NCBI GenBank assembly: GCA_951406725.2 | Contig: OX597830.1 | Location: 56,730,001 to 56,794,000, forward strand | Source of the DNA: Octopus vulgaris | Lineage: Eukaryota | Direction: 5' to 3' | Length of the DNA stretch: 64,000 bases | Shown here: one piece after another, positions 1 to 64,000 of the stretch | How the letters are laid out: every line of letters begins with the position of its first letter | How positions within the stretch are numbered: position 1 is the first letter of the stretch | Notes under the pieces: generated by a model | The model's input: only the letters and a program-made list of their open reading frames with translations | Told to the model about the DNA's origin: nothing | The model's database searches: none | Program-made: the position numbers and the translations under genes

Positions 1-84
1 TAAGTACCAGTCAAGTACTAGGGTTGGTATGATCGATTGCCTCCTCCCCACAAAAATCCAGGCCTTGTGCCTATAGTAGAAAGG

Positions 85-126
<42 letters not shown>

Positions 127-127
127 G

Positions 128-340
128 TGAGCTGGCAGAATTGTTTGCACATCGAACAAAATGCTTAGTAGGATTTCTTCCAGTTCTTTACATTCTGAGT
201 TCAAATTCCACTGAGGCTGACTTTGCCATTTCATTTGTTTAGGGCTGATAAAATAAGTGCCTGTAAAGAACTTGAGTTGATGTAATCAGCTTGACCCCCC
301 CTCCCCTCAAAATTGCTGGCCTTGTGCCAAAATCAGAAAA
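128..340 (+). mobile_element. SINE family 1 with alternative tail (GGCCTTGTGCC..AGAAA)
   Basis: Same head and core; similar copies at 1-90, 3200-3410, 10020-10560, 49452-49645, 50180-50305(-), 51600-51805(-). Confidence 0.75.
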
Positions 341-2570
341 AAAAAAGGATTTTTATTAACATTAATGAATTTTATGAAGATTGACATAACTCTTCATGAA
401 GATAAAAAGACCCAATAAGAAGAGCATTGTTCTGTCTAGAGAGGAGTGTGCTGGATGTTCTTGTTAAAATTTTGAATTTCTGCATTTCTATATATTTTTC
501 AATAATAAATCTCTGAACGAGGTATAAACAGTAGCTGCACAACAATGTGAAGTATATTTACCACTTAAATGTGGCTAACCACTAAGGGTTGATGCTACTG
601 TAGCTTGTAGCCCCAGGAGAACATCTTCTCCAGCTGGCTATTGACACACTTTCTGTGTCTTATCAGTATTTGCAAAGGGAAGCTATCCTTCCCATTGTTG
701 ACCTGACGTTATATGCACGGACCCAGGTTTCATTTGTCCTTTTATACTCACGGACACACAGACAGACATACTGTCAAAATATTGTTCAGTTCAATAAACT
801 TACTGCCTTGTGCTCTTCTTATTGTGTATTAACATTATTCATCATCATCATCATCTTCATTTAGTGTCTGTTTTCGATGCTCACATGGGTTAGATGGTTG
901 GCTAGAACTGGTAAGATTGAGAGCTGCACGAGGCTCCCTTCTGTTTTGGTTTGGTTTCTATGGCTGGATGCCCTTCCTAATGCCAACCACTCCATAGTGT
1001 CTGCTGAGTGTCTTTTATGTGTCACCAGCATGACTGCCGTTAACATGTTACCAACACAGGTGCCTTTAACATGTCACCAGCCTGGGTGCCTTTTTTTTCT
1101 GATTCCAGCACAAACCAGCAATTTTGAAGGGAGCAGGTAAGTCAATTATATCACTCAAAGGCCACGTTGACATCAACAGAATTTGAACTCTGAAAATAAA
1201 GACCTGCAAAAAATATTAATTTCTTTACTACCCGCAAGGGGCTAAACACAGAGGGGACAAACAAGGACAGACAAACGGATTAAGTCGATTACATCGACCC
1301 AGTGTGTAACTGGTACTTAATTTATCGACCCCGAAAGGCAAAGTTGACTTCGGTGGAATTTGAACTCAGAACGTAACGGCAGACGAAATATGGCTACGCA
1401 TTTCGACCTGGAAGAAATATTGCTAAGAATTTACTGTAGCACAGTCGTGATTCTACCAGCTTGTTGCCTTCTTATTAATAATGATAATATTATTAACATT
1501 TTTTTTATTATCATTATTTTATTTGATATGTTTATTTATTTAGTTTTTGGTTTCGGCATCTACAGGCATGGTTCAAGTACTTTGCATGCTTTTTCTAGCA
1601 TTTTGTCAAATTTTTTCTATAAATATGTGTACATGCATGTGTGTTTGTGCGAGTATCTATGTATGTTAACATATTCAAATATATGTGTATGTATGTGTGT
1701 ATATGAAAATGTTTTATTTTAATATTTTCTACATGTATTGAAAACACAACTGCCTTTCTTTCTTTCTTGAACTTTTTAATCAAGTTATTTTTTTCCATAT
1801 TTTTGTAAGAATTCCTTGTAGCTATTTTTGAACCTTAAAGCTCCTTGATTCATCAGCAATGTATCATGCCATACAACACAAAAACAAAAACAAAAACAAA
1901 ATAAGAATGCCATTTGTGGACAATATGTCTATATTCTATACAGTTAGATTGGTTACTACAATTAGATTGTTAGAGGTAGGTGACACAGTTGGATGGGAGG
2001 GGTTGATAGGATTGGTTAGAGTGAAGCAGGGTGGCAAGATTGGTTTAAGTAGGAGCAGCATTAGTTTTGGGGTAAGGTGGCAGGGTTATTTATAGGGCTG
2101 TGGATTGATTGAGCATCAAATAAAATGTATAGAGGTATTTAGTTACATCCTTATATTGATGTATTTCATTGACCCTGGGTTCCCCATATTTTATAACAAT
2201 ACAGAATATATATATATGTATGTATACTAACTATATGCTTCTTCAGATGTCAGAAATATAACCTCTCTCATCGCATTTAATACCATCAATCAAACGCTGA
2301 GTATGTCAGTCCTCAAGGGCTATTCACTACTCTTAATCAGCCTTTCATCTGTTGCTGACATTTATTCTGGGTGCCTGGGCCTTCATGTTCTCACATTAGC
2401 AGGTGAGAAATGTGATCAACAGTTAAAACCTTATGTACATTATTTACATTTGACGGATATTTGTCCTCATCTTGTTTGTTGTTAACACAATGTTTCGGCT
2501 GATATACCCTCCAAACCTTCTTTTCGAACCTGGGTTCTCATTCCTAAGGTATTTTTCAATGTTGTTGTTG

Positions 2571-2605
<35 letters not shown>

Positions 2606-3673
2606 GTTATTATTGTTGTTGTTCAGATCACTGCTTGGAATCGAACTTGGAATCTTGGGGTTAGTAGCCCGCGCTCTTAGCCACAACGCCATATGCCTGT
2701 GGACATAAATATAGAACTGAGTTAAAACTTTGTTCTAGAGTGAAGTAGCTCTCGCTTTTTCCAAATATGCAAGATGTATCATCAAAAGTCTTGTGTCACC
2801 CTGACAGTTATTATTGAGTGAGAGAGCAATGCATGTCATCAAAGTGAAGCTGGGGTACAAATATATTAAGCCCATTATACCCATCATGACTACCCATCTG
2901 ATAAGGGTACAACAGGCACATGCATCACAACCATATGATCTCAAATCAAGGTAAACTGCACATGATCTTGCAGATGGGGCCCAGTTAAAATTTTCCTTGG
3001 GTTGAGTAGCCCATCCTACTCAAAAAATCCTTGTGTAAGATTTGTTTAAGGATGTTGAATGAAACACCAATATTTCCAGAGGTGAATTATTCAAACCCCA
3101 AAGAATTCCTCTCAACACATGGCTATGATGCTCCCCCACTACTTCTGCACATGATCAGAGATGCACATATCATCAGCCACCAAGCGACATTAAGTTGACA
3201 AACTGGCAGAATTGTTCCCACACTGGACAAAATGCCTGGTGGCATTTCTTTTAATTTTTATGTCCGAATGCTCTTGAGGTCAGCTTTGCCTTTCATCTTC
3301 TCAGGGTTGATAAAATAAGTACCAGTTGAGCACTGGGGTTGATGTAATTAATTAGCCCCCCCCCTTCTCCCAAAATTTCTGTCCTTGTACCTATAGTAGA
3401 AAGGATTATCCTTATTAATATTGTTTTAATTGCAGGGTATTTTGAATTTTTACTTTTATATAATTTTATTTGCTTTTCTGGTGGAAAATACTAATTGCTT
3501 TTTAGAGACAACTAGTGTCATAATCTGAGGTGCCTGGCTTAGTAGATGTTTAGATTTGATAATGATGATAATTATAGTGCTACTAATCTACCATACATAC
3601 CATACATGTGTGTGTATTATGTGTGTATATATATATATAGATAAATATAAATACACTCACATACATACACCAC

Positions 3674-3787
<114 letters not shown>

Positions 3788-4697
3788 CGTCCAACCCATG
3801 CTAGCATGGAAAACGGATGTTAAATGATGATGATGATATAAAACTTTAATATTTCTTTTTCTTTTATTTACTAACTGACATTATAACTTTGTGTGCCTTA
3901 CAGTAGATAGACAATAGACCATGTTTAGAAGTTAACCATTTAAAACTAGCAAAGCAGGTTCAATCCCACTCTGCATACTGTAGGGGACCATAGGGACACA
4001 CTGTCCATCTAGCTGTAAATAGATATCACTACAGTGTACACTTCACCTTGCTGTAAATAACTTCAATATCATGAAAATATGTAATCCACTTAACTGCAAA
4101 TAGGTACCACGAGAAAGTGCTGTCCACCTGGTCATAAATAGGTTTCATGTGTTGATATAGTTTACCTGGAAGTAAATTAGTACTACATAGAGTTAACTTA
4201 CTGTTGTAAGCATCTGTAACAATGGCATTATCTAATGGATATTACATTACTCACCTACTGTGCTAGGTTCAAATCCAGTCATGGCTATATAACCCAAGGA
4301 CACTTTGGAGTGAAGTATAGTTTGCTGCTCTAAAAACTCCTGGATAGCTTCATCATTAAGTAGATTTTATCTCTCTTTCATGTGATAAATAAAGGTAGAG
4401 AAGATGTTAGTACACATTGATATTTATATGATTTTTTTCCATTTTGTCAGCAATAGTTGGGATTGAACCTGGCCTTCTTTTTTAATGTTTTTAACTTGAT
4501 TGTGGTTGCTTTACTAATTCAAGATATAATCTTAACCATATAATTTTGATTGTGTTCTAGTTAGGTTCGGAATGAAATATTTTATAACCGCAAGTCAACT
4601 GTTTATTGACAGCATTTATATCACTGTGTCATAGCACACTGATGTAAAAATCACTTCATGTTATATCCCTGTCATATCACATCATATCATATCTTAC

Positions 4698-5366
4698 TTA
4701 ACTCTTTTGACACCAAACCACCCAAGATTGTCTCTGCTACTATGATAAAAACTTCCTGCCTTAAAATTATCTAAATTAACACTTTTCATCAAAATTTCAT
4801 TTTAAATTCTATTCCAAATGCTGGCTTAATAATGACAGTTATTTCATTGAATTCTTCATTATTTTTCAAAGTTAATTGAAATGGCACTTAAAAGCACCAT
4901 TTGAGTGTGATCTTTACCTGCGTCGCCTTACTGGCACTCGAGCCCCATGCTAGTAGGGTATTAAGAGCACCATCCAAGCGTGATTGTTGTCAGAGTGGCT
5001 ATCTGGCCTCCATGCTGGTGGCACGTAAAAGACACCATTCGAGTGTGATCGTTACCAGCATCGCCTTATTGGCACCTGTGCCGGTGGCATGTGTAAAAGA
5101 TTCGAGCAAGGTTGTTGCCAGTACTGCCTGACTGGCCCCCGTGCTGGTGGCATGTAAAAGCACCCACTACACTCTCGGAGTGGTTGGCGTTAGGAAGGGC
5201 ATCCAGCTGTAGAAACTCTGCCAGATCAAGATTGAAGCCTGGTGCAGCCATCTGGTTCGCCAACCCTCAGTCATTCATCCAACCCATGCTAGCATGGAAA
5301 GCCGACGTTAAACGATGATGATGAAGACATTGTGTTTCAGCAGAAATATGATAACACAAGGGTTAA
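4698..5366. mobile_element. piggyBac-like MITE interrupted by an (ATG)n-tailed SINE (~4885-5325)
   Basis: TTAActcttttgacacca ... tgataacacaagggTTAA; nested SINE ending GACGTTAAACGATGATGATG. Confidence 0.6.
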
Positions 5367-5606
5367 GTGCTTTGTTCCCTATGGAGCATAAACCTTTGGC
5401 AACATTCCTCCATTGTTCTCAACTCCGGGTTATCTTCCTTGAGCAAGACTTTCCTCTCCCAGGTCTTGGTTTTGAAATGTCATCGATGCTTCTGTAATTT
5501 TGTTTTTTTATAGATAAGGGTGTTGGCCCTACGCAAATCCATTTTTGCCTCTGGGAAGAAGTGGTCCATATTAGTCTGGTTTTATCCCTTGTAAAGAGGT
5601 GCATGT

Positions 5607-5950
5607 GAAGATGCATGGCTCAGTGGTTAGAGCATTGGGCTCACACTCATGAGATAGTGAGTTCAGTTCCTAGACCAGGTTGTGTGTTGTGTTTTTGAGC
5701 AAGACATTATATTTCACGTTGCTCCAGTTAACTCAGCTGTAGAAATGAGTTGTGATGTCACTGGTGCCAAGCTGTATCGGATCCTTTGCCTTTCCCTTGG
5801 ATAACATCAGTGGGATGAAGAGGGGAGGCTGGTATGCATGGATGACTGCTAGTCTCCCATAAAACAACCTTGCCTGGACTTGTGCCTCAGAGAAGAACTT
5901 TCTAGGTGCAACTCCATGGTCCTTCATGACTGAAGGGGATCTTTGCCCTT
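5607..5950 (+). mobile_element. tRNA-derived SINE family 3
   Basis: TGGCTCAGTGGTTAGAGC A box, GAGTTCAGTTCC B box; copies at 24177-24515(+) and 30712-31022(-). Confidence 0.82.
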
Positions 5951-6332
5951 TATTCTACCCCTTGACCTGCTGAACATTGGAGGTGCTACCAAGAGCTTGC
6001 ACTCCACTGGCACATCTATCAGTCATTGAGGCACAGAAGTCACCACACCACACTCCCACAAGGGCTGAACCTTGTTGTGGCTATGTCATATCACTTTATC
6101 ATAATATCACTTCATGTCATATCACACCATATCATATATTAGTATGTTTACTGATCAGTTATTATATTGCTGTCTGTTATTAAATCATAATTCATTAGAC
6201 TGCATTCTGTGACATCGTTCTTCTCCAGCAGTTTCATTTAACATATTACTTTATTGTTTATTATTAATTGTAATTTTTTTGTGTACACGAACAGGACAGT
6301 TGACTCTACTTTACTTCAGTTCACCTAGTTGT

Positions 6333-6373
<41 letters not shown>

Positions 6374-6942
6374 TAGAAAAAAGACACCTTTTATCAATTC
6401 AAAATGAACAATTAAATTACACCATCTAGAAAATTATACCAAATATATATGTGTTTTTATTATTATTTTGCAATTTACTTAATCTGGTTTTTATCCCTTG
6501 TAAAGCGGTGCATGTGAAGGTGCATGGCTCAGTGGTTAGAGCATTGGGTATCTATAGTCCTGGGCCGACCAGTATGAGTGAATTTGGTTGATTAATACTG
6601 TGTGGAAGTCTGTCATATACACACATATAAAATTAGTCAAATGGCGATGTTGAAGAGAATTTCTTAATATATTGTCTTTCAGACAAGTTAGTAATTTCAG
6701 AGATTGCTTGTTTTATCAAATACATGTTTCTGTAGAATTTTTTCTGCTACAAACAAAAAGACTTAAATGAGAAAGCCTTTGTTTCATCTAAATTCAAGGT
6801 CATCAATACGGCTATATTATTGCAAAAATATCTGCAGCTATTGATTCTTGAGGTGTCACTGAAATGGCACAAACCAAATTAGACTCATCAGAATTATGTA
6901 TGAATGTTATTTGCTGTAAGAACTTTAATTATCAAGAATTTT

Positions 6943-7370
6943 GGATCTTTTCGGTTTGACCGGCAGTTTTTTAAAATAATTTCCACGTAACTAAACACTT
7001 TTAAACTTCGTATACTGGTAGAATGTGTTTATAAGACATCTTTTTCTCTTGGCTTTATTGAGAAAATTCTATAGTTTGTAAGATATTTGTTGTTTTTTTC
7101 TTCAATTTCTGCAATTTCAACCAATCAATGATATCTATTGAGGTGAAAACATTCTGTGCTGTATGAATATGTCCCTTGTTTAAGAAACAGATTGGGTTTA
7201 TTTACATTTCTGAAGAAAAAAAGATACCCTTCCCCCCACCCCTAACCCTAACTCTAACCCGAACCCTAAAACAGATTGAAATGCAATAGATTGATACTAG
7301 GGTCATAATTATGGGTGACAATTTCATATGACACCGCTAGAAAAAACTGCCAGTCAAACCGAAAAGATCC
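6943..7370. mobile_element. MITE with ~29-bp TIRs and 8-bp TSD; internal CCCTAA tract
   Basis: GGATCTTTTCGGTTTGA...TCAAACCGAAAAGATCC; flanks AGAATTTT/AGAATTTG; second copy at 16906-17326. Confidence 0.92.
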
Positions 7371-7543
7371 AGAATTTGTACTCATTTTGGATTGGGTGTG
7401 TTTACATGTTTACATTTACATATTACGAGCAAAATGAATCACTAGCTTGAATTAGCTGGCCAAGGAAGTAAGATGAATCGAAAAAAGAATAAAAGAAAGA
7501 AAAAGCAGAAAAGAGATTTTCTGTTTTCAGGTGTTATAATAAA

Positions 7544-7912
7544 CTAGCACTATGACATGGCAACGCTGGGTCATAGTGCTAGTACATGTGTGTGCGCACA
7601 TACACGCGAGTACTGTCCAAATCTCCGCTCAATCACATACAGCTAGCTGGCATTCAATTGGCGTATCAAGTTTTGGGCATTTTGATTGGGTTTTGGATAG
7701 AAAATTCACAAAAAAGTCACTTCTATTGATTTTTTTAATGGCTTTGCAGGGTGACTGGGGAAATGTAAAGATGTGCACGACCACCCTTGGACGGTTTTGA
7801 ATAACCGTAGAAAGTGCGAGCCCTCTAACTGAAAAATTGTGGATTTGTATAAAGGACATGCACACACACATACACACACAGACAGACATTTTGCCGTTTA
7901 TATATAGAAAGA
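7544..7912 (-). mobile_element. Non-autonomous Helitron-like element
   Basis: 5' TC..TATATATAAAC..TGTCTGTC; 3' long hairpin ACTAGCACTATGAC..GTCATAGTGCTAG|T. Confidence 0.75.
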
Positions 7913-8110
7913 TTATTAGCTTGTTAAGTTTCTATATCATCAAAAGGATTTTATAGCTATGTTCTTCAATAATGTTTTCTTGTTTTTTAAGTATACTTAT
8001 TCCACCAGCTACACATTATATATGTTTATGAATTGAAAATAATGCTGCAAAGTAAACTATTATTGCTTGCTTTTCATTTCTCCTCATTACACTTGTTGTT
8101 TATATTGCAG

Positions 8111-8218
8111 GGTTACCATTCCATTCGATGTGAATCTGACAGTAAAAGGTATCACTTTGCAGTGTCTGGTAAAGCCTTTTCTGTGCTGAAGACGTACTTC
8201 CCCCAGTTACTAAACCAG
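8111..8218 (+). CDS. ATP13A3: P5B-type ATPase (ATP13A3-like), first exon identified in window
   Basis: ttgcAG|...|GTaaaa, 108 nt, phase 0/0; GYHSIRCESDSKRYHFAVSGKAFSVLKTYFPQLLNQ resembles the P5B 'YHFAxxGKxFxV' segment. Upstream exons not identified. Symbol indicates family; exact paralog uncertain. Confidence 0.88.
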
Positions 8219-8486
8219 GTAAAATAATCATATTTATCAATTTTGAACTTGGTACCCTTGACTGACTATGTGGCTCATGATATTTCAGTGGTTCTGTTGA
8301 TACATATATTGAGTACTGAGTTCCTGGCATCTGTCTGAGAGGTCAGCTCTTCTTGTCTTATCATAAATGACCATCTGACTGATTGATAAATCTTCAATTA
8401 CAAACATCTCACAGCCACTGAATTGCAGGCCTACAAACCTATCATTCAAACCTTTACTCGCTAGTCCACCGCTTTGTGTGTGAAAA

Positions 8487-8715
8487 GGTGGCGAGCTGGC
8501 AGAAACGTTAGCATGCCGGGCGAAATGCATAACCGTATTTCGTCTGCTGTTATGTTCTGAGTTCAAATTCCACCGAGGTCGACTTTGCCTTTCATCCTTT
8601 TGGGGTCGATAAATTAAGTACCAGTTACGCACTGGGGTCAATGTAATTGATTTAATCCATTTGTCTGTCCTTGTTTGTCCCCTCTATTTTTGGCCCCCTG
8701 TGGGTAATAAAGAAA
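8487..8715 (+). mobile_element. tRNA-derived SINE family 1 (tail type GCCCCYTGTGGGTAATAAAGAAA)
   Basis: GGCGAGCTGGCAGAA A-box-like head, GAGTTCAAATTCC B box; other copies at 1220-1404(-), 56103-56332(-), 60801-61030(+). Confidence 0.85.
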
Positions 8716-9036
8716 CAGAAGCCACTGCCTGATGCCTTCACTCACAAAGATGATATAATCTTTGGCACATAGACATAGTGTCTTTACTCAGATCTTCACT
8801 TGCCAACCTGCTATGCTCACTACTTCACAGATGCACAAACTTTCTCACCAACTTGCTACAGCTATTAGATCACAGCTACACTGTCTCCTCATACCGGACG
8901 GAGAGGGTGACAATTGAAAGAGGATATTGTGTCTGTGATTCAATGGTTGTGTTATGTTGGTGAGTGAAGTTTGATGACTGGGTACTTGTGAACCAGTTGT
9001 TGTGGTTGGTTGGTAAATGATGATGATGATGATGAC

Positions 9037-9076
<40 letters not shown>

Positions 9077-9224
9077 TGTGTGTGTGTGTGCATGCGCATG
9101 CATGTGTGTGTATGTGCATGTGTGAGTGAGTGTGTGTGTGTGTGTGTGCATGTGTGAGTGTGTGTGTGTGTATAATTGGTGTACCTATACTGTGATCAAT
9201 TCCAATTTGAATTTCTCTCTGAAG

Positions 9225-9304
9225 GTCTGCGAAAGAGGAACAATATTTGCCAGAATGTCTCCGGATCAAAAGGCTCAATTAGTGGAGAAATTTCAAGAAC
9301 TGGA
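9225..9304 (+). CDS. ATP13A3: P5B ATPase exon (P-domain, FARMSPDQK)
   Basis: ctgaAG|VCERGTIFARMSPDQKAQLVEKFQEL|GTgagt; 80 nt, phase 0/2; P5 ATPase motif. Confidence 0.96.
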
Positions 9305-9370
9305 GTGAGTTTCTGTTAAATTCCTTTGTAAATGGTCTTGAATGTTTCTCAACCCCTTCTCTTACTTTCT

Positions 9371-9602
9371 TTAACTCTTTTGATACCAACCCCACTGACA
9401 CCACCCCCTCCTACCATGATATAAATTTCTTGTTTTAATGCAATTTAAATTAAAAAGATCTGTCAAAATTTCATGTTTATTTATGTTTCAAACACCAGTT
9501 TAATAATGACAATTGTTTTAGTAGTAAATTCTTCTTTATTTTGAAAAGTAATTGATAAAATATCAGTGTATTTTGACAGAAATATGGTAACAAAAAGGTT
9601 AA
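9371..9602. mobile_element. piggyBac-like MITE (TTAA-flanked)
   Basis: TTAActcttttgatacca ... tggtaacaaaaaggTTAA; related copy at 4698-5366 is interrupted by a SINE. Confidence 0.65.
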
Positions 9603-10706
9603 TAATGATGACAGTTATTTCATTAAATACTTCATTATTTAAAAATTTAAATTGTAAATATGTGCATTGTTTTCTCATAATTTCTGTTTCAAATTTTAAA
9701 GATTTATCATAATTGTATTATACTATTATACTAACCCTAACCCTAATTGCTTTAATCCTACATGTAAGACATGTCATAAGTTAGATATTTAAGTACTGCA
9801 AAGTTGACAATTTTAAAATCTGGTCATATTTAGTTACGACCATTTGTGGTCATAACATGACAAAACCCTTCGAACATCATAGAAATACATAATGTGTTTC
9901 TGTTAAGATATGAAACTTGATGTGGGGATTTATTGCTTCACTATTCTGACTGTAACACCATTTTTCTTCGTTGTTTATTTAGCAACACCTGTCAGGTGTC
10001 ATCACATTTGTTTTCTAAGTTCAAACTCTACTTAGGTTGGCTTTGCCTTTCAGCCTTCGTGGGTCGATAAAATAAAACAACTGTCAAGTACTGGGCTTAA
10101 TTTTTTCTTAACTGTTTTCCCGCCCTCCCCAATTTCTGGCCTTGTGCCTATTTTAGAAATTATTATTCTAAGGCAGTGAATTGGCAGAATTGTTAGCATG
10201 TCAGACAAAATGCTTAACAGCATTTCTTCTGGCACTTCATGTTCTGAGTTCAAATCCTACCGAGGTCAACTTTGCTTTTCAGCCTTTTGTAGTTGATAAA
10301 ATAGAATACCAATTGTGTACTAGGACCAATGTAATTGACTGTCCCCTCCTCATAAAACTACTGATTTTATGCCAAAATTTAAAAGGCAGCAAGCTTTCAG
10401 AATTGATAGCTTTTTCGGACAAACTACTAAGCAGCATTTTTCCAGCTGTACATTCTGAGTTCAAATGCCATCAAGGATGACAACTTTTCCTTTTATCCTT
10501 TTGGAGTTGATACAGTAAGTACCAGTTAAGCACTGGAGTCAATATAATTCACTCACTCCCTTCTCCCAAGGATAATAATAATAATTATTATTATTAGACT
10601 AATACTTATGTTAATGCCTATAGCATTACTATTATTAATAGCAGCAATAAGCTACATGATGGTGCTCATGCTTATTTAAATATTTTCATTGATATTCCTC
10701 CTATAG

Positions 10707-10749
10707 GTATGGAACTGGTTTCTGTGGTGATGGTGCTAATGATTGTGAG
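10707..10749 (+). CDS. ATP13A3: P5B ATPase exon (GDGAND hinge motif)
   Basis: ctatAG|(E)YGTGFCGDGANDCE|GTaagt; 43 nt, phase 2/0. Confidence 0.97.
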
Positions 10750-11534
10750 GTAAGTCTTGAACATTCTACATTTTATTTTTAACAGGAATCCAATAGAAAG
10801 ATGGAATAAAAATGTTAATTAACCATTGTTACTAATATCAATTAATTCAGTCTAGTCAAACAAGAATTAATATTCAACACCATCTCACCCTCACTCCAGT
10901 GGTCATGTCTGAAAATCTCAGGAATGGTATCAACATTATCATTTAACATCCACTTTTCCCAGATTGTTAAGGCTAGATGGTCGAGACTGATTTTCTGCAG
11001 TCAGATGCCCACCCTGTTGCCAACCCTCACCTGTTTCCAATCAATGTAATATTTTCCTGTGGCTAGATATGTTTTTTATAGAAGACTGGAAACGAACAGC
11101 CTTGCTTGTTTGAGGATAATGATGATGACGATGATGATGCTCATTTACAACCATTATGTGATGTCGATCCTGCCTGACTTAATCTCTCCCCACCTCTTGG
11201 ATGCTTGTCTCCTTCCCTAGCTTTTTCTCATACCTTTGCCACATCCCCTGGACCACTTTACCACCACTCAAGCCAGATTACCACTGGAACTTTGTACTTC
11301 TCGGAATCTAACAGCATGGATATCACTGTTCACTGTTGCTAATTTGAACCCACACACAGAATGGCCTTCTTTCAGTTTCTGTCTGCCAAATTCACTCACA
11401 AAGCTTTAGTTGCTCCAAGTCTATAGTAGAAAGCACTTGCCCAAGGTGCCACAAAATAGGACTGAACCCAAGACCACATGGTTGGGAAGCAAGCTTCTTA
11501 ACCACACAGCCATGTCTACATTTCACCATCATCA

Positions 11535-11935
11535 TCCTTCGGCCAACCTATGGTTGGTCAGAACTCCATTGACAGTCCCTTTCCATATTACACATTCCTG
11601 CATTGCTGTGTTCAGATCTCTAATATCCAGCCCTGAGTCCTGAGATATAACATCTGGAAATGTCAGTTTCCTGGAGAAAACACTTCCAGAGGGATGCCAT
11701 AGGAGCAGGAATGAGATAACCTCTTTCTCTGCTCGATGACAGTGGCCAGCAAATTGTAGCCATTTCTGGTTTAGCTTGAAGGATATTGATATCAGTTACT
11801 AAGTGTTGGGTGTGATCTCCAACTGATGTTCTGTATCTTTCTGAGCAGGTTGGTATATGTTCCATCTAGTTGTTTTTCTAAAAGAGCCGATAATGTCCAG
11901 GTCTCTAATCCATAGAGAAGGGACTGGCTCGCTCA
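11535..11935 (-). mobile_element. RTE-like LINE 3' fragment
   Basis: Minus strand LQFAGHCHRAEKEVISFLLLW..KLTFPDV..DLNTAMQ..W, followed by an (ATG)n-like tail. Confidence 0.7.
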
Positions 11936-12106
11936 GTGTTCTAAATATTTATGTTTACCTTTACTATCATCATTATTGATAGGACTGACAATAGAGTCTC
12001 ACTGACTTAAGTGTTGTTGTTGTTGTTGTTGTTGTCATAGCTGTTCTTGTTGCCTTCTGCCCCTGTTAGAAGCCGTTGTAATCCATCTGTTGCCCTTTAT
12101 TTGCAG

Positions 12107-12216
12107 GCATTAAAGGCTGCCCATGCTGGTATCTCTCTGTCAGAGACTGAAGCTTCAGTAGCTGCTCCTTTCACTTCCAAAAACCAAAACATTGAATGTG
12201 TTGTATCTGTGATAAA
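12107..12216 (+). CDS. ATP13A3: P5B ATPase exon
   Basis: ttgcAG|[36 protein letters not shown]|GTaagt; 110 nt, phase 0/2. Confidence 0.97.
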
Positions 12217-12592
12217 GTAAGTTATTTTGTTGTTCATTGTTATTTTGAAGTTTAAGGGGCTGAAACCTTTAGACCTCTGGTGTTGTTATTATGACGGGGC
12301 TGAATATTAGTTCTTGTGTCTAGGACACTGTCTCTGTGAAAAGGCATTTAGTGAAGAGTGATGGAAAGCGCACGTTAAACGATGAATAATAATAATAATA
12401 ACAATAATAATGATGATGATGATGATGAGAATACAGGATTGCACTTATTTTTCCATTGAGACTCACATTGTCAACCTGAAGAAAAATCTAATCCTGTATT
12501 CTCAAAGAAAGATTCTTGAGATTTGAGGAGACTTGTTACCAAACCCCAAGACTAACTAACCTAGCATGTCATAATGATGATGATGATGATGA

Positions 12593-13076
12593 CAGCACTG
12601 CTTGACTGGCATCCGTGCTAGTGGAGCGCTAAGAGCACCATCCAAGCGTGATCGTTGCCAGGGCCGCTGACTGGCTCCTGTGCCGGTGGTATGTAAGAAG
12701 CACCATTCGAGTGCGATCGTTACCAGCGTCACCTTACTGGCACTTCTGCCGGTTTCACGTGAAAGATAACATTGAGCGAGGTCATTGCCAGTGCCGCTGG
12801 ACTGGCTCCTGTGCAGGTGGCACGTAAAAAACACCTTTTGATCGTGGCCGTTGCCAGTACTGCCTGACTGGCCCTTGTGCAGGTGGTACATAAAAGCACC
12901 CACTACACTCTCGGAGTGGTTGGCGTTAGGAAGGGCATCCAGCTGTAGAAACTCTGCCAGATCAGATTTGAGCTTGGTGCAGCCATCTGGTTCACCAGTC
13001 CTCAATCAAGCCATCCCACCAATGCTAGCATGGAAAGCAGACATTAAACGATGATGATGATGATGATGATGATGAT
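12593..13076 (+). mobile_element. SINE-like family 2 with internal subrepeats and (ATG)n tail
   Basis: CACCCACTACACTCTCGGAGTGGTTGGCGTTAGGAAGGGCATCCAGCTGTAGAAA core; copies at 840-1085(-), 4885-5325, 17958-18135(-), 18435-18735, 23315-23626, 59545-59706. Confidence 0.8.
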
Positions 13077-13260
13077 TTCCTCCATCTTTACATTCTGAGC
13101 TCATATTCTACTGATGTTGACATTGCCTTTCATCATTTGATTTTGATTAAATAAATATCAGGTTGATGTAATCAGCTTCTCCCCCTCCCCTCAAAAACCT
13201 ACTGGCCCTTTACCAGAATTTGAAACCTTTATGATCACCATAACATCTATGTCATTCCAG

Positions 13261-13357
13261 GGAAGGTCGAGCTGCTTTAGTCACCTCTTTTGGTTGTTTC
13301 AAATACATGGCCCTCTACAGCATCATCCAGTTTGTATCAGTGCTCATCCTTTATACT
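13261..13357 (+). CDS. ATP13A3: P5B ATPase exon (TM5)
   Basis: ttccAG|(K)[32 protein letters not shown]|GTgagt; 97 nt, phase 2/0; P5B-diagnostic FKYMALYS. Confidence 0.97.
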
Positions 13358-13642
13358 GTGAGTATCTACTACAACTTACCTTCTTCCGTTTCTATTTCTA
13401 CATCTAAATCTCTCTTCCTTGTTTTCCATTTTTCTGCTTACCTACCTACCTACCTACCTACCTACCTATCCATCTATATAAATATCTCTGGTTTTGTACC
13501 TCTCCATCAACTAGTTCTCTGTCTAGATATCTTCCACTTTATCGCTGTTCCCCCATCTGTCTCTCACATATATATGTATTTATTTATATTTATACATATA
13601 TATATATTTACACACACACACACACATACATATATATATTTA

Positions 13643-14458
13643 TCTTAATATATAAATCCCGTTCTGTCTGTCTGTCTGTGCGCTTTTAACTCGAGTATTG
13701 TTCATTTGATCGCGCTGAACATGGATACATAAGAGAGCGGGGTGTTCCGTAATCTAAAAAGATTTTCAAGATTGTTTCAAAGTGAGAATTGCTATTTTGG
13801 TAATCTTTTGTCCTGTTTGTTCTGCCTTTAAAAGCAATGTGTTTTCTCAGACAGCCAGCACATACCATTTCGCTAGCAACAAGGGGAGTACAGGATGACA
13901 GTCAGCCAAAACTGTTGCTATGCTGTCTCTCTTCTTTCCTCTCTCTGTCTCTCTTATGATATCTGATTCCACTTGAAATTGTATATATATTGTGTTAAGA
14001 TTCGTTATCAATCAGTTATCCTTATTGAGAAAAAAAAATCAAAAGTAACCACCACATACAATCACCAAACATCTCCACTACTTAACACCGTCCAAGTTAA
14101 CCCTCTTCACCTTTACAGCTGACATGAAAAACTACGAGGAAAAGGCAACCATTTTAATTAAGCAAAAAAGAGAAAAAATTGCTATTAAAACGTAAAATTT
14201 GGGGGTTAATAATCTTAATCTTTAGTTACAGTTTCTCATTCAAACTACATAATAGACAAAATTGTTGCATTAAGACAGTAGGGTGTTTTGAGGGAGATTT
14301 GCCTGCTATTTCTACCAGATCTAGCTACCATATAAAGGTCTTCCTCATTGGCTCATACATACATATATACATAAAATCGAGATAAAATACTTAAAGCAAC
14401 AGGCGTCAAATACAAAAGCCAAGGTCCATGCAGTGTCATGGGCCAAAAAAATTTCTAA
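13643..14458 (+). mobile_element. Non-autonomous Helitron-like element
   Basis: 5' TCTTAATATATAAAT + (CTGT)n; degenerate 3' hairpin CCATGCAGTGTCATGG followed by CTAA. Confidence 0.5.
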
Positions 14459-14564
14459 CTTCTTGCCTAATGCAAGCCCAGAGCAATCTCTTATATTTTC
14501 ACTATTTCAGTATTACGTCTCTATTGTAATGTGAGATAATACTTTAAGTTTGAAAGAAGTCTGT

Positions 14565-14617
<53 letters not shown>

Positions 14618-15439
14618 CTTATGTATTCCAAAACCGAGTTACAGATTTTGACGTATGGGCTATCAAAAGATTCAGTACTATTTTGGCTACAAATTAAACT
14701 TAACTTCCATTCACATATTTGCACTTCAAAAATTTAACATAATCTTTTCCATAAATCAACTATTGTAAACATTTTATACGATGATGTCACATTTTCTATA
14801 TGTGTGTGTACCTTAAAAGACATCAATCATCATGACACACTCCTTCACTCACTCTCTCTATCTCTCACGCTCTTTCTCTCTCTCATACATGCACACGCAC
14901 ACACACACACACACATGTCCATTTAATATAGACATACATACATCTTTCACTTTCTTTCTCAGTTCTTTTTGCTTTCTATTCTTTTAATTTCTGCTTTCTT
15001 CAAATAAATTTTTATGGATACAACTGCTTACAAAAATAGGGATTCTTTCTATGTACATAATTTTTTGTTTACAATATTGAAAAAAACTTCCTCCAAATTT
15101 ACTTTATCCAACCAATGCCAGGACAACAAACCCGAAGGTGGTGTCAACATATGTGATGATGGGTCATGTTAGACACAGTGTCAACTGCTGCAAAAGAGAG
15201 TATATCCACTGACAGCTTTACGGTGCGTTCAAAAATCCCATAACCCCAACAGGTTAATACCTGAAATACTCCAAACAGACGCATAGCCCATTGCTTAGTC
15301 GAATTAGCCCATCATTTACTCCACAAATGTTTTGTTGTCAATGGTGCACTTTCTCATATCACCTGTTTCAACATAACTATAATATATTATATACAAACTA
15401 TGCCATTTTAATCCCAAGCAACGCCAAGTATCTCTGCTA

Positions 15440-15440
<1 letters not shown>
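14565..15440 (+). mobile_element. Non-autonomous Helitron-like element
   Basis: 3' end CCCAAGCAACGCCAAGTATCTCTGCTAG|T (decayed hairpin + CTAG); 5' boundary lies inside a TA repeat and is uncertain. Confidence 0.6.
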
Positions 15441-15478
<38 letters not shown>

Positions 15479-15754
15479 CTTTTGGTGTGAATGGTTTTGT
15501 TATATGGAGCTGTATTTTACAATCCTGTAAATAACTATGAGGGCATTTTTAAATAAGCTTAAAGCTTATGGCGATCACTGTGCAATGACTAAGGAAAATA
15601 GTCTAATAACAGGGCATATAAGCCCACCACAGAAAAAAGAAGGCTTTCCTATCAGCGTATCTATCTATCTATCTATCTATATATATATATGTGCTACATG
15701 TTAGTCAATAGATTATATGTAATCTAACTGTCTACCTACGTTTTTATCTTTCAG

Positions 15755-15827
15755 TTTGCAACCAATCTTGCAGATTTCCAGTTCCTTTACATTGATTTAA
15801 TCATCACAACCTCTGTTGCTGTTCTCA
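15755..15827 (+). CDS. ATP13A3: P5B ATPase exon (TM6)
   Basis: tttcAG|FATNLADFQFLYIDLIITTSVAVL|GTaagt; 73 nt, phase 0/1; DxQFLxIDL motif. Confidence 0.96.
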
Positions 15828-15849
15828 GTAAGTTAGACCAATTATGTAA

Positions 15850-15880
<31 letters not shown>

Positions 15881-16166
15881 ATACCATTTGTATATTACAC
15901 ATACACTTATTCACACTCATATACTTAGTCACACATATGCACACACACACACACACTGTTGTTAGTGCCTAAACATAACCTCTATGTACATTGGAATGGT
16001 TATCAGGCTGTTTTATTTTTATATTTATTCTTTCTTTTCGGTTAATATTAAATTCTGGAAAATATTCTTTCAAGCATGATTCTTCTTTAGAGTTAGACAT
16101 AGCTATTTTGATAGAACTAGTGGGAAAAAAAATTTTTTTCCCATATAAAGAGAAAAATTAACGATA

Positions 16167-16528
16167 CGCAGGAGCGGCTGTGTGGTAAGTAGCTTGCTTA
16201 CCAACCACATGGTCCCGGGTTCATTCCCTCTGCATGGCACCTTGGGCAAGTGTCTTCTACTATAGCCTTGGGCCGACCAAAGCCTTGTGAGTGAATTTGG
16301 TAGACGTATATATGTATGTGTGTGTATATGTTTGTGTATCTGTATTTGTCCCCCTAGCATTGCTTGACAACTGATGCTGGTGTGTTTATGTCCCCGTAAC
16401 TTAGCGGTTCAGTAAAAGAGACCGATAGAATAAGTACTAGGCTTACAAAGAATAAGTCCTGGGGTCAATTTGTTCGACTAAATGTGGTGCTCCAGCATGA
16501 CCACAGTCAAATGACTGAAACAAGTAAA
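16167..16528 (+). mobile_element. tRNA-derived SINE family 4
   Basis: GGCTGTGTGGTAAG..GGTTCATTCC..GGCACCTTGGGCAAGTGTCTTCT core; copies at 11362-11515(-), 27985-28348(-), 58378-58530(+). Confidence 0.78.
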
Positions 16529-16905
16529 CGTATAATAGTTTGATTAAGTGCAATGCATGAAACTTTCAGTCTTGAACTCACTTATGTAGCTTTAGTGTTA
16601 AATGAAAAAAAAAATAAAACAATTTGTAACACTCAAGAAGACTTGTCCTCCACAGCAGAAGTGTTAAGACCATTCTCTCCTGCGAGACTCCTGTGTCAGT
16701 GCCATATAAAAAGCACTCGTGCTGGTGCCATGTAAAGGGACTCATGCCATAAAATTGTTTAAGGTGAGGTGGTCCTTTCAAGAAAGCAAAAGCTACTAAA
16801 ATGTACTGGCAATCTAAGGTTCAGCCTTTGTTAGTTTGTCCCATGTCTTCCAGGATTTCCGTCTTCCACAAGTTCCATCTACATCAAGTGATCAGTACAT
16901 CTTTA

Positions 16906-17326
16906 GGATCTTTTTGGTTTGAACGGCAGTTTTTAACATAATTTCTAGGTAACTAAAAAATGTTAAACTTTGTATACTGGTAGAATGTGTTTGTAAAACA
17001 TCTTTTTCTCTTGGCTTTATTGAGAAAATTTTATAGTTTGTAAGATATTTGTTGTTGTTTTTCTTCAATTTCTTCAATTTCAACCATTCACTGACGTCTA
17101 TTGAGGTAAAAAAACATTCTGTGCTGTATAAATATGTCCCTCGTTTAAGAAACAGATTGGGTTTATTTACATTTGTGAAGAAAAAAAGATACCCTTGCCC
17201 CACCCCTAACCCTAACTAACCCTAAAACAGATTGAAATGCAATAGATCGATACTAGGGTCATAATTATGGGTGACAATTTCATATGACACCGCTAGAAAA
17301 AACTGCCATTCAAACCGAAAAGATCC
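16906..17326. mobile_element. MITE, second copy of the same family
   Basis: Same TIRs; perfect 8-bp TSD CATCTTTA on both sides. Confidence 0.93.
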
Positions 17327-17480
17327 CATCTTTATACTGCTGTTCTATTTCATATACATCATATACCCATACCAATACAATCTTATTTCTTGCACCTTAC
17401 ACCTGATTTCCCTCCTCAATGCATTTCTAGCTCATTGTTCATGCACACACCTGTATATGTATATTTATGTATATTTTCAG

Positions 17481-17631
17481 TGGGTTACACACAGTCCCAT
17501 AACAAGTTAGCTGTGAAGAAACCAGCAGGAAGTCTCATCAAACTCACCAATATATTTTCTATACTCTCACAGATACTCGTAGCTATTTGTTTCCAAACTT
17601 CCGCATTTCTCTACCTACAAAATCAAAGCTG
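17481..17631 (+). CDS. ATP13A3: P5B ATPase exon (TM7)
   Basis: tttcAG|(M)GYTQSHNKLAVKKPAGSLIKLTNIFSILSQILVAICFQTSAFLYLQNQS|GTaagt; 151 nt, phase 1/2. Confidence 0.95.
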
Positions 17632-19040
17632 GTAAGTAAACTCTCGTTTCTGTTTTATCTAAGGTCTGTCGTTAACGTGTTGCTCTTTTCTACGGTATGT
17701 TGTTAATGTATTATCCATTTCTAGCAGCTGTTGCTACTTCCATTTTAACACAAGTTCAAACCCTATTGCTGCTGCTATTGTTGGGCATATTTTTAACAAG
17801 GGTCATAGCTCTATTTTCCTCCATTTGGGTATGAGACATTTCGACACCATCAATGAGGTGTTGCTGATATGACCCTGACTTATTTTATATCATACATTTA
17901 ATGTTCCTCCTGTTTTCCCCCTCTTCCCCTCTTTTTCTCTAGGTATAGAGTACATTTCATCATCATCATCATTGTTTAACATCCATTTTCCGCGCTAGCA
18001 TGGGTTGGACGGTTCGACCGGGGTCTGGGAAGCCAGGGGCTGCTCCAGGATCCAGTCTGATCTGGCAGAATTTCTACGGCTGGATGCCCTTCCTAACGCC
18101 AACCACTCTGCGAGTGTAGTGGGTGCTTTTTATGAGAAGAGGGAAATCCACTCGCAAGGCTTTGGTTGGCTCAGGGCTGTAGTAGAAGACACTTGCCCAA
18201 GGTGCAACACAGTGGGACTGAACCCAGAACCATGTGGTTCTGTTATTTGAATGTATTCCCCTGTCCATCATATCTTCACCATCTTCTTCCTCTATCTCTC
18301 CTACTGAGATAGTCGTGCATCTCCTTTATTGCAAGGCGTTTATTTCTGTCCATCTGCTCACACTCTAACCCCTCATCTGGCACTGAGTCATTTTCCTCAA
18401 TACTACTTCACACCTCAGTTGAAGGATCTTGTCTTGACTGATGCCAGTACTGCCTGGCTGGCACCTGTGCCAAGTAGCATGTAAAAAGCACCATTCGAGC
18501 GTGTCTGATGCCAGTGCCACTTGACTGGCATCTATACTGATGGAACGTAAAAAGCACCATTTGAGCATGGCATGTAAAGATCACCCACTACACTCTCGGA
18601 GTGGTTGGTGTTAGGAGCTGTAGAAAACCTTGCCAAATCAGATTGAAGCTTGGTCAGTTCTCAGTCAAGCCATCCATCCCATGTCAGCCTGGACAGTAGA
18701 CGTTAAATGATGATGACGACAATGATGATGATGATGACTGCTGCAGGTGCCATGTAAAAAGCAACCGGCACCTTCTTTTAAGTGGTTGGTCTTAGGAAGG
18801 GCTTCCAGCCATAGAAATTAAGCCAAAGACAGTAGAGCTTGGCACAGTTTTCTAAATTTTCAGTACCTATTAACCCATCCAACGCATGCCTGCATCATGC
18901 AAAACACACGTTAAATGATGATGTTGATGATGATGATGATGAGATGAGGGTGATGATGGCAGTGGTGGTGTAGTAGTAGTAGTGGCAGTATAAACTTTGT
19001 GAAAACCCATCTTTTCTGTTTTTCACCCTCTCTGTTGTAG

Positions 19041-19189
19041 GTATAAACCTGTAAAGAAGATCACCAGTGATGACGTTGTCAAGTGTTCCGAAACCACTCT
19101 TGTATTTTTAGTATCCTCGTTCCAGTACATTTTTGTAGCTTTTGCTTTCTCGAAAGGACCACCTCACCGTAAACTATTTTATACAAATG
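19041..19189 (+). CDS. ATP13A3: P5B ATPase exon (TM8)
   Basis: ttgtAG|(W)[49 protein letters not shown]|GTaagc; 149 nt, phase 2/1; SSFQY...FSKGxPxR...YTN motif. Confidence 0.96.
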
Positions 19190-20149
19190 GTAAGCAGCTT
19201 TTTTTTTCTTTAAATTACACTGTCTGTGTCCTTCCTCTCCTGTCTTTCTATGTAAATCTTGTGAGTGAATTTGGTAGATAGAAACTGAAAAAAAGCTTTT
19301 TGTGTGTATGTCTGTCTAAATTCTATCTATTTATCTTTATATAAATAAAAGAGGCAGGCAACAGGCTGCTTAGCCACATACCAAAAAAATTAGAAATAGC
19401 AGTCAGAGACTGTTTATTTCTATTTTCTACAAACGAGACTCTACATACAACATATCCCTGTAATTCACATATGCAAAACAGAAGGAATAAATAACGAAAA
19501 CAAAGTCTAATGGTCATTTACGAACGTGTTTCTAGATTAGGAATATAATAATAAAATATATGTTCCATGTCTTTCATCAGCGTAAACCTCCACCAAAATA
19601 GATTTATCAAATGCTACGTACCTCCACTTCCCGATCAGGCGACATTGAAATAGTGGAAGAAAGCGAGCATAGGCTAAACCTATATAGATGACTGAATTCG
19701 TAAATTTTCCCTCCAAAATTTTATCGTGCGCATTACAAAAATAGTTCCTTAGAGATAGAAACTATGGGTTGTCGTAAGGGAGTAAAAATTCCAATTAGTA
19801 ATTGGAATATTTATCCAATTACTAATTGGAATATTCCAATTACTAATTGGAATATTTATCTTTATATATATGTGTGTGTGTGTGTGTGTTTACATTTATC
19901 CCCTATTTAAGTCACAAGCTGTGAAGTATAGTTGTTATTGTCACTTCTGTCAGTAGATTTCCACACCTTCAAAGACATCCCTTTCTCCAAAATCTGGTAA
20001 TGTCAGCAAATTTACTGTTCACTATATAAATGAGGTGTGAATATTAACAACATTCTACTGTATAGTATTATTGTATTCTGTCTAACAACTGCTGTTGTTG
20101 TTGTTGTTGTTGTTGTATTTGCTACCTCTGTTCCCATTGACACTACCCT

Positions 20150-20500
20150 TTATCTCCGGCTCTGAAATGCTATATTACTTCAGGTACCACCTGAAAAGCA
20201 AGATAGGGCTGGAGAGAAGGCACCTGTCGAAAAGAGCATATGAGGGAAGATGGAAGGATGTAGTAAGGAAGTTGGGAGCGAATGTCCCTACTTAACTCAT
20301 CCAGGGTAAAAAGAAAAGGTGTAGCCGTTGGAACTTTAAAAAAAAAGTTGGAACTTAAAGTAATATCAAAATTTAAAAAAAATTTTATACAAGTCATTTT
20401 AATATATTTTTATAAAAAAAACTCGCTAAATAAACCCTTTTAAATGTTTGTAGTGTCCTGTGTTGTCCCTTCTATGTTTGATTGTATAATCGTAATAAAG
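20150..20500 (+). mobile_element. Probable L1/Tx1-like LINE 3' end
   Basis: LYYFRYHLKSKIGLERRHLSKRAYEGRW resembles an L1/Tx1 ORF2 C-terminus; followed by 3' UTR ending TTGTCCCTTCTATGTTT..TAATAAAG. Confidence 0.45.
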
Positions 20501-20540
20501 AGAGTTACTACGTTGATATATATATTCTTTCTATTTACAG

Positions 20541-20629
20541 TACCATTTACATCCGTTACAGTACTATTAGTTGGTTTCACACTATTACTTCTGCTTCATC
20601 CATTTTCATTTCTGGCTCAGTTTTTCCAG
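20541..20629 (+). CDS. ATP13A3: P5B ATPase exon (TM9)
   Basis: ttacAG|(V)PFTSVTVLLVGFTLLLLLHPFSFLAQFFQ|GTatga; 89 nt, phase 1/0. Confidence 0.92.
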
Positions 20630-21351
20630 GTATGATATTTACTGTCTTTATTTCAATTGTTGCTGTTGTTGTTGGTGGTGGTATTACTATTATTATTATT
20701 ATTATTGTTGTTGTTGTTGTTATTATTATCGTTATTAAATTGACAAACCCCTCCAAATTTCAAGCCTTGTGCCTATAGTAGAAAGGTTATTATTATTAAG
20801 GGCAGAGACCTGGCTGAATTGTTAGCACACTGGGCAAAATGCTTAGCAGCATATTTAGAAATATTTGATACAATGTGATATCGAAACTATGATATTTGCT
20901 GTTTTATCACATGAAATGATATTCACTCTCCATTCTAAACTATTTGATATTCTCTTTGATTTTCTGGTCCTGAATGTCTTATAATCATTCTGCACCAATT
21001 TACAAACATGAGCTTCAAATTCCTGCAGCTGCCAGACTAGTTTACTGGTATCTTGCACAATGCAGTATTAATAAACTTGATATCTTCTAAAATATAAATT
21101 GAAATATGAAATAGAGTTTATTCTTACATGTGCATTGACTGTGGATACTAGCTCATAATTTTCACATTATATGCATATAAGCCACGGGCTGGTGGTCTAT
21201 TCACCTCCAATTTGATTTGGGTGCATGATGTCATAATAATAACAAAACATTGATGTTTATCACTCCTGAATGGGATCTGAGGTGAGTTATCTCACCTTCC
21301 CATGATTTTCAGGTGTTTTAACATTTGACACCTTGAGGAAGTAATCTCTAC

Positions 21352-21815
21352 CAGAGATACATGAAGAATATTTGAATTCTACCAGGCGACTAGAATCCTT
21401 CGATCACCTTTGTCTACGCCGCATCCTTCGTGTCCGATGGCATCACTTTGTCTCCAACAATTCGGTGCGACACTAGTGCAGAATCACCTCCCTCCAACAA
21501 GTCATCCTAACGAGATGTCTGCGTTGGCTGGGTCATGCCCTCCGTCATCAACCAGGAGAATTCATCTACAAAGCAATTGCCCCAGCTCCCCTTCAGGGTT
21601 GGTGAAAGCAATGTGGTGGACAACGAAAAACCTGGCTGATGACAGTCAAGGCTGATATCTACGGCGTTCGCCGCTGGAATAAGGAGTGGTTGGAGATCAC
21701 GCGGTTGTTAGCTTCAAATCACCAGGCCTGGTCGGCATTTGTGAGAGATGCAGCATTGAGGATGAATGAAGCTCAACCCACCCTGGGTGAATGCTGTAAG
21801 AAGAAGAAGAAGAAG
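21352..21815 (+). mobile_element. RTE-like LINE 3' fragment with (AAG)n tail
   Basis: CLRRILRVRW..LRWLGHALR..GGQRKTW..; AAG tail; AATCTCTAC on both flanks (possible TSD). Confidence 0.82.
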
Positions 21816-21974
21816 AATCTCTACTAGGCCAAGTGAAGTCCTACTGGCAACTGCACAAAGCATGTGCTTTAAGTATGTGTAGTCAATAATGTCTAAAATA
21901 TATTTGCTATGCTTTGTCACATGAACTAATATTCTCTCGTCCCATTCAACTGGTGTCTCCTTACCTCTCTGCAG

Positions 21975-22058
21975 ATGGTCCCCTTTGAAAATACTCACTT
22001 CAAAACAATCCTGTTGGTGATAATAGCATGCAATGCTGTTAGTTGTTTATTTATTGAG
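21975..22058 (+). CDS. ATP13A3: P5B ATPase exon (TM10)
   Basis: ctgcAG|MVPFENTHFKTILLVIIACNAVSCLFIE|GTaagt; 84 nt, phase 0/0. Confidence 0.92.
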
Positions 22059-22191
22059 GTAAGTGGTGCTGGTGGTTATTTTTGGTGAACTGGTACTTGT
22101 AGCTGTGTAATCACACACACATGCATTCACACACACACACACACACAATCACATTCATACTTATACATAAGCACATTCACACACTCTCATA

Positions 22192-22413
22192 TATTGAACT
22201 GGGCAAAAGTAGGTATACAGTTGCTTAATATGAGTGGAATAGTCTTTTCATTTCTCTATTTTAAACCTAAGAGATACACAAGTTAACTAAGGGATCTGTG
22301 GGAGATGCCTAGTACATTGGAAGCATTCTTTTTTTTAATTTCTGGGACTTAAAGCGAATGCTTGGGCCATAAGCTTTTCATTTTCTGTATACCGCCTTTT
22401 GCTCACCCCTGTA
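22192..22413. mobile_element. Tc1/mariner-type MITE
   Basis: Imperfect TIRs GGGCAAAAGTAGGTATACAG / CTGTATACCGCCTTTTGCTC ending in CCCTGTA. Confidence 0.55.
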
Positions 22414-22448
22414 TTAACATATGCTCATTTGCATGCATGCATACATAC

Positions 22449-22501
<53 letters not shown>

Positions 22502-23756
22502 TACATACAAGTTGTAGACACATATTTATGGACTTTTTTTTTCATCATGCAACATTGCCATGTTTTGTAATTCATTCTCGTAATGTGATCATATTTGCTG
22601 ACCTTGTAGCAAATAAATCATCACCATCATCATCATCATCATCATCATTTAATGTCCATTTTCCATGCTGGACGGTTTGACAGGAGCTGGTTAGCTGGAG
22701 AACTTCACCAGGCTCCAGTTTCTGTCCAGTTTCTATGGCGGGAATGCACTTCCTAGTGCCAACCACTTTACAGAGTGTTCTGAGTGGATTTTATATGACA
22801 CCAGCATGGGTGCTTTTATGTGCTATTACATGCCATGGCATGGGTGAACATTTTGCGAGCTCACAAGGCAAGGAGCTCTCGGCTGAGAGAGTAAGTACAG
22901 GAGGGATAGGAGGGAATAGCTGTGAAGGACATGCCTGTATGTATGGATGGCCACAATTTTACTCAGCTTACTATGATTAAAAGAGCTGTGGATTTACAGA
23001 ATCAGTAGAGCTTTGAAGGTAATGGATTGTGAAAAATCATTAATTGTGAAAAATCATTAATCGTGCGGCTGATGACACGTAATGGACCCCGACAGCGGCA
23101 GCAGCAGAAGAGGAGGAACAATGACAATGGAGAGGCCGCACACCCACAGATGATGACGAGCGAAACGAGCGGACATCCACATAGATCCGTTCGCGCCCAC
23201 TGATCGCTCGCTCGCACTCGTCTCGTCTCGTATATGCTCGCCTGGTCCGTCCTCCTCCGAGCCCACCTGCCACCGCCGTCGTCACTCCCGTGGCCACCAT
23301 CATTCAGTGTTCGCTCTGCGTGATCGTTACCAGCATCGCCTTACTGGCACCTGTGCTGGTGGTATGTGTAAAAGATTCGAGCGAGGTCGTTGCCAGTACC
23401 GCCTGACATCGTTGCCAGTACCGCCTGACTAGCCTTCATGCTGGTGGCATGTAAAAGCACCAACTACACTCTCGGAGTGGTTGGCATTAGGAAGGGCATC
23501 CAGCTGTAGAAACTCTGCCAGATCAAGATTGAAGCCTGGTGCGGCCATCTGGTTCACCAGCCCTCAGTCATTCGTCCAACCCATGCTATCTTGGAAAGCA
23601 GACGTTAAACGGTGATGATGATGATGAATTCAGAGCAATGTGAATAAATAAGCATTACATTTGACAGAGTAATTTGAATGTTAAAGAGTTTAAAAATTTT
23701 TTTTTAAAAACACTCCAAAATTAAATTACTGAATGTCTCTTCATTTCTATTTTCAG

Positions 23757-23984
23757 TTTTTAATTGTCGATTTCAATATCTTTTCCCGCCTACGGAGAAA
23801 ATTTCAGTGGCGGAAAAGGAAAGTGAAACTGCACAAAAAACTGGACCGCCAATTACATTTGATGTGTGACTGGCCACCAGTCGGCAACTGTACGTATGCG
23901 TCAGACTTTTTGGCCAATAACACTGTCGCCAACAGCATCACAGAGCAGAATTCTATGGATACATCTATAGAAATGAGCAGATGA
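23757..23984 (+). CDS. ATP13A3: P5B ATPase terminal coding exon
   Basis: tttcAG|FLIVDFNIFSRLRRKFQWRKRKVKLHKKLDRQLHLMCDWPPVG...SR*; basic stretch plus WPP typical of the P5B C-terminus; TGA ends at 23984. Confidence 0.92.
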   Translation, partial: FLIVDFNIFSRLRRKFQWRKRKVKLHKKLDRQLHLMCDWPPVGNCTYASDFLANNTVANSITEQNSMDTSIEMSR

Positions 23985-24125
23985 CATCTAATTGTGTTTA
24001 ATCTCTTATCAAAGTACATTTCTTCTTAAACTATTTCTAAAACATCTCACTTCTCTACTAAATATTTCTTAGCCTTGGTTAAAGTACCAGCTATCTATCA
24101 GTGTAAAGAAAAGTGTGTGTGTATT

Positions 24126-24173
<48 letters not shown>

Positions 24174-24176
24174 GTG

Positions 24177-24515
24177 AAGGCACATAGCTCAGTAGTTAGA
24201 TTGTCACGCTTACAATTGTGAGATTGTGAGTTCAATTCCTGGACTGGGTTGTGTATTGTGTACTTGAGCAAGACGCTTTATTTTCACGTTTGCTCCAGTT
24301 CACTCAGCTGTAGAAATGAGTTGTGATGTCACTGGTGCCAAGCTGTATCGGCCCCTTTGCCTTTCCCCTTGGACAATATCAGTGGCTTGGAAAGGGGAGA
24401 CTGGTATGCATGGGTGATTGCTAGTCTTCCACGAACAACCTTGCCTGGACTTGTACTTCAGAGGAGGAACTTTCTAGGTGCAATCCCACGGTCATTCGTC
24501 ACTGACGAGGGTCTG
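24177..24515 (+). mobile_element. SINE family 3 copy
   Basis: Matches 5607-5950. Confidence 0.8.
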
Positions 24516-24518
24516 TAC

Positions 24519-24572
<54 letters not shown>

Positions 24573-25982
24573 CACACATACACACACATACACACAAAGA
24601 AACTTAAATTTTGATTGGGCCAATGTCAAATGGAATATTTTTTTTAACTCATAATATATATTTTTTAGAATATTTTTTGCAGGTCGTGTATGTGTATATA
24701 AACATATACTGTGAAGTATTTATGTATGTATAATATAGGTGCAGCTATGACTGTGTGGTTTCAAACCTTACGAATTCAGGTTCCATTCCACTTCAAGGCA
24801 CCAACCCCAACACCTTATGCAAATGTCTTCTAAATTGGGCCAACCAATGGTTTATGGACGAAATTTAGTAAACAGAAACTGTATGGAAGCCTGCTGCATA
24901 TATATATATATGTGTGTGTCTGTGTGTTTGTGTGTATGACTGGACTGGCAGAATTGTAAGCATGTCAGACAAAAAGCTCAGTGGCATTCCTTTATGTTAT
25001 GAGTTGAAATCCTGTTAAGGTCAACTTTGCCTTTCATCCCTTCAAGGTCTATAAAGTGCTACTGAAGTATTGAGGGGTCACTGTAATTGACCTGTCCTCC
25101 TGCCCAATCAAACTTTCTGGCCTTGAACCCTGCAATAAATGGTGTTCCATTCAAGAGAACCATACTATTGAGATCTTGGTCACTTATACGCCATAGAAAC
25201 CAAGTTGCTGCCCTGATGTGTCTTAGGGCTCAAGGAGAAAAAAAATGGCAGGTTAGTGCATGTGCACACACAAGTTTGTCTTTTTTTTTAAATGTTTGAT
25301 AACTTGTAAGCAATGGTATATTTTACATTTACCTTAAGCAGTACATTGGGTAGCGGCTTCGTGATTTTATGAAGACTTGTGGAATAATAATACTTAACTT
25401 TAAAAAAGACAAGAGTTGGCAGCAAAAAGAGAACTCAGCCGTAAAATAATACCTCAAGAAACATGGAAAAAGAAAAAGCTGTTCATATATAAACAGGCAT
25501 ATGTAGGAACAGCATATACCATATTTACTGGCGTAAAGGACACATGAGATACACCCCCATTATCAGCAGTACATATTCAGAAAAAATGTTTTTAGGGTAT
25601 CAAAGCATGTGATGTAAGCCTAACTTTGCGTATAGAACCAGGGTAACTTGTTTTTTTTTTGGGTTTTTGATACATTTTATTTTTGGGATAGTGTGTCATT
25701 ATGTTCATGCTAGTATGGGTCTAGACAGTTGTTTGAGGCAAGATTTCACGACTGGATGCTCTTGCTATTACCGACTCTTGTTTGTTTCTCAAGCAAGGAA
25801 TATTTTCTTTATTCCACAAGACTTCGAAAGCACAGAACGACACCATGGAATATAAATACATATGCGCAGGCACACATAAAGATATCTACAGCAGGATTCC
25901 TGTAGCTGGACCAAACCTGAAACCATGTCGTTGCACAGTAAACTTTTTCAACCACACAGCCATGCTAATACCTATGTGTGTG

Positions 25983-26014
<32 letters not shown>

Positions 26015-26942
26015 TACATAAAGTGTCAGACACATGCAAGCATGGAAAAGTAGACGTTAAAAGGAGGATGATATATATATATACACATACGGAAATGTAT
26101 GTGTAAGATGTTCTTACACGGGCACAAACGTATGAATATTGGCTGATGTACATGGGGTAAATAATTTTTTTTTGTTTTTATGGCGTTGTGGGTGGCAGTT
26201 GTTTCTAGAAGATATACTGATGTCTATTTTACCAAAATGAATCTGTAAATAAAAAATCCTACCTTTTTTTCTGTTTGTTTCTGTAGTTTTTTATTATTAT
26301 TAAAGTCCTGTACTACAACTAACAACAATTGTCAATGAGATGTGTTTGGGATTGGGAAAAAAAAAGTAAAAGAACCAAGCACTTTATAGAAGGCCTTCAG
26401 GATTGAGGTTTTGGTGTTATTTGTAAATGGATTATATCAACATATTTTGGTGGTGCTTATATTTCCTAGCATTAGTATTTCCAAGGTTGGCTCCAGTGTT
26501 CGATGTGGTTATAGGGAGTCCAGTGTTTTGAGGTTTAACTCATTCTCCTTGTTTACCTTTCTTGACTTGTAAATGCTAAAGGAATGAGGAAGAATGATCA
26601 AGAACAACAAGGAGAGCATCATCGCAATAAAACTTCCAGTTGAAGACCTTTGATAGCTTGAGTAAAAGATACAGATCCAAAGGTCGGTAACATGGGGTCC
26701 AAGCCAGTTGAGCCCATAGTTGCACTAAACTCGGTCTCATGCTGTGAGGGACTACAACTCACCCTGGAAAACTATTAGAGCACATGTAACAATAAGATTA
26801 TTTATTAATGTAGTCTTTAAAGATGTTAATTTTCCTAGCAAAAAATTAGGGGCCCATTTAAACAGTATGGGATATATATAAGAAACATGCAGAATGTAAA
26901 ACATTTCACCTTCACTACTACCTGTGAAGTTTTAACACAATC

Positions 26943-27186
26943 TCAGGAATCAAATACTTCAGAAAAATATATAATTCCTTCTTACAAATTTCAAAACAAA
27001 CAAAATTTCTTTGAGAATTTTTGATCTTTTTATTTTTAACAGAAATGGCATTTTCTTTATAAGTGGTATGTCCACATACAAAGACCAAGCTCTATTGCTG
27101 TTCCAAATATATTGCACACGTGATCTGTTCTTGTAAGAGTACATACATTGAGTCCTGAGGTAAATAATTACCTTGGGAGTCACCAT
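26943..27186 (-). pseudogene. Decayed C-terminal RING-finger exon, mind bomb (MIB)-like
   Basis: tttcAG acceptor, then ...LLQEQITCAIYLEQQ*SLVFVCGHTTYKENA, resembling the last MIB RING (ITCPIC...LVFxCGHxxCxxC) with Cys losses and an in-frame TAG. Confidence 0.75.
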
Positions 27187-27324
27187 CTGAAATGATAAAT
27201 ATACAAATTATATAATTTGTATATGTCACTATATTTAGTTAGAAATTTATGAGTCGGACAATTTATCAGAAAATTGCAACCAAAAAATATTTTTCAGAAA
27301 GATAAACTGAAAAAACTTTAATCA

Positions 27325-27735
27325 TCTCTAATATAAATTGGACATGGGCAATCGTTGTGTTATTTCTTGTCTTGAGGTTCACAACCAAATGGCTGGATGG
27401 ATTCGCATGAAAAATGGCACACATGTGGAGACAGGTGCATAGATTGGAATGCAGTTTGTATTTTTTTCCTAACCCCCATACTTACCGAGAAAATCGATTA
27501 AAAATTTTTCTGATGGAATTCCCCTCTTTCTTCTGCCATTAAAAACAGCCAGTTGCTTAGAAGCTGTTTTCTGAAGGGGTGGGGTCAGGAAATGTTCATA
27601 CAGCTGGAGGCTCCAATCGAAACAGGGGACCCAAAACTATAAGGTTGAGAAACGCTGTCATAGATTATGCCTAACCAAAAACGATCACAGCCACGTCATC
27701 CAAACAGACTGGGTGAAACTGGGCTTAGCTGCTAG
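27325..27735 (+). mobile_element. Non-autonomous Helitron-like element
   Basis: A|TCTCTAATATAAAT ... CTGGGTGAAACTGGGCTTAGCTGCTAG|T. Confidence 0.68.
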
Positions 27736-28425
27736 TTTCATATAAACTTCTTTGAGATCATCTCTAGTTCCAGGTGTAGAAGCAAAACCTGGCATCAAAT
27801 GACAGAGGTGATGAAAGGCAAAATTAATCTTAGCACGATTTGAAGACAGAATGTAAACAGCTCGAAGAAATTATACTGCAAAGCATTTTACCGACAATCT
27901 AACAAATGTGCCAGCTCATCACTACTCAAAGCAATGATCCATATTAGGATTATGGCATTAATAGATTCAATATAATCAAGCATACTTTCACTTGTTTCAA
28001 TCATTAGACTGTGGCCATGCTGGGCCATCACCACCTTAAAGATTAGTCAACTGAATCAACCCCAATACTTGTTTTTTAAAGCCAGGTACTTATTCTATTG
28101 GTTTATTTTGCTGAACTGCTAAGTTACAGGGACATAAACACACCAACATCGATTGTCAAGCAGTGGTTGGGGACAATCCCCAACAAAGATGTACACACAA
28201 ATACATAACCTTTTCAGTTTCTGTCTACCATACGAACTCCCAAAGTTTTGGTTGGCCTGAGGCAATAGGAGACACTCACCTAAGATGTCATGCAGAGGGA
28301 TTGAACTAAGAACCATGTGGTTGGGAAGCTATATTCTTACTACAGCCATTCTTTGCTTATGTATTATTGAAAACAAAACAATAAAAGTAGTAAATCTAGA
28401 AATTCTAGATCATTCTTAAGCTTAC

Positions 28426-28832
28426 CATTGAACAGCAAGATGTGGAGGCATGTTACCATTTGAATCTGCAAAATGGGTATCAAGGCCAGGCTTCAAGAAC
28501 ATCTCTACCGCAACAAACCAAATGCAGAGATCCATTTCCATGATTATTCATCACATTGACGTCAGGTTTAGACAGCTGTAACACTCCTACTATCTTGCTG
28601 TGTCCACCTTGACAGGCTGAATGCAGAGATGTCATTCTCCGGTTATTCATCACACCAGGTTTAAACTGACATATTCACGGTGCCAATGCATTAACATGTT
28701 ACATGCAAAAATGTGTTGCCGTGCTTGGTCACTGCATTGACATCACAATTAGATTGCAGTAACAGCTGTGTCACAGTATACAACCTCACAGGCCAGATAT
28801 AAGGGAGGTCTACTACAAAAATCTTGATTTTT
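28426..28832 (-). pseudogene. Decayed ankyrin-repeat exon (MIB2-like gene remnant)
   Basis: Minus-strand translation across frameshifts/stops: SRPPLYLACE..QLLLQSNCDVNAVTKHGNTFLHVTC*..MNNRRMTSLHSACQGGHSKIVGVLQLSKPDVNVMNNHGNGSLHLVC..DSNGNMPPHLAVQ; bounded by ttttaaAG acceptor and GTaag donor. Confidence 0.85.
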
Positions 28833-29092
28833 CTTTAAAAGAAAGAGGTCAACATTTTAGCATTCAGTTTACTCTCTCAAATGTTATATGCTTATTTATT
28901 TACATGGTTTTGAATTAACCATGCATTATCTTGTAGCTCTGAGATTGAAGATGTGTTTACTTTTACATATTGTTTACATATTCGTTTTCTCCATACTTGT
29001 TAACACCCATCAGGCTGGTTTATTATCTTTTTTGTTCCCGGGAAAAGATCTTTATATAGACCAAGTTTTGTATATTTGGAATCTACTGCAAT

Positions 29093-29482
29093 ATAACAGT
29101 ATCGCCTGGCGTTGCTTGGGTTTGTTTCAGCCCTTTAGAATTGGAATTTTTGAAAAGTAAAAATTGTGCGTTATGTAGCTTGTTATTTTCTCTTTAAGTG
29201 AACAGTTTTCTGGTTGAAATACACTGAAAAATGGTGACACAGCAATAAAAAAATCGTAAAAAATAGGGATTTTCATAGGAAAAAAGCACCTTTTTGATGT
29301 AAATAATTTTTGGTGCTTACATGGTCGATTTGAATTTTTTCTTCTACGGAACGAAGAGCAAGCCTTCTTCTATCCTACTCTCAATTTTGGTCAGCTTGTG
29401 CCATAGGGTCTCAGAGGGGATAGTGTTAGTTGAAGGCTACCAAACCTGCCATACACAGACAACTTCAACTTTATATATATAG
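29093..29482 (-). mobile_element. Non-autonomous Helitron-like element
   Basis: Minus 5' CTATATATATAAAG..TGTCTGTG; 3' CCCAAGCAACGCCAGG hairpin remnant like that at ~15413. Confidence 0.6.
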
Positions 29483-30711
29483 CAATAACAATATAAAAGA
29501 TGTAGAAAATAAGGTATGAGAGTGGAGTTGAAGTTGGAGCATGTCTGTGAGTGATGTTATGCTAACCATTCAGATAGTCCTTCTCTGTATGTGGTCTTGA
29601 ATGCCTGTATGTGTAGCAGCAGTAGTACCATCCCAGATATGGGATGGTGCCACTGTGATCCTCACTTCAGTTTTGATTATTGCAGATTTGACCATATCAA
29701 TGCGTATGTAGTGTATACCTAGCATTGAGGTTAAACTAGAAAAACTAAACTGAATGAATGTTTATCTACCTACATGAAATCATACATTTACACGTACCTA
29801 AACCTACTTACCTAGCTACTATCTGTCTGTCAATCTATCTATCTATCTATCCATACTTCTATCTGTTTGTCAGTCTGTCTAATATGTGCACTAGATAAAT
29901 AACAGACATGTTATGTATGTATGAAACTGGTTTGCACACACACCACCACGTCTACTCTGCTAAAATACTTTCCTCAAACACGTCTGCTCTGCAACAAACC
30001 AATTCTTTTTTCTGTATATACATAGACCTTATATTAAAGTTTTCATACATATATATCCATCATTAGAAATTGACATTAAATATTTCAACCTCATGTTTTG
30101 AATTTTCAAGGGAAGTAACTGCAATTTTTAAAACAATGTTTATCTTAGAGTTAATTCCCTTGTGTAACTGTCCCCTTTCTTAATTCCAAGTATGTTCATG
30201 TTGGAAGGTAGATTCATTTTTACTGTCTAGTGGGAGTGAAATAATGGTTGTGTGTTCAAGCTCAATTAAAAGTTGATGACAGTCGGAATTTTAAGATGGA
30301 AACTTAGTGTAGCTGGTAATGTCGAGACGCTGCTAGGCTGAAGCGATAGCAATAATGGAATACTGCTTCCACGTTCTGGGACATTTTGCATCACATTCAG
30401 AGTAGAACCACTCACTTGATTGGTGATTAATCACTAACGGACACACTCTAGCCCCTGGCATACTCTCATCTTTCTTTCCTGTCACTACTATCATGGTCTC
30501 TGTTCCTTGGATCGAGCTGTTCTCGTACCGCTACCATCCAGGCACCCTCAATCCAATCGTCTTTCTACTTCTCGTCGCCTTTGTGGCATCCAACTATCTG
30601 CGATACCATACTAACCATTATTCCTAGTCCTTCCATCCAAGAACAAAATCCCTCAGAAATCTTCTTTCTGTTCATGTCTTTCTTACAGGTAAAAGTAAAT
30701 TGGAAAAAAGG

Positions 30712-31022
30712 CCCCCCACTTCGATCATGCATAACCATGAGATTGCACCTAGAAAGTTCCCTTCCGAGACAAAAGTCCGGGCAAGACCAGCAGTTGTCCG
30801 TGCATACCAGCCTCCCATCTCCATACCACCGATGTTGCCCAAGGGAAAGGCGATACAGCTTGGTACCAGTGACGTCGCAACTAATTTCTACAGCTGAGTG
30901 AACTGGAACAACGTGAAATAAAGTGTCTTTCTCACGAACACAACACACAATCCGCTCTGAGAATTGAACTCAGTACCTCATGATTGCGAGTCCAACGATC
31001 TAATCACTCAGCCATGCGCCTT
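30712..31022 (-). mobile_element. SINE family 3 copy
   Basis: Reverse complement of 5607-5950. Confidence 0.8.
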
Positions 31023-31150
31023 CTTAGAAGTATTAAACCTTAAACAGTTCAAACGCAACATGAAAAAAAAATTCTTGAGCCTTAGGATTCATAAAGCCAG
31101 TTATCCGGTCTCTATGTTTTATAAGTGACTGAAATCACAACATCTAAGTG

Positions 31151-31210
31151 TATTCTACTGACGAGGCAAAGCATTCCTAAATGCAAAGTCAGAAATCCGG
31201 GATCTAGAAT
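31151..31210 (+). ncRNA. Putative type I hammerhead ribozyme, copy 1
   Basis: ATTCTA-CTGACGA-stem II (GGC..GCATT ccta AATGC..GTC)-a-GAAA-TC cgg GA-TC|TAGAAT; one extra A before GAAA departs from consensus. Confidence 0.62.
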
Positions 31211-31628
31211 TATCCAGTAATTTTTTACTTGTTTTATCTTGTCTCTTTGTCTTTTCTCCATGTTGCTATATGTAAACTTAAGGTGGTTTTAGAGTCGGTT
31301 CATGGCTGCTATTTTCAGCTAGGTGGTATCTCGTAGATACCCTAATTTATAATTTTAATAATTATTACCTTTGAAGGTTATTTTTTCCATGCTGACCACT
31401 TGATAAGTTCGTTGTTTTATTTCAAATTAACGATCTTAGCCTTATTTACATAAATTTAAATTTATTTCGTCACTGTATTTACTGCGGTGATATTTTACCA
31501 TATAGCACATGGAATTAGCGGGCATTTTGAACTAGTCTTGATGCATACATGCATATATATGTATGTATACATTCGTATATGTAAGTATTCGTATGTTGTA
31601 TATATGTATTTATGTTTCTTTCTGAGCG

Positions 31629-31688
31629 TATTCTACTGACGAGGCAAAGCATTTCTAAATGCAAAGTCAGAAATCCGGGATCTAGAAT
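31629..31688 (+). ncRNA. Putative type I hammerhead ribozyme, copy 2
   Basis: Same motif as copy 1; predicted cleavage after the AUC ending at 31682. Confidence 0.62.
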
Positions 31689-31830
31689 TATCCAGTAATT
31701 TTTTACTAGTTTCATCTTGTCTCTTTGTCTTTTCTCCATGTTGCTATATGAAAGCTTAAGGTGGTTTTAGAGTCGGTTCATGGCTGCTATTTTCAGCATG
31801 GTGCTATCTCGTAGATACCCTAATTTATAA

Positions 31831-31883
<53 letters not shown>

Positions 31884-32134
31884 CACATATACATACATAC
31901 AAACATACTTACATGTATGTGTGTGTGGCTGTGTGTATGTCCACCATCGGTGTTAGAGTGTTTACAACCCCGTAACTAGCAGTTTGGCGAAAGAGACCGA
32001 TGGAATAAGTACTAGGTTTAAAAAAAAAACCCCTAGCGTCGATTTGTTCGACTAAAACCATTCAAAGCAGTGCTCCAGCATGACCGCAGTCAAATGACTG
32101 AAACAAAAGAAATAAAAGTTGTATGCTGGCTTGT

Positions 32135-33607
32135 AGCGGTGGTGGTGGTGGTATTAATGGTGATGGTATTAATGGTGGTGTATTGGTAAAAAGTTGGTAG
32201 TACTTGTAGTGTTAAAGTGGTAGTGGTGGTGGTGTTGTTGTAACAATTGCATTGTGGCGGTTTTGGTGGTTGTAGTGGTGGTAGTGTTCAAGAGGCGGGT
32301 GGTTTTGTTATTGTAGTAGCGACGATAGTGTTGCAGGAGCGACTACAACACCATCAGTCGCAGTGTTGTAGTGGTGGCGGTAGTATGGATGTTGGTATAG
32401 ATGGTGGTGGTGATTGTATGGATGTAGTGCTGGTGGTATGGGTGGTAGTATGAATGGTGTGGGTATGGGTAATGGTAAGGATGGTTGTGGCAGTATTGAT
32501 GATGGTGGTTGTTGTATCGGTGGTGGTGGTGTGGATGGTAGTATGGATGTTGGGGTATATGGATGGATGGTGGTGGTGGTATGGCTGGTGTTGATGGTGG
32601 TGTGAGTCTGTGGTGGTTTGGATGTTGGGGAATATATGGATGGTGGTGGTGATGGTATGGATGGATGGTGGAGGTTGTAGTTATATGGATGGTGCTGGTG
32701 GTAGTAGTATTGATGGTAGTGGTGGAGTGGATGGCGATGGTAGTAGTGGTATGGACGACTGTGGTGGTATATATGTATGGTGGTAGCAATGGTGGTGAGA
32801 TAATATTGTAGTATTTTTGTAGATGGTATAGTTCAACCCCGATCATTCAAGCCAATGATCAAAAGGCATTCCAGCCATGCCACTCTAACCTTTATATTCA
32901 GGACTACATATCCCCCCCCACCAACTATTTAAAAAAAGCAGTACTGAGGTTTTTGAGGGATCTTTGTCAACCATTTTTAGCAAGTTAAATGATTACATAC
33001 ATCAAAGGTCACCAACACGTCTCTGACCTGGTCACCCTGACTCCTCGATCCACCCAATACCCGTATTAACATTTGCTTTTTGTTAATTGTTATTTAAATT
33101 AAAAAAACCTCGAGGCGCCCGTAACTACTGTCTATAGCACACTCCCCAGGGTGTCACGACACCCCGGTTGGAAACCTCTGATGTAAGGGTTCCTTCGTTG
33201 GCTGAAGTCTCCTTAGAAGTAGTTGTGTTGGGGGTGATGACGATAATGATGATAATGATGGTAGTGGTGGTGGTGGTGGTAGTTATGATAGTGTTGATGT
33301 TGTTGGCGATGGTGATGATAGTATCAGGAGAGGAGGTGATGGTGGTGGTGACAGTGGTGTTGGTAACGATGGATGAGATGGTATTGTTGTTGTTGGTGGT
33401 GGTGGTGGCGATGGTGGTAGCGGTGGTGGTGTACTTGGTGATGGTAATAATATTGATGACGGTGGCAGTGATGGTGGATATAGTGGTGGCAGTGTCAGTG
33501 TTTGTGTTGTTGTTGTTGATGGTGGTAGGGATAGTAGTGGCGGTGGTGGTAATAGTGGTTAAGAGTGTTCGAAATGAAGAAAAGTGTGCGACAATGGTGA
33601 AGGTAGT

Positions 33608-33643
<36 letters not shown>

Positions 33644-33975
33644 CGCGGCGTGTTCTTGTGGTTACTGATGATGATGATAATGAGGAGGAGGAGGAGAAGG
33701 AGGAGAGTGTTGATGTGTAACGTTATCTTTATTATCTTGATAATTATCATTATCCTAAATATCATGGAAGCCAACACCATCACCACCACCACCACCGACA
33801 CTACCACCACCACCACCGCCATCACCACCACCACCACCACCGCCGTCTCCCGCTCCACCACCACCACCACCACCGCCATCACCACCACCACCGCCACCAC
33901 CACCGACACCACCGCCATCACCACCACCACCACCACCACCATCACCACCACCACCACCACCACAACCACCAACAC
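32135..33975. repeat. Low-complexity GGT/GAT and ACC trinucleotide region
   Basis: Degenerate (GGT)n at 32135-32800 and 33230-33610; (ACC)n at 33770-33975. Confidence 0.85.
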
Positions 33976-34204
33976 CGCCTTGTGAGTGAATTTGGTAGAC
34001 AGAAACTGAAAGTCAGACATATATATATATATACTAGCATTAAAGACCCGTCGTTGTCGGGTCATATTGCTAGTGCATGTATATATGTGTATATATATGT
34101 GTACATATTACATGTACATCTATATATATACATCTACACATAAAATACAAAATACAAAGTTATATCTTGATATCGCTAGTGATAACAATACTCAAAATAT
34201 ATAA

Positions 34205-34504
34205 CAGACTGGAATTATTAGCCCGTCTCTTGTAATTTCGATCAATTGTAACTTGTCCACCCTCTTGTATAGAAGTGTGGCTACAATCCAGCCTACCTCT
34301 ACTTCTGGTGGGGGGGGGGGGGATGCGTTAAAAATTCTTTTCCGGGACGTCGTACGTCCCAGATATAAATGTAAGTATGTAATATATTTCCACTTTGCAA
34401 GTTCGAGTCGAGTACTCCCTCGTTGACTCGAACCTTGCTTCTATTGTGGCGAATTTACCTTTCATAGTCGCACCAAGACACTTTTCGAAGGTGCTTTCCT
34501 CCAT
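34205..34504 (-). pseudogene. Degenerate fragment of a more distant ORF1 relative
   Basis: MEESTFEKCLGATMKGKFATIEARFES / YLGRTTSRKRIFNA / PPEVEVGWIVATLL align by eye to IEKCL..MK..KYGTVEVR / YKGRRGVRVKIPNI / PPEVKTEWLATAIL. Confidence 0.62.
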
Positions 34505-34508
34505 GTTG

Positions 34509-36434
34509 TTTTATTATTACCCACAAGGGGCGAACATAGATGGGACAATACAATCGGGAAAAATGAATAATGAATTATGAAGTTTGTACAATGTGGTGTA
34601 ATGCCCACTCGATCCCCGAAATCGAGCGGTTACATTTCGTCATTTGTTTTTTATTCGTCAACAATATTTTCCAAATAAAAACATTTTACACATTTTCAAC
34701 ATACATTTCAAAAATTTTACAAAGTTCAACATTTTTTTTTCAGAATTTAAAGTTCTTTTTATCATTTCCAATTTAAAGTTTTCACAATACCTTTTCTTTT
34801 ATATATACTCCATTATCTCTACCAAATCTTGGTAAATTTCCATCGTTCGTGGCCATCTTGTAAGTCGGCATTTCATATATTTTGTCACGTTCTTGCCAGC
34901 TGCCTCGATGAACGCCTCAGCGTCGTTCTCGTGGACGAGTGCACCTGTTTCTTTCCATTCGGTGCCCATCCTGACCCACGTATATCCATTTGTTACGTTT
35001 ATTAAATCTTCCATCTCCTCACAGTGCCTGTGATGGATCAACGTTCCATAGTATTTGAATTTTCTATTCGTACCTACGTTTTCTCTAGTTTTTCTCTTAG
35101 GACTTACTTCCTCTTTTTTCTCCTCCCTCGGTTTCTCTCTTTCTCTCTTTTTGCTTTCTCTTCTTTCTTTTTCCTTCTCTTGTCTTTTTGGCTCTTTGTC
35201 TGCCGTCTCTCTACCCTGTGCCTTAAGTTCCTTTCCTGTTGTTTCTTTTCCTTTTTGCATACCATCTTTTCCTTTCTCTTGGTTCTGTTCCTTCTCTTGT
35301 TCTTTTCCTGCTTTTTCTCTTTCCTTTAATGTACTTTCCTTTTCTTTCTCTTGCTTCTGCCTTGGCTTCTTCTCCACTACTTCTGCACCCTGTGAATGTT
35401 GCTCCTTTTCTACTATCTTCTTCCCTTTGTTTTCATTTTCCTTCAGTGCGCTGTTACTTCCCTTCTCTTGTTGTTTCTCCGTTATTTCCTTTTCCTTGTT
35501 TTCGCTGTTCTTTCCTTCGTGTTCGTTTTCCTTCTCTCCACTTTGTGTCTCTTTTTTGCTCCGCTGTGAATTCACACAGCGGACATTCCTTTTTTATGTG
35601 CCCTCTTGTTCCGCACTGGTAGCAATTCGGTTTTCTGCCCTCCACTATTACACTAATTGTTTTCTCGTTTTCTATTTCTATTTGGAAGGGAAATCTTTCG
35701 ATGTCTTCCATTGTGGCCATCAGCCACAACTCTACTCCGAATCCCTTCCAATTTACAACGTTCGTCTCCTTGATTGACCCTATTTCTACTTCCTCCTTTG
35801 CTGCCCCAATAATGGCTGTTACCAGCATTTCTGTTTTAATATCTGGGGGCACCTTTGGGACTCTTACCCGTACCCCTCGTCTTCCTTTATACGTCGGCCA
35901 CATGGTGAAATTTTCGGCTTTCAGGACAGTGGAAGCCAATGAGACCGCCACTTCCTTTGTTGCGCATCTCACCTCCACCGTCCCATATTTCTTTCCTCTG
36001 TCTACAAAAGTCGCTTTTTTCATGATGTCCCCAGACATTTCTCTATTTCTTCAATCGTCACTCTCACCAGTTTTCTCGTGTTTCTATCTTGCGTTCTATA
36101 CGTTATCGTCTTGTTATTTCTCTCCTCTATTGTTTCAACAGGCGGGACCAGCTTCACGCTGTCACCCTCCCTTTTGACGAACTTCTCGTATTCCTTCAAT
36201 TGTTCTTTTCTAAAGAACACTTCTTTTATTCTAAGAGACTCGTCACTTTTTGTTGTGGCGACCCCCGCGTAAGTCTCCATGACTTTAGGGTCGACACACC
36301 TTCTATAAAAGGTTCAAACACGCAGCGGCAAACGCCTCGCGCGATTCAATTTTTGACAATTTTTAACAGTTTTTTTTCAAATTTTCACATACAAAATAAC
36401 TCAATACACACGTGGATTGCGTTCCGCCATGTGA
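34509..36434 (-). mobile_element. ORF1-only non-LTR-like retroelement, unit A
   Basis: 5' TCACATGGCGGAA, structured leader, ORF, 3' UTR hairpin, tail GCCCCTTGTGGGTAATAATAAAA. Confidence 0.75.
34799..36280 (-). pseudogene. ORF1/Gag-like ORF of unit A with two frameshifts
   Basis: ORF pieces 36020-36280, 35454-36038 and 34799-35575 are colinear with the 476-aa ORF; shifts fall near homopolymer runs (~36030, ~35550), so they could be assembly errors. Confidence 0.85.
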
Positions 36435-38365
36435 TTTTATTATTACCCACAAGGGGCGAACGTAGAGGGGGACAGTACAATCGGGGGAAAAAAATAAAAA
36501 TAATGAAATATGAAAATATGTATAAATGTGGTGTAATGCTCCACCCGATCCTCGAAATCAGGCAGTTACATTTCGTCATTTTATAATGTTTTCAACAGTA
36601 ACAAATTCATTTTTCAGCATTTTGCAATACATTTCAATACATTTCAAAATATAATTTCAAAATACATTATCAATTACAGAAAAATTGTTTTCACAAATTC
36701 ACATATAAATCTTTCGCAATACATCTTTAAGGTTTCAAAATACATAACCAAAAGTCTTTCCAAATTTTCTCCTTTTTTTTTTTTTTTTTTTCTTTAATTT
36801 TAAATTATCTCCATTACCTTTTTTAGGTCATTATAGTTTTCCATTTCTTTTGGGTACCTTAGTAGTCGGCACTTCATTTGTCTTGTTACATTCGTTCCAG
36901 CGGCTTTGATAAACGCCTCGGCGTTGTCTTCATGGATCAGTGCACCCGTTTCCTTCCACTCCGTGCCCATCCTGACCCATGAATATCCTTCCGTTTCGCT
37001 TATAAGTTCTTCCATTTCGCCACAGTGTTTATATTGTACCAATGTTCCGTAAAATTTGTATCTTCTATTTGACCCTATGTTTTCTTTGGTTTTCCTCTTC
37101 GGGCTTACTTCTTCTTTACTTCCCTCTCTCGGTTTTTCTCTTTCTCTCTTTTTGCTTTCCTTTTCTTTTTCCTTCTCTTGTCTTTTTGGTTCTTTGTCTG
37201 TCGTATGTTCTTTTCCTGTTTTTTCTTTTTGTGTAGTAGCCTTTCCTTTCTCTTGGTTCTGTTCCTTCTCTTGTTTTTTTCCTGTTTTTTCACTTTCCTT
37301 TATTTTACTTTCTTTTTCTTTCTCTATTACCTGTGACTTTTGTTCTTTTTCTATTAATTCCTTCTCTTTGCCTTCATTTTCCTTCTGTGTATTGTTATTT
37401 CCTTTTACCGTTGTTTCCTTTTCCTTGCTTTCTTTCTCCTTTAGAGTATTGTTCCTTTCTTCGGGTTCTTTTTCTTTCTCTTTTCTGTTTTCCTCTGCTC
37501 TTTCACACTCCGCCACAAATTCGTAAAGCGGACATTCTTTTTTAATATGACCTCTTGTCCCACATAGATAACAGTTGGGCTTCCTCCCCTCAACTATTAC
37601 GCAGAGGGGTCTACCATCTTCTACTTCTATTTGGAAGGGAATTCGGTCTATATCTCTGTTTGTGGCTGTCAGCCACATCTCTATTCCGAATCCCTTCCAT
37701 TTCACTATGCTGGTCTCTTTTATCGATCCAATTTCTATACCTTCTTCTGCTGATCCTAGGATGGCTGTTACCAGCCATTCTGTTTTTAAATCTGGGGTTA
37801 TGTTTGGGATTTTAACCCGCACCCCTCTTTTCCCCTTGTAGGTAGGCCACATGACGAAGTTTTCGCCTCTGAGTACGGTGGTAGCTAGTGAGGCCGCAAC
37901 TTCTTTTGTTGCGTACCTCACCTCCACCGTACCATATTTTCTGCCTCTGCATACAAAGGTAGCCTTTTTCATAACGTCGTCCAGACATTTTTCTATGTCT
38001 TCTATCGCTATTCTCGATAGCTTTCTTGTGGTCGTGTCCTGTGTCCTATAGATTATAGTTTTGTCCTCTTTTTCCTCCTTTGCTTCAACAGGGGGGACCA
38101 GCTTCACTCTGTCATCCTCCCTTTCAATGAATTTCTCAAATTCCTCAAGCTGTTCTTTTTTAAAGAACACCTCTCTTACTGTCAGCGGCGTATCGCTTTT
38201 CATTGCGGCAACCCCCGCGTAAGTCTCCATGACTTGAGGGTCGGCACACTTTCTACAAAAAGTTTCTAACGCGCAGCGGCAAATGCCTCGCGCGATTCAA
38301 ATTTCAATTTCTATCTACAAAACTATCAATTACTTAACACACGCAAATTGATTTCCGCCGTGTGA
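36435..38365 (-). mobile_element. ORF1-only non-LTR-like retroelement, unit B
   Basis: Same layout; 5' TCACACGGCGGAA; tail directly abuts the 5' end of unit A. Confidence 0.78.
36800..38230 (-). CDS. Intact 476-aa ORF1/Gag-like nucleic-acid-binding protein (CCHC zinc knuckle, K/E-rich linker) of unit B
   Basis: Open ORF; CYLCGTRGHIKKEC = CX2CX4HX4C; preceding VRVKIPNI..P..W segment resembles non-LTR ORF1 RRM-like region; no RT follows before the 3' tail. Confidence 0.88.
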   Translation of the reverse strand: METYAGVAAMKSDTPLTVREVFFKKEQLEEFEKFIEREDDRVKLVPPVEAKEEKEDKTIIYRTQDTTTRKLSRIAIEDIEKCLDDVMKKATFVCRGRKYGTVEVRYATKEVAASLATTVLRGENFVMWPTYKGKRGVRVKIPNITPDLKTEWLVTAILGSAEEGIEIGSIKETSIVKWKGFGIEMWLTATNRDIDRIPFQIEVEDGRPLCVIVEGRKPNCYLCGTRGHIKKECPLYEFVAECERAEENRKEKEKEPEERNNTLKEKESKEKETTVKGNNNTQKENEGKEKELIEKEQKSQVIEKEKESKIKESEKTGKKQEKEQNQEKGKATTQKEKTGKEHTTDKEPKRQEKEKEKESKKREREKPREGSKEEVSPKRKTKENIGSNRRYKFYGTLVQYKHCGEMEELISETEGYSWVRMGTEWKETGALIHEDNAEAFIKAAGTNVTRQMKCRLLRYPKEMENYNDLKKVMEII

Positions 38366-40151
38366 TTTTATTATTACCCACAAGGGGCGAACATAGAGGG
38401 GACAATACAATCGGGGAACTTAAAATAAGAAAGCGAATGACAAGAAAAGGAAAAAATAAAAGTAAAAAATGACATATGAAAAGAATATTTACAATGAGAT
38501 GTAAATGCCCACTCGATCCCCGGAATCGAGAGGTTACATTTTCGTCACATATAGTTCACAATATTTTCTTTTTTCTCTTCTTTCTTCTCTCTCTTCTCAC
38601 AATTCTATACGTATTCCATAATAGTTTTCAATTCTCTAAAGTCAATCACTGAGCCCTCAGGCAGCCGCTCTCTCACTCGAACACTCGTGTAAAACGTTAC
38701 ACTCTCTCCGGCAGCTCTGAGGAACTCAGCGACTCTTTCTTCGGGGATTAGAGCAGTCTCCTGCCACTGATCGGTCATCCTGTTGACCCATATATGTCCC
38801 TCCGTACTACTTGTCAATTCTTTCATTTCAGGGCAGAAATGGAAGGTTATTAACTTGTAGAAGCCGTGATCTTGTTTCCGTCCTACGTTTTCCCTCGTTT
38901 TTCTTTTCGGGCTTATTTCTTCCTTGTTCTCCTCTCTTTGTTTCTCTCTTTCTCTCTTTTTGCCTTCTTTTCTTTCCTCTTCCTTCTCTTGTCTTTTTGG
39001 TTCTTTGTCTGTTCTATCTTTCTCTCGTGTTTTATGTTCCTTTTCTTTTTCTTTTTGTGTGCCGTCTTTTCTTTTCGTTTGGTTCTGATCTCTCTCTTGT
39101 TTTTTTTCCTGTTGTTTCTTTTTCCTTTTTTTTTTCCTGACTCTGTTTTGGTTCTATTTCTTTCTTTTCTTTTATTTCTTTTTCCTTCATTGACTTATTA
39201 TTTCCTTTCTCTTGTTGTTTTGTTTCCTTTTCTATGTTTTCTTTTTCATTTACCGTATTCTTCTTTTCGAGCTCCTGCTCACACTCCGCTACGAATTCGT
39301 ATAACGGGCACTCTTTTTTAATGTGCCCCCTTGTCCCGCACAAGTAGCAGTTTGGCTTTCTTCCCTCTACAATTACACTGAGGGTTTTCTCGTCTTCGAT
39401 TTCTATTCTATAGGGGAACCTTTCAATGTCCTCTTTTGTGGCCATCAAACACAGTTCTACCCCATATCCTCTCCAATTTATCTGCGTTGGACTCCTTAAA
39501 GGATTCCACCTCCACTTCCTCTTCTGCTGCTCCTAGAATAGCTGTTGCCAGCCATTCTGTTTTTACTTCTGGGGGTATATTCGGGATTTTAACCCGGACC
39601 CCTCTTCTTCCCTTGTATGAGGGCCACATTATAAATGTTTCCGCTCTTAGAACAGTGGTAGCCAGTGAGGCTGCAATTTCTTCCGTTGCACATCTCACCT
39701 CCACCGTACCAAATTTTTTCCTCTACTCACGTAGGTCGATTTATCCATTATGTCTCCCAGACATTTTTCGATCTCTGCTATCTCCACTCTTGCCAGTTTC
39801 TTTGTACTTTTGTCCTGGGTTCTATACGTTACAGTTTTGTTTTCTTTGTCCTCTTTTGCTTTCGCGGGGGGATTAGCTTCACGCTATCACCCTCCCTTTT
39901 GAATAGCTTTTCATATTCTTTGATTTTACTTTTCTCAAAGAAAACATCCTTCACGATTATCGACGAATCATTATTTTTCTTTCCCGTGACCCCCGCGTAA
40001 GTCGCCATGACTAGAGGGTCAATTCACCTTCTTCGGAAGGTTTCCACACGTGGAGGCAAACGCCTCGCGCGATATTAATCACTTTACACAACAAAATTTC
40101 AACTTCTAATCACAGATAACAACACACGTGGGTAAATTTCCGCCGTGTGTG
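38366..40151 (-). mobile_element. ORF1-only non-LTR-like retroelement, unit C
   Basis: Same layout; 5' CACACACGGCGGAA; tail directly abuts the 5' end of unit B. Confidence 0.75.
38605..40008 (-). pseudogene. ORF1/Gag-like ORF of unit C, frameshifted
   Basis: ATG at 40008 (MATYAGV...); pieces 39423-39704, 39032-39448 (CYLCGTRGHIKKEC) and 38605-38826 are homologous to unit B. Confidence 0.85.
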
Positions 40152-40826
40152 AAAATCTGCTGTTTTCTCTACATTGTATACTTTATAGACAATAGTATTT
40201 TCTTTGATTTACTTTTATCCATCTGGACTATTACATTTCTGCACGCAAATTTATTTTTTAATTTATTCGCATTCATGTGAAACCACTTATTCAAGTTCAA
40301 GTCATTGATGCAATTTTATACCAATTACTATTTTTACTTTTTTTAAAGTTACGATTATATTATACTTTTTAATTATTTTAATTATTACTTACTACATATA
40401 ATTCAATAGTTATTATTATTTTTATTGTTAAAGTGAAAGTATCTGACATATAATAGAGAAATGTTTTTGTTTCACTTTTAACACGTAATACTGAAATAGT
40501 GGCGAAGATATGATATTGCTATGGGCTCGCTCTAGGCAAGAAGGTGAACATTTCTTTTGCCCATGAAACTACATGTGTAAAATTTGAATGAAAATTGATT
40601 GTGTAGTTCTCAAGTTTTAGGGAATCGTAGTGGAGAAGATATGATATAGCTGCGGGCTCGCCCTAGGCAAAAGGTTAAAAATATTTTTGTCGACGACACT
40701 CCCCGGACCCTGAGTAAGGCGTGTGTAAAATTTGAATGAAATTGGTTGTGTAGTTCTCAAGTATTAGGGAAACACACAGACAGACAGACATTCTCAGTTT
40801 TATATATATAAAGATATATATAAAGA

Positions 40827-43800
40827 TATCAAAGAGGGTGCCGAAAGAGATGAAAGAAGAGTCCCGAAAGAGATCAAAGAGGAGTCCCGAAAGAGATCAA
40901 AGAAGAGTCCCGAAAGAGATCAAAGAGGGTGTCGAAAGAGATCAAAGAGGGTGCCGAAAGAGATCAAAGAGGAGTCCCGAACGAGATCAAAGAAGGTGCC
41001 GAAAGAGATCAAAAAGGGTGCCGAAAGAGATCAAAGAGGGTGCCGAAAGAGATCAAAGAGGAGTCCCGAGCGAGACCAAAGAGGGTGCCGAAAGACATCA
41101 AAGAGGGTGCCGAAAAAGATCAAAGAGGGTGCAGAAAAAGATCAGAGAGGGTGCCGAAAATGATCAAAGCTTGTGCCGAAAGAGATCGAAGATGGTGCCA
41201 AAAGAGATCAAAGAGGAGTCCCGAACGAGATCAAAGAGGGTACCGAAAGAGATCAAAGAGGGTGCCGAAAGAGATCAAAGAGGGTGCCGAAAAAGATCAA
41301 AGAGGGTGCCGAAAGAGATCAACGAGGTGTCCCGAAGGAGATCAAACCGGTTCAAACCCGATCAAACCGGATCAAACCGGATCAAACCGGTTCAAACGGG
41401 ATCAAACCGTTTCAAACTGGATCAAGCCTGATCAAACCGGTTCAAATATCAGGAAAGTCTGGAATGTAAGGAATGTCTGGAATGTCAGGAATGTCAGGAA
41501 TGTCTGGAATGTCAGGAATGGAAGGAATGTCAGGAATGTCTGGAATGTCAGGAATGTCTGGAATGTCAGGAATGTAAGGAATGTTTGGAATGTCAGGAAT
41601 ATCAGGAATGTCAGGAATGTCTGGAATGTTTGGAATGTTTGGAATGTCAGGAATGTCTGGAATGTCTGGAATGTCAGGAATGTAAGGAATGTCAGGAATG
41701 TCTGGAATGTGAGGAATGTTTGGAATGTGAGGAATGTTTGGAATGTCAGGAATGTCAGGAATGTGAGGAATGTCAGAGATCAAAGATGGTGCCGACAGAG
41801 ATCAAAGACGGTGCCGATAGAGATCAAGGTGTGTGCCGACAAAGATCAAATACGGTCCCGACAAACCGGTTCAAACCGGATCAAACCGGTTCAGACCGGA
41901 TAAAACCGGATCAAACCGGTTGAAACCGGATCAAAACGGTTCAAACTGGATCAAGCCTGACCAAACCGGTTCAAATGTCAGGAATGTCAGGGATGTCTGG
42001 AATGTCTGGAATGTCAGGAAAGTCAGGAATGTCAGGAATGTCAGGAATGTCTGGAATGTCAGGAATGTCTGGAATGTCAGGAATGTCAGGAATGTCAGGA
42101 ATGTCAGAGATCAAAGATGGTGCCGACAGAGATCAAAGACGGTGCCGATAGAGATCAAGGAGTGTGCCGACAAAGATCAAATACGGTGCCGACAAACCGG
42201 TTCAAACCGGATCAAACAAGTTCAAACCGGATCAAACCGGATCAAACCGGTTGAATCCGGATCAAACCGGTTCAAATCGGATCAAACCGTTTCAAACCGG
42301 ATCAAAACGGTTCAAACTGGATCAAGCCTGATGAAACCGGTTCAAATGTCAGGGATGTCTGAAATGTCTGGAATGTCAGGAAAGTCCAGAATGTCAGGAA
42401 TGTCAGATCGTGCCGACAAAGAAAGACGGTGCCGACAAAGATCAAATACGGTGCCGACAAACCGGTTCAAACCGGATCAAACCGGTTCAAACCGGATCAA
42501 ACCGGTTCAAACCGGATAAAACCGGATCAAACCGGTTGAAACCGGATCAAACCGGTTCAAATCGGATCAAACCGGTTCAAACCGGATCAAAACGGTTCAA
42601 ACTGGATCAAGAATGATCAAACCGGTTCAAATGTCAGGAATGTCAGGGATGTCTGGAATGTCTGGAATGTCAGGAAAGTCAGGAATGTCAGGAATGTCTG
42701 GAATGTCAGGAATGTCTGGAATGTCTGGAATGTCAGGAATGTCTGGAATGTCAGGAATGTCTGGAATGTCTGGAATGTCAGGAATGTCTGGAATATCTGG
42801 AATGTCAGGAATGTCAGGAATGTCAGGAATGTCAGGAATGTCAGGAATGTCTGGAATGTCAGGAATGTTTGGAATGTGAGGAATGTCAGAGATTAAAGAT
42901 GGTGCCGACAGAGATCAAAGACGGTGCCGATAGAGATCAAGGAGTGTGCCGACAAAGATCAAATACGGTGCCCACAAACCTGTTCAAACCGGATCAAACC
43001 GTTTCAAACCGGATAAAACCGGATCAAACCGGTGGAAACCGGATCAAAACGGTTCAAACTGGATCATGCCTGATCAAACCGGTCCAAATGTCAGGAATGT
43101 CAGGGATGTCTGGAATGTCTGGAATGTCAGGAAAGTCAGGAATGTCAGGAATGTCTGGAATGTCAGGAATGTAAGGAATATTTGGAATGTCAGGAATGTC
43201 AGGAATGTCTGGAATGATGGAATGTCAGGAATGTCTGGAATGTAAGGAATGTCAGGAATGTGAGGAATGTGAGATCAAAGATGGTGCCGACAGAGATCAA
43301 AGACGGTGCCGACAGAGATCAAGGATTGTGCTGACAAAGATCAAATACGGTGCCGACAAACCGGTTCAAACCGGATCAAACCGGTTCAAACCGGATCAAA
43401 CCGGATCAAACCGGATTAAAACTGTTCAAACTGGATCAAGCCTGATCAAACCGGTTCAAATGTCAGGAATGTCAGGGATGTCTGGAATGTCTGGAATGTT
43501 AGGAAAGTCAGGAATGTCTGGAATGTAAGGAATGTCAGGAATGTGAGGAATGTGAGATCAAAGATGGTGCCGACAGAGATCAAAGACGGTGCCGACAGAG
43601 ATCAAGGATTGTGCTGACAAAGATCAAATACGGTGCCGACAAACCGGTTCAAACCGGATCAAACCGGTTCAAACCGGATCAAACCGGATCAAACCGGATT
43701 AAAACTGTTCAAACTGGATCAAGCCTGATCAAACCGGTTCAAATGTCAGGAATGTCAGGGATGTCTGGAATGTCTGGAATGTTAGGAAAGTCAGGAATGT

Positions 43801-45140
43801 CTGGAATGTCAGGAATGTTAGGAATGTTTGGAATGTCAGGAATGTCTGGAATGTCTGGAATGTCTGGAATGTCAGGAATGTCTGGAATGTCAGGAATGTC
43901 AGGAATGTGAGGAATGTTAGAGATCGAAGATGGTGCCGACAGAGATCAAAGACGGTGCCGATAGAGATCAAGGAGTGTGCCGACAAAGATAAAATACGGT
44001 GCCGACAAACCGGTTCAAACCGGATAAAACCGGATCAAACCGGTTGAAACCGGATCAAAACGGTTCAAACTGGATCAAGCCTGATCAAACCGGTTCAAAC
44101 GTCAGGAATGTCAGGGATGTCTGGAATGTCTGGAATGTCAGGAAAGTCAGGAATGTCAGGAATGTCAGGAATGTCTGGAATGTCAGGAATACCTGGAATG
44201 TCTGCAATGTCAGGAATGTAAGGAATGTTTTGAATGTCAGGAATGTTAGGAATGTCTGGAATGTCTTGAATGTCACGAATGTCAGGAATGTCTGGAATGT
44301 CAGGAATGTCAGGAATGTCAGGAATGTCAGGAATGTCAGGAATGTCTGGAATGTCAGGAATGTCAGGAATGTCTGGAATGTCAGGAATGTCAGGAATGTG
44401 AGGAATGTCAGAGATCAAAGATGGTGCCGACAGAGATCAAAGACGGTGCCGATAGAGATCAAGGAGTGTACCGACAAAGATCAAATACGGTGCCGACAAA
44501 CCGGTTCAAACCGGATCAAACCGGTTCAAACCGGTTCAAACCGGATCAAACCGGTTGAAACCGGATCAAACCGGTTGAAACCGGATCAAAACGGTGCAAA
44601 CTGGATCAAGCCTGAATGTCAGGAATGTCTGGAATGTCAGGAATACCTGGAATGTCTGGAATGTCAGGAATGTCAGGAATGTAAGGAATGTTTTGAATGT
44701 CAGGAATGTTAGGAATGTCTGGAATGTCTTGAATGTCACGAATGTCAGGAATGTCAGGGATGTCTGGAATGTCTGGAATGTCAGGAAAGTCAGGAATGTC
44801 AGGAATGTCTGGAATGTCAGGAATGTCTGGAATGTAAAAGGAATGTCAGGAATGTCTGGAATGTCTGGAATGTCAGGAATGTTTGGAATGTCTGGAATGT
44901 CAGGTATGTCAGGAATGTCTGGAATGTCAGGAATGTTTGGAATGTGAGGAATGTCAGAGATCAAAGACGGTGCCGAAAGTGATTAAAGAGTGTGCCGACA
45001 GAGATCAAAAAGTGTGCCGACAAAAATCAAAGACAGTGCCGAGAGAGATCAAAGACGGTGCCGATAGAGATCAAGGAGTGTGCCGACAAAGATCAAATAT
45101 GGTGCCGACAAACCGGTTCAAACCAGATCAAACCGGTTTT
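40827..45140. repeat. Complex higher-order satellite (22/23-bp, 10-bp and 9-bp subunits)
   Basis: AAAGAGATCAAAGAGGGTGCCG blocks, AAACCGG(A/T)TC blocks and GGAATGTC(A/T) blocks cycling in fixed order. Confidence 0.95.
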
Positions 45141-45669
45141 CACAGGAGTGAAAATTTGTAATATCTTTGCTAAAAACTTGATTCGTATTAACATTTGTTT
45201 AAAGAAGCAGAAAGCGCAAACTTTCATAGACAAATGTAAAGGAAGCACTTTCCTTTAATTTGCCTCTCCTATGATTTGATAAACCCACTGAAATGAGAGA
45301 GAACGTTTATAATAAATGAAAATTCATAATGAACAGCATAGCACGGTACCTGCTGACTGACCCATCCTATATTGGATAAGATCTACTGGATGTTCTCCTG
45401 TTTTTTCCTGTAAGCCCACTGAATCGATAGATAAAACTCTGAATCGATCCATAAACAGGTAAAGTTGCTGCTGTATGACGAAAAATTCCCCGATAGCCTT
45501 TACATTTTTGTTAAGAAGTAAACTCCAGTCAGATTCAGTTGGTGGATGCTGACACAAGTTGCAGATGGGGCTGTGACATGTAATTTCGCTTGAACACCAG
45601 CGATTTCTCTGCTCATGAGAGAAGCAACATCATAATATTAGGGGACACATAACTATTTGTCAGCACCAA

Positions 45670-46620
45670 TACGAAGGGGTACCGAAAAGTAACCGGAAAC
45701 GTTTTCTGCGGGACAAGCCCGTTGTAGTTTAAGCTTCCGCCAGTAGAAGCCACTTGATGCGTCCCTCGGGTAGCAGTGTGCCGGCTAGTGTTATCGTCAG
45801 GAGTCGTACTGTCACGTGGCGCGTCTTTGATTTGCGGTGCTTTCCCCTGTTCGTAGATTATTGCGATGGATGAAACGAAGGGACAGCGTGCTTCCGTGAA
45901 ATTCTGTTTTTTTTTTTTCTGCTTGGAAAACGGCAGCCGAAACAGTTGTCATGCTTCAAACAGCTTACAAGGATTCTGCCATGAGGAGCAAAATACAAGT
46001 TTACGAGTGGTTTTCACGCTTTAGGAAAACATCACGAAATTTCATGAACTGATCTTGGAGGACCGTCACCGAACACTTGACGAACGTGTTGATATAACTG
46101 GTGTGTCCTGGAACTTCTTCCAACGAATTTTGAGCGAGGAATTGCGAATGAAGAGTAACAGCGAAATTTGTGCCTCACTTGCACACGAAAGTTCAAAAAC
46201 AGTCACGAATAAATGCGTTTCGTGAAATGAAAGATGAGTTGGAGTTTGATCCGAACCTTTCTTTTTTTTTTTCTGTTTTTCTTTTTTTTTTTTTGAAGGT
46301 CATCACTAGTGACGAAAGCTGGTGCTATAGCCACAACCCGGAAATGATGCAGCAATGAAGTCGATGGAAGCATTCGATATCACCACACCCCGCGCCCAAA
46401 ATGAGTCAAGTGGAGTCCAAATTCAAGACGAAAATAATTTGTTTGACCGATTCGAAAAGAATTGTCCACACAGAATTTGTTCCTCCTGGACAAACTGTTA
46501 ACCAGATATTTTTGCTTGGTGGTTCTGAAGCGTTTGCAAAACACGGCGAGACGAAAACATTCCGACCAGTGGCAAAGTGGAGAGTGGTGGTTTCATCACA
46601 GCATCAAAACCGAGACAAGC
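45670..46620 (+). mobile_element. Mariner fossil (partial)
   Basis: TA + CGAAGGGGTACCGAAAAGT left end; QRASVKFC, GKTAAETVVML, VYEWFSRF, VPHLH, ITSDESWCY, HTEFVPPGQTVNQ; many lesions. Confidence 0.88.
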
Positions 46621-46689
46621 GCGACATAAACCTCATATTTCTATTTCAACTTCTTGAAAATCAGTGTAAACTGTGAAACCGGTTAAATC

Positions 46690-47600
46690 TTTAAATATAA
46701 TAAGAAGAATATATTTTAACTATTCTCAGTGGCGCATTTTTAACTTCTATTTTTAGTATATTTCCACCCGTGTGATGCAAGATCTGATGAATATGGTGGA
46801 TGACAGAGTACTTCCTAGTTCAGTTCCTGTAACTTGAATAGCGTTCTTTCTGCAACATGTGGTCGAACATTGTATTGCAAGAGAATTGGCCTGTCTCTGT
46901 TGACCAATCTCAGTTGTTTAATTGCAAGTTCACTCATCATTTCATCCAACTGGTTGATGTATACATCCGCTGTAATTGGCTTACCATGAATCTGTAGTGG
47001 ATAATACCAGCGCTGGTCCACCAAACAGACCATTAGATATTTTCGATAAATATTCTTTTTTGGATTATGTTTTGGCACTTCGTCTCTATCCAACCACCGT
47101 GCAGAACGCTTGCTATTGTTGAAAAGAATCCATTTTTCATCACAGGTAGCAACACGATGCAAAAATGGTTCACTTTTATGTTGTGATAGTAAAGAACAAG
47201 TTTCAATGCGACGTGTCATTGGACGTTCGTTCAGTCTGTGTAGTACCTACTTGTCCAGATTCTTTACCCAGCCGATTTGTTTCAGATGATACAAAACAGT
47301 TGGAATCGAAACATCAAACCTTGCTGCTAACACACGCGTAGTTTGAAATGTATTCGCTTCCACTACAGTTTCCAGTTCATTATTATCCACCTTGGTCTCA
47401 GGTCTACCTCGAGGCTGATTTTCAAGAATCACCAGACCGGAACTTCTCAGACCGCTGATGTACAGTGCGCTCATTCGCCACATCTTCACCAAACACCTCG
47501 TTGATGCTTCGAGCTGCCTGGAATGCATTGGTTCCACGACTGAACTCATATTCATAAACAACACAAATTTTTGATCTATGCATGGGTTCACAAAAATTGA
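46690..47600 (-). mobile_element. Mariner fossil (second family)
   Basis: ENQPRGRP, TCDEKWI, LLQYNVRPH, HPPYSSDLA motifs; frameshifted. Confidence 0.9.
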
Positions 47601-47701
47601 TTTACAAGAGAAAACTCACAATGTTATCAGAAAAGTGATGATGTAACTCTTCATTGTTATAAAACAAAGAATTATATGTATGTATACGCATGTGTATGTG
47701 T

Positions 47702-47752
<51 letters not shown>

Positions 47753-49375
47753 CGTGCATATATGTATATATGTGCATATATGCCTTGGCTCTCTGTCGGT
47801 TACAAGGAGTGTTCCAGTTGATCCGATCAACAGAACAGCGTACTTTTGAAATTAAAGAACATGTGATTGAGCACTTCACTGTCACACGTACAATTTAACT
47901 TGGTTCCCTGGGAAATTCAGAGTGACACAACGAACGTTACCAGGCTGGGCCTTTGGAAAACTCATTTTTGCCAGTTGAGTGGACCGGTGCAACGAGAAAT
48001 AAAGTGTTCTTCTCGACAGCAAAACCCATCACTGAGAAACGATCTCAGGACTTTCAGATCTTGAGTGGAATGTGTTGAATACTTTGGCCATTAAGCCACG
48101 CACCTTCCCGTATGTGTATATATGCCGAATCGGTATTCTAGAAGAGTCGGGATCTTGTTATGGACCTTCGAAACTTGAAATAGCAACGAACTCAATCAAA
48201 CGACGAAGCTGGCCCACAAATCATCCACAGAAAATGCTGTCAGCCGATAATAGATAACGAATAGGTATTGTTAAAAGTACCATAACTTTAAGAAAAATAC
48301 TGGCTAAGTTTTCTTTATACTTTCTTTTGGCGTGTTTTTAAATACATTTCTTAAGCAACTGAATTGTAATATCTGAAGAGGGTTCGTGTGTTATGTATGT
48401 GCTTGGGTGTGTGTGCATGTGTATGCGGACGTGTGTATCTCTAGTAAAAGAACTTGAAAAACAACATAACAACGTTTATATGTTAGTAAGGAAGAGTATA
48501 AACTCAGACAAGAGATATAAACTTGAGAAGCGGTATGTAGTGAAACTAGAGGACTACATAACTTTCGAAATACTGACATAGGGAAAGAAGGCAAGTGAGT
48601 GATGTTGACTGATGAGGCGTTTAACATCACTTTCATCCTTCATTTTCACCCTTTTCATCCTTTTATCATACAATTATGTTTTTGTTTTAATTTTAATTTT
48701 TGATGCTTTGTGTCCCCAATGTGTTGTGATGTACCCCTCTATGTAAACCCTTTATGGGAAATAAAGAAATAATGTGTATCTCTAGCATGTGTATATAAGA
48801 TGTTTTCCTAGTTTAATGTTAACAATTGAGCATTCATCTTTCGGGAGCTCAATACAGTTACTGAATACGTATTTCCTTCCCTACTTTTTTTTTTACTAAT
48901 AAATGATGATTTAGCTTTTACATATTTAATGCAAGGGAAGTCAAAAAAGTTAACTAGAAATTATTATATTAGTAAGGAAAAACAATATCGTTCATCGACT
49001 GATATTGTTTTTGAATTATTCTCTAAGTATGGGAGACTGCTTCAGGGATGTTACGATCTCATAACATCGTCATTGTCTTATGTAATAAAGAAGCGAAAGG
49101 AGAATCTATTTTTGTTGTTGTTGTTGTTTTAGATGTGAAATGCAGTAAACTGTAAACAGGTCGGCATGGAAACCAGACTTGTTTAAAGAATGAAGAAATA
49201 AAATGTGTGATATCGATGTTAAAGAAACATATGTAAGTCAACACCATATAGACGCTTTCTTTGGGAAAGAAGTGAAGTTAGTATTAACGTATTTAATACA
49301 AAGAAGAGAATCAATAACAGAAAAATAGACATAATCATGCAGTAAGAAAAAACAAAGATATATTCGTTATTGACA

Positions 49376-49454
<79 letters not shown>

Positions 49455-49646
49455 TGGTGAGCTGGCAGAATTGATAGCACGCTTAGTGGTATTTCGTCTG
49501 TCGCTACGTTCTGAGTTCAAATTCCGCCGAGGTCAACTTTGCCTTTCATATTTTCGGAGTCGATAAAATAAGTACCAGTTGAACACTGGGGTCGATGTAA
49601 TCTACTCATCCCCATCTCCCTATGCTGCCATTGTGGCAAAAATTGA

Positions 49647-49684
<38 letters not shown>

Positions 49685-49709
49685 TAATAATAATAATAAT
49701 GACAGAACG

Positions 49710-50165
49710 ATAATGACAGATCGACCAGGCATAATTAGAGACAGAGAAGAAAAAACTTGTACACTAATAGATGTAAATGTTTTTTCTGCTAAAAATACGT
49801 CTGTCAAAGAATGTGACAAACTAAGTAAATATAAGGACCTGCAAATTGAAATACAAATGATGTGGCATCTTAAAACGAGAATTGTTCCTGTTATTGTAGG
49901 TTCCTTAGGTATGATAAAAAAGGGATGTCAGAAACATTTAGATAAGCTCCCAAGAGAACCATGTCTCAGAGAAACCAAAACGATTGTGCTGACAAGTGCT
50001 ACCCATATCCTTAGAAAAACCTACCCACTTAAATGTCTGTGTTGTATAACATGAAGATATTTAACTACCTCCCTCCACAAACTTTCAGTCATACTGTAAC
50101 ATATCTTATCCGTCGCTCGCCCCAAGATGCAAGTGGCTGTAACAAACATGCAAATTAAAAGTAAA
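49710..50165 (+). mobile_element. 3' fragment of an RLE-type non-LTR element (R4/Dong-like) within (TAA)n
   Basis: DRPGII..TCTLIDV..KLSKYKDL..IVPVIVGSLG restriction-like endonuclease C-terminus; TAA repeats on both sides. Confidence 0.85.
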
Positions 50166-50304
50166 AATAATAATAATAATCCTTTCTACTGGAAGCACAA
50201 GGCCTCAAATTTAGGGGAAGGGATCGAGTCGATTACATCGACCCCAGTACGCAAGTGGTGATTTATCGACCCCGAAAGGATGAAAGGCAAAGCCGACCTC
50301 GGCG

Positions 50305-51590
50305 GAAGAAAGGGATATTGGATATTGGAAATGGATATATTGATGGAGAAAGAAATGACGGAAAAATTTAAGGTAGAGTACTTGCGCAGACTAAGATTGA
50401 TCCTTAAGTCGAAATTAAACGGACGGAATAAGATTGAAGCCATCAACACCTGGGTGGTTTAACTCTTTAGATATGGAGCAGGGGTAATCGTATGGACAGT
50501 AGACGAATTAAACAGCTTAGACAGAAAGACAAGGAAGTTGCTGACTAGATATGGGACACTCCACCCAAAAAGTAACACAGACAGACTGTATGTACCAAGA
50601 AAAAGAGAGGGAAGAGGACTGATTGGATGCGAACACAGCATTAGAGCAGAAGAAAACAACATAGCATGGAATGTAAAAAATGTCACAGAACCGCTATTAC
50701 TGGAAGCAAGAAGCTCAGGCTTGCGTAGGATGGAAGATTGCAAAGATAAAGCACTGTAGAAGGATTTGAGAATGAATGAAACTGGAAATAGATGGATAAA
50801 GAAAAGAATGCATGGACAATTTCATTGGGATGCTGAAGATAAGACACGGAGAGAAAAAAAGATGGTTATGGATGACTAAAAGTGATTTAAAAACGGAAAC
50901 GGAGGCTTTAATCTGTGCTGCCCAAGAGCAAGCATCAAGGACCAATTACATCAAATACAGAAAGGGATAAGTGTAGAATTTGTGGACAAAATAGTGAAAC
51001 CGTATAGCATATTACCAGTAAATGTACACCACTAGCTCAGAAAGAATATAATAGACGTCATGACAATATAGTAAGGACTGTCCATTGGACACTTTGCAAC
51101 ACGTATGGACTTGACAGAGCAAAAACAAGTAGTACGAACATAAACCCGAAGGCATCATCGGAAATGATAATGCAAAGATTCTATGGGACTTTAAGATTCA
51201 GTGCAACCATGAGATAGAGAATAGGCAACCAAATATAGTGTTAACTGAGAAAGAAAGCAAACGATGCTGGATCATAAATATAGCGTACCCTGCTGACAAC
51301 AAGGTATTCGATAAGGTAGAAAGAAAAGTCGATAGATATAACAAGTTAACTTCAGATGTTAAGCAGTTGTGGTCGCTGAAAAAGGTGGTAGTAGTACCAA
51401 TAATTGTCGGAGTCCTTGTCTTGAGAAGTAAATGGAACAAATAGGGGCTGCAATAAGGGTGGAGTACTTGTAGAAAACAGCACTGCTTGGAGCCGCTCGA
51501 ATACTCCGGATGGTGCTCGAAAAATAAGGGGTGTTACTTTAGTTCACTGGTAGTGATCAGCTGACACCGTAATACATCTCCAGCGTTAGA
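50305..51590 (+). mobile_element. 5'-truncated R4/Dong-like non-LTR retrotransposon, decayed
   Basis: LKSKLNGRNKIEAINTW, DRLYVPRKREGRGL, CRICGQNSET.HITSKC, RRHDN, QPNIV..CWIINIAYP, VVPIIVG; ends in AATAATAA. Confidence 0.9.
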
Positions 51591-51906
51591 ATAATAATCT
51601 TTTCTACTCTAGGAACAAGGCCCGAAATTTTGGGGGATAGTGCCAGTCGATTAGATAGACCCCAGTATGCAACTGGTACTTAATTTATCGGCCCGAAAGG
51701 ATGAAAGGTAAAGTCGACCTCGGCGGAATTTGAACTCAGAACGTAAAGACAGACGAAATACTGTCAAGCTCGGCGTACTAACGTTTCTGCCAGCTCGCCG
51801 CCTTCTCGTTTTAAATAATAATATCACACCAAATGTGTTGAGTGCACTTTTCCTTCGTTTACCTACTCATTCTTATATGTATATGTGTATGTGCGTGTGT
51901 ATGTGC

Positions 51907-51943
<37 letters not shown>

Positions 51944-52305
51944 CGTGTGTGCGTGTGTGTATGAGTTTATATATGTGTGTATATGCATGTATTCAATAAC
52001 TATGTACGTATGCTTGCGTTTGTCACCCGGTGCTGGTTTGTTTACGTACCCTAACTTAGCAGTTCAGCCAAGGGGCTGATAGTATAAGTACCGGGCTTAA
52101 AAATGAAGTCCCGGGATTTATTTGTTCGACCATACCCTTCAAGGTGGTGCTCCACCATGGCCGCAGTCCAGTGTTAGAAACAAATATAACATATGTATGC
52201 ATGTGTGAGAATGTATGCGTGCATGTATGTATGTATGCATGGATGGATGGATGGATGTGTTTTTCTGTCTGTCTATCTTTCTGTCTGTCTGTCTGCATTT
52301 ATGTA

Positions 52306-53637
52306 TTGGGTTGGCAACTAAGTTGCCACCGGTTTTTTAAATTTAAATTTTTTAAAAGGTTTAATAAAAATTAACAACTAATTAATTAATAATGTATTCA
52401 CCCTTGTTGTTTACAACTTCTTCCCAACGTTCAACAAAATTTTCAATACCTCGTTGGTAGAAATCACCCGATTTCGACTCGAAAAATGATCCAACCAAAC
52501 TCTCAATTCTGCATCAGTATTGAGCAAAACTCCGCGCATAGCATTTGAAAGAGATTGAAAGAGGTGGAAATCCGTTGGTGCCAAATCAGGAGAGTACAGC
52601 GGGTGTGGCAGAACTTTCCAGCCATGTGCTTGAATGGCTTCCTTGGTCATATTGGCGATATGAGGGCGGGCGTCGTCGTGCAGCAGAAAAACTCCATGCT
52701 GCCGATTAGATCTTTTCTCTTGAATAGCCGTGTTGAGGTAGTTCCATTTGTTGAACATAGAGTTTCGCGTTGACCGTTTGGTTCCGATCAAGCAATTCGT
52801 AATGGATAATCAGTTCCCAGTCCCACCATAAGCACAACATCGTTTAACGCGGATGAAGATCTTGTTTCACGCGCGGTGTCGCCTGTTTACTTGGTCTAAG
52901 CCATTCCTTACACTGCTTCATATTGATGTACAGGCACCATTTTTCGTCGCCAGTAACGATTCGGTAAAGAAATCGTTGCTTGTGTCCATGAGTTGAGCGG
53001 TGACGAGCAAGCAAACCAGCGGAGATTGTGAGTCGTTGACTTTTGTTGTTGTCACTTAAAGCATGCAGAACCCATGCTCCATACTTCTGAACCTTTCCCA
53101 TCGAGTGAAGATGCTTCTCTATTACAGTGTGGGAGCACTCCCTTGTCGTTTGACGAGAATTTTCGTGCAAAAGTTGGTTTAATCGCTCTTCATCGAACTC
53201 AACTGGAAGGCCAGAACGAGGTGCGTCTTTGAGATCAAAATTTCCATTTTTGAACTTGGCATACCAATCACGAGCGATTCTTTCAACTATGGCACCCTCT
53301 CTACACACAGCACAAATGTCGCGAGCGGCTTTTGCGATCTTAGAACCTTAATTAAAAGCAAAAGGTGGTGTCGAAAATGCTCGTTTTTCTTAACTTGTCT
53401 TAACTTGACATTCCATTTTATTGATCTGATAATAAACAAAAATTAACTAAAATTAAGTAGGAAAACAAAAGAGAAAAAAACTAACAAAAAAACAAACAAA
53501 CAAACAAAATAGATTCCAAAATGATTCAAAAATAGAATTCTCGAAAAAAATAGATTCCAAAATTTAAAAACGCAATAAATTCCAAAATAATAATAATAAT
53601 AATAAAAAAAACGGCGGGAACTTAGTTGCCAACCCAA
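52306..53637 (-). mobile_element. Full-length mariner DNA transposon, inactive transposase
   Basis: TIRs TTGGGTTGGCAACTAAGTT / AACTTAGTTGCCAACCCAA with TA on both sides; 1332 bp; motifs WVLHAL, TGDEKW, HDDARPH, YSPDLAPTD; stop and frameshifts present. Confidence 0.95.
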
Positions 53638-53643
53638 TAGATC

Positions 53644-54093
53644 AGGCGTGAGCAACGTTTTGCTCGCGAGCAATTTCTGCGCGGCCTTCGGCGTCTTGTC
53701 TTGATTTCCAGTAGGTGCGTCCAGCGGCACATTTCTCGTGACCTGCTGGGATTTATTGAATCGACGGCAAATTTAACAGAGCCAGTCAGCGGCCGTCTTC
53801 TCCGCAGCCAGAACAGCATCCTACTTTCCAGATACTCCTGGCCTCCTCTTCCATGAAGCCGGACATTGACTCTCTATCTGTTTCAAAGAATCACCAGCCT
53901 TCACATTAATCGTTTCAGATTGTGATTACAGCAACTCTTTAGAAAGGTTCAATTTACATTTATTATCATTGATTTTGTGTGTTATTTGTTATTTTATTTG
54001 TGTTATTTTATCAGGTTGGGAGGGAGTGCGGTCCGCGAGGTGGCCTAGAAGTGGCCCAATGGCCTGAGACCTGATTTAGTTTGCCGACACCTA
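53644..54093. mobile_element. hAT-like MITE
   Basis: CAGGCGTGAGCAAC ... TTTGCCGACACCT ends; subterminal GCGGCC motifs. Confidence 0.5.
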
Positions 54094-54509
54094 ATTTAGA
54101 TAATAACCAAACATGTCATTAAAAATATATTTTGCTTTCTTACAATGATAAATATTTGTTAAACAAAAAAAAAATTCTATCCAAGGGGAAATACTCCTTA
54201 TTTAATACAATTTTGATGAAGGGTTGTTTCCCTTCTATTTAATTGTTTTTTTCTTTCTTCTTTTATTTTGTCGATTTTTAACTTGTTTTTGAGAAGTAAT
54301 ATAATCTCTTTCGTTTTATCAGTGTTGATAAAATTTCCAATCAAGTACAAGTCCACCATCACTGATCCGACATCTTCAGCGGACTGAAGGATGGTGGATT
54401 AGTGATTTGGGCGAATTACATAGTAGTTAAGCTAGAATTTATTGATATTGGTATTAAGATGCAGTGTTCTATGCCTCTTTCTCAACTAGCCTCTGATCAT
54501 CTGAACCTG

Positions 54510-54632
54510 TTGATAAAAAAGGGATGTCAGAAACATCTAGATAAGATCCCAGAAGAACCATGCCTCAGAGAAATCCAAAAGATTGTGCTGACAAGTACAG
54601 CCCACATCATTAGAAAAATCCTATCCATCTAA
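54510..54632 (+). mobile_element. Short RLE-LINE C-terminal fragment (same family as 49710-50165)
   Basis: IKKGCQKHLDKIPEEPCLREIQKIVLTSTAHIIRKILSI is close to the translation of 49913-50030. Confidence 0.82.
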
Positions 54633-54635
54633 ACA

Positions 54636-54905
54636 GTAGCCCCACCAGCACCATTAGCACCGCCAACACCACCAGCATCACCAGCGCCACCAACACCACC
54701 AGCACCACCAACACCACCAGCACCATTAGCACCACCAACACCACCAGCACCATTAGCACCACCAACACCAGAAGCACCACTAGCACCAGTAGCACCACTA
54801 GCATCACTAGCACCACCAACACCACCAGCATCACCAGCGCCACCAACACCACAATCACCACCAGCACCAGAAGCAACACTAGCATCACTAGCACCACCAA
54901 CACCA
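54636..54905. repeat. ACC/AGC-based 9-18 bp minisatellite
   Basis: Tandem CACCACCAGCACCATTAG-like units. Confidence 0.85.
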
Positions 54906-54911
54906 CTTGCT

Positions 54912-55171
54912 TTGTGGCAACCATCAAGCATATTGCATACTTGGACATAATAGCCCCTATTGAAGCCATAAAGATACCAAAAGCTCAGGGAGATGAACTA
55001 AGGTGGAAAGCAAAACAGGTACTTGAAAAAAGCAAAACTTCCTGAACCAAACATCAGTAAAGAAGAAAAGTTCACTATGAAAAGACTACAGAGTGACAAT
55101 TCTATCATAATACTTCCAGCGGACAAAGGAAATGCTACAGTAGTGATGAACAAGTCTGACTACTCTGAAAA
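54912..55171 (+). mobile_element. Penelope-like element ORF fragment
   Basis: ELRWKAKQVLEKAKLPEPNISKEEKFTMKRLQSDNSIIILPADKGNATVVMNKSDY; the ADKG motif precedes PLE RT. Confidence 0.82.
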
Positions 55172-55430
55172 ACACACACACACACACATGTTGTGGTGTT
55201 AGACATTAACACCCCTCTGGGATTTAAAGGTGGACTCATCAAATTCTTATAAAGAGTGTCTCGTTGAAGAAAAAGAAGTCATTGGAGACTCACGTGTTGG
55301 TAACCGGAAGTTACGTCTCTAAATACATCGTTTACTCCTACTTTGTTAAAATCATATATCCACAAGTAAGGATACAGTGTACACACACGCACACACACAC
55401 ACGCACACACACACGCACATACACATATAT

Positions 55431-55982
55431 AATAATGCCTCGATATTCAAGTTAATTTGTTCCTGGAGACCGCTCGTAAAGTGAAAACTTGTAAAGCAGA
55501 GCAATAATTTCCCATAGTAGCAATGTTATAAATCATAATTCATTCCCAGAAAAATACTTCATCCATAAAATTTACAATACTCGTAACTAAATGGCACTAA
55601 AGCTACTGTAGAATATAAAGGATTTTTTTATGTAAAAACAAAAGTCAAGATCATTTATAATGAAAAATATATTATAATCGTTTTCTGAATTACTTTCACT
55701 CACATTAGGTTTTCACACACCATCACTTGTAGACGCGATCGCCGATTCACAAGCACTCATAGACGGACTTGTAGAGTTCCTTTTAAAAACAAGTCCAGAG
55801 TTGTTTATTTACAAGAAGCTTTCATTCACTCTCAAAAAATTTCTTGGTAACACACAGAAGTGTTTGTTATGGTAGTAGAAACTTCTGCACTTCATTCAAA
55901 ATTTGGATCTTGTACTTGAAAAATTCAGCTCGTAAACCTGGAGTCTCATAAAGCGTGTCTTCGTAAAGTGAGATATTACCGT
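55431..55982. mobile_element. pogo/Tigger-like MITE
   Basis: AATAATGCCTCGATATTCAAG / TTCGTAAAGTGAGATATTACCG imperfect TIRs; repeated CTCGTAAA subterminal motifs. Confidence 0.5.
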
Positions 55983-56102
55983 ATACAATCCTACTCCAGT
56001 GTTTATCTTGGCAGGTTGTTTTATGTCCTTCGTAATGCCAACCATGTTACTGCACATACTGGGTGCATTTCTGTACCACTAGTAGTTATGATACAGTGTA
56101 TA

Positions 56103-56332
56103 TTTCTTTACTACCCACAAGGGGCTAAACCCAGAGAGGACAAACAAGGACAGACAAACGGATTAAGTCGATTACATCGACCCCAGTGTGTAACTGGAAC
56201 TTATTTAATTGACCCCGAAAGGATGAAAGGCAAAGTCGACCTCGGTGGAATTTGAACTCAGAACGTAGCAGCAGACAAAATACTGCTAAGCATTTTGCCC
56301 AGCATACTAATATCTCTGCCAGCTCGCTGCCT
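56103..56332 (-). mobile_element. SINE family 1, full-length copy
   Basis: Reverse complement of the 8487-8715 type. Confidence 0.85.
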
Positions 56333-56919
56333 TCATATCTATGATACAATGCAACTTGCAAGACAATGAACCCAAGAGAGTGTGGTTTACATTCGGATAT
56401 GAGGGGTTAAATGCTGAGAGAAAGGGCCACAGCAGAAAATACTAGATGAGCTACATGTTTACTTATTTTATAAGAGAAGGTGGGGAGGTGGAATGAGATG
56501 AAAATGGTAGTGATGAGGTGTTTAGGTGGACCCTCAAGGTGACTAAAAGAGAAGAACAAGGACTGTGGGTGGGAGAGGATTTCAAGGGTGCAATGGAGAA
56601 TTACAGTCGAGGAATCATCAAGAGGAAGTAGGTGACAATTGTGAAGACTGGGCACAGCTGAAGGGTAGATGTAGCAAATGGGGGATAAGGGTGGGGGATG
56701 CCAAATGTTGTATGCATCACAGAAAGTAGGGAAAGGAAAGACTGGACAATGTGTAAGGATGTGGGTGTGTGTGTGTGTGTGTGCTTTGTATGTGTGTATG
56801 TGTGTGTGTGTAGTTGTGTATAGGTTTGCATGCAGAAAAATAAACAAATAGATGTATTGATATTTTTATTAACATTTTTATTCCATTGAAGTTAATTAGA
56901 ATAATAAACATAAAGTTAG

Positions 56920-57210
56920 ATTTCTGAATATTATTTGATATTTTAGATAGTAAAAGTAAATTTTGAAAATTGTTAATATTTTGGGCAATAAAAATGAAAA
57001 GTTTTCTGAATATGCTAATAGAATAAAGTAATTTAAGAATTTGAATGTTGTTAATATTTGGGAATAAAGAATAAAATTTGAATGAAAAGTTAAATTCTGA
57101 ATGTTGTTAATATTTTAGGAGAATAAAAGTAAATTAAGAATTCTGAATGTTGTTAATATTTCAGGAGAATAAAAGTAAATTAAGAATTCTGAATATTGTT
57201 AACATTTTAG
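56920..57210. repeat. AT-rich ~45-bp minisatellite
   Basis: TTCTGAATGTTGTTAATATTTTAGGAGAATAAAAGTAAATTAAGAA repeated about 6 times, imperfect. Confidence 0.8.
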
Positions 57211-58529
57211 AACCTGTAACAAACATAGAGTGAAATATCTGTTATCTGTTATATATTGTGATGTTCCTGTCATTTCCCTTTGCAGCAGTTCATCCACTGG
57301 TCGATTTAAATTCAGTAATTCCTATTCTCCAACACTAATTTGGAAGTATCATATCTCTATTTCATACTTCAAGTTCTTACATTTACTTGACTGTTAGTAA
57401 AATACTTTTAATACATTACATTAAAACATTGGTTGGGTTGGCACAATTTTAGAATTTATTCTTATTTTGTCAGATTATTTCTGTCCCAAAACCATTAACA
57501 ACAACAACAACAACATCCATTCCTGAGGTTAGTGTTGCCGTTGCCTATGGTTTATTATGATTTAGTAAGTAATTGAGACTTTAAGAGTAGTAAATGTTAA
57601 TTATATAGTTATATGGTTGCATACAGTAGATAGAGGGAATTCTCGATAATTTGGTTAGACTCTGTTCCTAATATGAAAGTGTTATCTTTATATTTTGTAC
57701 TTCAGATTCTTGCATTTACCAGATTCTAAGCAAATTTATGTTAATATATTATGTTAAAATTCTGGATTATTTACTGGACCAAAATATTTGGTTTATACCT
57801 TAAAGTTTTTATTTTAGAATTCCTTTGTATGTCACAATGGTTTGTTATTATTATCAACTAGCTGATACTTTAAGTGTAATAAATGTTAATTATATGGTTA
57901 TATGGTTGTATGTAGTCGAGGGAATTATCACTAATTTAGGAAGAAAATGTTTCATCAGATTCAGGTAAGTCTTCTCCAGGAACAATCTCCTTATGGCTTT
58001 TTTCCATGAGATTCTCTTTTAACCATGCTAGAGATGTATCAATATTTTCCATCTGAAAATAAAGAACAATTGTTTGTTATTTTGTATTTAATATATACAA
58101 GCTGTCATATTTGTCTTTTCTTTTTTATTTTATTTACCTTCAGTTACAAATAAATTTTCATCAAAAGTATGAAATCCTGAAATATTTTTGACTTGCTGCT
58201 GGGCATTGTACTTCCTTTCAGTTTGTGATTGGCAGTTGTGGTGATGGTGGAGGGGGAGAGATGTCCCAAATTTGAAGTAAATATCAAAAACCAGTAAAAC
58301 TTATTTATTAATGTATTTGGTACAAGATAAAACAACAATCTGCCTCAAATGGTAGAGTATGAGATTAAATAATATGAATGGCTCCGTGGTAAGAAACTTG
58401 CTTCCCAACCACATCGTTCTGGGTTCAGTCCCACTGTGTGGCACCTTGGGCAAGTATTTTCTACTATAGCCTTGGATTGATCAAAATCTTGCAAGTAGAT
58501 TTGTTCGACAGAAGCTGAAAGAAACCCAT

Positions 58530-58568
<39 letters not shown>

Positions 58569-58574
58569 TTTCTG

Positions 58575-59139
58575 AGAAGGTAACAGTGATGGAGTAGGTG
58601 GTGTGGGAATATTTCTTGAAAAGAAATGGGTGGATAAGATCATAGAGGTAGTCTGAGTGTGCGATAGAACACTTAAGCTCAGGCAAGTCTTACAGAATAG
58701 CATAGCTACAATTATCTCTGCCTATGCCCCACAAGCAGGCCTGCCAAATGAACAGAAGGACCACATTTACTACATTCTTCTGCTGGCTACTTTAAAGATG
58801 AGGGACAATGGTTTTGTCTTCGTGGTTGGGGATTTCAATGGGCATGTCAAATGGCACCCTATTATCTACTATGCTGTATTCGGGGGCTGTGGAACTGATG
58901 TCCAAAACGAAGAGGGAACAAGGCTACTGGAGTTCTGTAATGCAAATGACTTACTGATCTGTAACACCAACTTCAGGAAGCCAGCCAACCACCTGATCAC
59001 TTATCAATCAGATGATTTTATTAGCCAGATTGATTTCATTCTCACCAGACAGTATGATGCATGGTTGCTCTTGAATACAAGGACCCTTGGAGATCAGCAC
59101 GACCTGCTGATCTCTAACTATGGAGGGAACCTGTGGTAG
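58575..59139 (+). mobile_element. RTE-type LINE AP-endonuclease fragment
   Basis: GVGGVGI, SAYAPQ, VGDFNGHV, NEEGTRLLEFC, TNFRK, SQIDFIL motifs; in-frame stop upstream. Confidence 0.9.
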
Positions 59140-60800
59140 AAGTAGATCCAGGAAGACATGGGACGAGGTGGCAAAACATGAATTTCGAACTTTGAGCCTC
59201 ACAGAGGCAATGACCACTGGCTGAGACCTTTGGCGATTATGCTGTGCTTGACAAGACCCATCAAGCCAAGTGAGTTCAAAGTCATGACTGATGCTAGAGT
59301 CATGTAACAGGCACTTGTGCTGGTGGCATGTAAAGAGCACCTTTCAAGTGTTGGACCTCATGGAGGGAGTTCCTTTCGGGTGTTGAGCTTCACAGAGGCA
59401 AAGTGGCTGTGTTACTTTCAAGTATTTGGCCTCACAGAGGCAATGACTAAGACCTTTGGCATTATGTCATGTATGAGAAGAAGATCCATCAACCCAAGCA
59501 AAATCACAGTCATGGTAAATACCATTGTCATGCAAATGGCACCCATGCTGGTGGCACATAAAAGCTCCCATTACACTCTTGGTGTAGTTGGTGTTAGGAA
59601 GGGCATCCTGCTGTAGAAATCATGCCAAATCAGCCTTGTAGAATGCCAGCCCAGTCAAACCATCCGACCCATGGACAACAGACGTTAAATGATGATGATG
59701 ATGATGAAGGTGATATATATATGAATATACATACATATGTGTGTGTGTGTGTGTGTGTACTTCTTTGTGCTTGTGTATGTCCTCCACCACCACTAAAGAA
59801 CCAGTGTTGGTGTGTTCATGTCCCCACAACTTAGTGGTTCACAAAATAGACCAATAGAATAAGAACCAAGCTTAAAAAAAGAAAGTTCTGGAGTCGATTA
59901 GCTCAACTGAGGTTTTTCAAGATGGTGCCTCAAAATGGTTTCAGTCTAAGGACTAAAACAAGTAATGGATAAGAGACAAAAGATAAATATATAACTTTAA
60001 ACAGGAAATATTTACTAAAGAATGGCAATAAAATTTTACAGAAGTTTTTATGCTAAAACTGGAAAATAAATTAAAAGTAATAAATTATTTTCATTCTGAG
60101 AAATTGTTTATTGTGTTGTAACTCTTCTTCCTTCAACGTTAACTGGTCAATTTGTGAACATAATTTGCTAAACTTTTCTTCAATATTCTGTGTATTTTCA
60201 TTCTGAGAAATGTTTAGTTGCTGTTGTAATTCTTCTACCTTCGATTTTAATTGGTTAATTCTGTAAAGAAAACATATTACATTGAAAGGATTTTATTAAA
60301 AGCTGTGGGTGCAATTTTTAATGAAAACCTTTAAATGAATCAGAAACTTAAAACAAAATAGTTTGGAACAGTGATAACTTGTTTTTCTTTTTTTTTTGTT
60401 ATTTAATCCCAGGTCAGTCCTGATTGAGGATTCAAATGATCACAAATGTTCCATTCATGAATAGTCCATCTCCCGTGTACCTAGTTGCAGTTACTTGGTG
60501 ACTTTACGAATGCTAGAGGCATGAAAGAAGCATCTGGTACACACTGTAAAGTGGTTGGCATTAGGAAAGGCATCAAGGAATGGAAACCATGCCAAAGCTG
60601 ACAGTGGAGCTTGGTACAGCCCTACAGCTCATGGGATCCTGTCAAACTGTTCAACCCAAGCCTGTAAAGAAAACATGTTAAATGCTGCTACTGATGATGA
60701 TGATGATGATGTTCAACATTGTCCAAAAGTGTTTGTCCATTTTTACTTGTAGAGTGGTTCACAATAAATCAGTTTTGTGCTCAATATATTTAATGATGGA

Positions 60801-61030
60801 GGGTGGTGAGCTGGCAGAATCGTTAGCACACCAGGCGAAATGCTTAAAGGTATTTTGTCTGCCATTAAGTTCTGAGTTCAAATTCCACCAAAGTCAACTT
60901 TGCCTTTCTTCCTTTCGGGGTCAGTTAAATAAGTACCAGTTATGCACTGGGGTCGATGTAATCGACTTAATCCCTTTGTCTGTCCTTGTTTACCCCCTCT
61001 ATGTTTAGCCCCCTGTGGGCAATAAAGAAA
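60801..61030 (+). mobile_element. SINE family 1, full-length copy
   Basis: Matches 8487-8715. Confidence 0.85.
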
Positions 61031-64000
61031 TAAACATACTTAATGATGGAGTATTCCTATCATTAGTTCCACCCATGCCAGTATGGAAGGTGGACATTAA
61101 ACAGTGATGATGATGATGACGCATAACATATCAGTTACTGTTTTCAACTGATGATTTCACTCAAGAAAATTTTTTATGTCACAAAATTAAAAACCAATAT
61201 GAAGCTATAAGCAAAACTCAAATCCTTCCTGTTAAATTAATTGACATTTTCCTTTTATTGTTTGTCAGTATAAATAATTATACTGAGATCAGACAAAATA
61301 TTCACAATTGAAGAATATTATTGTCAATTTCTAACCACTGAAAAAGTTATTTGAGGAAAAGGACAAAGTTGCAAGTTAATAGGATATAGTACAAATAGAA
61401 CTAATGGTTAAGTGTTTGTAGTTTGTCACTGGTGTTGCATGAGTTCAAGGTTAAAACACTTAACTGATCAATCCTCCTAACAATAAATAGGAGAATGCAA
61501 TAAAGGAAATTCAAACTTGTAGAGTTGGCTTGATATCTTTCTTTGGAATTCAGACATAACATTTTTTCATACAGTTCTATGGGTAACAAAGTAAAGTAGA
61601 CCCAATAAGAATAAATGAAGCCTTGAAAATAAACAGATAAGTTTTAATGCCTTTATTGAGACAAAGATGTCAGTTATTATCTCATGAGCTGTCATAAAGT
61701 TGAATCAAGTTTCATGTTTGTAAGGTAGTAAACAAGGATACTTAAAACTCTATCAGGTCATTGCCATTTTGTTCTATTCTCAACTTGAAGTTTTAATTCC
61801 GTTAGAATCAACTTTGTCATTAACCAGTCAGAGCAAATGAAATGTATACTATGCTCTCAAGTGTATTTGGTCAACTACATCCTACCCTTATTATTTTTTT
61901 CTTGAGAAAATTGTTTTGCTAGTGTCAGAACATCAGCTTAATGCATATAAATTTGAAAATGAAATCACTTACAAATCCTTGTCATTACTGTCAGGTTTAT
62001 GCTGCCTTGAGAGGTAAGACTGAACCATCTTATGCTCCCACTCAAGTAAGTAGCTTGCATAATCAGAGCGATATTCACGTGCTGTGGAAGAAAGTTATAG
62101 CAGCAATTAATTATTGAAATAAAAAGTTATTCTAGATAAGTTGTAGTGGTTACAGAGTGTCAAGATAAACACACAAGGTTGTAATGTTTAAGGAGTGTAG
62201 TTGCAACTCATAATGTTCTACAAGAGATTATGGAGTGTAGCAGTGAAGGAAAGATAAAACTGCAGTGGCTGTAGAGTACACTGGTAATGGTTATATAAAG
62301 CTCTAGTGATGATAAAGTATAATGATAACATGGAGATGAAATTGTAGTAGCTTTGAAAGGTAGTGGCAATATGGAAATACTGCAGACGTAGTTATAAGGT
62401 CTATGAGATAATGTTGGAGATGCTACAGAGTTAAATAGTAAATGCTGTTTGGTTAGATAATGTTGATGTAACAATCATTGTAGTAATGAAGTACAATGGA
62501 GTACACTTATAAAAAGTTAGTGGTTATAGACTGCAGTGTACATCTAGAGAAAACGTTGCATTGGATTACATTATGTAAGTGCTGTTATGTGCATAATGTC
62601 GAGGCTGTAGAGTTTAATAGTAACAGAAAGTTGCAGCAGCAATGGAGTGTAATCGTAACCTGTAGACAATGCAGTGGCCATATAATGTAGAGGTAATGCA
62701 AATATATACATACAATTGCTGTGGAGTTAAAACATAGATAAGGTTGTGGTAACTAGGACATAGTTTTAAAAAGAGATTATGTCGTACTGGTTATTGAATG
62801 CAGTGCTAAGATAAATTTGCATTTGCTATGAAGTGTAGTAATAATCCATTAAATACAAGAAACGGCTGGATTGATCTTGAAGACATGAAACCAGAAAAAT
62901 GTTGTAGTGTGTTTATGAAGTATAGCAATGACATGGATTCTGTTGTGTCTGGGGAGAGTCATTTTCTTTTTGTGCCTTATAATGTAACACACTCAATGGT
63001 AAAATTTCCACTTATTTCTTATTTCTATTTTCCTAAAACTTTTGTTGCGTCTTGCAACTTTTTCAATAGTCTTGACTCTGTTTGTTATTTACACTGCGTT
63101 CCCTTTTGTTTGTTTGTGCATGCATGTACGAATGTATGTGTGTATGTATGTATGCATGTGTATGTATGTATATATGTGTGTGTGTGTGTGTGTGTGCATC
63201 TGTATGTATGTATCCTGTATATTCATGTGCTTGCATGTCCATGTTTGTGTATTTACTATGTATGTGTGTGTGAGCATGTGTTTGTATATGTATGCACCTC
63301 TGTCTCCTTGTGTGTGCATGTGTGTGTGTGTGTGTGTGTGTATGCACTAACAGATTGGTAGTACATATATCATAATGTAGTTGCTAGAGGGTTTAGTTCT
63401 AACAAACAGGTAACAATGTAGTGGCTGTGGAATGAAGTTGCATATATAAGAGTTTATGAAGCATAATGGTAACACAAAGAGTTATAGAGGCAATGCAGTG
63501 AATAAAGTGTGGTGGTTATGAAGATAATTAGGCTGTTGTGGCTATGGATTATAGCAGTAATAACTGGGTAAAGTTTTAGAGGATCCTTTGTTATGGCATA
63601 TACCCCTGCTGTTAGTGACTAACAAACAGATTTCTTGCAGACACCTCAGTTATGTAGTATAGTGATGCAAAATATCTCTAACAGTAAAAACTGTATCCAA
63701 TAATAGGCAGAAGTACAAATTTGGAAAATCACAAATAATAGAAATAAAACAAAGAAAAAGATATTTACAAAATACGTATTTTATTCCAGGCCCCTGATCT
63801 TTTGTCTTTTGATACAGATAACGACAAAATTGGTAGATGTTACTGAGTATTACAAATGGAGGAGGCAAAAGAGGGCGGATAGAAAACTCATTGATAATGT
63901 AATATCTTTGGAAGAACCAGTGGAGATTACTTTTTTTCTGAACTTTTTCATAAGTAGAACTGAAAAGGGAAAACAGAAAATATTATGGAGTACAACTAAT

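Follow-up and report, generated by a model that had tools for sequence, protein, structure and literature searches.

Three ORF1-only retrotransposons, here called C, B and A, were found at a single site of a Helitron-like host element in the genome of Octopus vulgaris, with copies of that site between them. They were likely inserted one by one by the endonuclease and reverse transcriptase of a 5.26-kb L1/Tx1-type LINE, with which they have both tail and site in common. The array lies in a 64,000-nucleotide stretch of contig OX597830.1 (positions 56,730,001 to 56,794,000), which is referred to as the window and to which all coordinates below belong. The motif that recurs at the array junctions, ACAYGGMGGAA, is the insertion site within a non-autonomous Helitron-like element of about 1.1 kb, and the final motif in the array is the host site itself.

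Organisation of the array and its junctions

The window contains one host copy, running from 40814 to 34034 and opened at ACATGGAGGAAAGCAC. Read along the minus strand, the array and its host consist of the following parts.

34034..40814, minus strand: Helitron-like, non-autonomous host, interrupted by the array; its 5' TC follows an A (40814) and its 3' CTAG precedes a T (34034)
40149..40814, minus strand: 5' part of the host, 88% identical to one empty copy
40182..40187, minus strand: TATAAA, with the insertion point 39 nt further downstream in both host variants; putative promoter element
40133..40148, minus strand: leader of unit C, 16 nt, the first 13 nt being those of the leader of B
38364..40148, minus strand: unit C, ORF1-only element; frameshifted ORF1 from the ATG at 40008 to about 38605; tail end AAAATC
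38348..38363, minus strand: leader of unit B, 16 nt
36433..38363, minus strand: unit B, ORF1-only element; closest copy (96.2%) in the other host variant (variant 2)
36800..38230, minus strand: intact ORF1 of B, 476 aa, with a zinc knuckle (zf-CCHC)
36417..36432, minus strand: leader of unit A, 16 nt
34507..36432, minus strand: unit A, ORF1-only element; frameshifted ORF1 36280-34799; tail end AAAACA
34491..34506, minus strand: original host target ACATGGAGGAAAGCAC
34216..34504, minus strand: decayed ORF1-like fragment, part of host variant 1 and absent from variant 2
34200..34215, minus strand: ATTCCAGTCTGTTATA, the landing site of host variant 2, unused in the window
34034..34075, minus strand: 3' hairpin and CTAG end of the host (hairpin z -6.25)

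The three units encode only a zinc-knuckle ORF1, which is intact in B and frameshifted in A and C. Unit C was 97.9% identical to a copy in another array, and the duplication forming its leader would have arisen on insertion of C in front of B. Exact tails were located on the minus strand at 38388-38366, 36457-36435 and 34531-34509, followed by TC+ACACGGCGGAA (38363-38353), TC+ACATGGCGGAA (36432-36422) and CA+ACATGGAGGAA (34506-34496), respectively. The two nucleotides after AAAA (TC or CA) are part of the tail of the upstream unit and not of the motif. A fourth exact ACAYGGMGGAA, which the earlier note on this DNA did not list, opens unit C at 40148-40138. When one mismatch is allowed, the motif has nine matches in the window against 2.8 expected, a number that none of 100 shuffles reached; the four exact ones among them all lie at these junctions.

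Genome-wide, the 22-nt tail occurs in 258 copies. In 88 of these it is directly followed by two nucleotides and the exact ACAYGGMGGAA, and N10+GAA follows it in 112 copies. In the comparison with SINE copies that the earlier note had suggested as a control, NN+ACMYGGMGG followed none of 324 SINE-type tails across the genome. The claim that each tail is followed by the same motif was borne out at the window junctions, and the 3' flanks collected genome-wide were non-random. Among 110 exact tails inspected, mostly on contigs 1-11 and with one counted twice owing to overlapping loci, 53 abutted the main host site, seven the second host site, 32 the next element and 18 other sequence. Arrays without a helper are under-represented in this tail-based sample, because most C tails and all Z tails differ. 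With 60 of the 110 tails directly abutting the host, the family exceeds the level at which Kojima recognizes a target preference, namely more than 20% of flanks in one repeat (PMC4494074).

Two SINE tails in the window (8693-8715, plus strand; 56103-56125, minus strand) are nearly identical to the family tail. The SINE tails resembling it have AT-rich, unrelated flanks genome-wide, and those SINEs probably have a related LINE of different target preference as their partner. At four loci (L081, L125, L174 and L183) the insertion consists of no more than the terminal 25-30 nt of the tail, flanked by full duplications of 16-17 nt. The host element is located at the edge of a complex satellite (40822-45108) built from units of 22, 9 and 10 nt, with 283 and 331 nt as its higher-order periods, and a direct duplication of about 200 nt occupies approximately 31150-31350 and 31630-31830. 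Further fragments resemble a mariner transposase (52844-53347, minus strand) and the endonuclease of another LINE (58657-59139, plus strand).

A Helitron-like element provides the insertion site

Non-autonomous Helitrons begin with TC, end with a hairpin and CTRR, and are inserted between A and T. The 5' TC, the 3' hairpin with CTRR and the A/T flanks were present in most of the 15 variant-1 and 12 variant-2 empty copies. The sequence following tail A occurs 361 times in the genome, and of the first 30 such loci, 19 were empty, the sequence being preceded there by what lies upstream of unit C and not by a tail. Exact empty junctions numbered at least 327 for host variant 1 and 124 for variant 2, with empty copies of 0.8-1.4 kb and 0.7-1.2 kb, respectively. 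Variant 2 is without the ORF1-like fragment and receives insertions at ATTCCAGTCT, a point equally distant from the upstream sequence common to both variants.

The earlier note had read the stretch after tail A as a decayed relative of ORF1. In agreement with this, the stretch starts with ATG and is frameshifted, and a tblastn comparison of the family ORF1s with this stretch in eight empty host copies gave a best E value of 8e-10. The host target site is located at the start of this decayed relative (34504-34216, minus strand; missing from variant 2), which is related to the very family that targets it.

The helper LINE and the ORF1-only families

Most of the tails belong to the helper X, the 5.26-kb element, which has both ORF1 and ORF2. 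Its ORF2 (1131 aa) contains Exo_endo_phos (APE endonuclease), RVT_1 (reverse transcriptase) and zf-RVT domains, with LINE-1 ORF2p as the best PDB match (E 7e-65). Judged by its sequence, X is an L1/Tx1-type non-LTR retrotransposon; the features it has in common with the L1/Tx1 group are an ORF1 preceding ORF2, a C-terminal zinc domain, a fixed 3' end, 5' truncations and target-site duplications. The helper endonuclease supposed in the earlier note thus has a candidate bearer in this LINE with APE and reverse transcriptase domains. No named animal Tx1 reference was present among the 35 homologues or the atlas matches, and the homologue names gave no clade placement. By length cut-offs, among 41 full-length helpers both ORFs were intact in one, ORF2 in 15 and ORF1 in three. 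The endonucleases of the helper subfamilies X1 and X2 differ in few residues. A third, more distant subfamily (about 81% DNA identity) lies beside variant-2 arrays at L043 and L114.

Units A, B and C are 69-75% identical to one another, and their nearest copies in other arrays or on other contigs are 96-98% identical. Their ORF1s align with that of X at 36-39% identity (E 1e-33 or better), and the ORF1s of A, B, C and two further families, termed Z, are 28-39% identical to that of the helper and to each other across groups. A dN/dS of 0.08-0.13 among A, B and C, computed on the N-terminal part with a single copy from each family, indicates purifying selection on their ORF1. With a helper-homologous ORF1, no ORF2 and a common tail, A, B and C are classified as ORF1-only non-autonomous LINEs on sequence grounds. 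The insertion site is common to X and to families A, B, C and Z, with 16-nt duplications, and from the common tail, site and duplications we infer that A, B and C would be mobilised in trans by the helper. The two Z families (L042, L046, L083, L099, L146) are likewise ORF1-only and have a SINE-like tail variant, AATAAAGAAA; Z units are nearly always 5' in the arrays, and their insertion points are either the 5' UTRs of Z elements or more upstream parts of the host.

Leaders and the choice of the landing point

Full-length copies at foreign sites start with a local duplication, followed by 4-8 bases from upstream of the host site and then by the motif. Such host bases and leader were observed at L153-155 (one event), L147 and L101, and also at L187, where the partner duplication falls outside the fetched stretch. 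Because these copies bring host bases and motif to foreign sites, the element RNA would carry its target. The L153-L155 loci represent one foreign-site insertion of A found three times on one contig, with later whole-locus duplications. In 17 pairs of adjoining units from different families, two pairs being those of the window, leader positions 1-11 departed from the host site in 16 cases; in 15 of these the unit upstream had the change as well, against 7.5 expected by permutation (p 0.002). New copies therefore do land in the leader of a resident copy. In L107, the sequence flanking a truncated C is the variant carried by the unit downstream of it and not that of the host. The proposal of the earlier note that the helper endonuclease targets a motif at the element's own 5' end therefore holds in part: the elements carry the motif and new copies land there, but the primary target is a separate, Helitron-like host site of which the motif is a duplication, and recognition of ACAYGGMGGAA by the endonuclease is not supported, as the motif beyond C|AYNY is not conserved at off-target sites and a host variant with other downstream sequence is hit at the equivalent position.

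The consensus of 15 foreign sites with a duplication is only C|AYNY, with C at -1 in 13, A at +1 in 14 and a pyrimidine at each of +2 and +4 in all 15; no motif conservation was detected beyond +4 at these sites. The second host site, that of variant 2, is unrelated after +4, yet it is used at the equal position, 39 nt from TATAAA. Because nothing beyond C|AYNY is retained off target and variant 2 differs downstream, ACAYGGMGGAA is probably not the main determinant of insertion, and the position relative to the upstream host sequence likely outweighs the GGMGGAA part. The X1 tails lead into ACA- sites and the X2 tails into ATTC- sites and also the main site, and the first target bases appear to be partly helper-specific.

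An endonuclease that itself read the 11-nt ACAYGGMGGAA, with every copy of the motif a target and growth at any junction, would account for the variant-1 motif after 55 of 66 X1-type tails, with the variant-2 site after none, and for the remaining flanks, which start with ACA in eight of 11 X1 cases and often with ATTC in X2-type cases. Very young helpers adjoining the host site, with older-looking units upstream, also fit such insertion at the 3' junction. This explanation is nevertheless unlikely, given the lack of conservation past +4 at the foreign sites, the insertion of C at L181, where the host position was the usual one but an unrelated Z leader followed it, sister copies of B and A in both host variants and the many changes tolerated in leaders.

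A TATAAA 39 nt upstream of the site would place the beginning of transcription near -9, in keeping with the host bases found on the foreign-site copies. TATA-like sequences were in weak excess at foreign sites (six of 15 against a background of 15.5%, p 0.02, the search interval having been picked after the host had been seen). We tentatively consider that the landing point of the LINE might be set by the core promoter, 39 nt behind the TATA box and about 9 nt after the transcription start, in combination with only a 5-base nick preference. The LINE and several ORF1-only dependants might in that case capture the Helitron promoter, include the landing site in their transcripts and line up behind the promoter.

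Probable growth of arrays by serial insertion

The 49 arrays displayed 30 different orders of units, and the CBA order occurred once. Near-identical helpers are present in hosts that are 4-9% apart, with Z, C, X or nothing upstream, and the distances of helper and host were uncorrelated (Mantel r -0.04, n 47). Truncated copies lie between 16-nt duplications, in L119 and array a2 at the host site and in a13, L081, L176 and L178 at foreign ones. Single units were found to be A-to-G hyper-edited next to unedited neighbours: C in L087 (39 of 39 private changes), X in L147 (28 of 33) and Z in L099 (21 of 24). These changes are clustered on the sense strand and look as if derived from RNA editing prior to reverse transcription; their strand-specific excess in single units points to an RNA intermediate and fits unit-wise copying. 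The 30 orders, the mismatch of helper and host and the single-unit editing argue for serial insertion, as the earlier note had supposed, and against a fixed trimer.

The Z, C, X order is far more regular than predicted by independent insertion. This regularity, together with the truncated C units that adjoin deleted 5' host parts before full helpers (a11, a14) and the few neighbour pairs that are close in both units, would be expected if arrays moved mainly as multi-unit read-through RNAs, made from the host promoter and reverse transcribed from the last tail into empty hosts, with few donors built serially. We regard this as quite improbable in view of the number of orders, of the editing limited to single units (though local editing on a long RNA is possible) and of helpers that showed no congruence with the unit upstream of them (r 0.06 with n 11 for C and r 0.05 with n 9 for Z, both of low power). 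Some arrays recur nearly whole (L140/L159 and a14/L143), and some units may travel together. The L140 and L159 loci hold one rearranged array on two contigs, with a later whole-locus duplication.

Local tandem duplication of one unit, and a fixed trimer carried as Helitron cargo, have hardly any probability left and are already refuted for the window: near-identical C runs with one leader (a2, a3) may include unequal crossing-over, and the array does lie between Helitron ends, but A, B and C are 69-75% identical mutually versus 96-98% to copies on other contigs, the CBA order is unique among the 49 arrays, and helper and host are uncorrelated.

As for the direction of serial insertion, the 5' unit was not consistently the youngest: private changes were fewer in the upstream unit in 25 pairs, fewer in the downstream unit in 46 and tied in 24 (31, 51 and 14 without A>G; 8, 13 and 13 for same-family pairs only), a dating confounded by the family sample sizes (76 X, 6 B). 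In the window, B has 39 private changes and A, downstream of it, has 8, which makes B look the older of the two. Junction variants point to growth at the 5' end, but divergence does not, and the terminal (3') junction may also be reused.

Proposed mechanism and comparison with known systems

Under the favoured reading, one-by-one insertion by the helper at the host site, the bottom strand would be nicked at C|A and the top strand cut about 16 nt downstream, with target-primed reverse transcription starting from the common tail. Transcription, probably driven by the TATA box of the host, would begin some 9 nt before the site, and the RNA would carry a copy of the target. The cDNA end would then anneal to the cut target, making the leader part local duplication and part donor sequence. 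The junction beside the host 5' part would stay usable, and later copies would enter the leader of the resident.

HeT-A is telomeric and forms head-to-tail arrays with autonomous partners, HAL1 is not known to be site-specific, and Zepp is known for self-insertion. HAL1, HeT-A and Ag-Sponge are described as ORF1-only LINE derivatives that kept ORF1 and the 3' end and have no ORF2, and such derivatives are listed for the L1, Jockey and CR1 clades (PMC5786205). The octopus A, B and C similarly keep ORF1 and the 3' end without ORF2.

In Drosophila, the copies of R1 tandem arrays are separated by duplicated target, and new copies have been inferred to enter the duplication on the 5' side of one already present; RNAs of melanogaster-type R1 carry upstream target bases, which are visible at off-target insertions and anneal to the target (PMC2718515). 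Duplicated target between copies, insertion into leaders and carried upstream bases are all found in octopus. Unlike R1, an autonomous element of the R1 clade with a 28S rDNA target and a 14-nt duplication, the octopus array is located in a transposon host and combines an L1/Tx1-type helper with several ORF1-only families. For R2 with upstream self-cleavage, target sequence on the 5' end of the RNA has been proposed to anneal and give uniform 5' junctions (PMC3774820); R2 has a ribozyme-made 5' end, a restriction-like endonuclease and an rDNA target.

Tx1-Mar and SINEU are inserted in Mariner-N4_AMi, and Tx1L in Tx1D; tandem copies in these systems sandwich a 16-nt duplication, and 5' extensions are host-derived (PMC4494074). 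In both this system and the octopus one, a LINE and its non-autonomous partners occupy a common site in a non-autonomous DNA transposon. The Tx1-Mar/SINEU partners are non-coding and their preference is looser, whereas the octopus partners encode ORF1; the hosts of Tx1-Mar/SINEU and Tx1L are Mariner, piggyBac, Harbinger or LTR elements (PMC4494074), whereas the octopus host is Helitron-like. The word 'helitron' has no occurrence in the text of that article. Papers on octopus repeats name L1-Tx1 and Helitron families and, in their accessible text, draw no link between them (PMC13282606, PMC8967140). No Helitron-targeting LINE was found described in the open-access articles searched.

What is new is the type of host, a rolling-circle element, and the number of coding dependants; the mechanism is close to known cases, and stacking has already been described for R1 and SINEU. 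The array adds a rolling-circle element to the known hosts of site-specific LINEs, and one common site is seen to serve several dependants that are old and encode protein. With its two host variants, its copies in the hundreds, some empty and some filled, and its two or three helper subfamilies, whose endonucleases differ little, the system constitutes a natural experiment on target choice by APE LINEs, which could separate the contributions of downstream sequence, upstream sequence, RNA-DNA pairing and promoter-bound factors.

Follow-up and report, generated by a model that had tools for sequence, protein, structure and literature searches.

A short 3′ tail common to Tx1-type LINEs, ORF1-only units and an abundant SINE in Octopus vulgaris

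Nicking of the target followed by target-primed reverse transcription is established for LINEs in general. Elements of the L1 group are mostly thought to select their RNA by its poly(A). In the L2 clade binding of the tail has been shown, and in the zebrafish L2 elements the loop decides the specificity (PMC4176376). SINEs with tails of the L1 clade are rare; a survey counted just three, all of them from plants or algae (Ohshima 2012, PMC3472496). For naming the Tx1 partner of a passenger, a shared target has been employed as the criterion (Kojima 2015, PMC4494074). The octopus annotation documents 13 active L1-Tx1 families and, in the larger part of its text, no such partnership (PMC13282606), and passages of three further papers pair no cephalopod SINE with a Tx1 element (PMC4824008, PMC4758252, PMC11481361). 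The literature searched, supplements and Repbase aside, gave no paper on a Tx1-tailed SINE of cephalopods or on Tx1-derived ORF1-only elements; names for these families may exist already in Repbase or in the repeat libraries that accompany PMC13282606.

The present analysis started from a window of 64,000 nt of the Octopus vulgaris genome (contig OX597830.1, positions 56,730,001 to 56,794,000, forward strand), in which a 47-nt tail closes several ORF1-only units and recurs, in related form, at the ends of a SINE. The reading we favour, with a probability of about 0.62, is that this tail is the 3′ end of an autonomous LINE, termed here family A, which likely copies the units in trans, and that the SINE is probably moved by a sister LINE.

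The array, its host and the shared tail

Three ORF1-only units, U1, U2 and U3, lie head to tail on the minus strand with spacers of 13-14 nt, all of them inside a Helitron-like host. The features are as follows, in coordinates of the window.

34034..40814, minus strand: host element, non-autonomous and Helitron-like, containing the array; 5′ TC and 3′ CTAG, between A and T
34045..34063, minus strand: subterminal host hairpin, at a distance of 11 nt from the 3′ end
40137..40149, minus strand: target-site word bordering the array on its left, 13 nt identical to the U1/U2 spacer
38366..40136, minus strand: U1, ORF1-only unit, ORF1 broken by frameshifts
38366..38412, minus strand: U1 tail, 47 nt, 46/48 identity to the family-A LINE tail
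38352..38365, minus strand: U1/U2 spacer, target-site-like
36435..38351, minus strand: U2, ORF1-only unit
36800..38230, minus strand: U2 ORF1, intact, 476 aa, with one CCHC zinc knuckle (PF00098, E 1.8e-4) and a long Lys/Glu-rich stretch
36435..36482, minus strand: U2 tail, 44/48 identity to family A
36421..36434, minus strand: U2/U3 spacer, target-site-like, a variant of the same word
34509..36420, minus strand: U3, ORF1-only unit, ORF1 broken
34509..34555, minus strand: U3 tail, 47/48 identity to family A
34495..34508, minus strand: target-site word at the right end of the array, present once in empty Helitron copies

ORF2 is absent from U1, U2 and U3. Helitrons are diagnosed by a 5′ TC, a 3′ CTRR, a subterminal hairpin, an AT target and multiple copies. 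The host shows all of these, with CTAG at its 3′ end and 1,209 exact genome matches to a 27-nt internal word. In the first 30 of these 1,209 copies a unit occupies the target site in 2 and is absent from 28, and the unit-less copies carry the spacer word once or show a short deletion. Because the empty copies have the spacer word once, the spacers are target-site words. The commoner Helitron variant (window 34400-34500 (-); L143-L172) has at the target site a segment of ~300 nt that weakly resembles ORF1; it may be an old insertion which has since become the new target. The 5′ end of the Helitron adjoins a complex satellite of alternating 22-, 10- and 9-nt units (40822-45138), and a fragment of a mariner-type transposase lies at 46815-47219 (-) (PF01359). 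A search of the 64-kb window against Rfam gave no matches.

The ORF1 of the units is under purifying selection, with dN of 0.14-0.18 and dS of 1.30-1.64 among the three unit types. Its core is just 36-39% identical to the ORF1 of family A, with synonymous sites saturated, and 31-39% identical to the local Tx1-type ORF1s. Since ORF1 has diverged with low dN and high dS, yet the tail is near-identical to that of family A, the units represent old protein-coding lineages under selection whose tail looks young. The homology to the family-A tail ends at 47-48 nt in all three units; the tail of a sister family, G, matches them in 35-36 of 50-51 columns. Either a very strong constraint or a replacement from the active LINE would produce such a tail, and the sharp boundary fits replacement.

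It had been predicted that the 3′ terminal ~40 nt of the ORF1-only units are common to the SINE, and blastn within the window bears this out with 81-88% identity over 38-47 nt. The unit end recovered all four SINE tails of the original prediction, namely 8671-8710 (+) with 87.8% over 41 nt (E 6.5e-7), 1264-1219 (-) with 83%, 60994-61031 (+) with 84% and 56147-56102 (-) with 81%, together with the tails of the two sister units, which end at 36435 and 34509. Aligned with the majority SINE 3′ end, which was built from 239 copies, the three unit tails scored 53, 38 and 48, compared with 22, 23 and 21 for the best of 300 shuffles of each. The SINE copies in question and one related stub are listed below.

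8485..8715, plus strand: SINE copy with the sister tail
1219..1411, minus strand: SINE copy, 5′-shortened, with the sister tail
56102..56333, minus strand: SINE copy with the sister tail
60802..61031, plus strand: SINE copy flanked by a 19-nt target-site duplication, also with the sister tail
48724..48770, plus strand: isolated tail of the same layout in variant form, probably what is left of the 3′ end of another family

Contigs from four runs over 34300-38500 have loose ends at the tail which continue into SINE-type and LINE-type sequence and are uninformative on transcription.

Family A and the clade of tailed LINEs

The ORF1 matches in the genome led to a LINE with this tail downstream of its ORF2, family A, an L1/Tx1-type LINE with endonuclease and reverse transcriptase (RT). 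The original prediction required an ORF2-bearing element with this tail, and family A has the tail and shares the target site of the units. In an ORF1 search of the 2.8-Gb genome, with 150 of 13,009 candidates scored, 2 of the 10 ORF1 loci read upstream had as neighbour the C-terminus of an ORF2 closed by the unit tail. Twenty longer stretches revealed full two-ORF elements, ORF1 upstream of ORF2, which share the arrays and the Helitron site with the units. One family-A copy (L048) has an open ORF2 of 1,127 aa with the domains Exo_endo_phos (PF03372), RVT_1 (PF00078) and zf-RVT (PF13966), the APE endonuclease being N-terminal and the zinc motif C-terminal. The best solved relative of this ORF2 is human L1 ORF2p (217 bits; R2, 79 bits), and a coral protein that bears the name of Xenopus TX1 is 35% identical to it over 421 aa (231 bits). 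Among relatives with a name, the nearest to the LINE comes from Argonauta hians (63%). In a quick RT tree, drawn up without curated Tx1 or L1 references, an RTE-like outgroup is distant from family A. Judged from these sequence relationships, family A is an L1/Tx1-type LINE with an RT nearer to L1 than to other clades. A search of the Atlas for the family gave only RT clusters without names. Relatives in the fish Coilia grayii (P0107, P0108, P0121-P0131) have consecutive locus tags, which suggests that they also occur in tandem arrays.

The best 150 copies of family A are 89-99% identical and 57 of them have a frame of at least 1,127 aa. The tail is present at 39 of 40 family-A 3′ ends; 19 of these 39 pass directly into the right arm of the Helitron and the other 20 into the next unit or another repeat. 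In elements with the family-A tail the end meets the target word directly, with no run of poly(A) in between. A same-tailed subfamily of A was also observed in a second host repeat, outside the Helitron (L368, L369, L381). The genome contains 283 exact A-type tails, and the first 30 of these sit on ORF2 in 13 cases and on ORF1-only units in 17, one of the latter assigned from its 3′ UTR.

Units and family A are also neighbours. At 27 of 96 ORF1-only loci (one row per array from the ORF1 search, set against 130 of the best 150 family-A rows) a family-A ORF2 is found on the same strand within 20 kb, where 0.09 were expected, and in 26 of the 27 it lies downstream of the units. The Helitron site is also occupied by LINEs on their own (L379, L380) and by units on their own (L365, L014, L029), and units outside any Helitron carry duplications of 18 nt and longer (L017, L025); the duplication lengths of units and family A are 12-18 nt or more. 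The solo LINEs, the solo units and the units outside Helitrons with duplications of 17-18 nt or longer argue for independent retrotransposition of units and LINE. Arrays on different chromosomes resemble each other in the order of their units (L005/L030, L006/L016/L018, L007/L022), which suggests that some arrays were duplicated as blocks. In L017 and L025 the units outside the Helitron still have part of its target word at their 5′ end, suggesting that transcription of the unit begins in the flank.

The same tail layout, with other stems, is found in the two-ORF families B, F, B′, G, D and E, whose ORF2 is 81-83% (B and F), 75% (B′), 74% (G), 60% (D) and 55% (E) identical to that of A. In the quick tree A, B, F, B′ and G group together as a clade (SH-aLRT 99). 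Related and apparently intact families, at 74-96% ORF2 identity, differ in target and in details of the tail. Keno elements are known to target U2. In family E, three copies (L113, L115, L118; 2447-2641, +) end directly before full U2 snRNA genes (Rfam), and an old repeat is also among the targets of this family. Family D (L081-L110), with many intact frames of 1,149 aa, is followed by (ATCT)n in all 29 readable loci of 30, L105 being left out. Both copies of family G that were found, one of them by chance, lie at position 48 of the SINE: a two-ORF copy between SINE 1-63 and SINE 49-231 with a 13-nt duplication (L385), and an internally deleted one (L395/L422). LINEs of family B′ (L364, L396, L399) and ORF1-type passengers lie at SINE position 15. 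A preference of the Tx1 kind is thus seen for the Helitron in A, (ATCT)n in D, U2 genes in E and SINE heads in G and B′, and family-specific targets of this sort are typical of Tx1 as described in PMC4494074. A further ORF1-only family, C (L051-L080, L375), is dispersed and mostly 5′-truncated; over 54 nt it is ~91% identical to the SINE, and its stem contains a compensatory change. The 58 genome matches to a 26-nt SINE-tail pattern led to this family, and no ORF2 was found in the 30 loci read among them.

The stem-loop of GCCC/GGGT type that had been predicted fared differently depending on the measure employed. A 4-bp stem with a 5-nt loop is possible in both the unit and the SINE, but the single sequences fold like their shuffles: z is between -0.29 and +0.45 for the unit and SINE tails and between -0.83 and +0.53 for seven of eight tails, with one family-E tail at -2.1. 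Across 25 distinct tails (row D_L084 left out of the alignment) pairing of the 4-bp stem extends to 86% of cells, and 9 double changes occur; none of 500 shuffles comes as high, and slid controls give 23-46%. The rows are related, so that they can beat such shuffles, and the structure was derived from one row. RNAalifold gave a shifted 3-bp register at -1.36 kcal/mol. A register-free test found a stem of at least 4 bp in 20 of 26 tails, most single tails not being significant. The putative stem-loop has support from covariation and none from thermodynamics.

Landing sites of the SINE and the choice of carrier

The SINE is very abundant, with 52,328 exact genome matches to a 28-nt tail word. 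Duplications of 10-19 nt flank 11 of 37 full copies (null 1.4%), and the first five bases after the SINE end are strongly biased (25-34 of 37 per position). Its 3′ tail is homologous to a LINE 3′ end, as expected of a SINE with a LINE-derived tail. ARAGORN detected no tRNA in 4 SINE loci. Words in the SINE head look A/B box-like when compared by eye with the consensus, and the SINE may resemble the Meta domain of MetaSINE. A second, different 3′ tail occurs on the same SINE body at 49442-49620, 51590-51807, 3200-3430 and 10159-10570.

At the main Helitron word no SINE was found among 29 elements with a SINE-type terminus, in a search that covered one of two target words and required an exact terminus; 28 of the 29 belong to another ORF1-only family, of which the remaining element is a stub. 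SINE ends are often followed by another SINE. Position 48 comes next in 21 of 41 tail-word loci, some of them from the same chains, and in 7 of 26 bystanders, and position 15 in 2 of the 26; the loci were not chosen for the position 48 site. In the SINE chains (L184-L187, L302, L327-L329), which advance in steps of 184 nt and 217 nt, the further copies start at SINE position 48 or 15, and either DNA targeting or template jumping could account for them. Two aimed searches for a LINE at position 48 found none in the 2 and 30 loci read, and 10 further atypical junctions at this position were all SINEs; at position 15 there was 1 LINE among the first 30 matches. Family G looks rare beside 52,000 SINEs.

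The mechanism that we favour can be put as follows. The ORF2 protein of the LINE would bind the short hairpin tail instead of poly(A), nick a fixed site and prime reverse transcription there. The unit RNAs would supply their own ORF1 protein and borrow the ORF2 of family A. As every insertion would recreate the target word, copies could stack head to tail, and the old ORF1-only lineages may match their tail to the active LINE by template switching or by recombination within arrays. The SINE would have acquired its tail from the same clade, its mover probably being a SINE-targeting sister such as G. A more general version, to which we give less than even odds, is that the clade as a whole reads a common poly(A)-less hairpin tail with the landing site set separately, that the ORF1-only lineages keep renewing their 47-nt end and that the SINE combines the loop of A with the site of G.

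A single carrier for both passengers is less likely again, with an appreciable probability left: family A, or its direct ancestor, might have moved the units and the SINE alike. The landing sites would then differ either through base pairing between the end of each RNA and its target or through a less specific endonuclease in the ancestor. The SINE has the same stem and the same 5-nt loop as A, and its homology runs ~62 nt into the 3′ UTR of A (alignment score 60-73 with an 11-nt gap, compared with 76 for the ORF1-only family C and 53 for G). That A carries the SINE remains arguable because the loop equals that of A and the loop decides specificity in zebrafish L2 (PMC4176376); the loop of G differs at two places. 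Same-tailed subfamilies of A already occur in more than one host repeat, the bias in the five bases after SINE ends is what priming by the RNA end would give, and the duplications of the SINE (10-19 nt) overlap in length with those of units and A. On the other hand, the tail of G has the terminal bases and the stem spacing of the SINE, those terminal bases match G, F, B and E but not A, the sister LINEs G and B′ occupy the SINE's own sites, no SINE was among the 29 elements at the Helitron word, and 283 exact A-type tails stand against 52,328 SINE tails. The idea that SINE and ORF1-only element use one autonomous LINE was therefore right in that a LINE with the tail exists at the site of the units, and doubtful in that the SINE was not found there and stacks at the SINE positions 48 and 15, where G and B′ insert. 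The idea of one LINE applies at the level of the clade and only uncertainly at that of the family: sequence favours A and landing site favours G. The notion of a three-party system gave way to more than three parties, with several LINE families, several ORF1-only families and the SINE.

Two other explanations concern the units only. If a single assembly event or a few had given rise to the arrays and the Helitron had then carried them along passively, co-location would tell little of the mobiliser; the similar unit orders on different chromosomes and the LINE downstream of the units in 26 of 27 loci would fit. We regard this as improbable in view of the 28 of 30 Helitron copies that are empty, the solo LINEs, solo units and several other families at the same site, the units outside Helitrons with duplications of their own, and a 5′-truncated LINE copy with a 17-nt duplication (L372). 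The unit tail might also be a fragment of the SINE that inserted alone, to which its 81-88% identity to SINE ends lends some colour. This origin was rejected and has scarcely any probability left: the unit tails match the LINE in 44-47 of 48 columns and the SINE majority in just 36-38 of 48, and the homology to the LINE stops at the identical base in three old lineages. An independently inserted SINE fragment with its own target-site duplication was looked for, and instead the tail stands at the 3′ end of successive units without any duplication of its own. The favoured reading, copying of the units by family A and probable transport of the SINE by a sister LINE, is the one compared below.

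Comparison with known systems

In this animal a Tx1-type clade apparently relies on a short structured tail, which LINEs, ORF1-only passengers and a SINE of more than 50,000 copies have in common. The differences in target and tail among related families bear on how ORF2 recognizes RNA without poly(A) and on whether protein or RNA sets the target. Every single ingredient has a precedent, and no description of the combination was found in the literature searched, supplements and Repbase aside.

The units have a selected ORF1, no ORF2, a LINE-type 3′ end, duplications of their own and solo copies, as is expected of a non-autonomous LINE that retains ORF1. HeT-A forms head-to-tail arrays with autonomous partners, as the units do here. 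A classification of the units as HAL1 or HeT-A proper was rejected, since their ORF1 is akin to the local Tx1-type ORF1s (31-39%) and the likeness is functional. HeT-A (Jockey), HAL1 (L1) and Ag-Sponge (CR1), as described in PMC5786205, resemble the units in that ORF1 alone is kept and RT is borrowed. Compared with those elements the units are of Tx1-type origin, interstitial rather than telomeric and present as several old lineages, and they combine an ORF1 only 36-39% identical to that of the partner with a near-identical 47-nt tail.

The tail itself is best compared with that of the pairs ZmSINE2/3 and LINE1-1_ZM in maize and SINEX-3_CR and L1-1_CR in Chlamydomonas (PMC3472496, PMC3747384), which have a common 3′ end of ~45-50 nt and a hairpin with compensatory changes. 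The octopus system differs in being animal, Tx1-type, target-specific and without poly(A), and in having the tail on ORF1-only elements as well. Zebrafish ZfL2-1 and ZfL2-2 provide the model of an ORF2 that reads a short 3′ stem-loop (PMC4176376); they belong to the L2 clade, and reading of the stem-loop was tested there by assay, whereas it is deduced here from sequence comparison.

The closest likeness in targeting is offered by Tx1-Mar with SINEU in crocodilians and Tx1L in Tx1D in Xenopus, as documented in PMC4494074. There too the elements lie at fixed positions in another transposon with passengers at the same target. Tandem insertions there enclose a duplication, and separate families serve separate passengers and sites. 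The host in octopus is a Helitron, or the SINE for the sister families, and the passengers include protein-coding ORF1-only families. Moreover, partner and passengers share a clear 3′ tail here, while the account of SINEU-1 in PMC4494074 gives no LINE resembling its 3′ region.
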